Assembly: GCA_009845995.1 (NCBI GenBank)
Contig: VXYK01000030.1
Coordinates: 17,440 to 81,439, forward strand
Length of the DNA stretch: 64,000 nucleotides
Direction of reading: 5' to 3'
Source: Acidimicrobiaceae bacterium
GTDB lineage: Bacteria > Actinomycetota > Acidimicrobiia > Acidimicrobiales > Aldehydirespiratoraceae
Shown: positions 1 to 64,000 of the stretch, in pieces
How positions within the stretch are numbered: position 1 is the first letter of the stretch
Layout: each line of letters starts with the position of its first letter
Made by a program: the position numbers and the translations under genes
Notes under the pieces: model-generated
Told to the model about the DNA's origin: nothing
Database searches by the model: none
Seen by the model: the letters and a program-made list of their open reading frames with translations, nothing else

Positions 1-523
1 GATATGACTGCGCGAACGAGTGGCTCTTGCAGGCCAGCGTCGGCCGCCCGAAGTCACGTTTGATCTGCTTCAACGAACGCCTGCGAATCTTGCAGTCGTT
101 GATGTCGATCACAACGTTGTCGTCCTCGGCAACCACAAAGGTCGTGTCGTCGAAACCGTACTGATACGAAGCGACCCGTACCCCGTCTCCGAGATCGAGC
201 ACGCGCCCGTGAACCAGCTCCTGGGGCGATTCAAAGCCCAGACTCTTCACCTCATCGACCATCGCATCCACCCCGAAGCGAGGAATCAGAACCTTGGCTG
301 ACCGATCCATGCGTCGCAGCGACGGATAGTGGAAGTGATCGAAGTGGTGATGGGTGAGGTAGATCCAATCGGGTTTGAACATCTCCTCGTCCGGTTCCGC
401 GCTGGGCGGGAAATGCCACCACGACCGCCAATAGCACGAACCAGACAGCCACGGGTCGATCAACACAGTGCCCGCGCGGGTCTTGATGCGCAGGCAGCTA
501 TGGCCGATAACGGTCACATGCAT
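1..523 (-). CDS. MBL-fold metallo-hydrolase (UlaG-like); 3' end runs off the window
   Basis: Absent from the ORF track because it is open-ended. My minus-strand translation from the ATG (complement of 521-523) reads MHVTVIGHSCLRIKT... The HxHxDH zinc motif (LTHHHFDHF) is encoded at complement ~335-360, in frame. Confidence 0.8.
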   Translation of the reverse strand, partial: MHVTVIGHSCLRIKTRAGTVLIDPWLSGSCYWRSWWHFPPSAEPDEEMFKPDWIYLTHHHFDHFHYPSLRRMDRSAKVLIPRFGVDAMVDEVKSLGFESPQELVHGRVLDLGDGVRVASYQYGFDDTTFVVAEDDNVVIDINDCKIRRRSLKQIKRDFGRPTLACKSHSFAQSY

Positions 524-642
524 AGGTCGTCACGGTATAGCCACAATCAGTGGTGTGGCGGGTGCGCAGGCCCAGGGAGATACAGCAACAACTAGGATTG
601 GCGGGTGCGCAGGCCCTTCACTTCTGCCGACGGTGGCCCAAA

Positions 643-1995
643 ATGAATGCAAGGGCCCGTTGGCTGGTGGCGGGAATGTTCCTGCTCGCCGTGGCCGTGC
701 GCTGGTTTGTATTCCTGCGTTGGTACCGGTATCTGCCGATCGGCGAGATCAACGACAACGTCTACTACCACGTCACCGCGAACCTTCTGGTAGACGGGCA
801 CGGGTTTGCCGATCCTTTCGAATACACGGTCTTCGGCAAGCTCCAACCGACCGCGGGGCACCCGCCTGGATTCACGGTCTACCTCTCGATCTGGTCGTTT
901 TTGGGCCTCGACAGTGTCACCTGGCATCGCCTCGCAGGCGGCTTCATCTCAGCATCGGCGGTGATTCCTGTAGGCCTGCTGCTGCACCGCCTGTTCAACG
1001 AACGCACAGCAGTCATCGGCATGGTTGGGATGGCGCTGCACCCGCCGCTGTGGATGAACGACGCGCTGATCCTCTCGGAGTCGATGTACATCCCGATCGC
1101 AGCTTGGACTCTGTGGTTCGCGCATCGGGTCTATGACGAGCCGTCGTGGCGCAGGATCACCGAACTAACGCTGATGCTGTCACTGGGCGCCCTCACCCGC
1201 AGCGAACCGTTCATGCTGTTCTTCCTGCTGCTGGCACCCATAATCCTGCTGCACCGGTCCCTCGACTGGCGCGCCCGCGTCACGCGCACGCTCGGGGCAG
1301 CTTTGATCGCCATGTTGATGCTGGCGCCGTGGGTCGGCCGTAACCTGGCCACCTTCGACGAGCCGACCTTCCTGGCCATCGGACCCGGCTACGTGCTCGA
1401 ACTCGGCAATTGCGACGACACCTACTCAGGGAGACTGCTCGGTTACTGGAGCCCGACCTGCGACGAAACAGACTCGCGGGGGGCGCTGGGCTTCTGGGCA
1501 GCCGAAGACCGTCTGTCGACCTGGCCCGATGGCGACGAGTCGGTCATCGGCGCTGCAAAGCTCGACAAAGCCCTCGACTACATCGGCGACCACCTCAGTG
1601 AACAGCCGAAGGTGGTCGCGGCCCGGGTGGGACGGGTACTCGGCCTGTTTCGACCACAACAGACCGCCGACTTCGACGTGTTCTTCGAGAGGCGGGTTCG
1701 CTCCCATGTCGACATCGGGCTGTTCAGCCACTATGCGGTAATGATCGCTGCGGTTTACGGTGCGGTTGTGATGCGCCGTCGTACATCCTTATTACCGGTC
1801 GCCGCGGTTGCGGGCACGTCGATCCTCACCGCAGCGATCACGTTCGGGATAACCCGCTACCGGCTCGGCGCCGATGTGGTGTTCGTGTTCCTAGCCGCCG
1901 TGGCACTCGGCGCTCTGCTTGACCGGTTCCGCCCAATCTCGGCGCCGGCAGCAGACCAGCAAGAACCTGAGGGGGCGTCGGTATGGCCAACATGA
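643..1995 (+). CDS. GT-C fold glycosyltransferase, PMT/ArnT-like (family 39/83-like), paralog 1
   Basis: Track ORF 550..1995. Likely start is the ATG at 643 (MNARARWLVAGMFLLAVAV, first TM). It is polytopic and has NDNVYYH in the first loop. Blocks HPPG, LWMND, ALTRSE and PWVGRNLATFDEP are shared with the 1983..3392 product and the C-terminal half of the 5307..7889 product. Confidence 0.75.
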   Translation: MNARARWLVAGMFLLAVAVRWFVFLRWYRYLPIGEINDNVYYHVTANLLVDGHGFADPFEYTVFGKLQPTAGHPPGFTVYLSIWSFLGLDSVTWHRLAGGFISASAVIPVGLLLHRLFNERTAVIGMVGMALHPPLWMNDALILSESMYIPIAAWTLWFAHRVYDEPSWRRITELTLMLSLGALTRSEPFMLFFLLLAPIILLHRSLDWRARVTRTLGAALIAMLMLAPWVGRNLATFDEPTFLAIGPGYVLELGNCDDTYSGRLLGYWSPTCDETDSRGALGFWAAEDRLSTWPDGDESVIGAAKLDKALDYIGDHLSEQPKVVAARVGRVLGLFRPQQTADFDVFFERRVRSHVDIGLFSHYAVMIAAVYGAVVMRRRTSLLPVAAVAGTSILTAAITFGITRYRLGADVVFVFLAAVALGALLDRFRPISAPAADQQEPEGASVWPT

Positions 1996-3392
1996 TGGCG
2001 CAGCTTCGGCAGCTCATCGGGGCCCGTGCCGTTCAGATCATTGTCGGCGTCGGCTTGGCGGGATGGTTCTTACGTATCGCGGCCGTGCTGTGGTACCGCC
2101 CGACCTGCACAACTGGTGCGGCCGACTGCTACACGCTCGCCGGCGACGCCTATTACCACCACCATCAGGCTGACCTGATCAGCAAAGGCCACTGGTTCAT
2201 CAACCCGCACGAGTACATCGTCAACGGCCACATCATCGATTCCGCCGGTGATCCCCCATTATACGCCCTCTACCTGGCTTTTTGGTCACGCTTGGGGCTC
2301 GACGGTGTGACCGACCACCGCCTCGTCTCCACCTTGGCGGGTTTCGCGCTGATCGTCTCTTTGGGATTGCTGGTGCGTCGCCTGGCCGGCGATCTCGCTG
2401 GAATCATCGCCGCGGTTCTGGCCGCTCTGCACCCGCTCATGTGGATCAACGACATGATGCTGTTGTCCGAAGGCCTGTATCAGCCGTTGATCGTGGCGGT
2501 GCTCTGGGCCGGCTATGCGTGGATCGAGAAACCCACGACCAAACGGATCGTGATTCTCGGCGCGGTGATCTCTGTAGCGGCTCTGACCCGAGCCGAAGCG
2601 TTGGCCCTCTTCGGTTTCATGGTGATCCCGCTTGTCTGGTGGCTCAGCGATGTCGACTGGCGAGAAAAGCTGCGACAGATCGTGCTGTGCGGGTTGGCCG
2701 GGTTGATCGTCTTGTCCCCTTGGGTGATCTACAACAATCTTCGCTTCGAGGATCCTGTGACTCTGAGCGCGGTACCCGGCACGGTGATGATGGCGGGCTC
2801 CTGCGATGAAGCTTGGAGCGGGGAAGCGATGGGTTTCTGGACGGTCTGCTTCGATTCTCGGGAACTGTGGGACGAACTCGAAGCTGAGTTGCCGGGTTCC
2901 ACGCTGCGTGGCGAGTCCCGTGTCGTCTACGACGAGTCGGTTCTCGATTCTTTCAATCGAAAGTACGCCTTGGAGTACACGACCGAGAATTGGGAGCGCT
3001 TCGGAGTCGTGGCGGTGGCTCGAATGGGCCGATCACTTGAGTTGTTCAAACCGGGCCACTCTCTGCGGCTGAACTATCAGGTCGAGGGGCGTTGGGAGGA
3101 GCCGTCGACTTTCGGTTTGGGCTTCTACTATGCGCTGCTGCCGTTGACGATCATCGGCGGAATGGTGTTTTGGCGGCGTGGAATCCGGTTGACGCCGCTG
3201 CTTTCGATGTGGCCGACGATCATGTTGGCCTCCGCGATCACCTTCGGCCTGACCCGTTACCGAGTCCCCATCGACATCGCCATGATGGCCATGAGCGCCG
3301 TCGCCATCTCCTGGCTATTCGAGCACCTGGGACCCGATTCACCCAGTTCGCCTGCCGACGCGTCCGCTGACAGGCCGGGCGAAGTAGTTTGA
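1983..3392 (+). CDS. GT-C fold glycosyltransferase, PMT/ArnT-like, paralog 2
   Basis: 469-aa polytopic ORF. Blocks GDAYYHHH, DPPLY, LMWINDMM, ALTRAE, PWVIYNNLRFEDP and a C-terminal TRYRVPIDI are all parallel to paralog 1. The alternative ATG at 1992 would give an ATGA overlap with the upstream stop. Confidence 0.75.
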   Translation: MANMMAQLRQLIGARAVQIIVGVGLAGWFLRIAAVLWYRPTCTTGAADCYTLAGDAYYHHHQADLISKGHWFINPHEYIVNGHIIDSAGDPPLYALYLAFWSRLGLDGVTDHRLVSTLAGFALIVSLGLLVRRLAGDLAGIIAAVLAALHPLMWINDMMLLSEGLYQPLIVAVLWAGYAWIEKPTTKRIVILGAVISVAALTRAEALALFGFMVIPLVWWLSDVDWREKLRQIVLCGLAGLIVLSPWVIYNNLRFEDPVTLSAVPGTVMMAGSCDEAWSGEAMGFWTVCFDSRELWDELEAELPGSTLRGESRVVYDESVLDSFNRKYALEYTTENWERFGVVAVARMGRSLELFKPGHSLRLNYQVEGRWEEPSTFGLGFYYALLPLTIIGGMVFWRRGIRLTPLLSMWPTIMLASAITFGLTRYRVPIDIAMMAMSAVAISWLFEHLGPDSPSSPADASADRPGEVV

Positions 3393-3402
3393 TGGAGCAC
3401 CT

Positions 3403-4257
3403 GTGGTGAGCAACATCGTTTTTACGCTTGATCTGGAGGATCACCGGCCTGACGAGACGGTCGAACCGCGGTACGCCGCGGTCACCGACGAATTGTTGGG
3501 CGACCTCGACGAGTGGGGCGTCACCGGGACGGTGTTCGTTGTCGGCGAGGTGGCGCGAGACGATCCGGATCTGGTGGCCCGAGTCGCTGCTCGGGGGCAT
3601 GAAATCGGGTTGCACGGCGCCAGCCACACACCGTTGCCAGAGGTCGGACCCGACGCTTTCCGTGCTGTGACCGCCGAGGCCGCCGACCGTCTCAGCCAGT
3701 TGGTGCAAGCCGAGGTCCAGGGCTTTCGCGCTCCGATCTTTTCGCTGGTGCCTGAGTCCGCTTGGGCGCCGGAAATCCTCGGCGAGCTCGGGGTCAGGTA
3801 TTCCTCCAGCGTGCTTCCCGCCCGCAACCCTCTTTTCGGTTGGCCACAAGCTCCACGTGCTCCGTTCAGATGGCCCTGTGGGCTCATTGAGCTTCCGTCA
3901 CCGGTGTTCGGATTGGGGCCGCTGACTGTTCCGCTTCTGGGGGGCGCTTACCTCCGGGTTGCTCCTGGTCCGATCGTCGGTTGGGCTGCAAAGAGAGCGC
4001 CCGAACATGGGTGGTTGTACGCCCACCCCTACGACTTTGACCCCGACGAGCCGCGCTGGCTCGTGCCCGAGGTGGGGCGTCTCGGCAGTCGGGTCATGTG
4101 GTGGGGCCGCTCCGCGATGAAGACCCGGGTCGGGCAGATCGTGGCGGGCAGCCGACAAACGCTCGCCGATATGGCCGCTTCAATGGCCGAGTTGGACCAG
4201 TTGCCCGTGTTCAGACCGCCTGGCATCAACACACTCAAAACGGGATCGGGGCAATGA
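3403..4257 (+). CDS. Polysaccharide deacetylase family protein (NodB-type)
   Basis: N-terminal FTLDLEDH, then TVFVVGEVA and GHEIGLHGASH, which look like NodB-homology metal/catalytic blocks. GTG start. Confidence 0.8.
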   Translation: MVSNIVFTLDLEDHRPDETVEPRYAAVTDELLGDLDEWGVTGTVFVVGEVARDDPDLVARVAARGHEIGLHGASHTPLPEVGPDAFRAVTAEAADRLSQLVQAEVQGFRAPIFSLVPESAWAPEILGELGVRYSSSVLPARNPLFGWPQAPRAPFRWPCGLIELPSPVFGLGPLTVPLLGGAYLRVAPGPIVGWAAKRAPEHGWLYAHPYDFDPDEPRWLVPEVGRLGSRVMWWGRSAMKTRVGQIVAGSRQTLADMAASMAELDQLPVFRPPGINTLKTGSGQ

Positions 4258-4985
4258 CCGACGAGACTCCGGAGTACGGCCAGGACGAGATGGCACACGA
4301 TCTACCCCGCGCTGAGATCGTGGATCGAATCGAATGGCTCACCGCTCAGTGTGTCGGCAAGCGCGTGATCCACGTCGGTTTCGCTGACGCAGGTTTTCGT
4401 CTTGAGCAGGGGCGAGCGGGTAGATGGCTACACGGTCATCTTCACGAGGTTGCCGGCGAACTTGTTGGGATCGACGCCGACCCCGTCGGCGTCGCCGCAG
4501 CAACCGACGACGATTTCGAGGCCTATGTGGTGGATTGCACGGACGCAGCAGCCGTTGCCGCGCTCGGGATCGAGCCCGCCGATGTTGTGCTCGCCGGCGA
4601 AGTGATCGAACACGTTTCCGCCCCGGGTCTGTTTCTCGATGCCATGCACCACCTCTGCAAACCAGAGGGCATTCTCATCGTCACCACCCCCAACGCCTAT
4701 GGCCTCATCAACGTGGCTGCATCAATAACTCGACGAGTCGAGATCAACCATCCGGACCATGTGGTTATGTTCACCTGGCGCACCCTGACTGAGCTGATGC
4801 GCAGATCAGGCTGGGACCACACCAGAACGGTGACCTACGTCCCGGCCGTACGCGAGCGCGGCAACCGATCCCGCCTAGAGGCGGCTGCGGTCCGCTCGAT
4901 CGTCGGCGTCGAACGGTTGCTCGGCAAACTCAACCGCCCTTTCTCAGCCGATGGCCTGATCGTCAGCGCCAAGCCGTCTGACTAG
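4254..4985 (+). CDS. Class I SAM-dependent methyltransferase
   Basis: Track ORF 4098..4985. The ATG at 4254 gives an ATGA overlap with the deacetylase stop. Motifs: KRVIHVGFADAGF (motif I-like), VVLAGEVIEHV, GILIVTTPN. Confidence 0.75.
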   Translation: MTDETPEYGQDEMAHDLPRAEIVDRIEWLTAQCVGKRVIHVGFADAGFRLEQGRAGRWLHGHLHEVAGELVGIDADPVGVAAATDDDFEAYVVDCTDAAAVAALGIEPADVVLAGEVIEHVSAPGLFLDAMHHLCKPEGILIVTTPNAYGLINVAASITRRVEINHPDHVVMFTWRTLTELMRRSGWDHTRTVTYVPAVRERGNRSRLEAAAVRSIVGVERLLGKLNRPFSADGLIVSAKPSD

Positions 4986-4992
4986 TTGTTCG

Positions 4993-5352
4993 TCAGGAGG
5001 TGGCGCGGGGTGTGATGCCTTCGACTTCTACGCGCAGCAGGGCCAGCTCCTCGGCCAGGTCCTGCGTGCGGGCCTCGACTCGCGACATCTCGTAGGAAAG
5101 ATGCACAGTCGTCGCGAACAGGAACGCCGTGGCAGCGAAGAGCACGGTGGCGGGTTCGTATTCGATGCCGATGAAATCAGAGATCGGTACGAGAATGTCG
5201 GGAACGGCTGCCAATGGCAGCAGGGCCAGGCCGACAAAGGACCAAAGCAGGGCATATTTGCTTTTGAGCACCCGTTGGCGAACTAGGCGGAAGATGAACA
5301 GCACCGTCAAGAAGATGACGGCGGCGACGACGATATGGGCCGAGGTGGACAT
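4993..5352 (-). CDS. DUF2304-type small membrane protein
   Basis: 119 aa with three or four TM segments followed by a charged coiled C-terminus (EMSRVEARTQDLAEELALLRVE). This is the layout typical of DUF2304 proteins found next to glycosyltransferase genes. It overlaps the upstream gene end by 46 nt. Confidence 0.65.
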   Translation of the reverse strand: MSTSAHIVVAAVIFLTVLFIFRLVRQRVLKSKYALLWSFVGLALLPLAAVPDILVPISDFIGIEYEPATVLFAATAFLFATTVHLSYEMSRVEARTQDLAEELALLRVEVEGITPRATS

Positions 5353-7889
5353 GTACCCAGGTTACTCAACCAATGGATCGCAATCGCTGCGCACACAACG
5401 ACGGCGATCTCAGCAGGAACTCGGAAGCGGGGAATCCCGTAGAACAGCGCGCCGACCAGCGATACATGCACCGCCAGAATCGCGAAGGGCCAGCGGGTGA
5501 GCCGGTCGCGACCCAGGCGCCACCAGCCGATCAGCGCCAGGGGCGCGGCGACCCAGAACCCCACGAAAGCAAGGTTGGAGGCCCAGATCTCACGCCCCTC
5601 CCCGGTGTTGAAGTCAGACATCTGCAACGGCCTGAAAACCGACCACAACCGGCCGAGTCGCGCCGCCATGACTCGCGGCTGGTCGTCGAGGTTGTCGCCG
5701 ATGTAGCTCAGCGCCTCTGCTCGCCAGATCCGCGACTGCTCGCTGGCATCCGCGTCGGCAAGCTCACCAATGCCCGGGGCGAGCGAGTCGGCGTACTCCA
5801 ACGACCAGAAACCGATCGCGCCGCCCGAATACGTCTGTGGCGAGTTGGCACCGATCAAAGTCACGCCGTCGTTGGTCGACATCAGCACCGGTTCGTTGAA
5901 TCGAAGGAGGTTGGGAACCACCCAGGGGGCGATCACCAAAACCGTCAACGCGCCGCTGACAACGACCGCCCTGACCCGTTCGCGCCAGGAAGGATGGCTC
6001 AAAACAACCAACGGTGCCACTAGCAATATCACCAGCAACAAAGACTCGGCTCGGGCAAGCGCCGCGAAACCAATCCACGCACCCAGTTGTATCGCCAGTC
6101 GGCTCGACGGATCCTGCCGATAGCGCAGCGCCGTCCACACCGCTCCCGCGATGCAGAACGCGGTCAGCGATTCGGCCATGACCAGGCCATCGTTGATCCA
6201 CAGGGCCGGATATACCGCCGCGATCGCGGCCGCCGTCAGCCCCACAGCCCGACCCGCAAGCTGGCGAGCAAGCAAGCCGATCATCACGATGACGCCTGCA
6301 CCGACCAGACACATGATGAAACGCTGTTCGAAGATGTGTTCACCCTGCCCACCCGGCAACCACGAAGCGGGCGCGGCAGCAATTGCGGTCAGCGGCGGAT
6401 GGTCCGCTGCGTGGCTGGCTTGAACACCGCTATCGACCAAGCCCGACAATCCGTGCCACGGAGTGACGAAGCCCCTGCCCGCGGCGAGCGCGTCTGCAGC
6501 GAGGGAGTAATAGAACTGGTCACCCGGGAAAATGTCGAGCGTTTGGAGCGTGTGGTCGCGTTTGACCACGATCACGTAGATGACGCGGAACACGAACCCC
6601 GCCGTGGCAACCACAGCCAACTGTGCCCGAAACGACGCAGCTCTCCATCCCGCCGCCAACCGGCTGACGAACAGCTCCGCCGGCGACGGCCCTTGCACAG
6701 GTCTCCGAACCAGCTGCTGCATGCGCAGACCCAAACGTTCAACCAGGTAGTAGCTGGCCACCGAGACCACGAACATCGGTATGAAGGCCACGATGCAGAG
6801 GCGCCAATAGTTGGTCTCGAACAGGCGCACTTCGCCGAAGATGTCGGTCATCGGCCCCCAAGGGTGGACGATGAAAACCATGTGCCACAGGTAGACCGAG
6901 TACGAGATCTTCCCCAGCCAGTCCATCGGTGAACTTGCCACGAACCGCCGCACATAAGAGCGCCGGTCGCTGCCGAACACGAGCGGGAACAGCAACGCGA
7001 ACCCGATCGCCCCGTAGACGAGTTGCCGGCCGATCTCTCGTGGCCACGACGCGACGTCGAGTCCCAACGCCAACCCCATCTGCTGGGACACGATGTGAAA
7101 GAGCAGCGCGGCACCGATCCACCACCAGCCGGCAGGCCCGGCCCACCGTTCCAGCCGATCCCGCGGCGTCGATCCCGGCTCGAAACCGACCCGAGCGATA
7201 GCCAGCGCCATCCCGATGGCGAAGTAGTCCAACATGCCCGGCAGCCAGATGACCGCGTCATTGCTCCATTGGCTCTGCAATCCGAGTACGCAGATCCGAA
7301 AGAAAACCGACAGGAGATAGCAGCCTGCAACAAAGACGAGCAGCGCGTTGCGGCGCTGCGGTCGGTCCCGGTTCTTCAACCAGGGTCTGAGGAATCGGGC
7401 CACGAAGGGCAATGCCAGGTAGAAGGTGACCTCTGTGGCGAGGCTCCAAGCTTGAGGAATCGGGCCCACGACATGTTCGGTCCAGTGAATGTGGATCAAT
7501 AGCGTGGTGGTGATCCCGTCGGCGATGCCCAGGTCTTCGCTGGTGAACACCACGATAAGAGCCAACGCGGCCCAGAACGCCGGGTAGATCCGCATAAATC
7601 TGCGCCACAGGTACTCAACGGTCGGGCGCAGCGGTCGTTCGTCGAGTATCGCCGCGGCTATCGGGGTGAACAGCAGAAATCCTGAGAGAACAAAGAAGAC
7701 CGGCACGCCGATGTCGAGTCGGCCGATGTAGCGGCCGATGGCACCGTCGTAGGTTCGGCCCGAGTGAAACCCGACATGGTGAAAGAAGACCGCGAAAGCC
7801 GCTATGGCTCGCAACCCGTCAAGCCCGACGATCCGACTGCTAGCCGGTGCGGTGTCAATTGAGCTGGTGCTGGTCGGGCTGCCAGACAC
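5307..7889 (-). CDS. Fusion protein: N-terminal acyltransferase-3 (OafA/YrhL-type) domain plus C-terminal GT-C glycosyltransferase domain (paralog 3)
   Basis: Uninterrupted 860-codon frame. GTG start at 7889, directly abutting the TGA of the upstream MBL gene. The N-terminal half has LDGLRAIAAFAVFFHHVGF and about 10 TM segments. The C-terminal half shares GDQFYYS, HPPL, LWINDGL, ALARAE, PWVVPNLLRFNEP and PRFRVPAEI with the two GT-C paralogs. Confidence 0.8.
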   Translation of the reverse strand: MSGSPTSTSSIDTAPASSRIVGLDGLRAIAAFAVFFHHVGFHSGRTYDGAIGRYIGRLDIGVPVFFVLSGFLLFTPIAAAILDERPLRPTVEYLWRRFMRIYPAFWAALALIVVFTSEDLGIADGITTTLLIHIHWTEHVVGPIPQAWSLATEVTFYLALPFVARFLRPWLKNRDRPQRRNALLVFVAGCYLLSVFFRICVLGLQSQWSNDAVIWLPGMLDYFAIGMALAIARVGFEPGSTPRDRLERWAGPAGWWWIGAALLFHIVSQQMGLALGLDVASWPREIGRQLVYGAIGFALLFPLVFGSDRRSYVRRFVASSPMDWLGKISYSVYLWHMVFIVHPWGPMTDIFGEVRLFETNYWRLCIVAFIPMFVVSVASYYLVERLGLRMQQLVRRPVQGPSPAELFVSRLAAGWRAASFRAQLAVVATAGFVFRVIYVIVVKRDHTLQTLDIFPGDQFYYSLAADALAAGRGFVTPWHGLSGLVDSGVQASHAADHPPLTAIAAAPASWLPGGQGEHIFEQRFIMCLVGAGVIVMIGLLARQLAGRAVGLTAAAIAAVYPALWINDGLVMAESLTAFCIAGAVWTALRYRQDPSSRLAIQLGAWIGFAALARAESLLLVILLVAPLVVLSHPSWRERVRAVVVSGALTVLVIAPWVVPNLLRFNEPVLMSTNDGVTLIGANSPQTYSGGAIGFWSLEYADSLAPGIGELADADASEQSRIWRAEALSYIGDNLDDQPRVMAARLGRLWSVFRPLQMSDFNTGEGREIWASNLAFVGFWVAAPLALIGWWRLGRDRLTRWPFAILAVHVSLVGALFYGIPRFRVPAEIAVVVCAAIAIHWLSNLGTCPPRPISSSPPSSS

Positions 7890-8669
7890 TCAGCTGCCGA
7901 ACACTGCGAGCCACTGCTCGCGGGTTTTGGGGCGGAACACCATGTTGCGCTCCCTGGTCACGCCCATGGTGGCCGAGGACTCCAGCGAGTAACGGTGACC
8001 GGGATAGAGCACTGCGTTGTCGGGCACTTTCGCCAGTTTCTGGGTCAGGCTCTCATACATCTGCGCCGGGTCTGACCCGGGGAGGTCCATGCGTCCACAG
8101 CCGTCGAGGAACAGGGTGTCGCCCGCGACCAACCGACCGTCGACCAAGAAACACTGGCTGCCGGGAGTGTGGCCTGGAGTGCAGATCAGTTCGATGTCCA
8201 CTGCTCCGACCGACACCACATCGCCGCTCTGGTGCTGCATCAGGTTCTCATCGGTGACGCCGGTGACGGTGCGGACGTATTCCGCTTCGGGGGTTTGCAC
8301 ATGTATCGGAACGTCTACATGCTCAAGAAGTTCGGCTACACCCTCCAGTTGCATGCCCATCATCGATCCGCCGACGTGGTCGGGATGGTAGTGGGTGGCC
8401 AGCACCCCGGAGCAGCGCATGTCGTCAGCTGCAAGCACTGCGAGTAGGTCTTGAACATTGTAAGCAGGGTCGACCAGCACCGCTTCACCGCTTTGGCGAT
8501 CGCCGATGGCGTAGACGAAGTTGACCATCTGCGCGGCCACGGGATCGTTGACAGCGAAGTCTCGACCCGACAGCAGCTGACGGAAATAAAAGTCGTTGTT
8601 GCCGGGCACTCTGCTGTCGCCGGGCATAGCCGGAGCCCCGTGAGTCACCGCGGGTCGCTTTCGTCGCAC
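7890..8669 (-). CDS. MBL-fold metallo-hydrolase (hydroxyacylglutathione hydrolase-like)
   Basis: HYHPDHVGG (HxHxDH), later TPGHTPGS and DTLF..GCGR, as in glyoxalase II-like enzymes. An alternative ATG start lies at 8627. Confidence 0.85.
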   Translation of the reverse strand: MRRKRPAVTHGAPAMPGDSRVPGNNDFYFRQLLSGRDFAVNDPVAAQMVNFVYAIGDRQSGEAVLVDPAYNVQDLLAVLAADDMRCSGVLATHYHPDHVGGSMMGMQLEGVAELLEHVDVPIHVQTPEAEYVRTVTGVTDENLMQHQSGDVVSVGAVDIELICTPGHTPGSQCFLVDGRLVAGDTLFLDGCGRMDLPGSDPAQMYESLTQKLAKVPDNAVLYPGHRYSLESSATMGVTRERNMVFRPKTREQWLAVFGS

Positions 8670-8688
8670 GAAACCGGAGCCGCGGAAG

Positions 8689-9744
8689 TCATCTGGGGAT
8701 GCTATCGGGGTCGCATTCGCCGGGCGTAGCCGGAGCCGCGGGAGTCATCACGAGGTCAGCGGGGCGTACCAGAGTACGCCAGAAGGCTCGGTAGCTGGGG
8801 TAGGTGATGGAGTCGGTGATGTAGCCGTCTTGCACCAAAGCCCGATGGTATTTAGGAAGGTTGGACATCGGGATGCCTGAATCGACATGGTGAGCGAGGT
8901 GAAACCCGACTGAATGCGGCAAGAACACGTACCGGGACAAGAACCCCTGTCGAATATTGTTGCTGGTGCGTCGACGGTCTGGAGACCGGGTCATCCCGCC
9001 ATGCTCGGCCAACGCACGAAGCCGGTTGGCGACCTGCCAGAAGGTCATCCAGGGAAGCCACCACAAAAACACGTACAGCCACGGATGGCCGAAAGCCAAG
9101 AACCACCCGAACACGAACAGCTGGCCAAAAAAGAACCGAGCTGCACGGAACCGGCGGCCCTTCACAAACAGCCCGACAATCGCCGGCTTGAGGAGCTTGT
9201 AGCCGGATACGCCGAAGGCGTCACGCAAGAGTTTGCGCCGCATCGAATCGGCCGGTATCGGATAGCGGGCATACAGCATGAAGTCCGGTTCGCGTTCACC
9301 GAACTCGTCTCGGTGGTGCTGGGTGTGCACGAGGCGGTAGGCCGGTCCGCCGTCACCGAAAGCGAGCAAGCCGAGGAGCTTCTCACCGACCCAGTCGTTC
9401 GCCGTGCGGTTGCTGAACAGCAGTCGATGAGCGGACTCATGGTGCAGTGTCAACGCGCGCTGATACCACACGCTCATCGCGCAGAAAGCCAGTACCCACG
9501 TAAGCGGATGGCTGATCGTCAACGCACCCCAGATCACCAGGAAGGGGTACGCCAGAACCACCACAACATGGACGACGTTGGTCAGGTTGGGGATGCGGCG
9601 AAGTTCGGCGCGGAACTCGGGGCGGGGGCGCCCGTCGGGCCTCAAACGATCCGACCCTTCAAATGGTGCGAGGTCGTCTTCGCTGGGCGCCAGCCCGCCG
9701 GTTAAATCGGCTACAAGCTGGTCATGGGTGGCCGTATCGACCAT
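8689..9744 (-). CDS. Membrane fatty acid desaturase family protein
   Basis: Three histidine boxes (HESAHR, HTQHHRD, HLAHHVD) with TM segments between them. Confidence 0.85.
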   Translation of the reverse strand: MVDTATHDQLVADLTGGLAPSEDDLAPFEGSDRLRPDGRPRPEFRAELRRIPNLTNVVHVVVVLAYPFLVIWGALTISHPLTWVLAFCAMSVWYQRALTLHHESAHRLLFSNRTANDWVGEKLLGLLAFGDGGPAYRLVHTQHHRDEFGEREPDFMLYARYPIPADSMRRKLLRDAFGVSGYKLLKPAIVGLFVKGRRFRAARFFFGQLFVFGWFLAFGHPWLYVFLWWLPWMTFWQVANRLRALAEHGGMTRSPDRRRTSNNIRQGFLSRYVFLPHSVGFHLAHHVDSGIPMSNLPKYHRALVQDGYITDSITYPSYRAFWRTLVRPADLVMTPAAPATPGECDPDSIPR

Positions 9745-9799
9745 AACCCCGATGCTACCGGCCGACTGGCCGCTGCGCTATGGCAATAGTCGACAGGGG

Positions 9800-11425
9800 T
9801 CAACAATTCTCATAGAGCGTGCGGGGGCCGAACGACGCGAACGGACAGAAGGACGATTCGACCACCGCGTCTGCTCGCAGGTCTTCATCGGTGGTCGAAC
9901 TGTTGGGTTCGGACCAGCCATCGAACAGGTCGGTCAGAATGAGCCAATCGGCTTGTTCGACATCCGCGGCGAGGCGTCCACCTTCGCGATTCGCCAACCC
10001 GGGGTTCATCTGGATGTGATACGAGGCCGGTTCGTAGTCGGGAAGCAGATGATACAGATACGTCTCGGAGTAGTTGGTGCGAGCCAGCATCTCCGGGCCC
10101 ACGAAAACGCTGTCACCCGGCACCGCCATCGAATCAAGCCTTCGCAGGATGCTGAAGAGGTCAACCACATCCTCTGAGTCAACGGTGATCGCTCGACTGT
10201 TGAAAGTCAGCTCAACGCCGAGATCAGTTTCAAAATACGTGTCGAACGCGGCCCGGCCGACGTAGTACGGGGCGATCGTGACCAGACAGGCGAAGACCCA
10301 CACTGCCGCCAGTCCGCTGAGTGTTCGCCACCGCAGATGGCGGGCCAACGCAATCGCCAGTGCCGGAAAGATCAGAACGCCCACGAACTTGATGTGGTTC
10401 GGAGTCGGCCGTTGCAGAAGCTGTGGGATGGTGCCGACAGCCAGCAACGAGAAGGCGAGCAGACGCCGGTCACGTCGCGCCAACCAGATCGTCAGCACCG
10501 CGGCAAGCACCGTCACCCAGAACAACGCGGTGATCTGCGCCGGACGACCCAGCCCGGGCAGATTGTCCGGCCCGCGGATGAAATCGTCGAGCCTTGCGAA
10601 GAACTCATCCGCGGTGTCTGAACTCGGCGGTACCGGAAGCCGCCGCCCGGCACGGAGCCTGACAACCGGATCGATGAACATTCCTTCGACAACCGCCACT
10701 GGACCTGCTGTTGCCAAGTGAACGATGTAGCCGACTGCGCCCGCACCCAAGCCCATCACAAACCGTTTCTGCAGCTCTCGCCCTGCCGACCAGACCAGTG
10801 GCCCAAGCCCCAGCGCAAGAGCAAGGATCAAGTCCGCCCGAAACAGCAACGCAACGCCCGCCAATACTCCTGCGGCGAGCCATCTGCGAGAGATCTCATC
10901 GGCGTCTAGCGCTACGGCCAAGGCGGACACTCCGAAGGCCAGCGCTGCAATCCAGGAATAGGCGATCAAGCCGAAGGGGGCGATCAACAACCAGGCCAGT
11001 CCGGCTGCTCCTGTCGCGACGCCCGCTCCCCAGCGGCCGGCAATTCGGTAGATGGCCCACAACAACACCACCCGATAAAACAGCCCCACGATGCGTTCCA
11101 CGGTGATCGACACGCCGAATATCGAGAATGCGGCGGCGAGCGTCCACAGATCGGCAGGCCCGTACAGGTGCTCGAAGTCTCCGTGAGGGGTCCACCCTCG
11201 CAGCACCAGTTCACCGCCGATGAGCAGGGTCCCCTCTTCCATGGTGTTGCCCGGTTTTTGGAGCAACGCCCCGAGCGGGAGCAGGAACAGGAACAAAAGG
11301 GGAAGTGTGGTCAGCAACAGGCGCTGGCGATGGACGAAATCCGCAAGGCGATCCAAGCGGCCACCCTCACTTGCACCCCAACGCCAATTCCCAGGGACCG
11401 AACGCGTAGGCCCCTCACCATCCAT
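9800..11425 (-). CDS. Large polytopic membrane protein with C-terminal extracytoplasmic domain (possible glycosyltransferase-like; function unknown)
   Basis: Track ORF 9800..11512. I prefer the ATG at 11425 (MDGEGPTR) because the longer form overlaps the pheA start. About 12 hydrophobic segments precede a ~150-aa soluble tail. No motif could be assigned. Confidence 0.55.
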   Translation of the reverse strand: MDGEGPTRSVPGNWRWGASEGGRLDRLADFVHRQRLLLTTLPLLFLFLLPLGALLQKPGNTMEEGTLLIGGELVLRGWTPHGDFEHLYGPADLWTLAAAFSIFGVSITVERIVGLFYRVVLLWAIYRIAGRWGAGVATGAAGLAWLLIAPFGLIAYSWIAALAFGVSALAVALDADEISRRWLAAGVLAGVALLFRADLILALALGLGPLVWSAGRELQKRFVMGLGAGAVGYIVHLATAGPVAVVEGMFIDPVVRLRAGRRLPVPPSSDTADEFFARLDDFIRGPDNLPGLGRPAQITALFWVTVLAAVLTIWLARRDRRLLAFSLLAVGTIPQLLQRPTPNHIKFVGVLIFPALAIALARHLRWRTLSGLAAVWVFACLVTIAPYYVGRAAFDTYFETDLGVELTFNSRAITVDSEDVVDLFSILRRLDSMAVPGDSVFVGPEMLARTNYSETYLYHLLPDYEPASYHIQMNPGLANREGGRLAADVEQADWLILTDLFDGWSEPNSSTTDEDLRADAVVESSFCPFASFGPRTLYENC

Positions 11426-11504
11426 GCCCACAACGGTAGCCGCGGGGTTCGATAGGTCTAACGCTCGTGTCGTCCTATCCTTGGAGACCGTGAGCGAAAC
11501 AGCA

Positions 11505-12437
11505 ATGGACAAGCCGATAGTCTGCTACCTCGGACCGCGCGGGACCTTCACCGAACAGGCGCTCTACACCCAGCCCGATCTCGTGGAGATGACCCACGTG
11601 CGGTTCGGCTCCATTGTCGAAGTGTTGAAGGCAGTGGAAACAGGGGGGATCGACTACGGGTTCGCGGCTATAGAAAACATGATCGAGGGATCGGTCAACG
11701 CCACCATCGACACGCTTGCTTTCGATGCCGAACTGCTCATCCAGCGTGAGGTCGTGATCAACATCAACCTCAATCTGCTAGTGCAACCGGGTGTGCGTCC
11801 CGAAGAGATCAAACATGTCCGCTCGTTTCCCATGGCCTACGCGCAATGCCGACAGTACCTCGTCAACGAACTGCCGTGGGCGAGCATCGAAGCAACGAAC
11901 TCCACCGCGGATGCCGCCCGCGAACTTGCAGAGTCCAAGCGGCGGGACACAGCCGCGATCGCCCCGCCGCGTGCCGCCGAGGTCTACGAACTCGAAACGC
12001 TCGTGCCCAACATCGAGGACCATCCGGACAATCAAACTCGCTTCGTGCTCGTCTCCAACCAGGGCATCAGCGCGCCGACCGGGCACGACAAGACGTCGAT
12101 CGTGGTTTTCCAACGCGCTGATCAACCCGGTTCGCTGATCAGCATTCTTCAGGAGTTCGCGGCGCGTCGTATCAACCTCACCAAGCTGGTCAGCCGCCCG
12201 ACGCGCAGCGCACTCGGCGACTATTGCTTCTTGATCGACTGCGAGGGCCACATCGCCAACGAGGTGGTCGGCGACGCGCTTCGCAGTCTCCACCAACAGA
12301 GACACGTTGTGAAGTTCCTTGGTTCCTACCCATCAACCTACGGAACCACCGAGGAGCAGGAGAACAACCGTGTCGTCACCGGAGAATCGGACATCTGGCT
12401 CGCTGAGTTGCGCGCCCAAATTCTCTCGGCGGACTGA
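11505..12437 (+). CDS. pheA: Prephenate dehydratase
   Basis: Track ORF 11220..12437. ATG at 11505 (MDKPIVCYLGPRGTFTEQA). Conserved NQTRFVLV (TRF) block and a C-terminal ACT domain (GSLISILQEFAARRINLTKLVSRPT). Confidence 0.9.
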   Translation: MDKPIVCYLGPRGTFTEQALYTQPDLVEMTHVRFGSIVEVLKAVETGGIDYGFAAIENMIEGSVNATIDTLAFDAELLIQREVVININLNLLVQPGVRPEEIKHVRSFPMAYAQCRQYLVNELPWASIEATNSTADAARELAESKRRDTAAIAPPRAAEVYELETLVPNIEDHPDNQTRFVLVSNQGISAPTGHDKTSIVVFQRADQPGSLISILQEFAARRINLTKLVSRPTRSALGDYCFLIDCEGHIANEVVGDALRSLHQQRHVVKFLGSYPSTYGTTEEQENNRVVTGESDIWLAELRAQILSAD

Positions 12438-12458
12438 GCGGACCGAGCAGTCTGCAAT

Positions 12459-12487
12459 GGCCGAACCTGAGTTGGATGCGTTCGGCC
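12459..12487 (+). terminator. Hairpin after pheA (GGCCGAAC-N13-GTTCGGCC)
   Basis: 8-bp perfect inverted repeat 22 nt after the pheA stop, followed by TCTGATCTG. It also encloses the ATG (12476) of the next ORF, so its role is ambiguous. Confidence 0.3.
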
Positions 12488-14578
12488 TCTGATCTGCGCG
12501 CCGACGGTTCTGACGTAAGTTCTGGCGCGGGGGCGCGCCGTCATCTTGGCTTGGACGGGTTAAGGGGTTTGGCCGTGGCCTGGGTGGTGTTGTTTCACCT
12601 GTGGCCTGATGCGGTGCCGGGGGGATGGCTCGGTGTCGGTCTGTTCTTCACCCTGTCGGGTTATCTGGTGGTTGGCCTGATCGACACGGAGGTGTCGGCG
12701 ACAGGGAGCTTGCGCCTTGGTCGGTTCATGGCAAGGCGGGTTCGGCGGCTGATGCCGGCTGCTTTGCTGACCATCGCTTCGGTGTTGTTGTTGACCGCAA
12801 TATTGGACGACCAAGCACTGCGAGAAGTCGGTTTTGATGCGTTGACGGCGGTCTTGAACGTGTTCAACTGGCGCACCGCTCTGGACACTGCCGGTTATGC
12901 CGCGATCTTCGAGTCCCGGCCTGAGCCGTTGGCGCATTTCTGGTCGTTGGCTATTGAGGAGCAGTTCTATCTGCTCTTTCCTGCCGCGGTTGCGTTGACA
13001 CGCCGAACCGCCCTGGTCGTATGGGCGATGGTGGTAGCTGGGCTGGTCGGCGTGGTTCTGTGGTGGGGATCAGCAGATGCCTACGTGGCGACACCTGTGC
13101 GGGGGTTGGAGATCGCTGCGGGAGCAGGCCTTGCGCTCGCCGCGGCACGCTTCGGCTTTGTTGCGCGGCTGATGAACCCGGAGCCGGGCCCAGATCCGGG
13201 CCGACCGAGGCGGACGACGCTGATTGCCGGAGGTGCGATCTTCGCTGTGGCTGCTGGCGTGACGGTTCTGGCGTTGGCCAGGTTGGGTCCTCAAGACAGC
13301 CTCGTCTTCAGAGGTGGTCCCCAACTGATGGCGTTGTGCTGGGTGGTACTGGTTGTCGCCGCGGTGAGAGACGGGATCTTGTCGCGGATCATGGCTGTCG
13401 GCGTGTTGCGCTGGTTGGGCACGCGCTCGTATGCGATCTATCTGTTTCACTGGCCTTTGATAGAGCTGACCGACTGGAACCCGGTCACGGTCGTCGCGGC
13501 CACGCTGATCGCGGCAGAGGTGTCATTTCGGCTGGTTGAAATGCCGGTGCGACTCGGCAGCGGACAACAAGCCTTGGTGCTGCTTGGCGCTGCGGTTGTG
13601 GCGGTGGCGTTGATCGCTTTGGCCATGGCGGTCCTTTCCAACCCGGCGCGGGCCATCGGCGAGCGTGCCTCGGAAGCCGATGAAATACCGGCCTGGGCTC
13701 TACAAGACCCAGAGGTTTCCGGCACAGAAACGGCCGACGCGCCTGCAGGGTCCCCGACCGACAGCGCCGCGCCAACCTCGATGTCGCCTTCATCGACACA
13801 AGCCACCGAGTCGACTACGACTGGGTCGGCTACGAGTGAATCCCCCATTACCACCACCACAACCAGCCACCCGGCGACCGCGGTGCCGATCGTCACGGTG
13901 ATCGGTGATTCCTCGGGGTTGCACCTTGCGGACGGATTGCGCACCTGGGCCGATTCCAACCGGGCCATGGCTGTGGTGGACCACACCCGTGTCGGCTGTT
14001 CACCGCTGATCAGCGCGGAGCGGCCCTGGCGGGCGCGGCGTATCGATCCAGAAGCTGACGACCCGATCGAATGGTGGATCCACGACGAGCCCTGTCGCGA
14101 CGATTTCATAGAGCCGGGAACGAAACTGGTGCTGGTAGTGGACCATGTCAACCCGCAGTACGAGCACCAGCGGAGCGACGGTTCTTGGGCTTCCATCCTC
14201 GATCAGGACTTCGCCGCCGATATCGAGGACTCCTACCGGCAGTTGGTGTCCAAGGCTTGGGCTGTTGACGCTCAGGTTGTTTTTGCGACCGCGCCCCGCC
14301 TGCTCTCGTACCACGAGGTGGGTATTGACCACGACCCAAGGCGAGCTGAAGCCTACAACTCGCTTGTTCTTGCTCTGGTGGCTGAGTTGCGGTCCACGGC
14401 GGCAGGCGCAGCAGGCCCTGGGGTCGCCGTAATCGACACCGCTACCGAGTTGGACGCTTCGGGGCACCACGGGCGCTACGGCCGAACCGACGGAGTTCAT
14501 CTCGACTTCGACCGCTCCGAGATTTTCACGGCCGAAGTACTGGGTCCAGCTTTAGTCGAGTTGTTGGAAAGCGACTGA
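12476..14578 (+). CDS. OafA-like O-acyltransferase: acyltransferase-3 membrane domain plus C-terminal SGNH/GDSL domain
   Basis: LGLDGLRGLAVAWVVLFHLWP and multiple TM segments. An S/T/P-rich linker (~13680-13880) follows. The SGNH blocks are VTVIGDSSG (block I) and RTDGVHLD (block V). Confidence 0.85.
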   Translation: MRSASDLRADGSDVSSGAGARRHLGLDGLRGLAVAWVVLFHLWPDAVPGGWLGVGLFFTLSGYLVVGLIDTEVSATGSLRLGRFMARRVRRLMPAALLTIASVLLLTAILDDQALREVGFDALTAVLNVFNWRTALDTAGYAAIFESRPEPLAHFWSLAIEEQFYLLFPAAVALTRRTALVVWAMVVAGLVGVVLWWGSADAYVATPVRGLEIAAGAGLALAAARFGFVARLMNPEPGPDPGRPRRTTLIAGGAIFAVAAGVTVLALARLGPQDSLVFRGGPQLMALCWVVLVVAAVRDGILSRIMAVGVLRWLGTRSYAIYLFHWPLIELTDWNPVTVVAATLIAAEVSFRLVEMPVRLGSGQQALVLLGAAVVAVALIALAMAVLSNPARAIGERASEADEIPAWALQDPEVSGTETADAPAGSPTDSAAPTSMSPSSTQATESTTTGSATSESPITTTTTSHPATAVPIVTVIGDSSGLHLADGLRTWADSNRAMAVVDHTRVGCSPLISAERPWRARRIDPEADDPIEWWIHDEPCRDDFIEPGTKLVLVVDHVNPQYEHQRSDGSWASILDQDFAADIEDSYRQLVSKAWAVDAQVVFATAPRLLSYHEVGIDHDPRRAEAYNSLVLALVAELRSTAAGAAGPGVAVIDTATELDASGHHGRYGRTDGVHLDFDRSEIFTAEVLGPALVELLESD

Positions 14579-14580
14579 AC

Positions 14581-14757
14581 TCAGGCCCAGCCGCCGTAGC
14601 CGGGGCGGGGAGACCAGTTGCGACCCGCGAAGCGCCAGCGAGACACCCCATCGGGCGTAACAACTTCGCTGGTCTGAGGCCACAAGAGCTCGTATGCCGC
14701 CAAAATGGCCGCGGCTTCCTCTTCCGAGGGCGTAGGTGAAAACTCAATCATCGCCAT
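14581..14757 (-). CDS. Acyl-CoA carboxylase epsilon subunit-like small protein (58 aa)
   Basis: Below the ORF-track size cut-off. My translation: MAMIEFSPTPSEEEAAAILAAYELLWPQTSEVVTPDGVSRWRFAGRNWSPRPGYGGWA. The ATG lies 3 nt after the TAG of the carboxyltransferase gene. The PTPEE..AA.. N-terminus and SRWRF.GR.W C-terminus resemble AccE-type subunits. Confidence 0.55.
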   Translation of the reverse strand: MAMIEFSPTPSEEEAAAILAAYELLWPQTSEVVTPDGVSRWRFAGRNWSPRPGYGGWA

Positions 14758-14759
14758 CA

Positions 14760-16316
14760 CTACAGGGGCACGTTGCCGTGCTTTCGCTCCGGCAACTCCT
14801 CACGCTTCGATTCGAGCAGTTGGAACCCCGCCACTACCTTTTGGCGAGTCTGCGACGGTTCGATCACATCGTCTATGTAGCCGCGTTCGGCGGCCACATA
14901 GGGATTCGCCAAGCGGTCGGTGTAGTCGTCGATCAACTCGGCCCGCCGGGAGGCCGCATCGGCAGCGTCGGCCAGTTCGCGTCGATGGAGTATCTCCACC
15001 GCCCCTTGCGGACCCATAACGGCGAGTTCGGCGGTGGGCCAGGCAAACGCCAGGTCGGACCCCACTGACTTGGAGTCCATCACCACGTAGGCTCCGCCAT
15101 AGGCCTTGCGGGTGATGACCTGGATGCGCGGCACGGTCGCTTCGCAGTAGGCGTACAGGAGTTTCGCTCCGTGGCGGATGATGCCTCCGTATTCCTGGTC
15201 GACCCCGGGGAGGAAACCGGGTACGTCGACGAAGGTCAACAGTGGAATGTTGAAGGCGTCGCAGGTGCGCACGAAGCGAGCTGCTTTCTCTGACGAGTCG
15301 ATGTCGAGCACTCCGGCCAACATCATCGGCTGGTTGCCGACGACTCCGATGGCCCGGCCGTCGACTCGAGCGAAACCGCAGGTGATGCTGCGTCCCCAAC
15401 TGGCGTGGTACTCCATGAAGTCGCCGTCATCGACAACAGAGGTTATGACCTGTTTCATGTCGTAGGGCACGTTGGGGCTGTCCGGCAGAATCTCGTCAAG
15501 TTCACCACAGAGGCGATCCGGGTCGTCGCTGGGTTCGACGCGAGGCGTCTGGTCGAGGTTGTTGGACGGCAAGAAACTCAGGAGGTCCTTGACCTCGTCG
15601 AGCACCTGCTCTTCGGACTCGGCGACAAACGTGGCCACTCCGGATTTGCTGCTGTGACTGCCCGCTCCACCGAGTTCTTCAAGCGTGACCTCCTCACCGG
15701 TGACGGTTTTGACCACATCGGGTCCGGTGATGAACATGTGCGACTTCTCGCGCACCATGAAGATGAAGTCGGTCATGGCCGGGCTGTAGACCGCGCCGCC
15801 TGCGCAGGGGCCGAGAATCACCGAGATCTGCGGGATGACCCCTGAGGATTGGACGTTGCGGTAAAAGATGCCACCGTAACCGTCGAGTGATACGACGCCC
15901 TCCTGGATGCGGGCACCGGCGCCGTCGTTGAGCCCGATCATCGGTGCGCCGGTGGCTAGAGCAAGATCCATGACTTTGTGGAGCTTCTCCGCGAACACCT
16001 CGCCGAGTGCTCCGCCCATAACGGTGAAGTCCTGGGAGAACACGAAGACTTTGCGCCCGTCGACGGTTCCCCAGCCGGTGATGACCCCATCGGTGTAGGG
16101 ACGTTCCGCGAGTCCGGCCTCATGTGCGCGGTGACGGGCCAGCATGTCGAGTTCGTTGAACGAGCCTTCGTCGAGCAGGTAGTCGATGCGCTCGCGGGCA
16201 AGCATCTTGCCTTTTTCATGCTGGCGCGACACCGATCGCTCAGAACCCGCATGCACTGCCTGATCCTTGCGTTTGCGAAGATCGTCGAGTTTGGCGTTCA
16301 TTGACTGGTCAACCAC
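14760..16316 (-). CDS. pccB: Acyl-CoA carboxylase carboxyltransferase (beta) subunit, propionyl-CoA carboxylase-like
   Basis: 518 aa with two carboxyltransferase halves (FSQDFTVMGGALGE, ISVILGPCAGGAVYSPA, RKAYGGAYVVM). Followed by an epsilon-like ORF. Confidence 0.9.
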   Translation of the reverse strand: MVDQSMNAKLDDLRKRKDQAVHAGSERSVSRQHEKGKMLARERIDYLLDEGSFNELDMLARHRAHEAGLAERPYTDGVITGWGTVDGRKVFVFSQDFTVMGGALGEVFAEKLHKVMDLALATGAPMIGLNDGAGARIQEGVVSLDGYGGIFYRNVQSSGVIPQISVILGPCAGGAVYSPAMTDFIFMVREKSHMFITGPDVVKTVTGEEVTLEELGGAGSHSSKSGVATFVAESEEQVLDEVKDLLSFLPSNNLDQTPRVEPSDDPDRLCGELDEILPDSPNVPYDMKQVITSVVDDGDFMEYHASWGRSITCGFARVDGRAIGVVGNQPMMLAGVLDIDSSEKAARFVRTCDAFNIPLLTFVDVPGFLPGVDQEYGGIIRHGAKLLYAYCEATVPRIQVITRKAYGGAYVVMDSKSVGSDLAFAWPTAELAVMGPQGAVEILHRRELADAADAASRRAELIDDYTDRLANPYVAAERGYIDDVIEPSQTRQKVVAGFQLLESKREELPERKHGNVPL

Positions 16317-16359
16317 AGCCGCAATCTATCCGCCCGAAGCAGCCGTGCCCTTTTCCGAC

Positions 16360-17193
16360 TCAGCGCGGAGGGCCGTGGATCACCACGTCGAACACGGTGG
16401 CCGGGTCTGTCACAGCAGGAAAAGAACGCAATAGCCACGTCGCGCCCTCATCGACGAACGGCGGAGGTGTACCGTCGAATTCGGTGCGCAGGCAAACGTC
16501 GAACCCGTCGAGACTGCCTCTCACCGCGACCACCTCGTCTAGAGCCCGACAAAAGCTGTCGTGGTTCACTTCGATCGGGAACATTCCCTCGTAGCGGGCC
16601 GCCCGGCGCACAGGTTTCATCGCCGTGCCGCGTGCCGCGCACCAGATCGGGGGACGGGGTCGTTGGACCGTCGGGGGCTCTGCCGAAACGCCGTCCACCA
16701 TGTAGTGCTCACCGAAATGGACCACGAACTCCCCCGCCAACAGCTGGGCCACGATTCGCAGACCCTCGTCGAGCCGTTGGCCGCGGATCCGAGGATCGAT
16801 CACCTCGTCGAAACGGGCCAACTCGCCTCCGGTGTCTGTGCCAGAACCGACTCCGAGCGTCAGCCTCCCTTCGCTGAGCAGGTCGAGCGTCAGCACTTCC
16901 CTTACCAGCTTGATCAGACGTCGGCGCGGTACCGGTGTGACCAAAGGGCCAAGACGAAGTTTCTGAGTGGCTGTAGCCAAAGCTGCGAGAGCGACCCAGG
17001 TGTCGATGATCTCGTTGCTTTCGGGACGCAGTACATGGTCCCAGACGAAGAGACCGTCCCAACCCGATTCCTCCACCGCCCGGCCGAGATCCATCAATCG
17101 GTGAGGGTCCGCGAACGGACCGAACGGCGCCACAAAGATCCCGTGCTGCACGCGCCCAAGAGTACGCGCTTGTCGGTAGAGAAGCGCAGGCAA
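16360..17193 (-). CDS. Luciferase-like (LLM class, probably F420-dependent) oxidoreductase
   Basis: The TIM-barrel LLM pattern is DGLFVWDH, RLRLGPLVTPV, LDLLSEGRLTLGVGSG. TTG start at 17193 or GTG at 17151. Confidence 0.8.
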   Translation of the reverse strand: MPALLYRQARTLGRVQHGIFVAPFGPFADPHRLMDLGRAVEESGWDGLFVWDHVLRPESNEIIDTWVALAALATATQKLRLGPLVTPVPRRRLIKLVREVLTLDLLSEGRLTLGVGSGTDTGGELARFDEVIDPRIRGQRLDEGLRIVAQLLAGEFVVHFGEHYMVDGVSAEPPTVQRPRPPIWCAARGTAMKPVRRAARYEGMFPIEVNHDSFCRALDEVVAVRGSLDGFDVCLRTEFDGTPPPFVDEGATWLLRSFPAVTDPATVFDVVIHGPPR

Positions 17194-17260
17194 CTACAGT
17201 CAGTCGTCTGGCAGACACTGGCAGGTTGGTCCAGCAGCCGCTGGATCGCAGAGGACGAAT

Positions 17261-18253
17261 ATGCAAACACGTGAGCGCACGGTCGACTCGGAGGTGATCC
17301 GTCTCCAACCTGCGTTCGACGATCCTGAGCGGATTCGCTCGCTGGTCCAGGAAGCCGGGCCGTTCGCGGCCCTGGCCCTTACGGCGCAGACCAAACAGGA
17401 GCGGGAACGTTCGGGCAAGGTCCTGGTGTCGTTCGTGCCTCCGTGGTTCCGGCGCGACCTCGCTACCCACGGTGAGGTCCACTCTCCCGGGGGCGAGGAA
17501 GTGCTATTCCACACCGGTTACTGCGACGCCGCAGCGCGGGTGTACCGGGGTGCGGAGATCGTCGACCCGACCACGGTGTACGTCAACGTGATGGGTCCCG
17601 TGAGGTACCCCTTCGCTCCCCACCTCGACATCCCGGTGTTCGTCCATGCCAGCCGACGCAACTGCCCGGTATGGCTGCTGTTCGCCATGTTCTGTTCCGG
17701 TTTGTTCGTTGAACAGCGGGTGCGCTTGGCCACGGCGGTCACCTGGTTCTTCGACGGACCCGGAGGCGCCTTCCACTATTGGCCCGAGGGACCAACCGGT
17801 CCCATGAAGAGTGAAGAGCCACCGTTCGACAATGTCGCGGTCGTAGCTGACAACGAGGCCCTCTATCACGGCGTCGGCCCGCTTGGTTCGGTTGTTGATG
17901 AGTCAGCCGCCCCCCTCAGCGTCGACGCGACCATCCACCACGAGTCCGATACCGGCCGGTGGAGGATCCTCGATCCCGACCCGGTCGTCGAGTACGAGCC
18001 GAGCGATGTCCGGATCACAATCTCGTGGAAGGCGGAGGTTTTTTCCAGCGAGCAAGAGCAGGCCGCTCGGCGGGAACTCTTCGATGCGCCCCTGCCGATC
18101 GACGACATAGTCGCTCGCCTCGTTGACGACATGCGCACCAGGGGCCTCAACCCGGTCATACCCGACGACCCGCTCCACGACCCGGAGTGGATCGATCTGG
18201 TCCAAAGCGCCTACCCGCTGGCCCCACCGCCGGTGATCCCTAGATCCGGCTGA
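17261..18253 (+). CDS. Hypothetical protein
   Basis: 330-aa ORF with host-like composition and no family assigned. Possible metal-binding residues are noted in the findings. Confidence 0.5.
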   Translation: MQTRERTVDSEVIRLQPAFDDPERIRSLVQEAGPFAALALTAQTKQERERSGKVLVSFVPPWFRRDLATHGEVHSPGGEEVLFHTGYCDAAARVYRGAEIVDPTTVYVNVMGPVRYPFAPHLDIPVFVHASRRNCPVWLLFAMFCSGLFVEQRVRLATAVTWFFDGPGGAFHYWPEGPTGPMKSEEPPFDNVAVVADNEALYHGVGPLGSVVDESAAPLSVDATIHHESDTGRWRILDPDPVVEYEPSDVRITISWKAEVFSSEQEQAARRELFDAPLPIDDIVARLVDDMRTRGLNPVIPDDPLHDPEWIDLVQSAYPLAPPPVIPRSG

Positions 18254-18315
18254 GGTTCCAGACTCCGGGCGGTATACCCGGCGCTCAAATATCTGTGGAG
18301 CAGTAGGCTTTCACG

Positions 18316-18897
18316 ATGCACAAGTTTCAACGAGTGTGCGTGTTTTGCGCTTCATCTCCGGGAACGGACCCGGAGATCACCGATGCAACAATCGAGCTGG
18401 GCAAGCTCCTCGTTGAACGCGACATTGAACTTGTCTACGGCGGGGGCGCTGTCGGGTTGATGGGGTTGATCGCCGACACAGTCATGTCGCGCGGCGGACG
18501 CGTGACCGGAATTATCCCCACTGACCTCTTTGACGACGAGGTTGGCCATGAGAGTCTCACCGCTCTCGAAAAAGTCGATTCGATGCATACCCGCAAGGCG
18601 CTGATGTATGAGATGTCCGATGCTTTTGTTGCCCTTCCCGGCGGTTTTGGAACGCTCGACGAACTCGCCGAGACTCTCACCTGGAACCAGCTCGGAATCA
18701 TGGCCAAACCCGTCGGCGTGCTCAATATCAACGGTTTCTGGCAGCCGCTGCTCGACCAGTTCGACACCATGGTCAATCGCACGATCCTCAAACCCTCGAA
18801 CCGCCAGACGCTGCTGGCCGAACAATGCCCTGCCGCTCTGCTGGACGCGCTCGCCAATCACAGCAATTCCCACAACCCCAAGTGGATCCGCGCCTAG
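18316..18897 (+). CDS. LOG family protein (cytokinin riboside 5'-monophosphate phosphoribohydrolase-like)
   Basis: VCVFCASS, YGGGAVGLMG and the hallmark PGGFGTLDEL. Confidence 0.88.
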   Translation: MHKFQRVCVFCASSPGTDPEITDATIELGKLLVERDIELVYGGGAVGLMGLIADTVMSRGGRVTGIIPTDLFDDEVGHESLTALEKVDSMHTRKALMYEMSDAFVALPGGFGTLDELAETLTWNQLGIMAKPVGVLNINGFWQPLLDQFDTMVNRTILKPSNRQTLLAEQCPAALLDALANHSNSHNPKWIRA

Positions 18898-18915
18898 CGG
18901 CCTGCCGGCAGCGGA

Positions 18916-20052
18916 TTACAAAACGCTGAAGGCGGCGCGCATCTCGGCGACGAAAAGGTCGGGTTGTTCCCATGCGGCGAAATGACCGCCTACGGAGAGT
19001 TCGTTCCAGTAGCAGATGTTGGTGTAGCGCTTCTCGGCCCAGCGCCTGCTGGCTCGGATGATCTCTTTGGGGAAGATGCTGCAGCCGGTGGGGACTTCAA
19101 CGTCGTCGTCGCCGAATTGGGCGAAGCTCTCCCAGTAGAGCCGGGCCGATGACGCGGCTGTGGCGGTGAACCAGTAGATCGAGATGTTGTCGAGCATCTG
19201 ATCGAAGGTCAGGGCGCTGCGCGGGTCGCCGTCGTTGTCGGTCCAGGCCCACATTTTCTCGCCTATCCAGGCGCATTGACCGGCGGGAGAGTCAACCAGG
19301 CCGTAGCCCAGACTTTGTGGACGGGTCGACTGCTGTTTGGAGTAGCCCGAGTCCCAGCGGTCGTAGTGGCCCAGGGCTTCCAGCGCTGCTTGCTCTTGTT
19401 CGGTCGGTTCTGCCAGCGATTCGGGCGTGGGTCCAGCGACGGGCATGTTGGTGTGTATGGCTCGAACGTTGCCGAGATTCTGCGATCCGATGGTGGTGGT
19501 GACCGCACTGCCCCAGTCGCCTCCTTGGGCGACGTAGGACTCGTATCCGAGCCGGACCATCAGCGTGTTCCAGGCGGTTGCGATCCAGGGCACACCCATT
19601 CCTGCCCTCGCGGGTTTGCCGCTCCAGCCGTAGCCCGGCAGCGACGGGATCACCAGATGGAACGCGTCGGCTGCGTTGCCGCCGTGGTTGGTCGGGTCGG
19701 TGAGCGGCCCGATCACTGCCATGAACTCGGCCACAGAACCCGGCCAGCCATGGGTGAGGACCATCGGGGTGGCATCGTCGTGAGGCGAACGGACGTGCAG
19801 GAAGTGGATGTCGAGTCCGTCGATCTCGGTCAGGCAGTTGTCATAGGAGTTGAGCTCGGCCTCGAAACGACGCCAGTCATATTCGGTAGCCCAGTACTCG
19901 CAGAGCATCTGCGTGTAGGTGAGGGGAATGCCTTGGGACCAGTCGCTGACCGCTTCGGCTTCGGGCCAGCGGGTTCGGGCCAAGCGCTCGTGCAGATCGT
20001 CGATTGCCGAGTCGGGTATGTCGATGGTGAAGGGCCGGATGTCGTCGCTCAT
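18916..20052 (-). CDS. Epoxide hydrolase (alpha/beta hydrolase with EHN N-terminal domain)
   Basis: N-terminal PFTIDIPDSAIDDLHERLARTRWPE, HGWPGS oxyanion block, GGDWGS nucleophile block. Confidence 0.85.
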   Translation of the reverse strand: MSDDIRPFTIDIPDSAIDDLHERLARTRWPEAEAVSDWSQGIPLTYTQMLCEYWATEYDWRRFEAELNSYDNCLTEIDGLDIHFLHVRSPHDDATPMVLTHGWPGSVAEFMAVIGPLTDPTNHGGNAADAFHLVIPSLPGYGWSGKPARAGMGVPWIATAWNTLMVRLGYESYVAQGGDWGSAVTTTIGSQNLGNVRAIHTNMPVAGPTPESLAEPTEQEQAALEALGHYDRWDSGYSKQQSTRPQSLGYGLVDSPAGQCAWIGEKMWAWTDNDGDPRSALTFDQMLDNISIYWFTATAASSARLYWESFAQFGDDDVEVPTGCSIFPKEIIRASRRWAEKRYTNICYWNELSVGGHFAAWEQPDLFVAEMRAAFSVL

Positions 20053-20109
20053 CTCCGCATGGTGCTAGGCCCGACCGCTAACAGCAAACCGAGCGTAGGC
20101 TCACGAGTC

Positions 20110-21186
20110 ATGGATCTGCCTGTTGTGCCGCCGTTGAAGCCGATGTTGGCAAAGGCGATCGACGGGATTCCTGAGCGCGGCGACCTCGCTTTCGAACCCA
20201 AATGGGACGGCTTCCGCTGCATCGTTTTCCGTGACGGCGATGAGATCTACCTGGGCTCGCGCAACGAAAAACCGCTCACCCGCTACTTCCCGGAACTCCT
20301 GGCGCCTCTGCATCGGTGTCTGCCGCAGCGCTGCGTTGTAGACGGCGAGATCATTGTGACCGTCGACGACCATCTTGGTTTCGATGCGCTTCAGCAGCGG
20401 ATCCATCCTGCGGTTTCGCGAGTCGAGCGCCTGTCTGAGGAGACCCCCGCCGAGTTCGTGGCTTTCGATGTGCTAGCCGTCAACGACACCGCTTTGATCG
20501 ACGAGCCTTTCCGGGATCGTCGCAGAATCCTCGAAGCGATCTCTTCGGGTTTCGAACCGCCGGTTCATCTGGTGCCTTCCACACTCGACCGGACTGTCGC
20601 TGCGGAGTGGTACGTGCGCTTCGAGGGCGCGGGGCTCGACGGACTGATCGCCAAGCCCTGCGACGGCACCTACCTGCCCAACAAACGGGCTCAGTTCAAG
20701 GTCAAGCACACCCGCACTGCCGATGTGGTCGTCGCCGGTTACCGCATGCATAAGGACGGCAACGGTGTGGGCTCGCTGCTCGTTGGTTTGCACGATGATG
20801 AACAGCGGTTGCATCACATGGGCGTGGCTTCAAGTTTCAAAGCGAACCTGCGAGCCGAGCTCGTCGACACTCTGGCCCCCAACATCATTGAGGATTTTGC
20901 TGATCATCCTTGGTCGGAGTGGATGAACCCGCAGGCTCACGAAGGAGGCTTGATGCCGGGTGCTCCGTCACGCTGGAGTAGCGGCAAGCCGTCTCAGGAT
21001 TGGACTCCGCTTGATTGCGAGTTGGTGGCCGAAGTGAAATACGAGGCTGTTCTCAACGGTCGGTTCCGGGGGACGACCCGTTTCGTTCGTTGGCGGCCGG
21101 ACCGGGAGGCTGTGTCTTGCGAATACAGCCAGCTCGAACAGGCGGTGCCTATGGGAATCAGCGAAGTATTGAACGCCGAAGGTTGA
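20110..21186 (+). CDS. ATP-dependent DNA ligase (LigC-type, core adenylation + OB domains)
   Basis: The track ORF 19276..21186 is artificially extended antisense through the epoxide hydrolase gene. The real ATG is at 20110 (MDLPVVPPLKPMLAK). Motif I is EPKWDGFRC. Confidence 0.88.
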   Translation: MDLPVVPPLKPMLAKAIDGIPERGDLAFEPKWDGFRCIVFRDGDEIYLGSRNEKPLTRYFPELLAPLHRCLPQRCVVDGEIIVTVDDHLGFDALQQRIHPAVSRVERLSEETPAEFVAFDVLAVNDTALIDEPFRDRRRILEAISSGFEPPVHLVPSTLDRTVAAEWYVRFEGAGLDGLIAKPCDGTYLPNKRAQFKVKHTRTADVVVAGYRMHKDGNGVGSLLVGLHDDEQRLHHMGVASSFKANLRAELVDTLAPNIIEDFADHPWSEWMNPQAHEGGLMPGAPSRWSSGKPSQDWTPLDCELVAEVKYEAVLNGRFRGTTRFVRWRPDREAVSCEYSQLEQAVPMGISEVLNAEG

Positions 21187-21272
21187 GCCGTGCGCGTTGT
21201 TTGGCAACGACATTGGTAAAAGCGCATTCATCACGCTATTATTGATTCATAACTACTGCTCTGGAGAGGCCC

Positions 21273-21800
21273 ATGCCGAGCCCCGACAAGTTCGCTCACG
21301 TCGTTCTGCGCACAACTCAACTTGAAACCATGGTCGACTGGTGGACAACGGTTCTAGAAGCGAATGTGCGCTTCGGCAACGACTTCATCGCCTTCATGTC
21401 CTACGACGAGGAGCACCACCGGATAGCCATCATCAACATGGCCGGCATGCCCGCCGCGGAACCCGGACGGGTCGGTGTCGACCACATCGCCTACACCTAC
21501 GCCTCGGTTGACGATCTATTCGAGAACTACCAACGCCTCAAGGACCTCGGAATTGAGCCGTATTGGACGATTCACCACGGAGCGACACTCTCGAGCTATT
21601 ACCGCGACCCAGACGGCAACCAGGTCGAGCTCCAGGTCGACACCATGTCGTTGGCCGAGGCCGACACGTTCATGCGATCGCCGGTCTTCGCCGCCAACCC
21701 CATCGGTATCGACGTCGACTTCGATCAGCTGGTCCAACTCCATGCCGCGGGCGAACCGGAAGAATCCCTGCTCGCCTACCCGGCTCCCGCTGCGACCTGA
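21273..21800 (+). CDS. VOC family protein (glyoxalase / extradiol dioxygenase fold)
   Basis: FAHVVLRTTQLETMVDWW... and VDHIAYTY..., DPDGNQVELQ, which are typical paired beta-alpha-beta-beta-beta modules. SD GGAGAGG precedes the ATG. Confidence 0.8.
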   Translation: MPSPDKFAHVVLRTTQLETMVDWWTTVLEANVRFGNDFIAFMSYDEEHHRIAIINMAGMPAAEPGRVGVDHIAYTYASVDDLFENYQRLKDLGIEPYWTIHHGATLSSYYRDPDGNQVELQVDTMSLAEADTFMRSPVFAANPIGIDVDFDQLVQLHAAGEPEESLLAYPAPAAT

Positions 21801-21844
21801 AGCCGACGGTTCACCCACCGAGCTGCACACACTTCGTTTCGACG

Positions 21845-22717
21845 TCAACCGTCGAAACCTGCGAACAGCCGATGAGCCCTCTGCGCGATCCGTTCTGCAC
21901 CGATTACTGAACAACGCTCATCGAATCCGGACCCTGGACCCGCCCAAAGCATCTCATCGACCGATGCGCTCACCGGGGCGTCCAAGTCGACAGTGGCGAT
22001 GCGCCGAAACAGCAGCGCTTCCTCGAAGTACTCGCTGAGCGTCAGCGCCAGCTTTGCGCCACCACGGACATCCACGTTCCACGCCGTCACGTCGAACGGA
22101 ACCTGGTCGATGTGGCCGAACTTCGACAGGATCTTGGCCGCAGACTTCGCCCCCCAGCCCGCAAGCCCCGGGAAGCCGTCAGCGGTGTCTCCCACCACTC
22201 CGAGATAGTCGGGAATCGACTCGGGCGGCACCCCGAATTTCTCGATGACCCCCTCGCGGTCGTAGGTGATACCACGGCGACGATCAAGCTGCACCACTCG
22301 CCCGTCGGCAGTCACGCATTGAGCCAGGTCCTTGTCGGGCGTGCAGATGATGACTTGTTCGACCCGCGGATCAGCAGCGGCCATTGCCGCGCCGGCCGCC
22401 AGCCCATCGTCGGCTTCGTGGGTGATCTGCGGCCACACCGCGAATCCGGCGAGTTCCAGCAGCTCCTCCACCTCGGCGAACTGCGCGAAGAGATCCGGTT
22501 CCACTCCGCTGCCATCCTTGTAGCCGATATAGAGGTCGTTGCGAAACGACTCGATCACATGGTCGGTGGCGATACCGATGTGGGTGGCGCCGTCGGCGAC
22601 GAGGTCCAGCACCGTGTTGAGCACGCCACGCTGCGCACCGAGGCGGGTGTCACGGTTGGACGGGGCGTAGTGGAAGCGGAACAGTTCGTACGTTCCGTCA
22701 ACAAGATGCACAAACAT
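21845..22717 (-). CDS. 5'-3' exonuclease (FEN/PIN-like domain plus H3TH)
   Basis: ATG at 22717 (MFVHLVDGTYELFR). The acidic cluster is ATDH...FRN and TPDKDLAQ. H3TH motif is DGFPGLAGWGAKSAAKIL. Confidence 0.8.
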   Translation of the reverse strand: MFVHLVDGTYELFRFHYAPSNRDTRLGAQRGVLNTVLDLVADGATHIGIATDHVIESFRNDLYIGYKDGSGVEPDLFAQFAEVEELLELAGFAVWPQITHEADDGLAAGAAMAAADPRVEQVIICTPDKDLAQCVTADGRVVQLDRRRGITYDREGVIEKFGVPPESIPDYLGVVGDTADGFPGLAGWGAKSAAKILSKFGHIDQVPFDVTAWNVDVRGGAKLALTLSEYFEEALLFRRIATVDLDAPVSASVDEMLWAGPGSGFDERCSVIGAERIAQRAHRLFAGFDG

Positions 22718-22758
22718 CTGCTGAGCCTCGCACACTCCGGCAACCGGTGTCGCGCTCG

Positions 22759-23160
22759 CTACTCCTGCACCAGTTCGATGAGCGTGCCGAGCGAACCTTT
22801 GGGGTGGATGAAGGCCACCGTGGTGCCCCGTGAACCCGGGCGGGGCGCGGTATCTATGGGCGTGGCACCCGCCGCGACCATCTGGGCGAGCGCTTCGGCG
22901 CAGTCGTCGACGCGGTAACCGACGTGATGCAACCCCTCGCCCCGCTTCTCCAAGTACTTGGCGATCGGGGAGTCGGGCCGGGTCGCTGCGGTGAGTTGGA
23001 TGTAGCTGTCGGCAACCTTTATCAACGCTTCTTCGACGCCGTCTGAGTCGACGATCTCGCGGTGGTGGACCTCGGCTCCGAAGGCCTCGCGGTAGTAGGT
23101 GATCGCAGCCTCGAGGTCGTTGACGGCTATTGCGATGTGGTCGATCTCTGTGAGTTGCAC
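22759..23160 (-). CDS. mce: Methylmalonyl-CoA epimerase
   Basis: 133 aa, IDHIAIAVNDLEAAITYY..., GEGLHHVGYRVDD, HPKGSLGTLIELVQ. Confidence 0.85.
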   Translation of the reverse strand: MQLTEIDHIAIAVNDLEAAITYYREAFGAEVHHREIVDSDGVEEALIKVADSYIQLTAATRPDSPIAKYLEKRGEGLHHVGYRVDDCAEALAQMVAAGATPIDTAPRPGSRGTTVAFIHPKGSLGTLIELVQE

Positions 23161-23201
23161 CCGCTCAGAATACTGCGCAGAGAGTGCTGGGGAACAACCA
23201 C

Positions 23202-23837
23202 CTAAACGGTTCCGGCCGCGGGGGCGGTCTCGCTGCCGTCGATTATCTTGCGCCCTTCAAGGGCACGGCCAAGGGTGAGTTCGTCTGCATATTCGAGGTC
23301 GCCGCCTACCGGCAGGCCCATGGCGATCCGGGTGACCCGCACTCCCATCGGTTTCAGGTATTTCACCAGCAGAGCCGCGGTTGCTTCGCCTTCAAGGTTG
23401 GGATTGGTGGCGACGATGACCTCGGAGATGTCCTCATCGGCGACCCGGCTCATCAACTCTTTGATTCGAAGCTGCTCGACTCCGACACCGTCGATGGGGC
23501 TGAACGCACCCCCCAAGACGTGGTAACGGCCGCGGAACTCCTGCGTTCGCTCAATAGCAACTATGTCTTGACTGTCTTCCACAACACAGACGAGTCCGTC
23601 TTCACGGCGCGGGTTGACACAAATCGGACACTCGTCGCCTGATTCGGAAAGATTGAAGCAGCGTTCGCAGTACGACACTCGTTCTTTCGCCTCGATGATC
23701 GCCTGCGAGAGCGACAGCGCATCCTCGCGCGGCACCTTGAGCAGGTAAAACGCCACCCGTTGTGCGGATTTGGGACCGATCCCAGGCAGTCGCCCCAGTT
23801 GGTCGATCAGCTCCTGCACGGCGTTGGAGTAACTCAT
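23202..23837 (-). CDS. recR: Recombination protein RecR
   Basis: [17 protein letters not shown] (HhH), the C4 zinc finger [17 protein letters not shown], and the Toprim block [14 protein letters not shown]. The ATG overlaps the dnaX stop (ATGA at 23834-23837). Confidence 0.93.
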
Positions 23838-25648
23838 TGGTCGACCTTGGCTGCCGATGGGGCTTCGATCTCGGCGCCCGGGAATGCCTCTTCGAGGAGT
23901 TCAACCACCTGATCCGTGTGGGACGACGCGTCTATGAGTTCGTCCAGATCGAGACCGTCCCCGTCCGGGTCAGCCATGTCCGCCTCGGTTGCCGGTTCGT
24001 CAGCCGTTTCAGCCACCTCGACTTGCAGTTCTTCTTCGTGTGGCGGGTCTGCATCGTGGGTTTCGTCCTGGAGCGGGTCTGCCACGGGGCTCTGTTCGGG
24101 TGAGGTGGGGGGTTCATCGGCGAGAGCAGGAGCGTCGGGGACCGAGTCCGGGCCGAATTCATCGACCAGCGCCCACCACAATCGTTGAAGATCATCTTCG
24201 GAGCGCTTTCCTTCGGCGGGACCGAGGAAGCTGTTGGCCCGAGTGACAACCAGGTTGCGCCCCAGCGAGAGATGCAGTCCGGCCAATTCAACGACTTCTT
24301 TCGCCGATTTCGGCAGCAACGACCGGAGGTCTTCTTCAGCAGCACTCTGAGTAGAGGCAACCAGCGGCGGTGCCGGCGGCAGCTTCGGCGCGACGCTGAA
24401 CCCTTCGAGTTGGCGGGGCTCATCGGTTTCCGGCTCAACCGCCGGGACCGACTCTGGTGTAGCCGCAGTTGTCGACGAAGTTACAGGAGCAGCCGCCGAA
24501 ACAGCCGGAGCAGCGGTCGGCGGCGACGCAGCAGGCGGGGCGCCTGCGGCGAGACGGGCTTCCAACTGTTCGATACGCGCCATCAGCGAATCAACGGAAC
24601 TGTCACCAACAGATCGGCACAACCGAACCAGGGCGACTTCGAGATGCACCCGAGGGTCGGGTGCTTGGCGCATCTCCACCAGCGCTGTGCCCAGGGTCTC
24701 CAGGGCTCGCGTGAGCTGCAGGGGAGACATCTGCTCGGCGATCTGTGAGGCGCGCTCCTGCTCGGCCACCGTGATTCGAGGCGGGGGTGAACCCATCGCG
24801 GTCAAGAATGCGTCGCGCAGCCCCGCAACCAGCATCTCGCCGATGGTTCGGGGATCACGCCCCCTGCCCAACGCATCGCCGACCGCGCCGAGTGCAGCGG
24901 CCGTGTCGCTCACGGCAAGGGCGTGAAGCAACTGGTCGGTGGACTGATCGATTTCGACTACTCCACCGGCGGCTACCACGCGGTCGAGCGCACTGAGCGT
25001 GTCTCGGACCGAACCGCCGCCGACCGAAACCACGTAGTCGACTGCGCCGTCGTCGACATCGAGGTCGGCGTCGTCGATAACCCAGCGGACGTGGGCGGTC
25101 ATTTCCTCCGCTCCCAGCAGGCCGAGTTCGAATACTTGGCAGCGGCTCCGAATCGTCTCGACGACTTTGTGGGGCTCGGTTGTGGCAAGCACCCAGACCA
25201 CATGGCCGGGGGGTTCCTCGAGGGTCTTCAACAGGGAGTTCTCCGCTCCCCTGGTCAGCATGTGAACCTCGTCCAGGATGTAGACCTTCATCCTCCCCGG
25301 GTTGACGAGGTTGACTTTGCCCAACAGGTCACGCATGTCTTCGACGCCGTTGTTGCTCGCGGCGTCGAGTTCGTGCAGATCGAAGGAGCGCCCCTGTTCG
25401 ATGGCCGTACAACTCTCGCAGACGCCGCACGGCTCAAAGTCTTCGCCGAGATTCTCACAGTTGAGCGCTTTGGCCAGTACCCGCGCGGAGCTCGTCTTGC
25501 CGGTGCCTCGCGGTCCGCTGAACATATAGGCGTGGCCGACTTGGTCTTTGGCAACAGCGTTGCGCAGGGCCGCAACAACGTGGTCTTGACCGCGGATTTC
25601 GGAGAATTTCTGAGGTCGGTAGCGACGGTAGAGGGACTGATAGGCCAT
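23834..25648 (-). CDS. dnaX: DNA polymerase III subunit gamma/tau
   Basis: [15 protein letters not shown], Walker [10 protein letters not shown], zinc module CGVCESC, Walker B ILDEVHML. There is a long Ala/Pro-rich stretch followed by an acidic C-terminal region. Confidence 0.93.
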
Positions 25649-25734
25649 GTTCTGGTCATCCTACTGTGCGTCCGTGACACGGCTGTCGTCAGGAATTTCC
25701 GGCCAATTTGCGGGGCCTGTTCGGCCCCCGTTTC

Positions 25735-25852
25735 CGGGAGTGACGGCCAGGCTATCTGCGGCACACAAGCGGCTCCGCTGAGAGCTGCTGCCTTCCGGCC
25801 CTGACCCGGTTCACGGACGCCTGTTGCACAGGACCCGACCGCCACACCCCGA
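25735..25852 (-). ncRNA. ffs: Signal recognition particle RNA (small bacterial type); ends approximate (+/-15 nt)
   Basis: The minus strand reads ...ACCGGGUCAGGGCCGGAAGGCAGCAGCUC... (complement of 25784-25806). This matches the conserved domain IV GGAA-tetraloop helix (E. coli: GGUCAGGUCCGGAAGGAAGCAGCC). Flanking arms are complementary (GGGGUGUGGCGGUCGGG / CCUGGCCGUCACUCC). It sits in the classic position just upstream of dnaX. Confidence 0.7.
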
Positions 25853-25911
25853 AACGGGAGCGATCAATCCACGCTATCCTTTTGAGCCGATACCCGCACC
25901 AGGGTGTACCC

Positions 25912-25996
25912 GGAGGGTTGCCAGAGCGGCCGAATGGGCACGCTTGGAAAGCGTGTGAGGTGCAAGCCTCCGTGGGTTCAAATCCCACACCCTCCG
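25912..25996 (+). tRNA. tRNA-Ser (anticodon GGA)
   Basis: Hand-folded. The acceptor is GGAGGGU/ACCCUCC with discriminator G. The anticodon stem is CACGC/GCGUG with loop UU-GGA-AA. There is a long variable arm (UGAGGUGCAAGCCUCC). The T arm is GUGGG-UUCAAAU-CCCAC. CCA is not encoded. Confidence 0.9.
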
Positions 25997-26020
25997 CGAA
26001 AAAAGCTGTCGATGACACAC

Positions 26021-26050
26021 TCTGCGCCTCCGATCTCTGCGCCTCCGATC
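26021..26050. repeat. Perfect tandem repeat 2 x 15 nt (TCTGCGCCTCCGATC)
   Basis: Read directly: 26021-26035 is identical to 26036-26050. It lies in the 62-nt gap between the tRNA-Ser 3' end and the SDR gene stop. Confidence 0.9.
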
Positions 26051-26058
26051 ATCTCGGA

Positions 26059-26820
26059 TCAGCGAAAAAAACCGCCCGCTACGACATGGTCCTCACCAGT
26101 GACGTAACTCGCGTGGCTGCTGGCGAGATAGAGCACCGCAGGAACCAGTTCGTGGGGATCACCGATGCGTTTCATCTCGTTGTTCTCAGCCGCAAACTCG
26201 TAGAAACCCGGGATGGCCTCCGCCAACTGGTCCATCATCGGCGTACGGAACGGCCCCGGGCTGACTGCGTTGACCCGAATCCCCGAAGCAGCATGCTGCA
26301 TCGCCATCGACTGGGTGAAGTTCAACAACGCGGCCTTGCTGGCGCCGTACACCGAAACCGGGAAAGCGCCGCGGTAGGCCCCAACCGTGGTGATGTTGAC
26401 GATGCTGCCCGACCCGGCCTCGACCATCTTGGGAATCATCAACTCGCTCATGTGAACCGGCCCCCACACGTTGGTGTCAAACACCCTGCGGTAAGTGTCG
26501 TGTTTGAGCGGCTCAAAATCCGGGCCGGGATTGAGTCCCGCGTTGTTCACCAGAACCGCCACCGCGCCAAGCTCCGCGTGCACTCGTTCACAACAGGCGA
26601 CGATCGCGTCATCGTCGCTCATATCGCAGGCGATCGCCACCGGGCGTGAGATCTCGTAGGTGCCCGCCATCTCAGAAGCCGCCTCCTCGCAATCCTGTTG
26701 AGAGCGCGACGTGAGTACGAGCCGCGCCCCCCACCGGGCGAAGCCCTCGGCGATGGCGCGGCCCAGACCTCTCGTTGCACCCGTGACGACCACGACTTGA
26801 TCGGTGAACTCGCTGTACAT
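26059..26820 (-). CDS. SDR family oxidoreductase
   Basis: VVVTGATRGLGRAIA (TGxxxGxG), NNAG, catalytic YGASKAAL. Confidence 0.88.
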   Translation of the reverse strand: MYSEFTDQVVVVTGATRGLGRAIAEGFARWGARLVLTSRSQQDCEEAASEMAGTYEISRPVAIACDMSDDDAIVACCERVHAELGAVAVLVNNAGLNPGPDFEPLKHDTYRRVFDTNVWGPVHMSELMIPKMVEAGSGSIVNITTVGAYRGAFPVSVYGASKAALLNFTQSMAMQHAASGIRVNAVSPGPFRTPMMDQLAEAIPGFYEFAAENNEMKRIGDPHELVPAVLYLASSHASYVTGEDHVVAGGFFR

Positions 26821-26863
26821 GGCTTGCTTTTCTCGTTTTGTGCTCTTGTTTGCTCGCGGCGAA

Positions 26864-27979
26864 TCAGCTGATCAACTCAGCCAAATCGAGGTCGATCTGC
26901 GCTGCTTGGCAACGCCTGACAACCGTCTTCCACATCTCAAGCGCACGGGCGTTCGACATGTCGAGGTTGGCCATCACGAACACCGGCGTGATCCACGCAT
27001 ACAGGGCACCGCAGCGGTAGTGAAAGCGTGCGTCTTCCAAGGTGTAACCGCGCACTCCCCCCGCGGCCAGTTCTTCCACGTAGATCCCGAGCAGATCCTC
27101 CTCATGGTCGCGGCGCACCTCGGTGTCGAGGCTCTGGGTAAGGAAATAGCCCAAGTCGTAGCCCGGATTGGCTCGGCTGACGGTCTGAAAGTCGATCATT
27201 CGCACCGGCAGCGCAGCAGCATCGGGACCGACCGTCGCGGGAAAATACAGGTTGTCCAGCCGGAAGTCGAAATGGATGAGCGTGTTCGGCGGTTCAGCCA
27301 ACAAGTCCAGCAGACGCCTGCCGTGGTCAGCGATCGTGTCGGTGATCAGCGCATTGGCCGGATCAAGGAGATCCTCGAACTTGTTGCGAAATGTGTCGAT
27401 CGACATGCGGTACAGATCCGAACCCATCGAGTTGCCCTCAAAGTTGATTGCGGGCAGCCAATCAAAGTCAACAAGCTGGGGAGACTCCCAGAAGCGGGCA
27501 TGGAGCGCGGCCATCGTCCGCAACGCGTTCTCGGCGTCGGTTGCACTACATCCGGCCTGCTGATCCCCGAAGCAGCCTCCCTCAAGATTCTCGATCAACA
27601 AGACATGGACTCCCTCAGCAGGCTCTTCGATCACCAGATGGACCGCCGGAACCCGATCATCAAGTTGATGAGCCGCATGCTGAAAGAACCGGCCCTCGCG
27701 CTCGTACAGTCTCGCCGAAGCGAGCATCTCGCGTACACCGGCGTCGTCGACAGGAATCTTGATCACCACGGATCGAGGCATGCTCCCCGGATCACCGGAG
27801 AAATCAAGGTCGAGCTGTGCGACCTCGCACATCCAGCCCGATCCATCGCCCAACTCGTTTGAACCGGCGACCCGAGCCCGCGACCGCCGCGGCAGCGCCC
27901 CCGCGGCAACGAGCGCCTCGGTAAGCCACGTTTCGTCGATGTCTGCAACCGTCGCTGGTGGACTCAAATTGGAGCTCAT
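26864..27979 (-). CDS. Phosphotransferase family protein (APH / EcKinase-like kinase fold)
   Basis: The ATG at 27979 (MSSNLSPP) gives an ATGA overlap with the upstream SDR stop. Brenner-type catalytic loop is HFDFRLDNLYF and the metal-binding block is IDFQT. Confidence 0.8.
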   Translation of the reverse strand: MSSNLSPPATVADIDETWLTEALVAAGALPRRSRARVAGSNELGDGSGWMCEVAQLDLDFSGDPGSMPRSVVIKIPVDDAGVREMLASARLYEREGRFFQHAAHQLDDRVPAVHLVIEEPAEGVHVLLIENLEGGCFGDQQAGCSATDAENALRTMAALHARFWESPQLVDFDWLPAINFEGNSMGSDLYRMSIDTFRNKFEDLLDPANALITDTIADHGRRLLDLLAEPPNTLIHFDFRLDNLYFPATVGPDAAALPVRMIDFQTVSRANPGYDLGYFLTQSLDTEVRRDHEEDLLGIYVEELAAGGVRGYTLEDARFHYRCGALYAWITPVFVMANLDMSNARALEMWKTVVRRCQAAQIDLDLAELIS

Positions 27980-28743
27980 TCGGGTTTCCATTCGTATCCA
28001 GGGGTGGATCCGGCCATCGAACCACCATCGATCGTGAACTCGCCGCCAGCCACATACGAGCTTTCGTCAGATGCCAAGAACAGTGCCAGTTGTGCTACCT
28101 CCTCGGGTGCTCCCGCCCGGCCCAGCGGTAAGTGAGCGAAGCGCGGCTCTTCAGAGCGGGTCTTCGCCGCCGGCAACATGTCGGTGTCTATCGGGCCTGG
28201 AAAGATGGCGTTGACGCGCACGCCGAAGCGTCCCCATTCCACTGCTGCGGTTCGGGTGAGGCCCCGCAATCCCCACTTCGACGAACCATAGGAACCCATG
28301 TAGGGCATCCCGCTCAGCGCCGAAGTCGAAGCCACATTGATTATCGATCCACCGCCACCGGTTCGCATCAGCGGAAGCGCAGCCCGCATCCCCAGGAATG
28401 CTCCGATCAGATTCACGTCGAGCATTGATCGCAGACCGTCGACAGTCTCATGTTCTAGGGGACGGATCCGCAGCGCGCCGGCGTTGTTGACCAGAACATC
28501 GAGCCGACCCAACGCCTCAGCAGCTGATATCGCGTGCCGCCAGTCCTGCTCGGACGTCACGTCGAGCTTCACAGTCTCCGCTGGATCACCCAACGGAGCG
28601 GCCACCGCCTTCGCCTCATCGACCAACACATCTCCAAGAATCACGCGGGCGCCCTCCGCCACGAACAGCTTCGCTGCCGCCGCGCCCTGGCCGCGGGCCG
28701 CGCCAGAAATCAAGACCACTTTCTTGTCGAGTCGGCCAGTCAT
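27976..28743 (-). CDS. SDR family oxidoreductase
   Basis: VVLISGAARGQGAAAA, NNAG, YGSSKWGL. ATGA overlap with the upstream LLM stop. Confidence 0.88.
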   Translation of the reverse strand: MTGRLDKKVVLISGAARGQGAAAAKLFVAEGARVILGDVLVDEAKAVAAPLGDPAETVKLDVTSEQDWRHAISAAEALGRLDVLVNNAGALRIRPLEHETVDGLRSMLDVNLIGAFLGMRAALPLMRTGGGGSIINVASTSALSGMPYMGSYGSSKWGLRGLTRTAAVEWGRFGVRVNAIFPGPIDTDMLPAAKTRSEEPRFAHLPLGRAGAPEEVAQLALFLASDESSYVAGGEFTIDGGSMAGSTPGYEWKPE

Positions 28744-29912
28744 GACGCAGCCCGCACGTCTGGAGACCCGACACGCTCACGGTCTGCACCGTTGCGCAAA
28801 CGGGGGATCACATGGTCGGCAATGTTGCGGATCGTCTCCAACTGGGCTTGCTGGGGAACGGTGCCCATCTGACACAAGAACATGATCTCATCGGCTCCCG
28901 CCTCGACCAGTCTCTTCACGTAGCCCAGGCAGTCGTCCACCGTGCCGTAACCGTGGTTGGGGTTGCGCAGAGCCATAGCCGGATCCGACAAGTCGACTCG
29001 GACCTCCTCAGAACCGATCGACGCCTCAACCACCGCAGAACCGTCAGTCACCGTGTCCTCGGGTTCAACCCACGATGCTGGATCGGGTAACGGCGTCGCA
29101 CCGTTGCTTCCCCAATGACCGATCGATTCCAGAAAGAACCTCTGGCCCCGGATCCCCAGGCGGCGAGCCTCCGCTCCATCATCGAGCACGATCGCGGGGC
29201 ACAGGGCAGACAGGTGTTCAGTGGGCCGGCTGCCCACCTGCTCGGCCGGGTCCCGCCCGGCGAATGCCTGGCGATACACCCGGTTCTTCTCCGCTACCTG
29301 GTCCGGGCCACCGAAGCCGAGGACCAGCGCGCCGATACCGCGACGGCCGGCGTCGCTGAGCGTGTCGGTGTGGGTGCACGCCTGATACAGCGGCGGATGC
29401 GGCACCTGCAACGGCTTGGGATGGATCTCCCGGGGCGGCACATTGATGAACTCCCCGCGGTGCTCCACGATGTCCTCGGTCCAGAAGCGGGGAACTAGAC
29501 GCATCGCCTCGTCGATCATGGGCGGAAGGTCGGCCTTTCGGTAGCCGAAAGTGCCCGCTTCCTGCTCGGTGCCTCCCTTTCCGAATCCGACATGGAGACG
29601 ACCTCCCGACAAGATGTCCAGGGTGGCGCAGCGCTCGGCCACCTTCACCGGATGGTTCAACTTGGGTGGCAGGCAGATCACTCCGTGACCGATCCCGATG
29701 CGTTTGGTCGCACCGGCCACATAAGCCAGGAAGGTCTCAGGTGCCGACATGTGCGCATACATCGTCAGCGCAGTGTGCTCGACCGCCCATACGACATCGA
29801 ACCCGCACTCCTCGGCCAACAGAACTTGCTCTACGGTCTCCTCGAACACCCGGTGGTCGCCGGTTCGCGTGGGGTCGGCAGTCTGAGCCTCATAGATGAG
29901 CGAGAACTTCAT
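28740..29912 (-). CDS. Luciferase-like (LLM class) flavin/F420-dependent monooxygenase
   Basis: Track ORF extends to 29972. I place the start at the ATG at 29912 (MKFSLIYEAQT) because a TTGACA-N17-CATAAT promoter ends 7 nt upstream. LLM blocks are FDVVWAVEHT and LDILSGGRLHVGFGKG. Confidence 0.82.
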   Translation of the reverse strand: MKFSLIYEAQTADPTRTGDHRVFEETVEQVLLAEECGFDVVWAVEHTALTMYAHMSAPETFLAYVAGATKRIGIGHGVICLPPKLNHPVKVAERCATLDILSGGRLHVGFGKGGTEQEAGTFGYRKADLPPMIDEAMRLVPRFWTEDIVEHRGEFINVPPREIHPKPLQVPHPPLYQACTHTDTLSDAGRRGIGALVLGFGGPDQVAEKNRVYRQAFAGRDPAEQVGSRPTEHLSALCPAIVLDDGAEARRLGIRGQRFFLESIGHWGSNGATPLPDPASWVEPEDTVTDGSAVVEASIGSEEVRVDLSDPAMALRNPNHGYGTVDDCLGYVKRLVEAGADEIMFLCQMGTVPQQAQLETIRNIADHVIPRLRNGADRERVGSPDVRAAS

Positions 29913-29919
29913 GCTCCGC

Positions 29920-29948
29920 ATTATGTGGCCATTGGCCACACTTGTCAA
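29920..29948 (-). promoter_or_regulatory. Sigma70-like promoter for the LLM operon (TTGACA-17 nt-CATAAT), apparently leaderless
   Basis: The minus strand reads ggTTGACAagtgtggccaatggccaCATAATgcggagcATGAAG. The -35 is at complement 29943-29948 and the -10 at complement 29920-29925. The start codon follows 7 nt after the -10. Confidence 0.55.
29924..29940. promoter_or_regulatory. Operator palindrome 1: TGTGGCCA-T-TGGCCACA
   Basis: Perfect 8+1+8 palindrome lying exactly in the -35/-10 spacer of the LLM promoter, in the divergent TetR/LLM intergenic region. Confidence 0.6.
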
Positions 29949-29956
29949 CCCCTTAT

Positions 29957-29973
29957 TGTGGCCAACGGCCACA
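29957..29973. promoter_or_regulatory. Operator palindrome 2: TGTGGCC-AAC-GGCCACA
   Basis: Second 7+3+7 palindrome 33 nt (centre to centre) from the first. Both are preceded by TTAT. It lies upstream of a TGtTAACCT extended -10-like element that ends 7 nt before the TetR GTG. Confidence 0.55.
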
Positions 29974-29993
29974 CACGCTGTTAACCTAAGGGA

Positions 29994-30563
29994 GTGCCAG
30001 CGGCGCCAGAGCCTAAGCCCACCGGGCGCGACGAGATAATCTCGGTATCACTCGACGCCGCGGAACGTCTGTACGGGCGCTACGGCCTAGCAAACGTGTC
30101 GCTGAGGGCCATCGCCGAAGAGGCCGGAGTCACCTACAGCCTCCTCAACCGCCACCTAGGCACCAAAGAGCAGATCCTCGAAACACTGCTGATCCGCAGC
30201 GAACAACGCTGGCGCGACAGAGTCACCGACATGGACCTTGCCGAGACGCTCGGCGAGTTGCTCGGACCCGACCCAGACGCAGGTTCATACCTCAGGATGC
30301 TCGCCAATTCCCTGCTCACCAGTCACGGAACCCCACCAGAAGGCCACCTAGCCCATTCCGAAATGCACCGACTGGTCTCGCTGGCCGAGAACGCCGAACT
30401 GCCCGACGGCATCGACCCCACCACCGCGACCGCAGCCGCGCTGGCGCTCATCTTCGGCTGGCGGTTCTTCAACCCCTACATCGTGGCCGCGCTGAAGCTC
30501 ACCGACGCCACAGCCACCGAAGAACTTCACACCGCCATACACCGCCTCCTGACCGTCCCTTAG
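29994..30563 (+). CDS. TetR/AcrR family transcriptional regulator
   Basis: The N-terminal HTH is NVSLRAIAEEAGVTYSLLNRHLGTKEQIL. It is divergent from the LLM operon. Confidence 0.88.
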   Translation: MPAAPEPKPTGRDEIISVSLDAAERLYGRYGLANVSLRAIAEEAGVTYSLLNRHLGTKEQILETLLIRSEQRWRDRVTDMDLAETLGELLGPDPDAGSYLRMLANSLLTSHGTPPEGHLAHSEMHRLVSLAENAELPDGIDPTTATAAALALIFGWRFFNPYIVAALKLTDATATEELHTAIHRLLTVP

Positions 30564-30613
30564 CAGGTTCTGCAACACCCGATCGTCTCGCGGGTCGGGG
30601 TACGGTTTGCGGC

Positions 30614-31330
30614 ATGTGCGGTCGGTTCGTCTCCAATACCCCGCCCGATGAGTTGGCACAGCTCTTACGAGCCAGAGCGCCCGATCCGGGGGTCGCCTTG
30701 GATCCCAGCTACAACATCGCCCCGACCCAGCTCGTGCACGCCGCACGTGAGACCGGCGGTGTGCGTCGACTCGACATACTGCGCTGGGGGCTGGTGCCGT
30801 ACTGGGCCAAAGACCCCGGCATCGGCGCACGCATGATCAACGCCCGCGCCGAAACCGCCGCCACCAAGAACGCTTTCCGCAACTCGCTCGCCAGACGGCG
30901 CTGCATCATCGGTGCCGACGGGTTCTACGAATGGCAGCGCACCGTGGACTCCAAGGGCTCCAAGCGCAAACAACCGTTCTTCATCAACCACGCCGACGAC
31001 GAACCGTTCGCTTTCGCCGGGTTGTGGGAGATATGGCGCGACCGAGACCACCTCGATGCCGACGGACAACCCCTCGAAGTGCACTCCTGCACAATCCTCA
31101 CCTGCGCCGCCAACGAAGCGATTGCAAAGATCCACGACCGCATGCCCGTGATTCTCCCCAGCGACACCTGGGACTTCTGGCTCGACCCAGCCAACACCGA
31201 CCTCCAGGCAACAGCCGAACTGCTGGTGCCGGCCCCAGCCGACTCGATCCGCGCTCATCGGGTATCAACCGACGTCAACAACGTCCGCAACGACGGCCCC
31301 CACCTGATCGACCCTCTAGAAACACCGTGA
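30614..31330 (+). CDS. SOS response-associated peptidase (SRAP / YedK family)
   Basis: Starts with MCGRF (catalytic Cys2). Also YNIAPTQ, RWGLVPYWAKD, INARAET, and FAFAGLWE. Confidence 0.88.
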   Translation: MCGRFVSNTPPDELAQLLRARAPDPGVALDPSYNIAPTQLVHAARETGGVRRLDILRWGLVPYWAKDPGIGARMINARAETAATKNAFRNSLARRRCIIGADGFYEWQRTVDSKGSKRKQPFFINHADDEPFAFAGLWEIWRDRDHLDADGQPLEVHSCTILTCAANEAIAKIHDRMPVILPSDTWDFWLDPANTDLQATAELLVPAPADSIRAHRVSTDVNNVRNDGPHLIDPLETP

Positions 31331-31350
31331 ACCCTCTAGAAACACCGTGA
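31311..31350. repeat. Perfect tandem duplication 2 x 20 nt (ACCCTCTAGAAACACCGTGA)
   Basis: 31311-31330 is identical to 31331-31350. The first copy encodes the last residues plus the TGA of the SRAP gene. Confidence 0.95.
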
Positions 31351-31404
31351 GATCTCGTGTCGGTCGCGGATCTGGCGTGTGTCGCCGTGCGGTAGCGTGA
31401 ACTG

Positions 31405-31905
31405 ATGCGCTCACGGAAGTGGCAGGCGGTAGGAATTGTCATCGCCGTGGTACTGGCGCTTGATCAGCTCTCCAAGGAATGGGCCATCAATCGACTGAGC
31501 GGTGGCCGGATCATCGAAATCCTCCCGACGCTCGAGCTGGACCTTACCTACAACAGCGGTTTCTCGTTCGGGACCGGCGCTGGCCACGGGCCGCTGGTCG
31601 GCACTCTGGTCATCGCCCTGTGCGGATTCATCTGCTGGCGACTGTGCATCGAAACCATCACCGCCCGAGCCGCGATACTCTCAGCGATCCTCGGAGGAGC
31701 ACTCGGCAACCTAATAGACCGGGTACTACGCGCTGACGACGGCCTGCTCTCCGGCGATGTCGTCGACTTCATTGACGTCACCTGGTACGCGGTTTTCAAT
31801 GTCGCCGACATGTTCGTCGTATGCGGTTGTATTGTGCTTGTGCTCTACGAATTGCGGCATCGCTCCGACGCCGCCGAACTGCCTTTGGGCGAAGAATCAT
31901 CTTGA
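31405..31905 (+). CDS. lspA: Lipoprotein signal peptidase (signal peptidase II)
   Basis: Four TM segments with the conserved blocks YNSGFSFG and VVDFIDV..W..FNVADMF. Confidence 0.88.
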   Translation: MRSRKWQAVGIVIAVVLALDQLSKEWAINRLSGGRIIEILPTLELDLTYNSGFSFGTGAGHGPLVGTLVIALCGFICWRLCIETITARAAILSAILGGALGNLIDRVLRADDGLLSGDVVDFIDVTWYAVFNVADMFVVCGCIVLVLYELRHRSDAAELPLGEESS

Positions 31906-32651
31906 CGGTCCACACCCCCACAGAAACCGAACAACCAGCCACCCAGAAGGCGATTCTCAAACATCGCCGGGGCAGCCGCTGGATGCACTGGATCAACTTT
32001 CCGTTGATCGTCATCATGGTCTGGAGCGGCCTTCGCATCTACTGGGCAGAAGACGTTTACGCCTTCGGGATTCTCGACTGGGAATGGTTCAAGTTCTTCC
32101 CCGAGAGCTTCTACGAGTCGCTTGATCTGAACCGCCGACTCGCCCGCGGTCTGGCGTTTCACTTCAACTTCGCCTGGCTGTTCACGATCAACGGACTCGC
32201 TTTCGTCATCTACACCTGGCGCACGGGCGAGTGGCGCGAACTTGCGCCCAATAGACGGTCGCTGCGCGGTTCGCTCGACGTCCTGTTGCACGACCTGCGC
32301 ATACGCAAGGAAGAACCGCCAAAAAGAGGGCGCTACAACGAAGCTCAGCGGCTCACCTACTCGCTGGTGATCCTGCTCGGAGCTCTGGCCATCCTCAGCG
32401 GCTTCGCAATATTCAAACCAACCCAAGTTTTCCCGTTGACCTGGATACTCGGCGGCTACACGTCAGCCCGAATCATCCACTTCACGGTGACTATCGCTTT
32501 CATGCTGTTCTTCGTCGTCCACGTCCTGCAGGTGGCGCGAGCCGGGTGGCGCAACTTCACCAGCATGGTCACCGGCTATGAACTAGTCGATATCGAACCC
32601 CCAGAGTCCGCAGAGACCACAGCGTCCACAGAGGAGACTGCCGATGTCTGA
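31902..32651 (+). CDS. Cytochrome b-type membrane subunit (cytochrome b561 / PhsC-like)
   Basis: Track ORF 31821..32651. The TTG at 31902 overlaps the lspA stop (TTGA). MHWINFPLIVIMVWSGLRIYW, with His residues in TM helices. It is paired with the downstream Moco oxidoreductase. Confidence 0.65.
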   Translation: MTVHTPTETEQPATQKAILKHRRGSRWMHWINFPLIVIMVWSGLRIYWAEDVYAFGILDWEWFKFFPESFYESLDLNRRLARGLAFHFNFAWLFTINGLAFVIYTWRTGEWRELAPNRRSLRGSLDVLLHDLRIRKEEPPKRGRYNEAQRLTYSLVILLGALAILSGFAIFKPTQVFPLTWILGGYTSARIIHFTVTIAFMLFFVVHVLQVARAGWRNFTSMVTGYELVDIEPPESAETTASTEETADV

Positions 32652-33393
32652 GAAATCAGAGATCTCAGTTGAGGCCTACCGGCAACGATCCCGCCGCTCG
32701 TTGTTGACAGGAGGCGCGGCTGCGTTGGCCGGTTTGTTCGGCTGGCGTTGGGTGCAAACGCAGCCCGAAACCAACAACATCCCCGGCGTGCTGCGCAGTG
32801 GACACGAATTCAACGAATCCGTGTGGTCGAAACTGTTCCGAGAGGACCATCAGGCACGCACCTTCGACCGCGACGCCGCCTCGATCCTGCGGCTCAACGG
32901 GCGGCTCGGCCTGAGATCGGAGATCGACCTCGACAACTGGCAGCTCACCGTCAAAGGACCTGACGGCGCCGAGTTGGGTCGGCACGTGCTCGACGACATC
33001 AAGCGGCTTCCCTACCACGAGATGACCATCGAGCATAAGTGCATCGAGGGCTGGGCTCAGATCACAAACTGGGGCGGTGCGCGGTTCAGCGACTTCATGG
33101 CGCTCTACGAGAACCAACTCCCCGACAACATCAGCGACGTATACCTGGAGACCCCCGACGGCCGGTACTACGTGAGCGTCGACATCCAGACGATGCGCCA
33201 CAAACAGACACTGCTTGCCTACGACAACCTCGGAGAGCCGATCGACGAACTCCACGGCGCGCCGCTGCGCTTGGCGACGCCGCTCAAGTACGGCATCAAA
33301 CAACTCAAGCGGATCGGTGAGATCCAGTTCCTGACCGAACCGGGCGGCGACTATTGGGGCGAGCGCGGCTACGACTGGTACGCCGGACTCTGA
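32644..33393 (+). CDS. Molybdopterin-dependent oxidoreductase (sulfite-oxidase fold, MsrP/YedY-like) with Tat signal
   Basis: Twin-arginine leader is QRSRRSLLTGGAAALAGLFG. HKCIEGWAQITNWGGARFSDF and PLRLATPLKYGIKQLKRI are typical of the Oxidored_molyb domain. It overlaps the cytochrome b stop by 8 nt. Confidence 0.8.
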   Translation: MSEKSEISVEAYRQRSRRSLLTGGAAALAGLFGWRWVQTQPETNNIPGVLRSGHEFNESVWSKLFREDHQARTFDRDAASILRLNGRLGLRSEIDLDNWQLTVKGPDGAELGRHVLDDIKRLPYHEMTIEHKCIEGWAQITNWGGARFSDFMALYENQLPDNISDVYLETPDGRYYVSVDIQTMRHKQTLLAYDNLGEPIDELHGAPLRLATPLKYGIKQLKRIGEIQFLTEPGGDYWGERGYDWYAGL

Positions 33394-33397
33394 GCCT

Positions 33398-33892
33398 GTG
33401 GGGCTCGCCGACTATCCGACCGACGAAGCCCTGATGGGGATCGCCATCGACGAGGCTCGGCTGGCAACCACCCACGGTGACGTGCCGGTCGGAGCGCTGG
33501 TAGTAGTAGACGGCCGGATCATCGCCCGCCGCCACAACGAACGAGAGGCATCGAACGACCCGACCGCGCACGCAGAACTGCTGGCCGTTCGGGACGCCGC
33601 CCGGGCGCTCGACTCCTGGCGACTAGACGGCGCCACCGTCGTATGCACCCTTGAGCCCTGCTGCATGTGCGCCGGTGCGCTGCAACAGGCCCGCGTCGCC
33701 CGAGTCGTCTACGGCGCGGCGGACCTCAAAGCCGGCGCCTGCGGATCGCTGTACAGCATCGGCAGCGATCCTCGACTGAACCACGAGTTCGTCACCCGCC
33801 ACGGAGTGCGGGCCGAAGAATGCGCCGCGCTGCTCAGCGACTTCTTCGCCACCCGTCGCGCCGAAACATCCGATAGCAGTGATCGTGGTTGA
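33398..33892 (+). CDS. tadA: tRNA adenosine(34) deaminase
   Basis: CDA zinc motifs HAELLAV and PCCMCAGAL. Size and layout are typical of TadA. Confidence 0.88.
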   Translation: MGLADYPTDEALMGIAIDEARLATTHGDVPVGALVVVDGRIIARRHNEREASNDPTAHAELLAVRDAARALDSWRLDGATVVCTLEPCCMCAGALQQARVARVVYGAADLKAGACGSLYSIGSDPRLNHEFVTRHGVRAEECAALLSDFFATRRAETSDSSDRG

Positions 33893-35267
33893 GACAGCAC
33901 GATCACTGTGGCTCGATGAACTCACCGCAGAAGGTACGGCGCTGCCCTCCCGGGCGGCACTGCAAGGCGATCACCAAGTCGACGTGGCGATCGTGGGCGG
34001 CGGGTTCACCGGTCTATGGACCGCCTACTATCTGGCTCGACTGGACCCTTCGCTGACGGTGCTGGTGATCGAGAAGACCCACGTCGGATTCGGTGCTTCA
34101 GGGCGCAACGGGGGCTGGGTGGTCGGTGAACTGGCTGCAGGCATCGAAAAATACGCCGAACGCAGTGGCATCGACGAGTCGCTCCGACTGACCAGAGCGA
34201 TTTTCGACGCGGTCGATGAGGTCGGACGAATAGTCGACACCGAGACGATCGACTGCGGGTTTGCCAAAGGCGGAGTGATCCGCATGGCCCGCAACCAACC
34301 TCAGCTTCAGCGTCAGATCGAAGAAGTCGCCCACCACCACGAACTCGGTATAACCGACGAAGAGATCCGCCTGCTCGACAAGCAGGAAACCGAGGCGATC
34401 ATCAACGCCACCGGAATCCTCGGCGGCATCATGTTCGCGCCCTGCGCCGCGGTCGATCCTGCCCGCTTGGTGCTGGGCCTCGCTACGGCCTGCGAGAAAG
34501 CAGGCGTCACGATCGTGGAACGCACCGCCGCGGAGGCAATCGGCCCGCGTCAAGTCGTCACGGAAACCGGCACGATCAGCGCCTCGGTCGTCGTGCAGGC
34601 GACAGAGGCGTACACCCGGGACCTCAAAGGCCAGCGGCGGCGACTCGCACCGTTCTATTCGCGGATGATCGCCACAGAACCCTTGAGCGAAGACGTGCTG
34701 GCCCAGATCGGGTTGGTTGATCGCCCGACTTTTGCCGACGACCGGCACATGGTCATCTACGGCCAACGAACCAGCGACGGGCGTATAGCTTTCGGAGGCA
34801 GGGGCGTGCCCTACCTGTACGGATCGAGGATCAGCCCGTCGATGGAGGTGCGACCCGATTCGCATCGCCTGGTACACGAGGCGTTGGTAGACCTGTTCCC
34901 GATCCTCGCCGACACCAAGATCACCCACCGCTGGGGCGGTGTGCTAGGAGTGCCACGCAACTGGACACCGTTCATCGACTACGACCGAGCCAATGGCATC
35001 GCCACTGCCGGTGGTTATGTCGGCGAGGGGGTGGCCGCTGCCAATCTCGCCGGTCGGACCGTCGCCGACTTGATCACCGACACCGACTCTGAGCGGATCG
35101 ACCTGCCCTGGGTGGCGCCGGCGAGCCGCTCCTGGGAACCGGAACCCCTGAGGTGGCTCGGTGTACGCGGCAGCCGGCGGATCATGGCCAGAGCCGACGA
35201 CATAGAGAATCGCCGCGGTAGCGAAGCCCGCTTGGCAATGGCAATCAGTCGCTGGCTCCGCGGTTGA
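33879..35267 (+). CDS. FAD-dependent oxidoreductase (DAO family, gamma-glutamylputrescine oxidase-like)
   Basis: Rossmann dinucleotide fold VDVAIVGGGFTGLWTAYYL, 462 aa. GTG start overlaps the tadA end. Confidence 0.82.
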   Translation: MIVVETARSLWLDELTAEGTALPSRAALQGDHQVDVAIVGGGFTGLWTAYYLARLDPSLTVLVIEKTHVGFGASGRNGGWVVGELAAGIEKYAERSGIDESLRLTRAIFDAVDEVGRIVDTETIDCGFAKGGVIRMARNQPQLQRQIEEVAHHHELGITDEEIRLLDKQETEAIINATGILGGIMFAPCAAVDPARLVLGLATACEKAGVTIVERTAAEAIGPRQVVTETGTISASVVVQATEAYTRDLKGQRRRLAPFYSRMIATEPLSEDVLAQIGLVDRPTFADDRHMVIYGQRTSDGRIAFGGRGVPYLYGSRISPSMEVRPDSHRLVHEALVDLFPILADTKITHRWGGVLGVPRNWTPFIDYDRANGIATAGGYVGEGVAAANLAGRTVADLITDTDSERIDLPWVAPASRSWEPEPLRWLGVRGSRRIMARADDIENRRGSEARLAMAISRWLRG

Positions 35268-35285
35268 GCACCCACCGGCGTGGAG

Positions 35286-35918
35286 CTACGCCCGATAATC
35301 CGGGTTGTGCCAGACAATCAGAACCGAGTTGTTGCCAACGGTCGGGTCCTCGACATAGTCGGGCAAAGCGCCAAGGGCGATAAATCCGTTGTTGAGCTGA
35401 AAGCTCAACGTCGGATCCTGGAGTTCGCCCGCCACCACTTTGTCGATGTAGGTGTCCGCGCTCATGTCGTGAAAGTGGTCGGCGTAGCCGGGGAGGACTC
35501 CGCCGGCGACAATGCCCCGCTTGTTGAGCCGGCGAACACAGTCTTTGCGCAGCTCATACAGCCGACGACCGATCCCTCGACCCCGGTACTCCGGATAAAC
35601 GGAAATATCAGTGCCGTAGTACCACGGATTGTCGATGTCATGGTTCGAAACGCCGTCCTCACCGCATACGTCGGCCAGGGAGTGCTCGGTGTGCTCGAAA
35701 TCGAACTCGACGAGAATGCCCAGGCCCATGCCGATCGGTCGGCCGTCGTCGAGAACCACAAAGTTGCCTTCCGGGAATGTTCGCGCCAGGAGCTCCAACT
35801 CGGCTGCGTCATAAAGGTCGACTGGGTCGATAGTCGAGAACACCGACAGCTCGAGTTCTTCAAGGGCCTCGGCATACTCCGCCGAAAGGTGGACGTACTC
35901 CAGGTCACTCATCGTCAC
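35286..35918 (-). CDS. GNAT family N-acetyltransferase
   Basis: Acetyl-CoA binding motif A is VYPEYRGRGIGRRLY. Confidence 0.75.
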   Translation of the reverse strand: MTMSDLEYVHLSAEYAEALEELELSVFSTIDPVDLYDAAELELLARTFPEGNFVVLDDGRPIGMGLGILVEFDFEHTEHSLADVCGEDGVSNHDIDNPWYYGTDISVYPEYRGRGIGRRLYELRKDCVRRLNKRGIVAGGVLPGYADHFHDMSADTYIDKVVAGELQDPTLSFQLNNGFIALGALPDYVEDPTVGNNSVLIVWHNPDYRA

Positions 35919-35946
35919 AGCGTTCCTTCAGCACAAACAGCCTGAG

Positions 35947-37035
35947 TCACGCTAGGAACTCGACGTGTTGGAACTCGTTCATCGACGGAAGCCCCCAAAC
36001 AGCCCAGAAGTCCTTCGTTTTCGGGCGCATCACAACCGCACCCGACGACTCGACATGGTAGGGGTCCACAGCAACCTGACAGACCGCCGAGTCGCGGGTC
36101 AGCGCCATCAGATCTTGTTCGGTTACAACCTCACGGTCGAGCTTTTGCTGCGCCGCATTGAGGCGACTTTTTGAGTTCTTGTCTAGATCACGCGGCCTAG
36201 GGGCTTCCACCGCTCCGGCAGAATCGGCGAGCGTGTGGTTGGTGTGGGCGACCGGGTCCGCGGCAACCACCCTCACCGGTCGGGCGCTGGGCATCGCCTC
36301 AATGTTGTAACCCACGCCCTCAGCGTCGAACACCAAAAAGTTGTGTCCACCTGCCAGGTCTGCATCGAGGATGGCGTCACGAGCGGCGTCCGCTGAGGAT
36401 TGTTCGAGAGCGTCGCGCACAACCTGTGTCCAAACAACGCCGGGGGTGCCGTCGTTGGCAGTGAGGTTGTTGATTCCGACGCAAACACCGAGTTCGTTCA
36501 TGCCGATCTGACCCAGCGCCCCCGTGGTGGTGAAAACCAGGGCTCCGGGAGCGTCATCGGGTTTGATCCGCAGCAGAATCACGTAGTCGGTGGCGCTGGC
36601 ATGCATGTCCCACGTTTGGGCCAGATATCCCGACCCGCCTCCAAGATGGTCCGGAACAATGGCCGCGGTGCAGTCATCCGCGACAACGGTCCCCGGGTGT
36701 GATCCGCCGACCACTGCCCGCACCGTGTCCACGAAATCTGTGAAACCACCCACAACCACCGCTTCCGCGGCCGAAATCTTCGCGGCGTCAGCCATGGTCA
36801 CCATCTCGGCATAGAGCCGCGGCGAGTGCCGTTCATGGGCCGGAAGCATCGACTCCGCCAAGTCGAGCACATCGCTTTGTTTCATCGGTCCACCCGACCA
36901 CAGACCTTCGGCCACCAAACCAACACGTTCCGCGGTGTAGCGCCGGATCTCTTCGCCGAATCCGTGCCCGTGCGCGAAGCCCATCGCCTCAGGCGTGCCT
37001 TCAAGGTCGACGATACGGATGGCGGGACGCTGCAC
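35947..37035 (-). CDS. C45 family peptidase / acyl-CoA:6-aminopenicillanic-acid acyltransferase-like (Ntn hydrolase)
   Basis: 362 aa. N-terminal GTPEAMGFAHGHGFGEEI, then an internal DDCTAAIV (candidate self-processing Cys), then GMNELGVCVGINNL. Assignment is by overall pattern only. Confidence 0.6.
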   Translation of the reverse strand: MQRPAIRIVDLEGTPEAMGFAHGHGFGEEIRRYTAERVGLVAEGLWSGGPMKQSDVLDLAESMLPAHERHSPRLYAEMVTMADAAKISAAEAVVVGGFTDFVDTVRAVVGGSHPGTVVADDCTAAIVPDHLGGGSGYLAQTWDMHASATDYVILLRIKPDDAPGALVFTTTGALGQIGMNELGVCVGINNLTANDGTPGVVWTQVVRDALEQSSADAARDAILDADLAGGHNFLVFDAEGVGYNIEAMPSARPVRVVAADPVAHTNHTLADSAGAVEAPRPRDLDKNSKSRLNAAQQKLDREVVTEQDLMALTRDSAVCQVAVDPYHVESSGAVVMRPKTKDFWAVWGLPSMNEFQHVEFLA

Positions 37036-37162
37036 GAATCTATTGTGAACTACTCATCCGAAAGCCACAAGCGAAATTGTCAACTAATCCGGTTGCGCTA
37101 AGCCCAAATTTGATGTTGAATCCGTCTTACAGGGTGAACCGTCCAACCGAGGGGGCTGGCGA

Positions 37163-38545
37163 ATGACGTCATCGGCGAACGTAGAACTCGCGCTTCAAGC
37201 AGACCGGCACCTGTGGGGTCATTTCTCCTCGCTCGGCCGCAGCATCGACGGCATGCCGATCATCGAACGCGGCGAAGGCTGCTACATCTGGGACAACCAC
37301 GGCAAACGGTTCCTCGATGGTCTAGCCGGTCTCTACGCAACCCAGGTCGGCTATGGCCGCGTGGAACTGGCCAAAGCGGCCGGAGCCCAAGCCGAGAAAC
37401 TCAGTTTCTTTCCCATCTGGACCTACGCCCACCCGATGGCCATCGAACTGGCCGCCCGACTCGCCTCAATATCACCGGGCGACCTCAACCGTGTCTTCTT
37501 CACCAGCGGCGGTTCAGAAGCGGTCGAATCGGCCTGGAAACTGGCCCGCCAATACTTCAAACTCATCGGTCAACCATTGAGAACCAAGGTGATCAGCCGA
37601 GACCTCAGCTACCACGGCACCAGCATGGGCGCGCTGTCGATCACCGGTCTGGCATCGGTCAAAGGGCCCTTCGAACCCTTGGTGCCCGGCGCGGTGAAGG
37701 TCACCAACACCAACGCTTACCGCAAACCCGAATGGGTCACCGACGACAGCTACTTCGCAGAAGAGATCGAGCAAGCCATCCTGCGCGAGGGACCCGAAAC
37801 CATCGCTGCGGTCTTCTTGGAGCCAGTGCAGAACGCCGGCGGATGCATCACCCCACCGGCCGGATACTTCCAACGGGTGCGCGAGATCTGTGACACACAC
37901 GGCGTGCTGTTGGTCAGCGATGAAGTCATCTGCGCCTACGGACGCCTCGGCGCCATGTTCGGTTCAGAACGTCTCGGTTATGTGCCCGACATCATCACCA
38001 GCGCCAAAGGCCTCACCTCGGGCTACGCGCCCCTCGGAGCGATGCTTGTCAGCGACCGCATCGCCGAACCGTTCGTCGACACCGATGAACAGTTTCTGCA
38101 CGGCTACACCTTCGCCGGTCATCCGGTCTGCTGCGCAGTGGCGCTCGCCAACCTCGACGTCTTCGAATCCGAAGACCTGCTCAGCAACGTCAACAACAAC
38201 GAAGCCGTTTTCCGGGCCGCCCTCGATGATCTCAGCGACCTGCCGATCGTCGGCGATGTGCGGGGAATGGGTTATTTCTACGGCATCGAACTGGTCAAAG
38301 ACCAAGCAACCAAAGAGACCTTCAGCGACGACGAGGCGCACCATCTGCTGCGCGGCTTCCTGAGCCACCGGATGGCTGAGTTGGGCCTCATCTGCCGCGC
38401 CGACAGTCGCGGTGACCCGGTGATCCAACTGGCACCCCCCCTGATCGCCGGGCCCGCCGAATTCGAGCGCATCAACAGCGTGCTGCGTCAGGCTCTCACC
38501 GAGGCCATGGCCGAGTCGGAGAAGCTGAGCGGGAGAACACCGTGA
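37163..38545 (+). CDS. Class III (omega) aminotransferase, putrescine/beta-alanine-pyruvate aminotransferase-like
   Basis: FFTSGGSEAVESAWKLAR, LLVSDEVICAYGRLG, and the PLP lysine block ITSAKGLTSGY. Confidence 0.9.
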   Translation: MTSSANVELALQADRHLWGHFSSLGRSIDGMPIIERGEGCYIWDNHGKRFLDGLAGLYATQVGYGRVELAKAAGAQAEKLSFFPIWTYAHPMAIELAARLASISPGDLNRVFFTSGGSEAVESAWKLARQYFKLIGQPLRTKVISRDLSYHGTSMGALSITGLASVKGPFEPLVPGAVKVTNTNAYRKPEWVTDDSYFAEEIEQAILREGPETIAAVFLEPVQNAGGCITPPAGYFQRVREICDTHGVLLVSDEVICAYGRLGAMFGSERLGYVPDIITSAKGLTSGYAPLGAMLVSDRIAEPFVDTDEQFLHGYTFAGHPVCCAVALANLDVFESEDLLSNVNNNEAVFRAALDDLSDLPIVGDVRGMGYFYGIELVKDQATKETFSDDEAHHLLRGFLSHRMAELGLICRADSRGDPVIQLAPPLIAGPAEFERINSVLRQALTEAMAESEKLSGRTP

Positions 38546-38997
38546 CCGTGCGGGTTGACCTCGACGACACCGACAAAGTGATCATCCGCGAACTGCAGGT
38601 GGACGGGCGCATGTCCTACAGCCGCCTCGCCCCGCTCGTCGGGCTGTCAGAAGCCGCAGTCCGGCAACGAGTCAACCGCCTGCAGGCGCGCAACGTCGTG
38701 CAGATTGTGGCGGTCACAGACCCGATGTCGTTGGGATACTCGATGCAGGCAATGCTCGGAGTAAAAGTCGGCTCAGAAGTCGCCAGCACCGCAGAGAAGA
38801 TCAGCCAAATCGCGTCGGTCGACTACACCGTTATCACTGCTGGTCGCTACGACGTACTCGCCGAAGCAGTGTGCACCGACAATGAGCATCTGCTGGAGGT
38901 GAGCAACCAAGTACGCCGCGTAGACGGGGTGCTCGACGTGGAAGTAATGACCTACCTGCGCATGGTGCAACAAAACTACGACTGGGGTACCGCATGA
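38542..38997 (+). CDS. Lrp/AsnC family transcriptional regulator
   Basis: The HTH is DKVIIRELQVDGRMSYSRLAPLVGLSEAAVRQRVNRL, followed by an RAM/ACT-like C-terminal domain. GTGA overlap with the aminotransferase stop. Confidence 0.88.
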   Translation: MTVRVDLDDTDKVIIRELQVDGRMSYSRLAPLVGLSEAAVRQRVNRLQARNVVQIVAVTDPMSLGYSMQAMLGVKVGSEVASTAEKISQIASVDYTVITAGRYDVLAEAVCTDNEHLLEVSNQVRRVDGVLDVEVMTYLRMVQQNYDWGTA

Positions 38998-40055
38998 CCG
39001 CAGCCGTGGAGATCACCGGCATCACCAAGCGATTCGGGGATGTAGTCGCCGTCGACAACATCGACCTGACAATCGCCGACGGCGAATTCTTCGCTCTGCT
39101 CGGTCCCTCCGGATGCGGGAAAACCACCACCCTGCGGATGATCGCCGGCCTTGAGTTCCCCACCCAAGGAAGCCTGAAAATCTTCGGCGACGAAGTCGGG
39201 ACGCTGCCACCCAACAAACGCCCGGTCAACACCGTCTTTCAGAACTACGCCCTGTTCCCCCACCTCAACGCTCTCGACAACGTCGCCTTCGGGCTCAAAA
39301 TGCAGGGAGTCGACAAGTCGACCGCCCGCAAAAGAGCGCTCGAAACGATCGATCTGGTGCAGCTGACCGGCATGGATGCACGCAAACCCTCAGAACTCTC
39401 AGGTGGTCAGCAGCAACGAGTCGCTTTGGCGAGGGCACTCGTAAACCAACCCAAAGTGCTGCTTCTTGATGAACCGCTCGGCGCGCTCGATCTCAAACTG
39501 CGCCAAGAAATGCAGGGAGAACTCAAGAACCTCCAACAGAACCTCGGCGTGAGTTTCGTGTTCGTCACCCACGACCAGGAAGAGGCGCTCACCATGAGCG
39601 ACCGCATGGCAGTGATGAACGACGGCAAGCTTCTGCAGGTAGGGAGTCCCGAAGAGATCTACGAACACCCCGCCAACCGGTTCGTTGCCGACTTCATCGG
39701 TCAGACCAATCTGTTGGAAGGCAGGGTCCTGGATTCTGAAACCGTCTGCCTCGCCAATGGTGCGCATGTCACAGGAACCAGCGACCTCCCCATGGGGACC
39801 GAGGTGGCGGTGAGCTTGCGTCCTGAGCGAGCCCACCTCGGCCCGCGCGACGAGACCCATTCCCGCCAGGCTGCGGTAGACGGCGTGGTCGAGTCGGTGA
39901 CTTATCTGGGCAATGCCCGGGTCTACCATGTCCGATTCGACTGGATGGTGATTGAAGTTCGAGAGGAGAACCGGCCCGGTGCGACCTTGCACGAACCGGG
40001 AACGCCGGTCTCCGTTTCGTGGGATCCGAGCGCAGTGTCGGTGGTGGCCGACTAG
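38994..40055 (+). CDS. potA: Spermidine/putrescine-type ABC transporter ATP-binding protein
   Basis: Walker A GPSGCGKTT, signature LSGGQQQRVALARAL, Walker B LLLDEP, and a C-terminal TOBE-like domain. ATGA overlap with the Lrp stop. Confidence 0.88.
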   Translation: MTAAVEITGITKRFGDVVAVDNIDLTIADGEFFALLGPSGCGKTTTLRMIAGLEFPTQGSLKIFGDEVGTLPPNKRPVNTVFQNYALFPHLNALDNVAFGLKMQGVDKSTARKRALETIDLVQLTGMDARKPSELSGGQQQRVALARALVNQPKVLLLDEPLGALDLKLRQEMQGELKNLQQNLGVSFVFVTHDQEEALTMSDRMAVMNDGKLLQVGSPEEIYEHPANRFVADFIGQTNLLEGRVLDSETVCLANGAHVTGTSDLPMGTEVAVSLRPERAHLGPRDETHSRQAAVDGVVESVTYLGNARVYHVRFDWMVIEVREENRPGATLHEPGTPVSVSWDPSAVSVVAD

Positions 40056-40960
40056 TGACCGCAGTCAAACTCCCGTCCGACGCCGAAGCTGCGGTCGCTA
40101 CACCGGAGTTTGAGGCAGCAGCAATCCGGCAGGAGTCGCGGCGCGGCTTTCTGCTGGCCATGCCCAGCTACGCATACCTGGTGCTGTTCTTCGCGGTGCC
40201 GTTGGTGATCGTGGTGGTGTACTCGTTCGCCACTCGCAACCGCTTCGGCGGCACCGATCTGTCGGGCTGGAACCTGGCAAGCTACGCACGGCTCAGCGAG
40301 CCGATCGTGCGCGACATTCTGTTCCGTTCGCTGTGGCTAGCGCTGCTGACCACGCTGATCTGCCTGGTCATCGCCTACCCGTTCGCCTACTACCTGGCGA
40401 CCAGAACCCCAGTCGTGCGCAACCTGATGCTCGTCTTCGTGATGATCCCGTTCTGGACCAATTTCTTGGTCCGCAACTACGCGTGGCGAGTCATTCTGGG
40501 CAACGACGGCCCGTTCACCGATGTAACCGAAGCCATCGGTCTGGGCGAGCGAGAGTTGCTGTTCAGTAAGACCGCGGTTGTTCTCGGTCTCGTGTACAGC
40601 TTCCTGCCGTTCATGATCCTGCCTCTCTACGCGGCTATCGAGCGCATAGACAAACGCCTGCTTGAAGCCAGCCGAGACCTCTATGCCTCGGGCTTGCAGT
40701 CGTTTCGCAAGGTGCTGCTCCCGCTGTCGATGCCCGGCGTGATCGCAGGATCGATTCTGGTGTTCGTGCCGAGCCTCGGCGCTTACGTCACCCCAGACAT
40801 CTTGGGTGGATCCAAAACCACTCTGCTCGGCAGCTACATCGTCACCCAGTTTCTGACAGCTCGAAATTGGCCCTTCGGTGCAGCGCTTTCATTCGTCCTG
40901 ATGGCGGTGATGCTCACCACAACGGTCGTGTACTTCCGCAAGGGAGGGCGCACCCTATGA
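40055..40960 (+). CDS. potB: ABC transporter permease (PotB-like)
   Basis: Track ORF 40019..40960. The GTG at 40055 overlaps the potA TAG by 1 nt. Six TM segments and an EAA-type loop (EASRDLYASGLQSFRKVLLPL). Confidence 0.82.
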   Translation: MTAVKLPSDAEAAVATPEFEAAAIRQESRRGFLLAMPSYAYLVLFFAVPLVIVVVYSFATRNRFGGTDLSGWNLASYARLSEPIVRDILFRSLWLALLTTLICLVIAYPFAYYLATRTPVVRNLMLVFVMIPFWTNFLVRNYAWRVILGNDGPFTDVTEAIGLGERELLFSKTAVVLGLVYSFLPFMILPLYAAIERIDKRLLEASRDLYASGLQSFRKVLLPLSMPGVIAGSILVFVPSLGAYVTPDILGGSKTTLLGSYIVTQFLTARNWPFGAALSFVLMAVMLTTTVVYFRKGGRTL

Positions 40961-41844
40961 GCAGGCTGCTGAACAAGACCGCGAACAAGACCGCCGGTAG
41001 CGCCGTCGAACCACATGGCTGGACCAAGGGTGTTCTGCAGGCCAACGGCTGGCTGGTGTATGCCTTCTTCTACGCCCCGATCCTGCTGCTGGTGATCTTC
41101 TCGTTCAGCGACAGCCGCAATGTCGGCGTGTGGGGAGGTTTCACTCTCGACTGGTACGAAGGGTTCGTCGACAGCCAACAAACCCAGGCCGCGCTCTGGA
41201 ACTCGGTGAAGATCGCCACGGTTTCCACCGGAATCTCTGTAGTTCTCGGAACCATGTCGGCCCTGGCTCTCGAGCGTTTCAAATTCCGCGGCAAGCAGGT
41301 CTTCGACGCTCTGCTCTATCTCCCCATCATCATTCCCGACGTGACCATGGCGGTGATGATGCTCCTGTTCTTCGCAGAGTTCTTCGATGTGCTCAACGCC
41401 GTCTTCGGCACCGAACTACGCAAGGGATTCAGCTCGATCGCCTTGAGTCACATCGCCTTCAGCATCAGTTTCGTGTCAGTGGTCGTGCGCGCCCGCCTAG
41501 CCGGCATGAGCAGCCATCTTGAGGAGGCCGCACTCGATCTCTACGCCACCCGTTGGCAAGCGTTCAGGTTTGTGACCTTCCCCCAGATTCTTCCCGGCAT
41601 CCTCGGCGGGGCGTTGCTGGCAATGACCATCTCGCTCGACGATGTCGTAATCACCCAATTCGTTACCGGACCAGGTTGGACAACTCTGCCGGTCTACGTC
41701 TTCGGTCTTATTCGAAGGGGCGTCACACCTCTCATCAACGCCGTATCGGTGGTGATGTTGATGGCTTCCATGACCCTCGTCGCGCTGTCGTTGCTCGTCG
41801 AACGCGTCCGCAACGTCGGCACCAACCAAAGGAGAGGCTTTTGA
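40957..41844 (+). CDS. potC: ABC transporter permease (PotC-like)
   Basis: Track ORF 40867..41844. The ATG at 40957 gives an ATGA overlap. EAA loop is EAALDLYATRWQAFRFVTFP. Confidence 0.82.
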   Translation: MSRLLNKTANKTAGSAVEPHGWTKGVLQANGWLVYAFFYAPILLLVIFSFSDSRNVGVWGGFTLDWYEGFVDSQQTQAALWNSVKIATVSTGISVVLGTMSALALERFKFRGKQVFDALLYLPIIIPDVTMAVMMLLFFAEFFDVLNAVFGTELRKGFSSIALSHIAFSISFVSVVVRARLAGMSSHLEEAALDLYATRWQAFRFVTFPQILPGILGGALLAMTISLDDVVITQFVTGPGWTTLPVYVFGLIRRGVTPLINAVSVVMLMASMTLVALSLLVERVRNVGTNQRRGF

Positions 41845-41924
41845 CCGACGACACAACAGACCCCCAAACCAGACCCCCAAACAGATCACTAATTTGGGCC
41901 CTGCGCCCTATTAAGGAGAAAACC

Positions 41925-43031
41925 ATGAAAAACCTAACTTGGCTGCGAATACTCGCCGGCCTGTTGGCATTTACTCTGGTCGCCGCCGCCTGTGGCGACG
42001 ATGACGAAGGTGCTGAACAGGCTTCTTGCGAAGTCGGCGAAACTGACGGCAACCTCGCCATGTACAACTGGGCCGAGTACATCGACGAGGAACAACTCGC
42101 CGAGTTCGCCTCAGAACACGGCATCAGCTTCACGCTCGATACCTACGACTCGAACGAGGCCATGCAACCCATCGTTTCCGCCGGTGGGTCTGGATACGAC
42201 GTCATCGTGCCGTCGGACTACATGGTGTCGATCTTGATCGACGCCGGCAGCATTCAGCCGCTCAACTTCGATGCCATCCCCAACGCCGCCAACATTTCCG
42301 CCGACTTCGAGGGGATCTACTACGACCCCGAAGGCGAGTTCTCCGTGCCTTATCAGTGGGGAACCACCGGTATCGGCGTGAACACCGCGGTGGTCGGCAC
42401 AGACTTCCCCCGCTCCTGGGGTTTGATCTTCGACCCAGCCATTTCCGGCGAATTCGACGGTGAGATCCAGCTGCTCAACGACCCACGCGAGACAATGGGT
42501 GCCGCTCTCAAGTACCTCGGCTACTCGCTGAACACCACCAGCCAAGCCGAACTTGACGAGGCCACCGAACTGGTCGCGTCAACCGGCTCTCGACTCGCGG
42601 CGTTCAACACCGACTCAGCGGACGAGTTCTTGACCAGCGGCGAAACAGTCATCGCCCACGGTTACTCGGGTGACATGTTCGTCCAATACCTCGAGACCGA
42701 CAACCCCGAGGACTACGTGTACTTCGTCCCTGAAGAGGGTGGTACTCGCTGGATCGACAACATGGCCATCCCATTCGACGCGCCGCATCCCTGCACCGCG
42801 CACACCTTCATCAACTGGATGCTGTCGGCTGAACAGGGTGCAGCGCTGACCAACTGGAACTACTACGCCACGCCCAATGAAGCCGCCTTCGAACTGCTGG
42901 ATCAAGAGCTGCTTGACTTCATCGGCAATCCTGCGCTCTACGCAGGCGGGGTCGAGTCACTCGAGGAAATCGAGGACACCGGCGACTTTGAGATCAACTA
43001 CGCCGATGCCTTCACAGAGGCCAAAGGCTGA
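41925..43031 (+). CDS. potD: Polyamine ABC transporter substrate-binding lipoprotein (PotD/PotF family)
   Basis: Track ORF 41553..43031. The ATG at 41925 is preceded by SD AAGGAG (41913-41918). Signal peptide with lipobox LVAAAC. NWAEYID, YDVIVPSDY and YQWGTTGI are typical PotD/F blocks. Confidence 0.85.
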   Translation: MKNLTWLRILAGLLAFTLVAAACGDDDEGAEQASCEVGETDGNLAMYNWAEYIDEEQLAEFASEHGISFTLDTYDSNEAMQPIVSAGGSGYDVIVPSDYMVSILIDAGSIQPLNFDAIPNAANISADFEGIYYDPEGEFSVPYQWGTTGIGVNTAVVGTDFPRSWGLIFDPAISGEFDGEIQLLNDPRETMGAALKYLGYSLNTTSQAELDEATELVASTGSRLAAFNTDSADEFLTSGETVIAHGYSGDMFVQYLETDNPEDYVYFVPEEGGTRWIDNMAIPFDAPHPCTAHTFINWMLSAEQGAALTNWNYYATPNEAAFELLDQELLDFIGNPALYAGGVESLEEIEDTGDFEINYADAFTEAKG

Positions 43032-43051
43032 CACAACCTCCTGTAGGGGAT

Positions 43052-43090
43052 GTCATGGACGGGGCGTGTCCTCTACGCTCCGTCCATGAC
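43052..43090 (+). promoter_or_regulatory. Perfect 11-bp inverted repeat (GTCATGGACGG-N17-CCGTCCATGAC) covering the start codon of the next gene
   Basis: Arms at 43052-43062 and 43080-43090. The 3' arm contains the ATG at 43086. It lies 21 nt after the potD stop and has no U-tract. Confidence 0.4.
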
Positions 43091-44027
43091 TCAACCCTTT
43101 CGCTTCGGCCTGCAGCTCCACTCGCCCATCGATCAGCTGAGCTGGCTCGACTCTGCCCGCTACGCCGAGGATCAGGGCTACTCGTCGATCCTCATACCGG
43201 ACCACTTCCACCACCAATACGGCCCGATAACCGCACTCGCCGCGGCCGCAGCGGTCACCACCGAGTTGAAACTGGGTGCCCTAGTTTTCGGCAACGACTA
43301 CCGCCATCCGGTGACGTTGGCCAAGGAGATGGCGACTCTCGACCAGATCTCGGAGGGTCGCTGTGAGTTCGGTCTCGGCGCTGGTTGGATGCGCACCGAC
43401 TACGAACAGTCCGGGATGACCTATGACCGGCCGGGGCTGCGCATCGAACGGTTCGTGGAGAGCCTGGCGATCATCAAGGGGTGTTGGGCGCAGGGGCCGT
43501 TCGACTTTGCCGGCGAGCACTACACGATCACCGGCTACGACGGTCACCCCAAACCTTGGACCGAGTCCGGGCCCCCGATCATCATCGGCGGCGGTGGCCC
43601 CCGGATGCTCGGGGTCGCGGCTGCGCACGCCGACATTGTCGGGGTCACCGCCAATCTTGGCGCTGGAGAGGTCGGCGTTGAAGCGATAGCAGACTCAATG
43701 CCTGATGCCTACGACCGAAAAGTTGCTCGTCTACGTGAGTGTGCCGGGAGTCGCCTCGACGAACTGGAGATCAGCTCGCTCACCATGAACACCACCATCA
43801 CCGACGACCGCGATGGGACTCTGGGGTTCTTCGCGGAGATGTTCAACTCTCCGGTCTCTGAGGTTGCCCAAACACCCGCTCTGCTGGTGGGTTCGGTTGA
43901 ACAGATCGTGGAGACCCTTCAGGAGCGCCGCGAACGCTGGGGCTTCAACTATGTGGTCGTGCAGCAGGACGGGGGGCAGGGCATGGAGCATTTCGGTAAG
44001 GTCGTCGCCGCGCTGGCCGGCACCTGA
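43086..44027 (+). CDS. Luciferase-like (LLM class, probably F420-dependent) oxidoreductase
   Basis: ATG at 43086 (MTQPFRFGLQLHS). ILIPDHF, LDQISEGRCEFGLGAGW. Confidence 0.82.
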   Translation: MTQPFRFGLQLHSPIDQLSWLDSARYAEDQGYSSILIPDHFHHQYGPITALAAAAAVTTELKLGALVFGNDYRHPVTLAKEMATLDQISEGRCEFGLGAGWMRTDYEQSGMTYDRPGLRIERFVESLAIIKGCWAQGPFDFAGEHYTITGYDGHPKPWTESGPPIIIGGGGPRMLGVAAAHADIVGVTANLGAGEVGVEAIADSMPDAYDRKVARLRECAGSRLDELEISSLTMNTTITDDRDGTLGFFAEMFNSPVSEVAQTPALLVGSVEQIVETLQERRERWGFNYVVVQQDGGQGMEHFGKVVAALAGT

Positions 44028-44084
44028 TCGGCAGCGAGCCTCAGCGCAATCGCTCTGGGCGGCGAACTGTGCGACACTGACTAG

Positions 44085-44669
44085 GTGCTGATCCTGGCGC
44101 GTCACGGACGTACGGCAAGCAACGCCGAATCGCGCCTGCAAGGTGACTCCGACATACCACTCGACGAGGTTGGCGAACTCCAGGCCAAGAACGCCGGAGC
44201 GTATATCCGTGACCGGTGGGACATTGACACGATCTTCACGACCTCGTTGCAGCGCAGTCAACAGACTGCAGTGCTGGCGGGCTTCTCGCCCGACATCCTT
44301 GAGGTTGACGATCGCTGGCGTGAAATCAGTTTCGGCGAGTTCGAGGGGCGAAAAGTCGAAGAGGTGGCCCCCGATCTGGGCACACGTTGGCGAGCCGACA
44401 TCAACTACAGGCCCAAGGGCGGCGAATCACTGCCCTCGTTGCACACCCGCGTTACCGAGGCTTGTGCGGAAATGACCGAGCGCGCAGCCGACGAGAATAT
44501 CTTGGTTGTGACCCACGCAACACCGATCAAATCAGCGGTGATCTGGGCCACCGGAGGAGACCCGGCGATGATCCTCAAGTTGTGGGTTTACCCGGGTTCA
44601 ATTTCGGTTCTCGACAACTGGGGCGGCAGCGCTGTACTGCTCGAGTTCAACCGCCACATTCACACTTGA
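44085..44669 (+). CDS. Histidine phosphatase family protein (phosphoglycerate mutase-like)
   Basis: The catalytic RHG motif is LILARHGRTASN. Later VVTHATPIK (second His). GTG start. Confidence 0.85.
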   Translation: MLILARHGRTASNAESRLQGDSDIPLDEVGELQAKNAGAYIRDRWDIDTIFTTSLQRSQQTAVLAGFSPDILEVDDRWREISFGEFEGRKVEEVAPDLGTRWRADINYRPKGGESLPSLHTRVTEACAEMTERAADENILVVTHATPIKSAVIWATGGDPAMILKLWVYPGSISVLDNWGGSAVLLEFNRHIHT

Positions 44670-44711
44670 CCGCTGGGATCCGGGGGTGTGGGTGTCGGCA
44701 GCGCCAGGGCG

Positions 44712-45188
44712 TTACCTGCCCCACTGCTCTTGAAGCGTGGCGTATACGCCCTGGTCCCACGAAAACTCCACCATGTTGCCGTCCGGATCGCGCAGCATCG
44801 TGATGTAACCGATCGGAGGGGGCATCATCGTGGGAGGCATCGCCAAACAGCCGGCGGACTCGCCTTTGGCTGCAATGTCATCGATGTCGTCTCGGGTGGG
44901 CAATTCCATGCCGAGGTGGGCGAACGGGGCGAGCGTTGCGAGCGGGGAGCCGGCGAAGGGGTCTTTGCCTTCGAAGAACTGCGCGAGCACCAAGATGAAC
45001 GGGTTGTTGGTTTCGCCTGGCATCCCCAACCAGGCACCGTACCCATCGGCGTCTTCACGTCGATCGATCAGTTCGAGAGGTGTGAATTCTGTGTACCACC
45101 TGATCGTTGCGTCCATGTCCTTGACCCGCAGAGCGATGTGCGTCCATCGAGGTTCGGTGGGGTGAAGTTGGTAAGTCGATTCGGTCAC
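44712..45188 (-). CDS. VOC family protein (glyoxalase/bleomycin-resistance fold)
   Basis: Track ORF extends to 45254. The GTG at 45188 is preceded by GGGAGG at a 6-nt spacing. WTHIALRVKDMDATIRWY, DPDGNMVEF. Confidence 0.75.
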   Translation of the reverse strand: MTESTYQLHPTEPRWTHIALRVKDMDATIRWYTEFTPLELIDRREDADGYGAWLGMPGETNNPFILVLAQFFEGKDPFAGSPLATLAPFAHLGMELPTRDDIDDIAAKGESAGCLAMPPTMMPPPIGYITMLRDPDGNMVEFSWDQGVYATLQEQWGR

Positions 45189-45215
45189 AGCAGGCCTCCC
45201 GGTCCCGAAACTAGC

Positions 45216-45236
45216 ATGGTCAGTTGGTCTGACCAA
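45216..45236. promoter_or_regulatory. 21-nt box ATGGTCAGTTGGTCTGACCAA containing GntR-type palindrome TTGGTC-T-GACCAA
   Basis: Read directly. It lies in the divergent VOC/GntR intergenic region. An identical 21-mer recurs at 54877-54897. Confidence 0.65.
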
Positions 45237-45272
45237 CAGCGCCAGAAACGGCAACCGAAGGACTGTGGTATC

Positions 45273-45285
45273 TTGGTCGGACCAT
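45273..45285. promoter_or_regulatory. Second GntR-type palindrome TTGGTC-G-GACCAT
   Basis: TGGTCGGACCA is a perfect palindrome 47 nt from the first site and about 50 nt upstream of the GntR start. Confidence 0.55.
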
Positions 45286-45333
45286 TGAACCGATCTGACC
45301 AGAATCCGCTCTGGCAGCTGGGGGACAACAAGC

Positions 45334-46059
45334 GTGATACCAGATGATCATCCCTTCGAACCGATATCGCGCCAGACCGTCAGTTCCCAGATTCGGACCC
45401 AACTGCTGGAGAGAATCACCACCGGTGAGCTCGCCCCAGGCGCACGGATGCCCTCGGAGCGAGACCTCAGCGAACGCTTCAGAGTTGCACGCACCTCCGT
45501 GCGGGAAGCGATGCAGGGTCTGGCATCTCTAGGCGTCGTGGAGCGGCGCGGCAACCGGTCCTACGTTGCGGAGCACCTCCCCGAAGTCGTCGTAGCACCG
45601 GGCGTTACCGGGAACGGCAAATCCTTCGTTGCCGAACTGTTCGAAACTCGTCGAGTACTCGAGGTGCCACTTTTCGAGATGGCCGCAGTGCGGGCGAGCG
45701 ACGAAGACCGCGAACGAGTCGCAGCGCTCGCAGCGCGTTTCAACGGATCTCTGGAGATCGGCAAATTCCGCCGCCTCGATCGTGAGTTTCACACCACTAT
45801 CGCCGCTAGCTGCGACAACCCGCTGCTCATCGAACTGTACGGCAAGGTGCTCGACCGGCTCTTCCGGTCAGTCGAGTTCTTCACGTTGTTGAGTTCGGAG
45901 GCCAACCAGGCCGAAGTCGCCCAAATCATCGCCGATTCATCCGACGGCCATCACGCGATCTCGGCCGCCTTCGTCGCCGGCGACGCCACAGCAATGCGAT
46001 TAGCCGCCGAATCACACCTCGACCAGGTCGAACACTCCATGATCGACAAACTCACCTGA
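45334..46059 (+). CDS. GntR family transcriptional regulator (FadR/FCD subfamily)
   Basis: The winged HTH is MPSERDLSERFRVARTSVREAMQGLASLGVV. The helical FCD-like C-terminal domain has His residues (FHTTIA, DGHHAI). Confidence 0.88.
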   Translation: MIPDDHPFEPISRQTVSSQIRTQLLERITTGELAPGARMPSERDLSERFRVARTSVREAMQGLASLGVVERRGNRSYVAEHLPEVVVAPGVTGNGKSFVAELFETRRVLEVPLFEMAAVRASDEDRERVAALAARFNGSLEIGKFRRLDREFHTTIAASCDNPLLIELYGKVLDRLFRSVEFFTLLSSEANQAEVAQIIADSSDGHHAISAAFVAGDATAMRLAAESHLDQVEHSMIDKLT

Positions 46060-46096
46060 CCGCCGTTTCGAGGTCAGGATCTTGCCGGACTCGGGA

Positions 46097-46876
46097 TCAA
46101 CCGGAGTGGGTCCAGACGGCGCGGCGTTTCTCGACAAAGGCCTTGGGCCACTCGGCTCCGTCACCACGCGCCGCGTTGCGGGCCATCACGTCAATGGCCA
46201 ACTCGTAGGCGTCGCCGGTTGACATGTCCATCTGGGCATAGAGCGTCTGTTTGCCGACGCCTTTGGCGTAGCGGCTGCCCCGTGTCGCCCGCATCAACAG
46301 GTCCAGCGTGGCGGATTCGAGTTCGTCAGTAGACACCACACGGTTCACAAGCCCCCAGTCGAGCGCCGTGGCCGCGTCGATGGTGTCGCCGGTGAGCGCC
46401 AGTTCCACTGCCCGCTTTCGTCCCAACGGCCGCGCCACCGCAACCATCGGCGTGTGGCAGAACAACCCGCCTTTGCCACCGGGCGTGGCGAAAGCAGCCT
46501 CGGTGCTCGCCACGATCAGATCGGCACTGGCTGCCAGTTGCGCACCGGCAGCGGTGGCCAATGCATGCACCTGAGCGATCACAACCTGGGGAATCTCAGC
46601 GATTGCAGTCATCGCCGACGTGCACAGCGTGAACAGTGCCCTGAGTTCGTCCTCGTTCATCTTCGCCATCTCGCCGAGGTCATGCCCTGAGGAGAAGACC
46701 GGCCCGTTGGCCGCGAGCACTATGCCCGCCACTTCGCCGTCAGCGCCTGTGGTACGAAAGGCGTCTTCAAGCTCAGCCAGCATCTCCGATGACAGACAAT
46801 TTCGCCGCTCCGGTCGGTTGAGCGTGATCGTCACGTAAGCGTCATCACGCTTGTAGAGAAGATTGCGATAGTCCAT
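46097..46876 (-). CDS. Enoyl-CoA hydratase/isomerase (crotonase) family protein
   Basis: VTITLNRPERRNCLS, VFSSGHDL, FATPGGKGGLFC (oxyanion-hole regions). Confidence 0.88.
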   Translation of the reverse strand: MDYRNLLYKRDDAYVTITLNRPERRNCLSSEMLAELEDAFRTTGADGEVAGIVLAANGPVFSSGHDLGEMAKMNEDELRALFTLCTSAMTAIAEIPQVVIAQVHALATAAGAQLAASADLIVASTEAAFATPGGKGGLFCHTPMVAVARPLGRKRAVELALTGDTIDAATALDWGLVNRVVSTDELESATLDLLMRATRGSRYAKGVGKQTLYAQMDMSTGDAYELAIDVMARNAARGDGAEWPKAFVEKRRAVWTHSG

Positions 46877-46915
46877 AGATCCCCTACTCTAATTCGCTCC
46901 CAGGCTCACGAACAT

Positions 46916-47782
46916 TCAAGAATTCGGCTCTCGCACCGCGCTGGTCAACAGGATCCCTCCTGCGAGGGCCACGACGGGTGCGGACCCGAACACGGTCCAT
47001 CCGAGAACCATGTTGCCCAGTACATTCGCTCCGGCGACCACGGTGATTGCAATCCCAGCGACCTGGACTAGCAACGTAACAAGCTTGTTATTGGTCAATA
47101 AGTCCGAAACCACAACCGTGATGAGTACCAGCACGACCGACGCGAAGATGAGCACCGGAATCCCGTAGGAAACGTCAGGATCCACTCCGGTGAGTGGCTC
47201 GGCGTCCACGCCCGCGTCGATTCGCAACCAGGAGAAGGTCACCCAGTCAAACCAAACCGAAGCGACAATAGCCAGAGCCGCGCCGAACCCCGCTCGGAAA
47301 AGGTTGGCAATCTCCAGCTTTGCCTGGTCGGTAGATTGGCCAGCTACCAAAACAGCCCCCACCAACGCAATTGCGGTGCCCATCAATGAGATCCAAGCCC
47401 CAGCGCCGAGGTACCCCGAACTCGGTCGAACAAGAGAGAAGAAGACCACGGTGACGCTGAAGGCGCCCAGCGCCTTGCCCAGGGTTATGCCGATCGGCCA
47501 GTTCCAGAACAGCAGCGACAACCCGAGAACAAAAACAGCCAACCCCGTACCGGACGTGGTAATGCCGATGCCAGTGATGTGTGGGAAGCCGTCGCCAAAC
47601 CAGTCCACCCAGCTGAGCAGGCTGGACAGGACCATGATCGCCGCGCCGATCCTGACCACGACAGGGCCGCTTATCGCTGAACTTGACGATGGGGCTTCGT
47701 CTTCGCTTGGACTGGTTTCGTCCCGGTGAGACGACGAGCCTGAACTGGGGTTTGATGGCTCGTGGAAGCTCTCACCGTTCAT
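46916..47782 (-). CDS. Hypothetical polytopic membrane protein
   Basis: 288 aa with a Ser-rich N-terminus followed by about 8 hydrophobic segments. No family assigned. Confidence 0.55.
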   Translation of the reverse strand: MNGESFHEPSNPSSGSSSHRDETSPSEDEAPSSSSAISGPVVVRIGAAIMVLSSLLSWVDWFGDGFPHITGIGITTSGTGLAVFVLGLSLLFWNWPIGITLGKALGAFSVTVVFFSLVRPSSGYLGAGAWISLMGTAIALVGAVLVAGQSTDQAKLEIANLFRAGFGAALAIVASVWFDWVTFSWLRIDAGVDAEPLTGVDPDVSYGIPVLIFASVVLVLITVVVSDLLTNNKLVTLLVQVAGIAITVVAGANVLGNMVLGWTVFGSAPVVALAGGILLTSAVREPNS

Positions 47783-47880
47783 GTTGCGACAGTAACAGGG
47801 GTCGCCCTACCACGTCAGCCGTACCACCACCTGCACAGCAACTATGCGCTGAACAATGCGATGAACAGTAGGGTGCGACG

Positions 47881-48618
47881 ATGACTCCAGAAGAAGTGGC
47901 TGCAGCCACCGCAACTCCAATCGGCGCGTTCGGACGCAAGTTCTATGGAGCTGAAGCGGTTGGCGAGGCGATGAATGCAGCCGGTTTTGCCGGACTACCC
48001 ACCTATGTCGGCGGCCGCGGCGGGGTACTCGGCGATGTCGCTTCCGATGTGGTGGTATCGGCATTCGCTCTGTTCCATCCCGCCATGATCGAAGCTGGCT
48101 GGAACCAGACCAGAGAACAGGGGTCACCAGCCGATGCCGCTACCGCGCTGGCGGTCGGGATCGGCGGATGGGCGAACGACACGTTCGGCCACCTCGACGG
48201 TTTGCAGGAATTCGCCACCGCAGCTCAAAAAGTCATCGACGCTGCCCAACCGATGAGCCAGGCCTTGTACGCCGGATGGCGCGCAATGCCGGTGCCCGAG
48301 GACCCCGCCGCCGCTTCGGGATTGGCCCTTCAGGTCCTGCGGGAACTGCGCTTCGACTTCCACGTCAATGCACTGAGCGCAGTCGGCATGACCCCGGTGC
48401 AAGCCCTGATCGCCCGATCCAACCCACAGCAGGCCCAGTTTTTCGGCTGGACAGAGCCCTTCCCTGACCCCGAGCCACTGCAAAGCACCCATCGCGAAGC
48501 CGAAGAAATCACTTCGGCTCGCATGGCGCAGGTCTACGAAGCCATCGACGCCGAACAACGAGCCCACATCGCCGCTACCGTCAGCTCCATCGCTGAAATC
48601 GTTCTCGCCAAGTCGTAA
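47881..48618 (+). CDS. Hypothetical protein (weak resemblance to SCO6745/SalK-like helical proteins)
   Basis: 245-aa ORF with host-like composition. The pattern A.G....Y..GR..VLGDV....V..F..FHP recalls that family, from memory only. Confidence 0.5.
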   Translation: MTPEEVAAATATPIGAFGRKFYGAEAVGEAMNAAGFAGLPTYVGGRGGVLGDVASDVVVSAFALFHPAMIEAGWNQTREQGSPADAATALAVGIGGWANDTFGHLDGLQEFATAAQKVIDAAQPMSQALYAGWRAMPVPEDPAAASGLALQVLRELRFDFHVNALSAVGMTPVQALIARSNPQQAQFFGWTEPFPDPEPLQSTHREAEEITSARMAQVYEAIDAEQRAHIAATVSSIAEIVLAKS

Positions 48619-48623
48619 CCGAC

Positions 48624-49400
48624 ATGAGAGTCATTGTGTTCGGTGCGACAAACCAACTCGGACGACAGGTTTGGCGCAAAGCGCTCGACGCCGGACACCA
48701 AGTCTCAGTTTTTGGCCGCTCAGTTGAACCGCTCGCCGAAGAGGAACCTGCGCTGAATATGGTCCGGGGCGATTTCATTGATGCCGGCGCGCTATCCAAA
48801 GCCGTAGCGCACCACGATGCCGTCATCGTTTGCCTGGGCACCGACTACAGAGAAGAACATGCGGAACCCGCGCTCAGCACCAACACCATTGTCAATGCGA
48901 TGGTCCGCTTCGACATCAAACTCCTGGTCGTCGCCACCACAACCGACGACGGTTTGTACCAGGAACAAACCTCGGTGATGGACCGCACGATGGCCCGCAT
49001 CTTTCCGCGTTTCGCGGCCTGGGCTGGCACCAGCGATGGGAGCGTCGGCGGGGTTGGTGGTTACAACATGCATGGAGGCCATGCACCTCAAGAAGACATC
49101 ATCAATGACAGCCCCCTCGATTGGACCATCGTTCGGGCCCCTGTGATCAACGACAGATGTGCACCCGGCTGGGCCGAGCGTGCTGCCAATGTCAGCAGGG
49201 AAGACGTCGCCATCTTCATGGTGAACCAACTCACCGATCTCACCAACAACCACAGAACGATCACCGCCCGAAGTTCCACAGGCTCGCCCTCGGCAAGCGA
49301 ACCAACCACTAGCGAACCATCCGCTAAAGGCAAATTCGACGACTATCCGCTGGATTCTGGGGTCGAACCGCAGCACAAGCGAAATTGGCGGTCTCGCTGA
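48624..49400 (+). CDS. NAD(P)H-binding protein (atypical SDR / NmrA-BVR-B-like), copy 1
   Basis: MRVIVFGATNQLGRQVWRKALDAGHQV (GxxGxxG Rossmann fold). Paralog of the next gene. Confidence 0.8.
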   Translation: MRVIVFGATNQLGRQVWRKALDAGHQVSVFGRSVEPLAEEEPALNMVRGDFIDAGALSKAVAHHDAVIVCLGTDYREEHAEPALSTNTIVNAMVRFDIKLLVVATTTDDGLYQEQTSVMDRTMARIFPRFAAWAGTSDGSVGGVGGYNMHGGHAPQEDIINDSPLDWTIVRAPVINDRCAPGWAERAANVSREDVAIFMVNQLTDLTNNHRTITARSSTGSPSASEPTTSEPSAKGKFDDYPLDSGVEPQHKRNWRSR

Positions 49401-49511
49401 ACCCTCTGAAAACCGCCACAGTTTCGGAGAATCGGCTAGAACCCAACCGCTCCGGCTGGTTCGAACCTAGATTTGAACTCCGAGAGGTCGCAGCGGACGA
49501 AAGGAACCGAC

Positions 49512-50243
49512 ATGAGAGTCGTGGTCTTCGGGGGCAGCAGCCGACTAGGACGGCAGGTCTGGCGCAAAGCGCTCGACGCAGGGCATCGAGTCACCGTTTA
49601 TGATCGTTGGGCCAAGGAACGCGCCAAGGAAGAGCCGGCACTGAGAGCGTACCAAGGTGACCTGATTGATGCAGGCAGGATCCGTGGGGCTGTATCCGAC
49701 CAGGATGCTGTCATAATCTGCCTCGGCACGGATCTGATCAATGGTGTCACCCCGCTCACGGGCACGACACGCATCGTTGAGGCGATGGACCGCCACGACG
49801 TTCAACGCCTGGTCGTCGCCACTGCGACCGGAGACGGCCTCGACGAGAAAAAGATCTCAATCTGGGCACGCATCTTCATGCCATGGGTCAGGCTGTGGGG
49901 TTACAGGTGGGGCACACACATGTTGGGAGGTCACGAACCTCAAGAGTCGCACGTCAAGGGCAGTTCGCTCGACTGGACCATCGTCCGCGTCCCGGTAGTC
50001 AACGACAAGCTCGCGCCCGGGTTCACTGAACGCACCACCAACATCAGCCGTGAGGATGCCGCAACCTTCCTGGTCCGCCAACTCGACGACGCCAGCAGCA
50101 TTCACAAGACCCTCACCGCCCGCGGTTCGCAATCTCCAACGGCTCCAGACCGCTCCCCGCCCACCGACGTTGCCCCACCACAAGAACCTCCCGCCAAGGG
50201 CAAGTTCGACGACTATCCGCTGGGTTCCGGCACCGAACCATAA
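49512..50243 (+). CDS. NAD(P)H-binding protein (atypical SDR / NmrA-BVR-B-like), copy 2
   Basis: Track ORF 49473..50243. ATG at 49512 (MRVVVFGGSSRLGRQVWRKALDAGHRV). The 16 nt AACCGACATGAGAGTC around the start is identical to copy 1. Confidence 0.8.
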   Translation: MRVVVFGGSSRLGRQVWRKALDAGHRVTVYDRWAKERAKEEPALRAYQGDLIDAGRIRGAVSDQDAVIICLGTDLINGVTPLTGTTRIVEAMDRHDVQRLVVATATGDGLDEKKISIWARIFMPWVRLWGYRWGTHMLGGHEPQESHVKGSSLDWTIVRVPVVNDKLAPGFTERTTNISREDAATFLVRQLDDASSIHKTLTARGSQSPTAPDRSPPTDVAPPQEPPAKGKFDDYPLGSGTEP

Positions 50244-50339
50244 GAGCGACGCTCATGGCGACCTCGCTGAACCCTTGACATCGACAGGACTGACCGAAGT
50301 CGGCAGGCAAGTCAATTGAAGTTTGTGGCAATATCTGAC

Positions 50340-51587
50340 ATGAACTCTGCCACGTCGTTCAGCGGGAGCTTGGAGGCTCGCACGATCATTGATCCGGACG
50401 TGTTGGACAATCCCTACCCGTTCTTTGAACGACTCCGCCAAGAACACCCCGTGTGGTTGGTGCCAGGGCTCGACTTGGCTTTCGTAGCTTCACACGAGCA
50501 CGTCTTGGACGCACTCCGGCGGATAGACGACTTCTCCAGCCACCTCGACGTGTTGGTCATCACCGGCGAAGACGGCTCACCTGCCCTGTTCCGCACAGAC
50601 AATTTCGGCGAGGGCACCACCACCCTGGCCACCGCCGACCCGCCCGAGCACACCAAGCACCGCAGCGTCGTGTTCCCCGAACTGGTGGCCCGCCGCATGG
50701 AGGAGATGCGGCCCTACATCGAATCCATCGTCGCGGATCACATATCCAACGCCCGAGCTGAGGGGACGCAGGTCGAGTGGGCCAACACAGTCGCCCATCC
50801 GATCCCTGCCCGGGTTGTCGGACACTTGATCGGACTACCCGACGAAGACTGGCCCGATGTGATGCGCTGGGCGCTGGGGGGCGGCCTGGTGCTCGCCGGA
50901 ATCTACGACCTCGAAACCATGGCCGCTTTGCTCGCCGGGATCGGAGATGCCACGCCCTATCTCATCGAGAAGCTGGACGAGGCCGGCAACGATCCAGGCA
51001 GTTACCTTGTCGGCGTGTGTGCCAAGGCAGTGGCGAGCGGCGATCTGAAGATGAGGGAAGCCACCGCAACCCTTGGGGTCCTGCTCGGCGCGGGTGGCGA
51101 GTCAACTGCATCGCTGATCGGCAACGCCACACGGATGTTGGCCGAGAATCCCAAACTCCAGGACCAGATCCGAGCTGACCACAACCTCATCGAGCCATAC
51201 ATCGAGGAGGTTTTGAGGTTGGAGTCACCGTTTCGGGGCCACTATCGCCAAGTGAAACGAGAATGTGAGCTCGGCGGCGTAACTCTCAAGGCCGGTACCA
51301 CCGCAATGCTGCTCTGGGCTTCGGCCAACCGCGACGCCGCCGAATACGATCGTCCAGACGAGGTGGTGCTGAACCGCCGCATCCCCCGCAGCCACCTGGC
51401 TTTCGGCCGGGGCATCCACCACTGCGTGGGCGCTTCTCTTGCCCGCATGGAAGGTGCCAGTGCCACAAAACTGCTGCTACAGGAGACCAGCTTCTTCTCT
51501 TTGGTCGACGACGACCCGCCCCAATGGGAGAGCAGCATGTTCGTGCGTCGTAACGAACATCTGCCCTTGGACATTTCCTGGAACTAG
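50340..51587 (+). CDS. Cytochrome P450
   Basis: The ExxR block is EEVLRLESPFRG and the heme-thiolate loop is FGRGIHHCVGASLAR. The track start TTG at 50316 is an alternative. Confidence 0.9.
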   Translation: MNSATSFSGSLEARTIIDPDVLDNPYPFFERLRQEHPVWLVPGLDLAFVASHEHVLDALRRIDDFSSHLDVLVITGEDGSPALFRTDNFGEGTTTLATADPPEHTKHRSVVFPELVARRMEEMRPYIESIVADHISNARAEGTQVEWANTVAHPIPARVVGHLIGLPDEDWPDVMRWALGGGLVLAGIYDLETMAALLAGIGDATPYLIEKLDEAGNDPGSYLVGVCAKAVASGDLKMREATATLGVLLGAGGESTASLIGNATRMLAENPKLQDQIRADHNLIEPYIEEVLRLESPFRGHYRQVKRECELGGVTLKAGTTAMLLWASANRDAAEYDRPDEVVLNRRIPRSHLAFGRGIHHCVGASLARMEGASATKLLLQETSFFSLVDDDPPQWESSMFVRRNEHLPLDISWN

Positions 51588-51637
51588 CGACCTTCAGGGG
51601 AGCTGTCTCGGGTTTCGTGGCTCGCGCGGATTCGACA

Positions 51638-51664
51638 CTTGGTGACAGACACCCGTTTACCAAG
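51638..51664. promoter_or_regulatory. Inverted repeat CTTGGT-N15-ACCAAG immediately upstream of the antitoxin-like ORF
   Basis: Arms at 51638-51643 and 51659-51664. The ATG at 51666 follows 1 nt later. Only 6 bp, so weak. Confidence 0.3.
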
Positions 51665-51665
51665 T

Positions 51666-51917
51666 ATGCTTTGGCTTGTGAGCAATGTACAGGAATATCT
51701 GGTGTCGTCGTCGGGCCAAGTGTGTCTGCCCGCCAGTGTTCGGCATCGCTGGGACCTGGACGACGGAGGACCGGTCGACGTACTCGATCTCGGATTTGGC
51801 GTGCTCACGGTGCCTAAGGGCGAGGGGCGCCATTTGCTCGCCGACCTCCTTGGACGCGACGAGCACGCCGCTTTCGTCCACAGCTTGGCCGACGATCCAG
51901 ACCTTGCCACGACGTGA
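51666..51917 (+). CDS. AbrB/MazE/SpoVT-type antitoxin-like protein
   Basis: Contains SSSGQVCLPASVRHRWDL, which resembles the SpoVT-AbrB swapped-hairpin motif (G.v.lPa.vR..l.l). The start is uncertain (track 51639). The stop overlaps the next ORF start (GTGA). Confidence 0.55.
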   Translation: MLWLVSNVQEYLVSSSGQVCLPASVRHRWDLDDGGPVDVLDLGFGVLTVPKGEGRHLLADLLGRDEHAAFVHSLADDPDLATT

Positions 51918-52345
51918 ACCAAACGGTCCTCGACGACCATCTCCTGCGCGACCTGCTTTCCGGTGAGTTGAGCGATGGGTTGGCGCAAGTGCTCGTCGAT
52001 CACGAACCAGCCACAACCAATCTCTATCTGGTTCGACTGTGCCGAAGCGTTGTGTCGGCAACCGGAGGGACTCTCACCGGTTCGTGGCCCAGCAGCGCCC
52101 GTCTGGCGTTGGGGCGACAACTCCTCGACCTTCACCCCGACATTGAGGTAGTTCCAGTTCGCAACCTTGCATACCGCATGGCCGAACTTGCCGACGCTCA
52201 TAAACTCTCTACTCTCGGCGCCGAAGCCGTCGCGGCTTCCGAACACCTTTCCGCCCCGCTATGCGTTTGGACCGGAGACGACGGGCCGCGTATTCGGTCT
52301 GCGATGTCGCATCTCGGCTGTGATTACCGCCCAATCCCTCGCTGA
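51914..52345 (+). CDS. PIN-like domain protein (putative VapC-type toxin)
   Basis: The N-terminal VLDDHLL resembles the first acidic PIN block and the C-terminal LCVWTGDDG resembles the last (lvT.D). The middle acidic residues cannot be confidently placed. Confidence 0.42.
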   Translation: MNQTVLDDHLLRDLLSGELSDGLAQVLVDHEPATTNLYLVRLCRSVVSATGGTLTGSWPSSARLALGRQLLDLHPDIEVVPVRNLAYRMAELADAHKLSTLGAEAVAASEHLSAPLCVWTGDDGPRIRSAMSHLGCDYRPIPR

Positions 52346-52359
52346 AATATGGTGAGCAC

Positions 52360-53220
52360 ATGAGGCGACAGGCTGAGTTGACCCATCTAAAAAGCGACGA
52401 GCCCCTCGAAGACGTGCTGGAGGTGCTCGACAGCGACGGGGCGGTGATCGTCGAGGAGTGCTTCAGCACCAAGATGATCGAACTGATCCTCTCCGAGTTG
52501 GCACCCCACATCGAGAAACCGGGCTCCAACAAGACCTACATCAACCCGCTCATTGCCGACTTCTACGGGGAGCACACACGCCATGTGACCGGCTTGTGCT
52601 CCAAGTCGCCCACATTTGTCGACGAGGTGCTGTTGCATCCGCTGATTCTCGGTGTTGCCGATGCCGTGCTGGGGCCGAGTTGCGCTGACTACCAACTGAA
52701 CGTGGCCCACATGCTGGTATTGGGGCCCGGTGCCGAGGTGCAGTTGCCGCATCGTGACGAAGACGTCTGGGTGCACATGCCAAACCCCCATCCCGAGATG
52801 CAGTTGGCGTCGATAACCGCTCTGTGCGACTTCACCCCGGGGATCGGTGCTACCCGGATCGTGCCTGGCAGCCACCACTGGGAACGGGCCCGTCTGGCCG
52901 AGCCTCACGAGTTCGCGGACGCCGTGATGCCCACCGGTTCGAGGGTCATCTACCTGGGTTCGACGATCCACGGTGCCGGATCCAACACCACCACCGATCA
53001 GCACCGGCCGGCGTTCCACCTGAGCTACATGCTGGGCTGGCTGCGCGCCGAGGAGAACAACTGCCTGGCGACGCCCCCCGATATCGCCCGCACCCTGCCC
53101 CGCCGGGCGCAGGAACTTCTCGGCTACGACGTCCACGACGCCATCAAAGACTTCGGAGGATTCCTCGGAGCACTCGACATGAAGATCCCCGCCGACATGC
53201 TCGCCTCCGGCGAACTCTAA
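52360..53220 (+). CDS. Phytanoyl-CoA dioxygenase (PhyH) family Fe(II)/2-oxoglutarate oxygenase
   Basis: The HxD motif is LPHRDEDVW, the distal His is GSTIHGAGSN, and the size is about 286 aa. Confidence 0.8.
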   Translation: MRRQAELTHLKSDEPLEDVLEVLDSDGAVIVEECFSTKMIELILSELAPHIEKPGSNKTYINPLIADFYGEHTRHVTGLCSKSPTFVDEVLLHPLILGVADAVLGPSCADYQLNVAHMLVLGPGAEVQLPHRDEDVWVHMPNPHPEMQLASITALCDFTPGIGATRIVPGSHHWERARLAEPHEFADAVMPTGSRVIYLGSTIHGAGSNTTTDQHRPAFHLSYMLGWLRAEENNCLATPPDIARTLPRRAQELLGYDVHDAIKDFGGFLGALDMKIPADMLASGEL

Positions 53221-53261
53221 GCGTTTAGAGTCGTTTAGAGTAGATTTAGAGTAGATCTAAA
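53214..53261. repeat. Cluster of five TTAGAG-core repeats: inverted copy, three direct TTTAGAGT copies at 10/11-nt spacing, inverted copy
   Basis: Read directly. ACTCTAA is at 53214-53220 and overlaps the PhyH TAA. TTTAGAGT is at 53224-31, 53234-41 and 53245-52. TCTAAA is at 53256-61. ACTCTAA-gcgt-TTAGAGT forms a 7-bp hairpin. Confidence 0.85.
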
Positions 53262-53424
53262 ACACCTGGTAAACCTACAAAACACTAGCTTGTAATTCCT
53301 CTAGTGTCATTAAAAGCGGGCTTTCCAGTAGGCGCGAGGATCCTTTGGAGATTGCCCCACCCATTCGATCAGCCCTTCCTCTTAGATCACTCGAGGGTTA
53401 CAGCACCACCGAGAAAGCCCTGAA

Positions 53425-54108
53425 TTAGCTGTGCACGCTCATCACTTCGTATCCCATACTTTCGAGCTGCTCGATCGCGGCTTTTGGATCGTTGCGCACG
53501 GTCGCACGTGCTTGTCGACGATTCCAATCAGAAAGCGATTCATCGAGCCTTGGACGCCAGCCAGGACTCCAATCCGTGAACAGCTGTTCGCGATGAAGAA
53601 ACTCTAGGAGTTCTTCAACCGTTGGTCTGAAACGTCGACCACCGACGGGAAAGTGGATTTCCTGCAGCCGAGGCAATGGAAGCCCAGCGGTGCCATAAAT
53701 CCACCCGAGTTCTACCGATTCAGCGTGTAGGTGGATATGAGCCGAAGGTTTGTTGGACGCGTCCCGGTCGTATTCGATACGGAACACGGGCCTTGGACTG
53801 CGTTGAACGTCGGGCTGCACCCACAGGCCGAACGTCGATCGTTGAACAGCGAGGTGATCTTGTTGGCGATCAAGCGACACATGAAATTCGACCTTTAGCA
53901 TCAACCTTGGTGGGCCGTTTCCGTCGCACTTACGTAGCAGCGGAATGAAGGCAAACCCCGATTCAAAGGGTGACGGGCCAATCCGACGTTGTTGATTGTC
54001 GCTTGCGTCGACAACAACAAATTCAGGAGCGTCGCGAAGGCATCCTTGAATTAGATCGGTGAGGTTGTCCGCGAATCTGGTCGATTCCGCTTCGAGGCTG
54101 TCGATCAC
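53425..54108 (-). CDS. Hypothetical protein, 227 aa, no recognisable family (islet gene 2)
   Basis: Track ORF 53425..54159. The GTG at 54108 gives a GTGA overlap with the stop of the upstream 63-aa ORF. Lower G+C than the flanks (32/60 in two hand-counted samples). Confidence 0.55.
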   Translation of the reverse strand: MIDSLEAESTRFADNLTDLIQGCLRDAPEFVVVDASDNQQRRIGPSPFESGFAFIPLLRKCDGNGPPRLMLKVEFHVSLDRQQDHLAVQRSTFGLWVQPDVQRSPRPVFRIEYDRDASNKPSAHIHLHAESVELGWIYGTAGLPLPRLQEIHFPVGGRRFRPTVEELLEFLHREQLFTDWSPGWRPRLDESLSDWNRRQARATVRNDPKAAIEQLESMGYEVMSVHS

Positions 54109-54296
54109 GCGACAGCCGGGAGGTCGCTTTCGGTCAACACGTCGCCCCAGATAAGCCACAAATCCCTTAGGAGTGGGTTGTCGAGGCGATCCTCTTTGCC
54201 GAGTTCGTAAAAAGCGCGCAAACCCAGTCCGGTTGAGTTGGCATTCCTCTCCAACATCTCAACAATCTCTTCGCGGGGAACAGTCAAGCTGGTCAT
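54105..54296 (-). CDS. Hypothetical small protein, 63 aa (islet gene 1)
   Basis: The ATG at 54296 is preceded by SD-like GGGAGAG (minus strand gaaaGGGAGAGacaATG). It is translationally coupled to the 227-aa ORF. No family recognised. Confidence 0.5.
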   Translation of the reverse strand: MTSLTVPREEIVEMLERNANSTGLGLRAFYELGKEDRLDNPLLRDLWLIWGDVLTESDLPAVA

Positions 54297-54418
54297 TGTC
54301 TCTCCCTTTCGTCTCGGCTCAAGAGGTAGCCACTCTCCTGTTCTTCACAGTATATGAGACGGTGTGACACTAACTGAGGCCAGACAAGCGCGTCCATCGC
54401 TATTCCCGGGTTTCGGGG

Positions 54419-54862
54419 TTATTGGATGCCGAAGGGGGCCAGCGCGGTTTGGGCTTCGGGGGAGGTCTGGGTCAGGAAGACAGCGCTGTCCCAGTAGTCG
54501 GTGCGGTGGGTTATGAGTCCGTCGCCGACGACCAGGCGTTGTACACCTCGCACGGATATCGGGTGCTCGTCTTGCCAGTTAGCAGTCATGGTGTAGAACG
54601 CTGCAACCTCTGAGCCCTCGACGATCAGGTTTTCGATCTCGTAGCGCAAATCAACCATGTCGGCGAGGAAACCGACGAGTCGCTGGCGATACACATCGCG
54701 ACCGATGCACCCAGCCCCGAGAGCCGAGGTGTGCTCGTTCACAAAGTCAGGCGACACATGGGCGGCAATGGTGTCGGCGCTGCCCGAGGCAAAAGATTCC
54801 AGATAGGAACGGGCGATCGCGCTCGGGGTCGCAGCTTCGTTGGATTCGTTCACAAACCTCAC
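54419..54862 (-). CDS. SnoaL-like / NTF2-fold protein (ester cyclase-like)
   Basis: 147 aa. IARSYLESFASGSADTIAAHVSPDFVNEH..., and the DYWD near the C-terminus is typical of SnoaL-like domains. GTG start. Confidence 0.78.
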   Translation of the reverse strand: MRFVNESNEAATPSAIARSYLESFASGSADTIAAHVSPDFVNEHTSALGAGCIGRDVYRQRLVGFLADMVDLRYEIENLIVEGSEVAAFYTMTANWQDEHPISVRGVQRLVVGDGLITHRTDYWDSAVFLTQTSPEAQTALAPFGIQ

Positions 54863-54876
54863 TATAGAATGCGCAA

Positions 54877-54897
54877 ATGGTCAGTTGGTCTGACCAA
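54877..54897. promoter_or_regulatory. Second copy of the 21-nt box ATGGTCAGTTGGTCTGACCAA (GntR-type operator)
   Basis: Identical to 45216-45236. It lies in the 81-nt divergent SnoaL/Rieske intergenic region, 7 nt downstream of a TAGAAT -10-like hexamer (54865-54870). Confidence 0.65.
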
Positions 54898-54943
54898 AAC
54901 GGTCAGCGCCGATCGAGCCAACGCCAGACGGGGGGATGATCCG

Positions 54944-55942
54944 ATGACACGATTCGCAGACCGAGCACCGCTGCGAACCGCTTGGTATCCGGTTGCAGAA
55001 TCCACCGATGTCACCGACAAACCCCATGCCACCCGCCTGCTCGGAGAAAATCTCGTCCTCTGGCGTTCACAGAACGGAGACCTGATCGCAGCACCTGATG
55101 AGTGCCCACACCGGCAAGCGCCGCTCTCAATCGGCACGTACAACGAAGGCGAAATCACCTGCGCATACCACGGCTGGACGTTCGGAGAACGAGGACAATG
55201 CGTGCTCGTGCCGTCATCTGGTCCGGGCGCTCCCATACCCCCAACCGCGCATCTGAACTGCCGCAACGTGCAGGAACGATACGGTCTCGTCTGGGTCTGC
55301 CCCGGTGAACCGGCAGTCGCCATCCCCCGAATCCCCCAGGACGAAGATCCGGCATTTCGCAGGCTGAACAGCGGAGTTGAAACCTGGAAAGTGTCAACCC
55401 CTCGGCTCGTCGACAACTTCATGGACTTCAGCCACTTCCCATGGGTCCACACCGGGACGTTCGGTCTCGGCCAGGACCCGCTTATCCCCAAGCTGAACCT
55501 TCAGCAACTGGACGAAGACTTCTACGGCTACATATACGAGGTCTACGCCGCGAACCCCGACGAAGCCACCGCGGTCAGCGGCAGCGAAGAAGACGTGGTT
55601 CATCGGGTCATGACAACCGGTTTCGCCCTGCCGTTCATGGTCAGAAGCACGATCCGCTACGACGACGGTCTCGAACACATCCTGCTGCTGGTGAGCACCC
55701 CACGCGACGACCTCGAGTCGACGTTCACATTCGTTGTCTGGCGAAACGACGACCACAGCGTCGACCCCGAAGAGATCATCGCCTTCGACCGTGCCATCGG
55801 CGCGGAAGACAAAGCCATGCTCGAACAGGTGCCCGGCACCCTGCCGCTCACCCGAACCGGCGTCGTCAACGTTCAATCCGACAAACCGTCGGTCGAGTGG
55901 CGCCGCCGCTTCGCCGAATTCATCCAACTGGAGGTTTCATGA
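54944..55942 (+). CDS. Rieske [2Fe-2S] non-heme iron oxygenase (VanA/PaO-type, single-component oxygenase subunit)
   Basis: Track ORF 54731..55942. ATG at 54944 (MTRFADRAPLRTAWYPV). Rieske ligands are CPHRQAPLS...CAYHGW. Confidence 0.85.
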   Translation: MTRFADRAPLRTAWYPVAESTDVTDKPHATRLLGENLVLWRSQNGDLIAAPDECPHRQAPLSIGTYNEGEITCAYHGWTFGERGQCVLVPSSGPGAPIPPTAHLNCRNVQERYGLVWVCPGEPAVAIPRIPQDEDPAFRRLNSGVETWKVSTPRLVDNFMDFSHFPWVHTGTFGLGQDPLIPKLNLQQLDEDFYGYIYEVYAANPDEATAVSGSEEDVVHRVMTTGFALPFMVRSTIRYDDGLEHILLLVSTPRDDLESTFTFVVWRNDDHSVDPEEIIAFDRAIGAEDKAMLEQVPGTLPLTRTGVVNVQSDKPSVEWRRRFAEFIQLEVS

Positions 55943-56436
55943 TCAGCGGCATGAACCACGCCGTGCTCTACGTGCGTGATTCGGAACGGCACCGAAGCTT
56001 CTACGAAGACGTGCTCGGGTTCAGCACCGTAATCAACGCAGTCGGGCAATACGCGTTCATGCGCGCGCCCGGTTCCGAAAACCACCACGACATCGCCTTC
56101 TTTGCCATTGGCGAGCACTCCGGCGCATCGCAGGCCGGACGGCAAACGGTCGGGATGTACCACATCGCCTGGGAAGTCGCGACCCTTGCCGAGCTAGTCG
56201 AAATGGAACAACGGCTGCGGGCTGCCGGTGTTCTCGTCGGTGCCTCAGATCACGGCGTCAACAAGAGCCTGTACTGCAAAGATCCCGACGGGCTCGAGTT
56301 CGAAGTGATGTGGCTCGTACCCCCCGACCAATGGGGTGAGGACGAACACGAAGCGATCATCCGACCCCTGGATCTGGCCGCAGACATGAAACGTTTCGAC
56401 AGCGTCGCAAGCGAGAACACGAAAGAGACAGCGTGA
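55939..56436 (+). CDS. VOC family protein (extradiol dioxygenase/glyoxalase fold)
   Basis: Track ORF 55441..56436. The ATG at 55939 gives an ATGA overlap. MNHAVLYVRDSERHRSFYEDVLGF, YHIAWEV, DPDGLEFEV. Confidence 0.82.
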   Translation: MISGMNHAVLYVRDSERHRSFYEDVLGFSTVINAVGQYAFMRAPGSENHHDIAFFAIGEHSGASQAGRQTVGMYHIAWEVATLAELVEMEQRLRAAGVLVGASDHGVNKSLYCKDPDGLEFEVMWLVPPDQWGEDEHEAIIRPLDLAADMKRFDSVASENTKETA

Positions 56437-56825
56437 ACGTCTCCAACCACTACTGCCACTTCTTCGAAGAGGACGAGTTCAACGAGACCGACCGGCCAGG
56501 GTTCAGGCGGCGGGTGATCACAGGAGAGAACCTGCAGCTCTGCTTCTGGCGCATCAAGGGCGGAGCGACCGGTTCGTACCTGCACAAACACGATGACAAC
56601 GAACAACTCGGGATCATCGTGCGAGGGTCTCTGGATTTCCGAATCTTCGACGGTGACGAGACCGATAATTCATCGAAACGTGAAGTTCTGAGCGCCAACC
56701 AGGCGTATCTGGCGGCACCGGGCGTGTGGCACGGCGACAGCATCTTCGTGGGCGACGACGAATACGACGAATGCTGGATCCTCGACGTGTTCAGCCCACC
56801 ACGCGACGATTTGGTAGGCGGCTGA
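56433..56825 (+). CDS. Cupin domain protein
   Basis: 130 aa with GTGA overlap to the upstream stop. GSYLHKHDDNEQLGIIVRG...PGVWHG fits the two cupin motifs (H.H...E / H). Confidence 0.7.
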   Translation: MNVSNHYCHFFEEDEFNETDRPGFRRRVITGENLQLCFWRIKGGATGSYLHKHDDNEQLGIIVRGSLDFRIFDGDETDNSSKREVLSANQAYLAAPGVWHGDSIFVGDDEYDECWILDVFSPPRDDLVGG

Positions 56826-58948
56826 TGGCAGATTGGAGGCTCGCGGTCGACATAGGCGGGACGTTCACCGATGTCGTGCTGCTCGACGCCGAATCCGGAC
56901 GGATCGTCGTCGACAAGACCCTCACCACACCTGCCGCACCGCTCGACGGCGTGCGCACCGGGCTCACCCAACTCCTTGACCGGGCCGACGTGAAACCCCA
57001 GGACATCAACGCGCCCATCGTTCACGCGACCACGCTCATCACCAACGCCCTGATCGAAGGCAAAACCGGGCGAGCCGCGCTGGTAACCACGCAGGGCTTC
57101 GGTGACACGCTGCTCATACGCGATGAACACCGTTACGACATGTACGACCTGCAGATCGAGTTCCCGCCGCCGCCTATCCCACGCGAGCTGACCTTCGAGC
57201 TGAACGAGCGGACGATCGCCGACGGCAGCGTCGCCACCGAACCGAGCACAGAAGACCTTGAAGAGTTGACCCGACAGCTGCTCGACGCCGAGGTCGAGTC
57301 GGTTGCTGTCTGCCTGCTCAACTCCTACGTCAACGCAACCAACGAACAGAAAGTCGCCGCTCACCTGCGCCAAGCCCTAGGGGTTCCCGTCTGCATCTCC
57401 GCGGAGATTTCGCCACAGATCCGCGAATACCCGCGGATGACCACCACCGCCTGCAATGCAGCCACCATGCCGGTCATCGGTCCGTACCTCGATGAGCTCC
57501 AGAAGTGGCTGTCGGATGAGGGGTTCGGGGGATCGGTGCTGATGATGCTGTCCAACGGCGGCGTTGTGTCGGCCGGCGACGCGGCCCGCGGGCCGATCCG
57601 ACTCGTCGAATCTGGTCCCGCGGCAGGTGCGCTCGCCGGAAGCTGGTTCGCCAAACGGCTCGACATCAAACGGCTGTTGTGCTTCGACATGGGCGGCACG
57701 ACCGCAAAGGCCTGCCTCATCGAACACGGTGAGCCTGAGTTGACCAACACCTTCGAAGTGGCCCGTGCATACCGTTTCAAGAAGGGATCCGGCTACCCCG
57801 TGTCGGTTCCTTCGGTGGACCTCGTCGAGATCGGTGCCGGAGGCGGCAGCTTGGCTCGGGTGGATCAGTTCGGCTTGTTGAAGGTCGGTCCCGAGTCGGC
57901 CGGAGCTGATCCCGGACCCGCAAGCTACGCCCAAGGCGGGACGATCCCGGCCGTAACCGACGCCGACGTGATCCTCGGCTTGCTCGATCCCGGCGCATTC
58001 CTCGGCGGCGACATGCCCCTCGACGCATCGTTGGCTGACACGGCCACTGAAGCCGTGGCCGAAGACCTGTCGCTCAGCATGATCGACACCGCGGCCGGTA
58101 TCCAGGACGTTGTCAACCAAAACATGGCTGCAGCAGCATCGATGCACGGGGTTGAGATGGGTATGGACCTTCGAGGAATTCCCATCATCGCCTTTGGCGG
58201 TGCCGGCCCGGTTCACGCCTGCGGTGTGGCGGAACTGCTCGAATCTGATGAAGTGATATTCCCTGTCAACGCCAGCGTTCTCTCCGCTTTCGGGACACTG
58301 GTGTCGCCTGTACGAATCGACCTCGCCCGCTCGATGCCCCGCCTGATCAAATCGGTGGACCCCGCTGAGCGAGACCGTCTGCTCGACGAACTCCGCGACG
58401 AGGGGCGCCGGGTTCTGAACGCTGCGGGCGTGCCTGATGATGCGATCGTGTATCGCTACGGAGTTGACGCCCGCTACGCCGGGCAGGGCAACGAGATCAC
58501 CATTTGGGTTGGTGAAGGAACCTCATGGCCCGTCGATCAGGCCCAAGTTGTCGAAGCCTTCGAAGCCGAATATCGCCGAATCTACGGAATGACGATCCCC
58601 GACGTGGAAGTGGAGGCGATCACCTGGCGATTGTCCGCGCTTGCGCCGGGCGTGGCCGGAGCCGCGGAAGCGGGTGAGGGGTCGACACCGGGCACGTTGT
58701 CTTCGCCGGGCGCAGCCGGAGCCGCGGAAGCTTCGCCGGTGCCGAATCGCAGCAGGCCGATCGTGTTCGGGCGCGGGGTCGCCGCGGTCGACACTCCGGT
58801 GTACGACCGCAGCGACCTGGCTGTCGGGACCAGGTTCAACGGCCCGGCGGTCGTCGAAGAACGAGAAACCACCTCCGTCATCCGCCCTGGTTGGTCAGTA
58901 GAGGTCGCCGCTGACGGAAGCCTGATGGCAACGAGGATGCAGCCATGA
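56825..58948 (+). CDS. Hydantoinase/oxoprolinase family protein, A (beta) subunit type (HyuA-like)
   Basis: Track ORF 56726..58948. The ATG at 56825 overlaps the cupin TGA (TGATG). N-terminal ASKHA-fold block is LAVDIGGTFTDVVL, later CFDMGGTTAK. Confidence 0.9.
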   Translation: MADWRLAVDIGGTFTDVVLLDAESGRIVVDKTLTTPAAPLDGVRTGLTQLLDRADVKPQDINAPIVHATTLITNALIEGKTGRAALVTTQGFGDTLLIRDEHRYDMYDLQIEFPPPPIPRELTFELNERTIADGSVATEPSTEDLEELTRQLLDAEVESVAVCLLNSYVNATNEQKVAAHLRQALGVPVCISAEISPQIREYPRMTTTACNAATMPVIGPYLDELQKWLSDEGFGGSVLMMLSNGGVVSAGDAARGPIRLVESGPAAGALAGSWFAKRLDIKRLLCFDMGGTTAKACLIEHGEPELTNTFEVARAYRFKKGSGYPVSVPSVDLVEIGAGGGSLARVDQFGLLKVGPESAGADPGPASYAQGGTIPAVTDADVILGLLDPGAFLGGDMPLDASLADTATEAVAEDLSLSMIDTAAGIQDVVNQNMAAAASMHGVEMGMDLRGIPIIAFGGAGPVHACGVAELLESDEVIFPVNASVLSAFGTLVSPVRIDLARSMPRLIKSVDPAERDRLLDELRDEGRRVLNAAGVPDDAIVYRYGVDARYAGQGNEITIWVGEGTSWPVDQAQVVEAFEAEYRRIYGMTIPDVEVEAITWRLSALAPGVAGAAEAGEGSTPGTLSSPGAAGAAEASPVPNRSRPIVFGRGVAAVDTPVYDRSDLAVGTRFNGPAVVEERETTSVIRPGWSVEVAADGSLMATRMQP

Positions 58949-60531
58949 CGGCCACCGACACGCCACAAGCGACCTTCGACCCCATCGAACTCGAGATTCT
59001 CTGGCAATCCCTCATATCGACGGTGAACGAACAGGCCCGGGCGCTGCAACGATCAGCTTTCTCGCCGATCGTGCGCGAAGCCGGCGACCTAGCGAACGCA
59101 GTTTTCGACCGCCGCGGGCGCATGGTCGCTCAAGCGGTGACAGGCACGCCGGGTCACATCAACTCGCTCGCCATCGGCGCTTCCAAGATGCTTGAGGAGT
59201 ACCCCCTCGATCAGATCGAACCCGGCGATGTGCTTATCACCAACGACCCGTACAAAACCGCCGGTCAGCTACTCGATGTGACGGTGCTCGTGCCCGCATG
59301 GCGCAACGGGCGCATCATCGCACTGTTCGGTTCGACCATTCATCACACCGATGTCGGTGGCTACGGCATAGGTGCCGGCGGGCGAGATGTATTCGAAGAA
59401 GGCCTTTGGATTCCCATCTGCAAGCTGATGAGAGGCGGGCAGCGCAACCCCGACGTGTGGAAGTTCATCCTGTCCAACGTCCGCCAACCCGACCACATGG
59501 CCGGTGACCTGCACGCGCAGATGGCCTCTGGAGAAGTGGGTGCACAGAGGTTGTACACGCTCTGCGAAACGCACGGACTCGACGACATCGAAGCGCTGGC
59601 CGACGAGATCATCGACCGCTCCGAACAGGCCACCCGGGCGAGCATCCAGGCACTCCCAGTCGGCACCTACAACGCCAAAGCGGTGCTCGATCTGGCCGAC
59701 AGCAGCCGCATCAACATTGTGTGCTCCCTTGAGGTCGACCCTGACGCAGGCGAGATCATCGTCGACTATGAGGGCAGCTCAGAAGCATCTCCGTGGGGCA
59801 TCAACGTGGTGATGAACTACACGCACGCCTACACCACGTTCACCGTCAGGTCGGTCCTCAACCCAGACATTCCCAACAATCACGGAAGCCTCGCGCCGAT
59901 CAAAGTCAAGGCCCCCGAAGGCTCGATCGTCAACGCGGTCACCCCACAGCCGGGAACAGCCCGACACGTAGTGGGGATGTTCCTGCCCAACGCGTTGCTC
60001 AAAGCACTTGCACAGGTCCGACCCGAAGCGGCAATGGCCGAAGGATCCGGCGCGGTCTGGACCATGCAGGTCAACGGCAACCATCCCGACGGCAGTCCCT
60101 TCATCACCGCGATGTTCACCTACGCGGGTGGTGTGGGAGCTCGCGCCACCAAACCCGGCCTCAATGCCTGCTCCTACCCGACCGGAGTCTCGGCCGTGCC
60201 AATCGAAGTTGTGGAAGCCTCGGCTCCGATCCGGTTTCGGGAGAAATCACTGCGGGCCGACTCCGGCGGCAGAGGGGCACAGACCGGAGGCTTGGGCCAA
60301 ACGATCGAATTCAGTGTCGACACCGAAAAACCCTGGCAACTCAACGCTGTCACCAGCCGGTTGGCAGATCCTCCCCTCGGTGTGTTCGGTGGTGAAGCAG
60401 GCGCTGCCGGGAGTTTCAACGTCAACGGTCAACCCGTACAGACGCAGGCTCGGATCACCCTCGACGGCAGCGATGTCATCCGGCTCGAACTCCCAGGTGG
60501 GGGAGGCTACGGAGCACCCGACGATGAATGA
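58945..60531 (+). CDS. Hydantoinase B/oxoprolinase family protein (HyuB-like)
   Basis: ATGA overlap. DPIELEILWQSLISTVNEQARALQRSAFSPIVREAGDLANAVFD and ITNDPYKTAGQLLDV are typical HyuB blocks. Confidence 0.9.
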   Translation: MTATDTPQATFDPIELEILWQSLISTVNEQARALQRSAFSPIVREAGDLANAVFDRRGRMVAQAVTGTPGHINSLAIGASKMLEEYPLDQIEPGDVLITNDPYKTAGQLLDVTVLVPAWRNGRIIALFGSTIHHTDVGGYGIGAGGRDVFEEGLWIPICKLMRGGQRNPDVWKFILSNVRQPDHMAGDLHAQMASGEVGAQRLYTLCETHGLDDIEALADEIIDRSEQATRASIQALPVGTYNAKAVLDLADSSRINIVCSLEVDPDAGEIIVDYEGSSEASPWGINVVMNYTHAYTTFTVRSVLNPDIPNNHGSLAPIKVKAPEGSIVNAVTPQPGTARHVVGMFLPNALLKALAQVRPEAAMAEGSGAVWTMQVNGNHPDGSPFITAMFTYAGGVGARATKPGLNACSYPTGVSAVPIEVVEASAPIRFREKSLRADSGGRGAQTGGLGQTIEFSVDTEKPWQLNAVTSRLADPPLGVFGGEAGAAGSFNVNGQPVQTQARITLDGSDVIRLELPGGGGYGAPDDE

Positions 60532-62101
60532 GACCGCCAAGATTCCAACGTTCTCGTCGGTTTGGGAGCGTGCCGTGCGCTCCCGAGCTGATGAGACGTT
60601 CCTGATCTTCGAGGATCCGCGCGGCCGGGTGACGCAGTGGACCTACCAAGCCTTCGATTCGCAGGTCCAACGAGTCGCGGCCCGGCTCAATGCCGAGGGC
60701 GTTGGTGCTGGCAGCTGTGTTCATCTGGCGTTGACCAACTGCCCGACTTTCGTGGCGGTGTGGCTCGCAGCCAACCGGCTCGGCGCCTGGATCGTGCCCG
60801 CAGACCCGATGGGCAAAGAACCCGAATTCGCCGAGCAGATCGAGCGCACCTCCCCGACCGTGGGGTTCTGTTCGACGAGTCGGAGCGCTCAGTATCGAGC
60901 GGGTGTGGCCAACGCAGCCGCCGTGGCCTCAGTCCCTGCGGTGCTGGCGGGATCCGCGCCGCCCGAAGCGATGACAGTGATCGAGATCGACGAAACCGAC
61001 GCCACCTTCGAGCCGTTCGCCGAAACCGAGTTCACTGCTTGGGCCACACCCGAACCGACCGATCTCGCCGCGGTGATGTTCACCAGCGGAACCACCGGAC
61101 GCCCCAAAGGAGTGTCCGTCACCCAAGCCAACTACGCCTTCGCCGGAAAGATCATGGCGCAAGCGGCCGATCTCACCCCCGAAGACCGCCAACTCGTTGT
61201 GCTGCCGTTGTTCCACGCCAACGCCCAGTACTACTCGTTCGCCTCGGCGATCTGGACAGGAGCGTCGGTGGCGTTGATGCATACCTTCTCAGCCAGCGGA
61301 TTCTTGCCACAAGCAGCACGACATCAAGCCACCTGCGCCAGCCTTTTTGCGGCTCCGTTGCGTATGATCCTGGCTCGCGGCGGACCGGTCCAAGGACTGA
61401 AGCTGAGGCATTGCTGGTTCGCCCAGAACTTGGCAGATGACCAGTACCAGACGATCTGCGACTGGTTCGGCTGCCGTCCCCGCCAGCTGTACGGCATGAC
61501 CGAAACCATCCCCGCGGTCCTCACAGACGGACCGGGCGACCCCCGGCCCGACTCGATGGGTTTCGTCACCGCTGGATGCGAAGTCGAGATCCACAACCCC
61601 GACGGAATGCGCTGTACCGCCGACGAGCTTGGCGAGGTAGTGGTCAAAGGAACACCCGGCGTCACCATCTTCGGGGGCTACTTCGAGGACCCTGCGACTA
61701 CTGCGGCCAACTATCGCGGCGAGTGGTTCCGCACAGGCGACCGGGCATGGCACGACACCGAAGGACGTTTCTTCTTCGACGGCCGTCGTTCAGACGTACT
61801 CAAGGTCTCGGGCGAGAACGTGTCGACCGTTGAGATCGAAGCGGTGCTGTGCGCGCACCCGCTGGTCCTGGAAGCATCGGTGATCGGGGCTCCCGACCCG
61901 ATCCGGAATGAAGTGCCGATGGCATTCGTTGTGCCTGCTGACACCACGAATCCCCCAGAGAACGAAGACCTGCTGCAATGGTGTGACCGTCGCCTTTCCA
62001 AGCACAAGCAACCCCACCAAATCACCTTGCTTTCAGAACTCCCTCGCACCAGCGTGGGGAAAATACGAAAATTCATGTTGAAACAAGGAGCTGGTGTCTA
62101 A
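60524..62101 (+). CDS. AMP-dependent synthetase/ligase (acyl-CoA or aryl-CoA ligase)
   Basis: Track ORF 60008..62101. The ATG at 60524 (MNETAKIP) overlaps the HyuB end by 8 nt. AMP motif is MFTSGTTGRPKGV, then YGMTE, WFRTGD, and a C-terminal GKIRK. Confidence 0.88.
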   Translation: MNETAKIPTFSSVWERAVRSRADETFLIFEDPRGRVTQWTYQAFDSQVQRVAARLNAEGVGAGSCVHLALTNCPTFVAVWLAANRLGAWIVPADPMGKEPEFAEQIERTSPTVGFCSTSRSAQYRAGVANAAAVASVPAVLAGSAPPEAMTVIEIDETDATFEPFAETEFTAWATPEPTDLAAVMFTSGTTGRPKGVSVTQANYAFAGKIMAQAADLTPEDRQLVVLPLFHANAQYYSFASAIWTGASVALMHTFSASGFLPQAARHQATCASLFAAPLRMILARGGPVQGLKLRHCWFAQNLADDQYQTICDWFGCRPRQLYGMTETIPAVLTDGPGDPRPDSMGFVTAGCEVEIHNPDGMRCTADELGEVVVKGTPGVTIFGGYFEDPATTAANYRGEWFRTGDRAWHDTEGRFFFDGRRSDVLKVSGENVSTVEIEAVLCAHPLVLEASVIGAPDPIRNEVPMAFVVPADTTNPPENEDLLQWCDRRLSKHKQPHQITLLSELPRTSVGKIRKFMLKQGAGV

Positions 62102-63285
62102 TGAGCACTTCGAGTCCCATGAGCATCTTGAACAGCGACCTACTCTCGCGGCTCGACGCTTCGACCAACGACGTGTCGCAAGCCGTAACCCTGCCGCCGG
62201 AAATCTATACCTCTGACGAGTTCCTCTCGTTTGAAACCGAAGCGCTGTACATGAGGGAATGGCTGTGTGTCGGCCGAGCCGAGCGAATCGCCAATGTGGG
62301 GGATTGGTTCACCGTCAATCTCGTCGATGAACCGCTGATCATCACCCGCGACAAGCAGGGGACGGTCAGGGCGATGTCGGCGGTGTGTCAGCACCGTGCC
62401 ATGCAGGTATGTGAAGGCGAGGGCAACAGCACAACTTTCAAATGCCCCTACCACCACTGGAACTACGCCCTCGACGGACGCCTGTTGGGCGCTCCGGCCA
62501 TGGAACGCACCGAAGACTTCAACAAATCCGAATGCGGTTTGCCCCAGCTCAAGGTTGAGGAATGGCTGGGGTTCGTCTTCGTGAACTTCGACCCGGACGC
62601 CGCGCCTCTCGGACCCACCCTCAGCCGCTACGAGCCGTTCCTTGAGAATTACGACCTCTCCAACGCCATATGCCCCGGTACCTTCACCCTCCAAGACATG
62701 CCTTGGAACTGGAAGGTCATGTTCGAGAACTTCAACGACGGCTACCACGCCAACCGGCTTCACCAATTCGTGCAGGATTTCTGCCCGTCGAGCATGTCGG
62801 GCTTTCCTGTGCCGTGGTCCGACGACTCCAACGTCATTTTCCGCACAGCCGGATACACCCATATCGACGGCGGTTTCAATGCCACACATCGGGTCATCAT
62901 GGACGTCTTCCCCGAACTGACCGAAGAAGAACGCACGCGATCAACTTTCGCTCTGATCCCGCCCACACTGTGTTTCGGCACCGCGCCGGATCAGTGCTTC
63001 TTCTTTCTGGTTCGTCCCACGGGCCCCGAATCCATTGACGTGGAGATCGGTTATATCTTCCATCCTTCAGCGCTGCAGGACCCTCTGTTCGAGCACAAAA
63101 TGGCGCTTTCGGACGCCGGCGTGCAAGTGTTCGTTGCTCAGGACCAGGACGCCACCACCAAGGTCCAGCGAGGGTTGCGTTCGCGTTTTGCACCACGAGG
63201 CCGCTACTCGTGGCAAGAGGAAAGCCACATCCAATTCAACCGCTGGCTGGTTCAGCGTTATCGCAAAGCCTGGCCCAATCAATAG
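62101..63285 (+). CDS. Rieske aromatic-ring-hydroxylating oxygenase, alpha subunit
   Basis: The ATG overlaps the ligase TAA (TAATG). SD AAGGAG is at 62085-62090. Rieske ligands are CQHRAMQV...CPYHHW. The catalytic domain has NDGYHANRLH. Confidence 0.88.
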   Translation: MSTSSPMSILNSDLLSRLDASTNDVSQAVTLPPEIYTSDEFLSFETEALYMREWLCVGRAERIANVGDWFTVNLVDEPLIITRDKQGTVRAMSAVCQHRAMQVCEGEGNSTTFKCPYHHWNYALDGRLLGAPAMERTEDFNKSECGLPQLKVEEWLGFVFVNFDPDAAPLGPTLSRYEPFLENYDLSNAICPGTFTLQDMPWNWKVMFENFNDGYHANRLHQFVQDFCPSSMSGFPVPWSDDSNVIFRTAGYTHIDGGFNATHRVIMDVFPELTEEERTRSTFALIPPTLCFGTAPDQCFFFLVRPTGPESIDVEIGYIFHPSALQDPLFEHKMALSDAGVQVFVAQDQDATTKVQRGLRSRFAPRGRYSWQEESHIQFNRWLVQRYRKAWPNQ

Positions 63286-63361
63286 ACCGCCGAATCCACA
63301 GATCCCGACAACCAGTGTACCGAATAACACAAAAAGTACAGAAAATAAGGAGGGGAACCCA

Positions 63362-64000
63362 ATGCCCAAGCAACTGCTAAAGAAACCACTGCGACTGTTG
63401 ACGTTGCTGCTCGCGTTCACGCTCATCGCCGCTGCTTGCGGAGACGACGATGGCGACGACGAGCCAGAAGCCACGCCGACAACGGAGGCGTCGCAGCCCA
63501 CTGACGATATGCCTGAGGACGAACCCGAGGACATGCCCGAAGACGAGCCTGAGGACATGCCCGAGGACGAACCCGAGGAAATGCCCGAACCCGAGACTGA
63601 TGAAATCGTCGCGGCGTTCGACAGCAACGGCGACGGGACTGTCACCATCGGGGTCGCTGCCGCAGGTCCGCGCGACGACAACGGCTACTACCAGTCGCTG
63701 GTGAACTTCGCCGAACAGTTCTCCGCCGACAACGGTTTCGCTCCACCAATTGTGTCGGACAGGATCGGAGCGGCCGAGGCCGCGCAGGCACTGTCTGACC
63801 TGGCGCAGCAGGGAGTCGACATCTTGATGGTCGGCGCCTCCGAGATCGCCGAGCCGCTACCGGACCTGACCGAGCAGTACCCCGACATATTCTGGTACTG
63901 CAACTGCGGCGCAGGATTCGATGAGTTGCCGGGTCTGGCACAAGCGACCGACTGGGGGGCACCCATCCATTACACAGCGGGTGTCGCTATGGCCGGAATC
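63362..64000 (+). CDS. BMP-family (Med/PnrA-like) ABC transporter substrate-binding lipoprotein; 3' end off the window
   Basis: Absent from the ORF track (open-ended). The ATG at 63362 follows SD AAGGAGGGG. My translation is MPKQLLKKPLRLLTLLLAFTLIAAACGDDD... (lipobox). An acidic repeat linker follows, then TIGVAAAGPRDDNGYYQSLVNFAEQ. Confidence 0.7.
   Translation, partial: MPKQLLKKPLRLLTLLLAFTLIAAACGDDDGDDEPEATPTTEASQPTDDMPEDEPEDMPEDEPEDMPEDEPEEMPEPETDEIVAAFDSNGDGTVTIGVAAAGPRDDNGYYQSLVNFAEQFSADNGFAPPIVSDRIGAAEAAQALSDLAQQGVDILMVGASEIAEPLPDLTEQYPDIFWYCNCGAGFDELPGLAQATDWGAPIHYTAGVAMAGI
63509..63580 (+). repeat. Tandem 24-nt coding repeat x3 (MPEDEPED units)
   Basis: Three consecutive near-identical units (ATGCC(T/C)GA(G/A)GACGA(A/G)CC(C/T)GAGGA(C/A)), followed by a partial fourth (ATGCCCGAACCCGAG). 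Confidence 0.85.

Follow-up and report, generated by a model that had tools for sequence, protein, structure and literature searches.

Type II toxin-antitoxin (TA) modules with enzyme toxins are represented in actinobacteria by MenA/MenT, the Res-Xre pair MbcA/MbcT and VapBC, in which a small gene comes first and is coupled to the larger gene that follows it. In a type II module the toxin halts growth, and the antitoxin, the less stable of the two proteins, neutralises the toxin through direct binding and autoregulates the operon. Most type II antitoxins carry a DNA-binding domain, and many TA toxins are basic proteins. Phages can carry mimics of antitoxins, such as Dmd of T4, which acts against RnlA and LsoA, and a phage pseudo-ToxI, which acts against ToxN. 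The immunity proteins of nuclease colicins and CDI systems are acidic, helical proteins of 60-90 aa that inhibit enzymes by tight binding; their genes lie downstream of the toxin domain, and the toxins are exported. In mycobacteriophages and prophages, att-proximal positions are the usual site of lysogenically expressed TA, defence and toxin-immunity genes (Dedrick et al., PMC8092301), and a polymorphic toxin-immunity (PT-Imm) cassette combines a large toxin, which has a WXG-100 N-terminal domain and a variable C terminus, with a downstream immunity gene (PMC8092301).

The islet described here occupies positions 53221-54418 of a 64,000-nt window (the whole stretch of DNA that was analysed) from a sponge-associated Acidimicrobiia genome. 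Its two genes resemble actinobacterial type II TA modules in that a larger gene follows a small one to which it is coupled, in that the two form an obligate, co-diverging pair that is multi-copy, patchily distributed, of foreign composition and carried by plasmids and prophages, and in that the putative toxin gene decays preferentially. Unlike those modules, they show no sequence or fold similarity to known toxin or antitoxin families; the small protein lacks a DNA-binding domain such as RHH, HTH, AbrB or Phd, and the large protein, with its 227 aa, has about double the length of a classical type II toxin and is not basic. Because conserved pairing, foreign composition and variable or mobile contexts are what comparative genomics leads one to expect of a TA or defence module, and because the paired proteins have no known family or solved structure, the locus looks like a new TA or anti-phage module. 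We judge it somewhat probable, at roughly 55%, that the islet is a copy of a horizontally mobile, translationally coupled module of the TA or abortive-infection type, both of whose families are undescribed.

The pair does not belong to the polymorphic toxin-immunity (WXG-100/T7SS) class, as the proteins are short and stand-alone, the order is small-then-large and there is no WXG100 Pfam match; unlike PT-Imm cassettes, the pair has neither a WXG-100 motif nor a large polymorphic toxin. In the model proposed below, the small protein would resemble colicin and CDI immunity proteins, from which it differs in the upstream position of its gene and in showing no sign of secretion; its model gave no fold match.

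Layout and composition of the islet

Both genes lie on the minus strand. The small gene (63 aa, 54105-54296, ATG start), the proposed inhibitor or antitoxin partner, precedes the large gene (227 aa, 53425-54108, GTG start), the proposed effector or toxin, and the GTG of the latter overlaps the TGA of the former in a GTGA junction (54105-54108, minus strand), from which translational coupling is predicted. A Shine-Dalgarno-like GGGAGAG, presumably functional, lies 3 nt upstream of the small-gene ATG (54300-54306, minus strand). The two frames, their overlap and this element are all found where the first-pass annotation had placed them. The same pair of 63 and 227 aa is obtained from independent gene calls on identical public contigs. 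An alternative 244-aa large ORF, starting at a GTG at 54159, was rejected because alignments with homologues begin at residue 1-3 of the 227-aa protein and because the NTGA junction is conserved. As 110 homologues of the large protein (down to E = 1e-110) and 52 of the small protein were recovered, the two cannot be dismissed as chance ORFs.

The upstream spacer (54297-54418, minus strand, 122 nt, GC 0.549) extends from the SnoaL stop to the small gene and contains TATACT (54349-54354, minus strand), a TANNNT-type -10-like hexamer that is a candidate only. A sigma-70 consensus scan of this spacer returned no minus-strand promoter, so the promoter of the pair is unproven. At the other end, an AT-rich 3' spacer (53221-53424, unstranded, GC 0.466) separates the convergent large gene and PhyH. 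It contains a mini tandem repeat (53222-53255), in which CGTTTAGAGT occurs twice and is followed by AGATTTAGAGT twice, together with hairpin-plus-U-run terminator-like elements; its fold is unexceptional (z = -1.05), and a scan for consensus promoters and terminators gave no match on the gene strand.

The composition of the islet breaks sharply with its surroundings, as had been claimed from the letters alone, and the break is real by both sliding-window GC and GC3. The GC content of the islet is 0.533, compared with a mean of 0.616 across the whole window (sd 0.0185 at this sliding-window size; z = -4.5), and is the minimum among the 1257 sliding windows of the 64-kb window. The GC3 values are 0.54 for the large gene and 0.67 for the small gene, compared with 0.82 for PhyH, 0.72 for SnoaL and 0.76 for P450. 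The earlier 60-nt hand counts were right about the break and wrong about its extremes, since the 3' spacer as a whole stands at 0.466 and not 0.33, and PhyH at 0.63 and not 0.72.

DNA similarity to related PhyH contigs ends at the left edge of the islet (53218-53222), exactly at the PhyH stop. A clean empty site was not found among metagenome relatives of the adjacent PhyH, because gene order around those relatives is not conserved, and an Rfam scan of 51-56 kb revealed no RNA element. The surroundings in the window are metabolic (PhyH, SnoaL, Rieske and P450), and the islet, an accessory module gained by horizontal transfer, stands outside this oxygenase gene cluster. A second TA-like pair had been proposed at 51.6-52.3 kb; its only support comes from sub-threshold AbrB/MazE matches (E = 0.002 and 7e-4), and its 143-aa partner matched nothing.

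The two protein families

Neither window protein matched Pfam, NCBIfam, PADLOC or PHROGs, which upholds the initial impression that the pair belongs to no recognisable family; the defence models of PADLOC-DB v2 matched neither protein. Distant members from Mycobacterium, Frankia, a Streptomyces plasmid and a prophage gave noise in the family databases, apart from phrog_26794 (unknown function), which matches the Mycobacterium small protein and is the sole real match. Judged from their sequences, both families are undescribed, yet they are real families.

The large family comprises 1074 clusters at 50% identity (E <= 1e-3), nearly all of them from Actinomycetota. No Pfam match was obtained when 131 of its members were searched one by one, and neither the window protein nor these 131 members matched the recognised toxin superfamilies (PIN, RelE/ParE, MazF, Fic/Doc, GNAT, RES, NTase, HipA, Zeta and others). 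Searches of PDB sequences with phmmer and with profiles gave nothing meaningful. The AF2 model of the window protein (pLDDT 93.7, pTM 0.89) predicts a helix at residues 2-23, six strands and then four helices. As Foldseek comparison of this model with the PDB and BFVD returned nothing with E < 1e-3 (TM <= 0.29), the predicted effector fold appears to be new relative to both collections. In the order of its elements the large protein resembles the Mam33/p32/C1QBP- and SecB-type folds, which have an N-terminal helix, an antiparallel meander sheet and C-terminal helices. Several such proteins are among the weak Foldseek matches, but their values (E 0.075-0.46, TM 0.09-0.18, rmsd above 15 A; for the Mam33/p32-like structures 3qv0 and 3rpx, E = 0.11-0.24 and TM 0.16-0.21) are too weak for a real match, and the signature motifs of the large protein are without counterpart there.

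These signature motifs are EYDR (112-115), AH124-x-H-x-H and LH152-F-P-x-GGRRFRP-x-x-EE (152-166). The invariant or near-invariant residues S91, R115, H124, H152, R159, R161 and E165 surround the Gly-rich loop LHFPxGGRRFRPxxEE, a pattern of conservation that suggests an enzyme. The protein is mildly acidic (pI 5.8). Several assignments to known catalytic types were considered and rejected. A HIT (histidine triad) hydrolase, which would have an H-x-H-x-H-x-x motif with a conserved nucleophilic His in the middle, and a cupin HxH...E were dropped because, in the H124-I-H126-L-H128-A-E of the large protein, the first His alone is conserved, and distant members have Q, N, C, P or A in place of H126 and H128; the HIT Pfam model does not match the protein either. 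For an R-S-E ADP-ribosyltransferase and for RES, the candidate residues lie in helices of the AF2 model, where those folds require strands. The HEPN motif Rx4-6H has the wrong spacing, and a WXG motif is absent. In the fusion protein P0176 (406 aa), the C-terminal extension of 180 aa is uninformative as a clue to function because it has no Pfam match.

With a pI of 4.3 and a net charge of -6.5, the small protein is acidic (family median pI 4.46), and AF2 predicts that it forms three helices (8-21, 25-34 and 41-53; pLDDT 85.4). Its 52 close homologues are 62-69 aa long, and the family profile recovers 116 homologues, all of them stand-alone and labelled 'hypothetical protein'. Foldseek of the model against the PDB gave no fold match, none having E < 1e-3, and neither domain searches nor fold matches revealed a DNA-binding domain of the RHH, HTH, AbrB or Phd type. 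Because the small protein is strongly acidic and without a DNA-binding fold, the design of a classic autoregulating type II antitoxin is not evident.

Conservation as a pair and distribution

The small gene lies directly upstream of 70 of the 71 intact large genes, so the possibility that homologues are never syntenic, which the first-pass annotation had named as counting against its own reading, is decisively contradicted. A 4-nt NTGA overlap is present at 35 of 72 related junctions and an overlap of 1-8 nt at 41 of 72; adjacent, co-directional, overlapping genes are thus conserved as a pair, as is expected of a type II TA module. The two genes also co-diverge, as shown by the correlation of their pairwise identities (r = 0.884, 74 pairs; Mantel test, 0 of 999). 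Decay is asymmetric. In six loci (L018, L020, L042, L045, L048 and L079) a frameshifted or truncated large gene stands beside an intact small gene, and the reverse pattern, a broken small gene with an intact large one, occurs in one locus only (L032).

A search with one peptide pattern among about 185,000 species genomes found 136 loci in a patchy distribution. Many genomes have 2-4 copies, and one locus (L022) has 3 tandem pairs; such a patchy, multi-copy and horizontally mobile distribution is also that of type II TA modules. The large gene is below the GC of its flanks in 56 of 67 loci, by a mean of 4.3 points, and the foreign composition claimed for the module therefore holds in most related loci as well as in the window. 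Plasmid-borne pairs are found in Streptomyces albus, beside cas3 and type I-E CRISPR, in Rhodococcus DK17, beside two integrases and a transposase, and in Curtobacterium. One locus adjoins a cluster of HATPase_c_3, a DNA methylase and a type IIG restriction-modification (R-M) system, and others adjoin Fic or an rve integrase. A single homologous pair lies between rplQ and truA, inside a ribosomal protein/rpoA cluster, which would suit a housekeeping pair with a core cellular role, such as a ribosome- or translation-associated one. This explanation is close to refuted, given the patchy spread of the 136 loci, the variable copy number, the pseudogenes, the foreign GC content and the carriage by plasmids and prophages; moreover, every locus other than this one differs in context.

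A census of 267 flanking ORFs returned DUF222+HNH 6 times, Schlafen AlbA_2+HATPase_c_4 5 times, DNA methylases 4 times, Fic and UvrD-type helicases 3 times each, and integrases and nSTAND3 twice each. The neighbours that recur most, cas3 among them, are thus of defence or mobile-element type, although the counts (2-6 of 267 ORFs) are small and raw. A large share of the loci lie amid metabolic or housekeeping genes of the usual kind, so any defence-island signal is modest. The variable-island context that had been anticipated is nevertheless found, in the form of differing surroundings, plasmids, prophage cargo slots and positions beside R-M, CRISPR, Fic and Schlafen-type genes. The earlier TA or defence-type reading, which had been drawn from architecture, thus gains from the pairing, the foreign composition and the variable contexts; it loses from the failure of either protein to match a toxin, antitoxin or defence family already known, from a small protein without a DNA-binding domain and from the many loci outside defence islands.

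The same observations bear on a non-toxic accessory function, in which an enzyme and a small regulatory, chaperone or specificity subunit would travel as beneficial mobile cargo, without addiction or abortive infection; the activity might, for example, modify nucleic acids or small molecules. Any two-subunit complex would show obligate pairing and co-divergence, many loci (the window included, with its PhyH, SnoaL, Rieske and P450 genes) lie amid metabolic genes, and the large protein is neither toxin-like nor basic. However, there is no conserved third gene or pathway context, the neighbours differing nearly everywhere, and a metabolic enzyme would seldom be found in multi-copy or tandem arrays, have a large gene that often decays by itself, or have its small gene as an orphan in phages (described below). 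We regard such a function as rather unlikely.

Prophages, phages and the proposed mode of action

In the MabE1 prophages of M. abscessus (prophi102-2 and prophiGD54-1), the pair, whose genes are labelled hypothetical in GenBank, is flanked by the tyrosine integrase on one side and the lysis cassette on the other, and it shares the transcription direction of int. A sister MabE1 prophage lacks the pair and has other cargo in the integrase-proximal slot. The MabE1 pair, in a slot of varying cargo next to the integrase, resembles the att-proximal defence and TA cassettes of mycobacterial prophages (PMC8092301); the pair's two genes are not mentioned in that paper. Across the assembly collection, 164 blocks contain the small protein. 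In M. iranicum the pair adjoins phage capsid genes. These positions could also be occupied by a superinfection-exclusion pair or a regulatory one (a modulator of integration, excision or lysogeny), the chromosomal copies being remnants without toxin activity. The integrases next to the pair in the MabE1 prophages, the Rhodococcus plasmid and locus L003, the capsid genes in M. iranicum and the recurrence of integrase and HNH-DUF222 neighbours would all fit such a role. It is nonetheless improbable, as integrase, tRNA and other element genes are missing from the surrounding several kb at most loci, the sole tRNA of the window (at 25.9 kb) is 27 kb from the islet, neither protein has a DNA-binding signature and the sister MabE1 prophage manages without the pair.

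For a module of the TA or abortive-infection type, we propose that both genes would be expressed from one transcript, with termination-reinitiation at the GTGA setting their ratio. The 227-aa protein would be the effector, and its Ser/Arg/His/Glu constellation at the Gly-rich loop may form an enzyme that acts on a phosphorylated substrate, a nucleic acid or a nucleotide. The acidic, three-helix 63-aa protein would bind the effector and keep it inactive. If the small protein were lost, titrated or degraded, on loss of the element or on phage infection, the effector would be freed and growth would be arrested, so that the element would be stabilised or the infection aborted. In this scheme we infer the identity of the toxic partner, the physical binding, the trigger and the chemistry; the polarity, with the large protein as effector, is suggested by the decay of the large gene alone and by the acidity of the small protein.

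Homologues of the small gene are present in seven mycobacteriophages (Pacc40, Yoshi, Galactic, BlueCrab, LunaBlu, Demsculpinboyz and Smeagol) at 43-45% identity and HMM E values of about 1e-20. The large homologue is absent from all seven by tblastn, and from Pacc40 and Smeagol also by a full-sensitivity whole-genome HMM scan. The phages thus hold a stand-alone small partner without the large one, as with Dmd and pseudo-ToxI, and by this analogy the orphans may be decoy antitoxins. Stand-alone small partners are expected in phages if an effector encoded by the host or a prophage is neutralised by the small protein, and the orphans hint at counter-defence; they could also have an unrelated role.

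The orphans also bear on a reversed polarity, in which the small protein would inhibit growth or take over the host and the large protein would neutralise it or give immunity to it. Host inhibitors are frequent among the small early proteins of phages, as known from mycobacteriophage cytotoxicity screens, and the orphan of Pacc40 lies in the right arm amid small genes of unknown function (gp91-97), distant from the structural genes. The small protein is also slightly better conserved than the large one among close relatives (0.82 versus 0.75 in the 70-80% identity bin). However, a toxic small protein should kill the hosts of the six loci that combine an intact small gene with a broken large gene, the opposite decay is confined to L032, and the upstream position of the small gene and the acidity of its product fit an antitoxin or inhibitor. 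The reversed arrangement is therefore quite improbable, and we retain the large protein as the putative effector.

A more ambitious form of the TA or abortive-infection reading, itself rather doubtful, is that the pair would be the first known case of a new anti-phage system spread across Actinomycetota, with an effector whose fold and catalytic centre would be absent from the PDB, a minimal acidic three-helix inhibitor, carriage by M. abscessus prophages and a counter by mycobacteriophages through stand-alone copies of the inhibitor. If the TA or defence reading as such is right, the pair would be a sizeable two-gene addition to the TA and defence repertoire of Actinomycetota, from a large family of more than 1000 clusters at 50% identity that has no Pfam model, PDB relative or defence-database entry. 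Because one version of the pair occupies a cargo slot of a prophage common among clinical M. abscessus isolates, and because sequenced M. smegmatis phages vary in their carriage of the orphan small gene, strains and phages already available would suffice to measure both protection and its counteraction, a question that bears on mycobacterial phage host range. Orphans of the other small-gene subtypes (the prophage gp78 type and the Streptomyces type) were sought in phages and none was found; the phage orphans are limited to one sequence subtype of the small protein and to M. smegmatis phages.

A low-GC islet and its flanks

We consider the small and large genes of the islet (window 53221-54418) to form a toxin-antitoxin (TA)-like or abortive-infection module, at a probability of roughly 55%. 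The islet is foreign in composition: its GC content (0.533 vs 0.616 for the whole window; z = -4.5) is the lowest of 1257 windows of equal size, and GC3 is 0.54 and 0.67 in the pair's two genes, compared with 0.72-0.82 in neighbouring genes. The sharp break in composition claimed by the first-pass annotation is thus real and strong in the window-wide analysis; its 60-nt samples led to the right conclusion but exaggerated the extremes. Both minus-strand ORFs lie exactly where that annotation placed them: the small gene (54105..54296, 63 aa, ATG start), with GGGAGAG at 54300-54306, and the 227-aa frame of the large gene (53425..54108), whose GTG start overlaps the small-gene TGA in a GTGA junction. 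The same 63 + 227 aa pair is called on identical public contigs.

Convergent PhyH lies on one side of the pair and co-directional SnoaL upstream of it, all inside an oxygenase/hydantoinase cluster. The PhyH stop codon is the left edge of the islet, and related PhyH contigs match the DNA of the window only up to that point. For four PhyH-carrying metagenome contigs (L101, L102, L096 and L098) the similarity ends exactly at this stop (window 53218-53222), and the genes downstream of PhyH vary among related contigs, an ATPase and a MOSC-like gene being present in L102; in this lineage the site to the right of PhyH is therefore variable. Immediately past the stop codon lies a mini tandem repeat (53222-53255; CGTTTAGAGT x2 then AGATTTAGAGT x2), the first unit of which pairs with the PhyH end as a 10-nt inverted repeat (53214-53223 / 53232-53241).

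Protein families, pairing and co-divergence

Both proteins belong to real families, although the first reading could place neither of them and neither has a match in PHROGs, PADLOC, NCBIfam or Pfam. A 5.8-billion-protein collection holds 110 homologues of the large protein, nearly all of 220-245 aa and none with a Pfam domain or informative name; at a 50% identity threshold its family profile recovers 1074 clusters with E <= 1e-3 and 820 with E <= 1e-10, and no Pfam model consistently matched 131 diverse members. One member, P0176 (406 aa), has a C-terminal extension of 180 aa without Pfam match, the product of either a gene fusion or read-through into an adjacent gene. For the small protein, 52 close homologues were recovered (62-69 aa), and its profile finds 116, every one stand-alone and 'hypothetical'. 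A survey of one genome per species with a single peptide pattern yielded 136 confirmed loci. Among the best 80 of these, essentially all are from Actinomycetota, comprising many sponge- or marine-associated Acidimicrobiia MAGs (Ca. Poriferisocius, Aldehydirespirator and Spongiisocius), where the window's closest relatives fall, and cultured Mycobacterium, Frankia, Pseudofrankia, Blastococcus, Nocardia, Corynebacterium and Cryptosporangium; two non-actinobacterial labels in this set are short MAG contigs and probably binning errors.

Scored with HMMs built for this analysis, the homologues do co-occur, as an obligate, coupled pair: every large gene not at a contig edge is immediately preceded by a small gene in the same orientation, and an intact small gene accompanies 70 of the 71 large genes that are themselves intact. 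Junction structure is conserved: the NTGA 4-nt overlap is found at 35 of 72 junctions and an overlap of 1-8 nt at 41, and almost all of the remaining junctions are within about 30 nt. Pairwise identities of the two genes are correlated (r = 0.884 across 74 pairs; Mantel 0 of 999); the two are handed down and diverge together. The small protein diverges fast, keeping a pattern of helix, G-x-(S/T)-x-x-E-L, helix, and helix with a nearly invariant Trp. At one locus (L047 7417-7833), a single 139-codon ORF 5' of the large gene contains two tandem small-protein domains, and at another (L040) two separate small-gene copies precede one large gene.

Mobility, decay and phage copies

The pair has the behaviour of a mobile accessory module, and its context differs from locus to locus: beside HATPase_c_3, DNA methylase and type IIG R-M genes, beside Fic, beside an rve integrase, within the ribosomal/rpoA cluster with rplQ and truA on either side, or among metabolic genes, as in the window. 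The rplQ/truA pair (L089 6816-7690) splits, on an Acidimicrobiia chromosome, the conserved gene cluster rpsM-rpsK-rpsD-rpoA-rplQ / truA-rplM-rpsI, with Fic and Hypoth_Ymh genes a few kb beyond. A Pfam census of the two nearest ORFs per side, 267 in all, returned these families more than once: DUF222+HNH (6), Schlafen AlbA_2+HATPase_c_4 (5), DNA methylases (4), Fic (3), UvrD-type helicase (3), phage integrase (2) and nSTAND3 (2); DUF520 had four matches, all from one syntenic lineage, and the remainder were almost all singletons, bar pairs of such generic families as AAA ATPases, sigma-70 and glycosyltransferases. GC of the large gene is below that of its flanks in 56 of 67 loci (average 4.3 points, maximum 19 points). 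Several genomes carry 2-4 copies, and one MAG contig (IRC4_bin_37, L022 7825-11945) has three complete pairs in tandem; a fourth copy in that MAG (L058) is divergent, and two pairs lie 3.5 kb apart in L029. In one Acidimicrobiia lineage a divergent pair occupies a syntenic site beside a DUF520 gene (L059, L068, L071 and L076, 7188-7676), so that some copies are vertically stable over short evolutionary distances. A housekeeping role of the pair we regard as very improbable.

Plasmids also carry the pair: a Streptomyces albus linear plasmid, where it adjoins cas3 / type I-E CRISPR, Rhodococcus DK17 pDK3, where it adjoins two integrases and a transposase, and Curtobacterium plasmids. In the M. 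abscessus MabE1 prophages prophi102-2 and prophiGD54-1 the pair, there gp78/gp77, has the tyrosine integrase on one side and the holin/lysin cassette on the other, and in the sister prophage prophiGD04-1 other genes fill the same slot; this interval is a swappable cargo slot. Between a common integrase and lysis cassette, prophi102-2 (L085) and prophiGD04-1 (L087) differ in cargo, the genes of the latter carrying the annotations 'RNA demethylase', 'oxidoreductase' and hypothetical protein. The prophage small protein was found in 164 blocks of the assembly collection, and in Mycolicibacterium iranicum phage capsid genes adjoin the pair. Dedrick et al. (PMC8092301) name attachment-site-proximal positions as the common place for TA, defence and toxin-immunity genes that are expressed in lysogens; the pair is absent from their account. 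Carriage by mobile elements could also suit a regulatory or exclusion pair serving those elements, an alternative that we consider improbable.

Decay is asymmetric: the large gene is frameshifted or truncated beside an intact small gene at six loci (L018, L020, L042, L045, L048 and L079), and the reverse occurs only in L032. There, the small-gene codon of the nearly invariant Trp is TGA (4940-4990; LRDH*LIYGD vs family LRDLWLIWGD) and the large gene downstream is intact. Possible reasons are an error in sequencing, read-through, or substitutions that have inactivated the large gene. Reverse polarity, with the small protein harmful and the large one protective, is a little less probable still than the regulatory or exclusion reading.

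If phages use an inhibitor copy against the effector of a TA-like module, orphan small genes are expected. Full-length relatives of the Mycobacterium-type small protein, 43-45% identical to it, occur in Pacc40 (gp94), Yoshi, Galactic, BlueCrab, LunaBlu, Demsculpinboyz and Smeagol (gp5). Six-frame HMM scans of the whole Pacc40 and Smeagol genomes recovered the small gene at E about 1e-20 and, with HMMER filters off, no large gene (best E about 3); tblastn with two different large proteins matched M. abscessus prophages only, and the phage collection held no orphan copies of other small-protein subtypes. These sequences hint that phage orphans may counter the effector. The module is testable at once with existing mycobacteriophage resources.

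Predicted structures and proposed action

The AF2 model of the large protein is confident (pLDDT 93.7, pTM 0.89): an N-terminal helix (2-23) leads into a sheet of six strands, mostly a meander, which is followed by four helices. Foldseek found no match at E < 1e-3 in PDB or BFVD (TM at most 0.29), resemblances to Mam33/p32, SecB and CaMKII-hub folds being noise-level, and two profile searches of PDB sequences were negative; the predicted fold is new as far as PDB and BFVD go. Across 131 family sequences, P154, G156, R161, E165 and Q199 are invariant, and S91, R115, H124, H152, G157, R159, P162, D166, E174 and R205 are at least 90% conserved, giving the signature LH-F-P-x-GGRRFRP-x-L-E-[DE] with EYDR and AH motifs. 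A HIT-like assignment was rejected, as the HxHxH string of the window protein is not conserved across the family. The small protein is predicted to form three helices (pLDDT 85.4) without a PDB match, and is acidic (pI 4.3 in the window, family median 4.46; 5.8 and 6.3 for the large protein).

We infer the polarity, binding, trigger and chemistry of the module as follows. The large protein would be the effector, probably an enzyme whose substrate is phosphorylated, because conserved Arg, His, Glu and Ser cluster round a Gly-rich loop preceding a helix. The small protein, as first product of a common mRNA, would be a stoichiometric inhibitor, and the effector would be released when this inhibitor is lost or overwhelmed. 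A non-toxic accessory enzyme of two subunits we hold to be unlikely but the most credible of the alternatives. The TA-like module is proposed to work as type II TA and small Abi systems do, and is found in like genomic places; unlike classical antitoxins, however, the small protein has no DNA-binding domain. The pair belongs to no described toxin, antitoxin or defence family, all family-defining sequence and fold tests being negative; nor is it a polymorphic toxin cassette of the WXG-100 type. The architecture is familiar and the two protein families are undescribed, one with a fold unseen in PDB. Their interest is moderate to high, as the family is large and confined to a single phylum, and as M. 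abscessus prophages carry it.

A second overlapping pair lies on the plus strand (window 51639-52345), encoding 92 aa (83 aa by the gene callers' start) and 143 aa. It had been called TA-like; the overlapping pair is present, but the AbrB/MazE similarity of the 92-aa protein is sub-threshold (Pfam E = 0.002; TIGR01439 E = 7e-4) and its partner, without match in Pfam, NCBIfam, PADLOC or PDB, is unassignable. By eye, an N-terminal 'TVLDD' and a C-terminal 'TGDD' in the 143-aa protein look PIN-like, which would presumably make this pair VapBC-like.

Follow-up and report, generated by a model that had tools for sequence, protein, structure and literature searches.

The window (the whole 64,000-nucleotide [nt] stretch analyzed here, positions 17,440 to 81,439 of contig VXYK01000030.1, assembly GCA_009845995.1, from an Acidimicrobiaceae bacterium) carries a coupled seven-gene operon, part of a GntR(FCD) regulon whose predicted operator is the palindrome TGGTCNGACCA. 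We put at about even the chance that these genes are the core of a system that degrades an N-heterocyclic lactam or ureide aerobically. From features observed directly (gene content, coupling, conservation, the link between operator and regulator, the intact cofactor motifs, and the fold class to which the binding protein belongs) we infer the reactions, their order, and the substrate class, the last by resemblance at the family level. The seven genes are the following.

54944..55942, + strand: g1, alpha-only Rieske non-heme-iron oxygenase of the VanA_C class (Pfam Rieske and VanA_C)
55939..56436, + strand: g2, single-module VOC protein with extradiol-dioxygenase-like residues (Pfam Glyoxalase)
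56433..56825, + strand: g3, monocupin with a metal-binding motif (Pfam Cupin_2, 25.1 bits, below the 27.2 cutoff)
56825..58948, + strand: g4, HyuA-type subunit of the ATP-dependent hydantoinase/oxoprolinase family (Pfam Hydant_A_N, Hydantoinase_A, and Hydant_A_C)
58945..60531, + strand: g5, HyuB-type subunit (Pfam Hydantoinase_B)
60524..62101, + strand: g6, adenylate-forming acyl-CoA ligase (Pfam AMP-binding and AMP-binding_C)
62101..63285, + strand: g7, alpha-only Rieske oxygenase with a Ring_hydroxyl_A catalytic domain (Pfam Rieske and Ring_hydroxyl_A)

The first-pass annotation had described positions 54944 to 63285 as a block of seven overlapping or abutting genes. The open reading frame (ORF) check confirmed this coupled operon in every part: seven plus-strand ORFs, each with one terminal stop, meet at ATGA (55939), GTGA (56433), TGATG (56823-56827), ATGA (58945), an 8-nt overlap (60524-60531), and TAATG (62099-62103). 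The family names given to the genes agreed with the Pfam matches; none of the seven proteins reached an NCBIfam equivalog cutoff. Most of the ORF starts are preceded by a purine-rich stretch; the most doubtful start is that of g6, which has several other in-frame starts upstream. A terminator scan of both strands gave 5 terminator-like sites, versus 9.1 expected, and no convincing internal terminator on the plus strand. That genes with several unrelated functions were simply packed together here is hardly credible: all six junctions overlap or abut, gene order is maintained between families at 60 to 80% identity, and a single operator motif marks all the promoters.

The earlier description of a seven-gene unit holds for its tight coupling but not for its extent. 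A Bmp-type ABC importer, a SnoaL-like gene, the GntR regulator, and VOC and Rieske genes also belong to the system. The additional features within the window are as follows.

44712..45254, - strand: VOC0, VOC/glyoxalase-fold protein divergent from the regulator (Pfam Glyoxalase, 49.2 bits)
45225..45235, no strand: operator-like palindrome TGGTCTGACCA, box 1 of the VOC0/GntR divergent promoter (motif match)
45274..45284, no strand: operator-like palindrome TGGTCGGACCA, box 2 of the same promoter (motif match)
45334..46059, + strand: GntR-family regulator with an FCD effector domain (Pfam GntR and FCD)
46097..46876, - strand: enoyl-CoA hydratase (ECH)-family gene adjoining the regulator (Pfam ECH_1)
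54419..54862, - strand: SnoaL-like (NTF2-fold) gene divergent from g1 (Pfam SnoaL_2/SnoaL)
54886..54896, no strand: operator-like palindrome TGGTCTGACCA in the SnoaL/g1 divergent promoter (motif match; position conserved in orthologous loci)
63362..64000, + strand: 5' part of the gene for a Bmp/PnrA-family lipoprotein, the solute-binding protein of an ABC importer (Pfam Bmp and fold)

The palindrome matched the window 3 times, versus 0.12 expected, and none of 100 shuffles reached 3. The box at 45225..45235 sits in a 21-nt stretch identical to positions 54878 to 54898. Across the 3.26-Mb genome there are 7 occurrences, 4 of them in three divergent promoters of the system and 3 inside genes. 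The related loci hold 92 boxes in 876 kb in total; the box was present in 31 of 31 loci with the regulator and in 4 of 12 without it. The GntR gene, presumed to encode the repressor of the regulon, lies directly upstream of the operon in genomes G341, G130, G186, G018, and G023, and further VOC and Rieske genes carry the same operator as it does. VOC0 probably starts near 45176: in the orthologue alignment, conservation is lacking over the first ∼26 residues of its longest ORF. The ECH gene, which has homologues in 8 related loci and also heads the Poriferisocius-type array, may belong to the system as an accessory partner of the CoA ligase.

The BMP-family lipoprotein noted at 63362 proved to be one. 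Its gene extends beyond the window, to the equivalent of position 64585, and is followed there by genes for an ATPase and permeases; the full-length protein scored 26.5 bits against Pfam Bmp (cutoff, 24.1) and matched the PnrA fold. The best fold matches of its structural model (pLDDT 86.8; TM 0.72 to 0.81) were PnrA with adenosine, uridine, thymidine, or inosine, Lbp with guanosine, AtzT, RfuA with riboflavin, and BmpD. The model thus points to a fold class of the nucleoside/purine/triazine/riboflavin-binding type.

A cupin-seeded scan of species-representative genomes gave 289 confirmed places, and almost all of the best 80 were labelled Acidimicrobiia. The host range of the cluster is marine, sponge-associated, and soil Acidimicrobiia, in which it is strongly conserved. 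Presence was counted in 43 full-length related 20-kb loci. Because these loci were chosen by cupin, its presence in 43/43 is by construction; together with it we found g7 in 43/43, HyuA and HyuB each in 41/43, g6 in 38/43, g1 in 31/43, VOC0 in 27/43, and the SnoaL-like gene in 24/43. Within a single order, cluster proteins from three or more families are 60 to 97% identical, HyuAB being the most conserved part (79 to 96%). In a 401-genome sample of the phylum, g5 orthologues of at least 79% identity came from same-order genomes only; HyuAB relatives at 42 to 49% in other Actinomycetota have unrelated neighbors, which are uninformative on function. The CoA ligase gene g6 is missing from the related clusters of G035 and G186 and is therefore accessory.

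This conservation bears on the idea that the substrate is a carbocyclic aromatic acid (a methoxylated or hydroxylated benzoate), with g1 as O-demethylase, g7 as ring hydroxylase, g2 in meta-cleavage, and HyuAB in a side reaction. The VanA_C class of g1, DdmC among its relatives, and the extradiol-like pattern in g2 would fit, as would the downstream genes for an FCD regulator, an O-methyltransferase, and a quinone-oxidoreductase-like protein. However, HyuAB cannot be incidental, given its high conservation and its presence in nearly all loci; the binding protein falls into the nucleoside/purine/flavin-binding type, and the cluster showed no gene for a meta-pathway hydrolase, hydratase, or aldolase. 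We consider this idea unlikely.

HyuA scored 355.8 bits against the N-methylhydantoinase 7hk5 and 328.8 against 6yra, which we take to be the Pseudomonas jessenii caprolactamase, versus 223.7 for acetophenone carboxylase and 188 for acetone carboxylase. The corresponding values for HyuB were 162.8, 152.7, 83.6, and 39.7, and among NCBIfam models CapA (474) exceeded ApcC (227). The cluster encodes only two Hyu subunits, and the length of HyuB (528 amino acids) is that of a hydrolase-type B subunit. No match was obtained for the gamma family of acetone carboxylase, but the control gave none either. With only two subunits encoded and much the higher scores going to ATP-dependent lactam hydrolases, HyuA and HyuB favor the lactam/N-heterocycle branch of the substrate list given in the first-pass annotation and disfavor its ketone branch. 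The lactam hydrolases (7hk5, 6yra, and 5-oxoprolinase) share the domain set and the two adjacent subunit genes and gave the best scores of all solved relatives; here, however, HyuAB is embedded among Rieske, VOC, and cupin genes, and its NCBIfam caprolactamase scores (474 and 179) are far below the cutoffs of 1000. It is very unlikely that HyuAB instead carboxylates a ketone to a beta-keto acid for conversion to a CoA ester by g6, as in the apc-bal operon, where carboxylase and CoA ligase are reportedly so arranged. HyuAB does share a superfamily with these carboxylases and the CoA ligase gene comes directly next, but the carboxylase-subunit scores are much lower, there are only two subunits, HyuB has a hydrolase-type size, and some otherwise complete clusters lack the CoA ligase.

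The Rieske genes had also been called ring hydroxylating. Their membership in the Rieske family stands; ring hydroxylation is one candidate reaction, as N-demethylases and C-N-cleaving enzymes are among the closest solved relatives of g1 and g7. The CxH..CxxH and DxxHxxxxH motifs of g1 are intact, and its best solved relatives are SxtDIOX, SxtT, and the methylxanthine N-demethylases NdmA and NdmB. For g7 the best NCBIfam match was GbcA and the best solved relative CntA; like these group V monooxygenases (CntA, GbcA, and Stc2), which gave its best database scores, it is alpha-only with a Ring_hydroxyl_A catalytic domain. Such resemblance, CaiC as the best NCBIfam match of g6, and a choline sulfatase ∼15 kb downstream on the adjoining contig would suit quaternary-amine or betaine catabolism, with g7 as a group V monooxygenase, g1 as a second N-demethylase, g6 as a CaiC-like betaine-CoA ligase, and HyuAB opening the lactam of the demethylated amino acid. 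We find this quite improbable. The g7 matches cover residues 27 to 225 only and hardly outscore those to phthalate and biphenyl dioxygenases, and all scores are far below the cutoffs (139 versus 670 and 325 versus 651). Where CntA and Stc2 have the E-C-x-H-C motif (described in PMC10952381), g7 has N-D-G-Y-H-A, with Asp, not Glu, as the bridging residue and no Cys-x-x-Cys pair. The binding protein is Bmp-type, not betaine-binding type, and the PDR-type reductase domain is absent from the genome.

The statement that the window holds no oxygenase beta subunit, ferredoxin, or reductase is correct for the families searched (Ring_hydroxyl_B, Fer2, and NAD_binding_1). Neither Ring_hydroxyl_B nor NAD_binding_1 (the PDR-type reductase domain) had a match anywhere in the 95.5%-complete genome, and Fer2 had 8 matches, 0 of them on this contig. 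The absence of a beta subunit leaves no gap: 15/15 Rieske-domain matches in the genome stand without one.

The g2 protein aligned to the BphC catalytic domain (E 3.4e-6). Across 30 orthologues, residues H7, H49, H50, H75, H105, Y112, and E122 do not vary; they include a His, His, Glu, His, Tyr set that matches what we take to be the extradiol pattern and hints at ring cleavage. The g2 model (pLDDT 85) has a generic small-VOC fold, and the fold search found glyoxalases and Fos proteins as readily as dioxygenases. In g3 the residues of the metal-binding motif H51-x-H53-x3-E57 ... H100 are invariant, and the PDB matches were 4e2g and KdgF. The TSGTTGRPK motif is present in g6.

In the lactam or ureide pathway that we favor, the Bmp/PnrA-type ABC importer would take up a small N-heterocycle carrying a ring amide. 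The always present g7 and often present g1, with electrons from a ferredoxin system encoded elsewhere, would either hydroxylate the ring or take off an N- or C-alkyl group. The resulting diol would be the substrate of g2, acting as an extradiol-type dioxygenase of one domain; the product would pass to the metal cupin g3, which would serve as an isomerase, a hydratase, a decarboxylase, or a second dioxygenase. HyuAB would hydrolyze the ring amide with ATP to an amino or ureido acid, which g6, where present, may activate for an enoyl-CoA-hydratase-type step. The substrate or a carboxylate intermediate would release the regulator from the TGGTCNGACCA operators.

A gene for a TRZ/ATZ-type deaminase lies close to the cluster in G035 and at a distance of ∼10 kb in the genome studied here, which hints at an N-heterocycle, as do the fold matches of the binding protein, the nearest relatives of g1, and the plasmid neighbors of g7 homologues described below. 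The formamidase-like gene beside the cluster in G035 has no homologue in this genome, and a urease adjacency was seen in one genome only, without an operator box. Against an N-heterocycle, the FCD regulators, CoA ligase, ECH, and decarboxylase-like Amidohydro_2 (of the Poriferisocius-type array) fit an aromatic carboxylate equally.

Homologues of g7 (49% identity) sit on two proteobacterial plasmids, Novosphingobium resinovorum pSA1 and one of Kozakia baliensis. These loci also encode a VOC2-like protein (49 to 52%) and a formamidase-like protein (46 to 50% to that of G035), with a RutA-like monooxygenase, RutB/BiuH-like hydrolases, and an AtzE-family amidase (above its cutoff) as neighbors. 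Unlike the operon here, they lack HyuAB and have MFS rather than Bmp-ABC uptake, and the RutA-like flavin monooxygenase would open the ring.

As the first-pass annotation had said, no described pathway was found that matches the cluster gene for gene. The nearest precedents, both actinobacterial and likened here by their descriptions, are the skt and lum systems. The skt cluster of Rhodococcus ruber R1, for the N-heteroaromatic compound skatole, has both a Rieske oxygenase and SktIJ, a caprolactamase-like HyuAB pair that the substrate induces ∼1000-fold (bioRxiv 10.1101/2024.12.29.630347). Its available description lists an alpha/beta Rieske enzyme, a two-component flavin monooxygenase, a Xaa-Pro-peptidase-like gene, and an SDR, and makes no mention of a VOC/cupin pair, CoA ligase, or Bmp importer. 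The lum operon of Nocardioides simplex, for lumichrome/riboflavin, an N-heterocycle with a fused uracil ring, comprises a P450 and ring-amide hydrolases together with Rieske and extradiol dioxygenases and a cupin (PMC12746152). As far as its available text goes, which contains "ATP" 0 times and does not describe HyuAB, ATP-independent hydrolases open the pyrimidine ring; a TPP decarboxylase, a xanthine-oxidase-type enzyme, and an alpha/beta Rieske enzyme with ferredoxin and reductase are described there and are absent from the cluster here. A further link to lum is the riboflavin-binding Bmp-family protein RfuA among the fold matches of our binding protein.

Seven open reading frames (ORFs) lie on the plus strand at 54944-63285, as the first-pass annotation had claimed, and its family names for the seven genes agree with the Pfam assignments. 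All of the junctions were checked and are listed here with the domains of each gene.

Genes g1 to g7 and their junctions in 5' to 3' order (operon 54944-63285, plus strand), with Pfam domains.
g1, plus strand: Rieske and VanA_C domains
55939, plus strand: g1/g2 junction, ATGA
g2, plus strand: VOC domain
56433, plus strand: g2/g3 junction, GTGA
g3, plus strand: Cupin_2 domain at 25.1 bits, slightly below the cutoff
56823, plus strand: g3/g4 junction, TGATG
g4, plus strand: three HyuA domains
58945, plus strand: g4/g5 (HyuA/HyuB) junction, ATGA overlap
g5, plus strand: Hydantoinase_B domain
60524-60531, plus strand: g5/g6 junction, 8-nt overlap
g6, plus strand: AMP-binding and AMP-binding_C domains
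62099, plus strand: g6/g7 junction, TAATG
g7, plus strand: Rieske and Ring_hydroxyl_A domains

The GC content of the region is even throughout. There were no convincing internal terminators in the operon, and a scan for terminators and promoters gave nothing beyond chance. No RNA data set matching the 9-kb stretch was found; only two contig-type runs, both from one study, shared about one-quarter of its short sequence words. None of the seven proteins reached an NCBIfam equivalog cutoff.

The description of these genes as a single seven-gene unit was right about the tight coupling but not about the limit to seven genes: the importer, a SnoaL-like gene upstream of the operon and divergent from g1, and the genes of a wider regulon belong to it too. 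The window covers positions 17440-81439 of contig C25 of this genome (G000), and the contig extends another 2.6 kb. When read past the window, the BMP-family lipoprotein that had been placed after the operon at 63362 proved to be a Bmp-family ORF of 407 amino acids (aa), and 3' of it are a double ABC ATPase and then a permease. The array goes on over contig C23 with the remaining permease, a second permease, a PIG3-type quinone oxidoreductase, an O-methyltransferase, a further VOC gene (VOC2), and a third Rieske gene (Rieske 3), a 45% paralogue of g7. This gene order from C25 to C23 was found unbroken in a complete relative (L012/L013). Taken as a whole, this is a genuine catabolic regulon whose genes are tightly coupled and conserved across many relatives.

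The predicted operator is a palindrome, TGGTCNGACCA, with seven exact copies in the 3.26-Mb genome. Two are between VOC0, a VOC gene at 44712-45254 on the minus strand, and the divergent regulator gene at 45334-46059; one precedes g1, one separates Rieske 3 from VOC2 on C23, and the remaining three sit within genes. The SnoaL/g1 intergenic region, where the copy before g1 lies, has the palindrome TGGTCTGACCA at 54886. The regulator has an N-terminal GntR winged helix-turn-helix and a C-terminal FCD domain (Pfam), and the palindrome is in its own and its presumed target promoters, as in the GntR/FadR type. The window held three box matches against 0.12 expected, and none of 100 shuffles attained three. 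At seven orthologous loci the box was in the corresponding promoters. Among 43 full-length related loci, which held 92 boxes in 876 kb, the box was present at all 31 that hold the regulator and at 4 of the 12 that lack it; none of the 8 Poriferisocius-type loci among those 12 had it. VOC0 and the regulator are directly upstream of the operon in most relatives, and the regulator adjoins it in other families. An insertion of about 8 kb (46097-54400), seen only in this genus, separates the pair from the operon. The insertion holds genes for an enoyl-CoA hydratase, a 288-aa protein of no family, an HTH_67/SCO6745-family protein, two NmrA-like NAD(P)-binding proteins, a cytochrome P450, a 220-aa unknown protein, a PhyH-type dioxygenase, and a 244-aa unknown protein. 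Upstream of VOC0 (41553-45254) are genes for an SBP_bac_8 solute-binding protein with a long N-terminal extension, a luciferase-like monooxygenase, and a histidine phosphatase.

Of 17 genomes from the same genus, 14 carried a g7 orthologue at 95 to 97% identity (one of these partial); four genomes from different genera or families carried one at 72 to 78%. In a 401-genome sample of the phylum, HyuB at ≥79% identity was confined to this genome and six others of the same order; the next tier, at 42 to 49%, kept HyuA and HyuB and none of the other operon genes. The tally of HyuB matches at E ≤ 1e-60 (126 of 401) counts five unpublished genomes with distant matches only. Scanning species-representative genomes with a cupin profile confirmed 289 places. 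The best 80 of the 289 carried Acidimicrobiia labels, except for two Verrucomicrobiota, and included "Candidatus Aldehydirespiratoraceae" (92 to 97%, evidently the window's own group), Ilumatobacter(aceae), "Candidatus Poriferisocius," and metagenome-assembled genomes (MAGs) from soil, water, and sediment. The two exceptions (L071 and L111) are MAG contigs labeled Verrucomicrobiales and Chthoniobacterales with a cupin 69 to 73% identical to the Acidimicrobiia gene; misbinning seems more likely than gene transfer.

Gene content was counted at the 43 loci with full flanks, which were chosen by the cupin, so that the cupin's own count is by construction. The counts were 43 for g7, 41 each for HyuA and HyuB, 40 for the ATPase, 38 each for the CoA ligase and the Bmp protein, 36 for g2, 31 each for g1 and the regulator, 27 for VOC0, and 24 for SnoaL. 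Because the CoA ligase and g1 are present at only 38 and 31 of the 43 loci, we regard both as accessory, a view that also draws on the related genomes G035, G186, and G130. At one Poriferisocius-type locus (L108), the place of the regulator, VOC0, and g1 is taken by genes for an enoyl-CoA hydratase, a CN-hydrolase, a cupin, a flavin monooxygenase, two short-chain dehydrogenases/reductases (SDRs), and an Amidohydro_2 protein. Unbiased clustering of all ORFs at 61 related loci revealed no further widely conserved neighbors beyond the query set.

The HyuA domains (Hydant_A_N, Hydantoinase_A, and C-terminal) scored 155.8, 265.4, and 41.3 bits and Hydantoinase_B scored 484.4 bits, all exceeding the Pfam cutoffs; with the A domains in one subunit, the B domain in the other, and the genes adjacent, the pair belongs to the HyuA/HyuB superfamily. 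The best-scoring solved relatives of both subunits were N-methylhydantoinase (PDB 7hk5) and 6yra, which we take to be the Pseudomonas jessenii caprolactamase; acetophenone and acetone carboxylases scored far lower, and NCBIfam likewise ranked CapA/CapB over the Apc subunits. Because the scores are higher against hydrolases than against carboxylases, HyuAB would be predicted to hydrolyze a cyclic amide at the expense of ATP. The pair did not score as a CapAB caprolactamase equivalog (473.9 and 178.7 bits versus a cutoff of 1,000). Ketone carboxylation, a reaction known in the same superfamily, is less likely: the pair reached 227 bits for ApcC and 78 bits for ApcD versus a cutoff of 1,500, and there are two subunit genes only. 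The acetone carboxylase gamma family had no match in the genome, with the control silent as well. HyuAB relatives at 42 to 49% in other Actinomycetota, and a paralogue on contig C28, have neighbors unrelated to the operon genes; one pair is beside an M24 creatinase/prolidase-like gene. These contexts offered no clue to function. The C28 pair (32800-36600), about 40% identical to g4/g5, adjoins a GlnD-like uridylyltransferase and is possibly a housekeeping 5-oxoprolinase.

The binding protein has a lipoprotein signal with its Cys ("...LIAAACGDD") and a Bmp domain at 26.5 bits versus a cutoff of 24.1. Its model (pLDDT 86.8) matched PnrA with TM scores of 0.78 to 0.81, as expected of a Bmp/PnrA lipoprotein, and an ESM Atlas look-up confirmed the Bmp family and no more. 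The best fold matches were PnrA with nucleosides, Lbp with guanosine, AtzT (which we take to be a purine/hydroxyatrazine binder), RfuA with riboflavin, and BmpD; the ligands named in the titles of the matched entries were all nucleosides or riboflavin. After the lipobox comes a long acidic linker of Pro/Glu/Asp/Met-rich repeats (63450-63640; PEDEPEDMPEDEPEDM...), which drew a spurious PARP-repeat hit in Pfam.

Both Rieske oxygenases of the operon have intact CxH...CxxH and DxxHxxxxH motifs (C54..H76 and D161..H169 in g1; C96..H118 and D213..H221 in g7). The nearest relatives of g1 are SxtDIOX/SxtT and the methylxanthine N-demethylases NdmA/B. Those of g7 are CntA, GbcA, and Stc2, over residues 27 to 225 only, with phthalate and biphenyl dioxygenases scoring barely worse. 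Breakdown of a betaine, with g7 as a group V (quaternary-amine) Rieske enzyme, would suit the first of these likenesses. In one account, some members of group V have a bridging Glu and then Cys-x-x-Cys at the mononuclear iron site (E-C-x-H-C) (PMC10952381). In g7, N-D-G-Y-H-A aligned to the E-C-Y-H-C of CntA and Stc2. A two-component group V system would include a PDR/VanB-type reductase (NAD_binding_1 plus Fer2); NAD_binding_1 (FNR-like) had zero matches in the 95.5%-complete genome, and none of its eight Fer2 ORFs was of the PDR/VanB type. We consider betaine catabolism less likely. Purely carbocyclic aromatic acid catabolism is also less likely. A three-component alpha/beta dioxygenase has a beta subunit next to alpha; Ring_hydroxyl_B had no match in the genome, where all 15 Rieske-domain matches are without one. 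The only free-standing [2Fe-2S] ferredoxin, of 103 aa, is on another contig (C20:245097-245408). Since there are no beta subunit, no NAD_binding_1 match, and one free ferredoxin, the oxygenases presumably share a ferredoxin system encoded elsewhere.

In g2, residues H7, H49, H50, H75, H105, Y112, and E122 were invariant among 30 orthologues. These may correspond to the type I extradiol set (an iron triad of His, His, and Glu, together with a catalytic His and a Tyr). The protein aligned to the BphC catalytic domain (E = 3.4e-6) and fell below every NCBIfam equivalog cutoff. Together, the conserved residues and the alignment would fit a one-domain extradiol dioxygenase; a fold search with the g2 model (pLDDT 85) returned small VOC proteins of all kinds, in which dioxygenase was not separable from glyoxalase/Fos. 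Metal-binding cupins carry HxH(x)3E in motif 1 and a His in motif 2, and the corresponding residues of g3 (H51, H53, E57, and H100) were invariant in eight orthologues. The AMP-binding (205.2 bits) and AMP-binding_C (72.1 bits) domains of g6 and its phosphate-binding motif TSGTTGRPK at residue 187 identify it as an ANL ligase; its score as a CaiC equivalog was too low (325 versus a cutoff of 651).

What the cluster does is, at roughly even chances, to import an N-heterocyclic lactam or ureide and break it down aerobically, with HyuAB as the ATP-driven ring-amide hydrolase. Candidate substrates compatible with the genes include fused-uracil compounds (lumichrome, pterins, and purines), carboxylates of quinolinones or pyridones (kynurenate products, for instance), and compounds of the oxindole type. 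The enzyme families are all known; an ATP-dependent hydrolase for ring amides combined with Rieske oxygenases of the alpha-only kind, a paired VOC protein and cupin, and an importer of the purine/flavin type has no counterpart among the described pathways that we searched. The earlier claim that no described pathway matches the operon held for the literature searched, with no gene-for-gene match; searches on hydantoinase/Rieske/CoA-ligase clusters, Ilumatobacter hydantoinase, and homarine, betaine, and kynurenic acid catabolism returned no matching cluster. A term search of a comparative paper on sponge Actinobacteriota (PMC11706023) found mention of neither hydantoinase nor the operon. The skatole-induced skt genes of Rhodococcus ruber R1 are reported to pair a Rieske oxygenase with the caprolactamase-like SktIJ (10.1101/2024.12.29.630347). 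The lum operon of Nocardioides simplex, as described in the text of its paper, encodes a P450, ATP-independent ring hydrolases, a TPP decarboxylase, the xanthine-oxidase-type LumJ, an alpha/beta Rieske system with its own redox partners, an extradiol dioxygenase, and a cupin (PMC12746152). Compared with that text, lum is thematically close to our operon but different in key steps and not a gene-for-gene match: our cluster has no TPP decarboxylase, LumJ-type enzyme, or alpha/beta Rieske system.

Beyond the class, the plasmid sequences that matched g7 best (49%) were on Novosphingobium resinovorum pSA1 (L127) and a Kozakia baliensis plasmid (L128). Both loci have a VOC2 homologue (49 to 52%) and a formamidase-like protein 46 to 50% identical to one beside the cluster of the related genome G035. 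Around them are a RutA-like monooxygenase, RutB/BiuH-like hydrolases, an AtzE-family amidase (above the cutoff), extradiol, TauD-type, and LigB/YgiD-type dioxygenases, and MFS transporters, with a VanB reductase in Kozakia. These neighborhoods tie the g7/VOC2 pair to ring-breakdown genes of the ureide or pyrimidine type. The proteobacterial clusters are probably another N-heterocycle pathway, in which ring opening would come from an enzyme other than HyuAB. The G035 cluster abuts urease genes and a TRZ/ATZ-type deaminase. Urease genes adjoined the cluster in G035 alone and had no operator box, and urea as a product was given little weight.

Seawater, sponges, sediments, and soils harbor abundant, mostly uncultured Acidimicrobiia of the Ilumatobacter, Aldehydirespiratoraceae, and Poriferisocius groups, whose diet is poorly known. 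That a tightly regulated cluster is kept at 60 to 97% protein identity over hundreds of species points to a common natural substrate. In an improbable but more far-reaching reading, the operon would encode an aerobic, ATP-driven pathway, so far undescribed, for some N-heteroaromatic compound that is natural and ubiquitous and for which no catabolic genes are known, or only genes of a different form. One example would be the classical kynurenate (quinoline) pathway; another would be an alternative pathway for lumichrome, pterins, or methylated purines or pyrimidines, with HyuAB replacing RutA-type or hydrolytic ring opening. To our knowledge, the hydroxylase, extradiol dioxygenase, and pyridone-ring-opening steps of the kynurenate pathway have no assigned genes, and a literature search on kynurenic acid and dihydroxykynurenate found no genetic study assigning them. 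With the cluster in at least 289 species-level genomes, such a route, if real, would amount to a major sink for the compound among Acidimicrobiia of marine, sponge, and soil habitats. The operator, the regulator, and the binding protein are three direct handles on the ligand, and its identification would give function to at least 10 gene families in Acidimicrobiia genomes and could account for an orphan step in the catabolism of N-heterocycles.

Downstream of the regulon on C23 (L023, 2857-7147) are a choline-sulfatase-like gene, a split IS element (HTH_38 plus rve integrase), and an HNH-domain gene, and the end of the contig holds genes for a TauD-type dioxygenase and a TRZ/ATZ-type deaminase.
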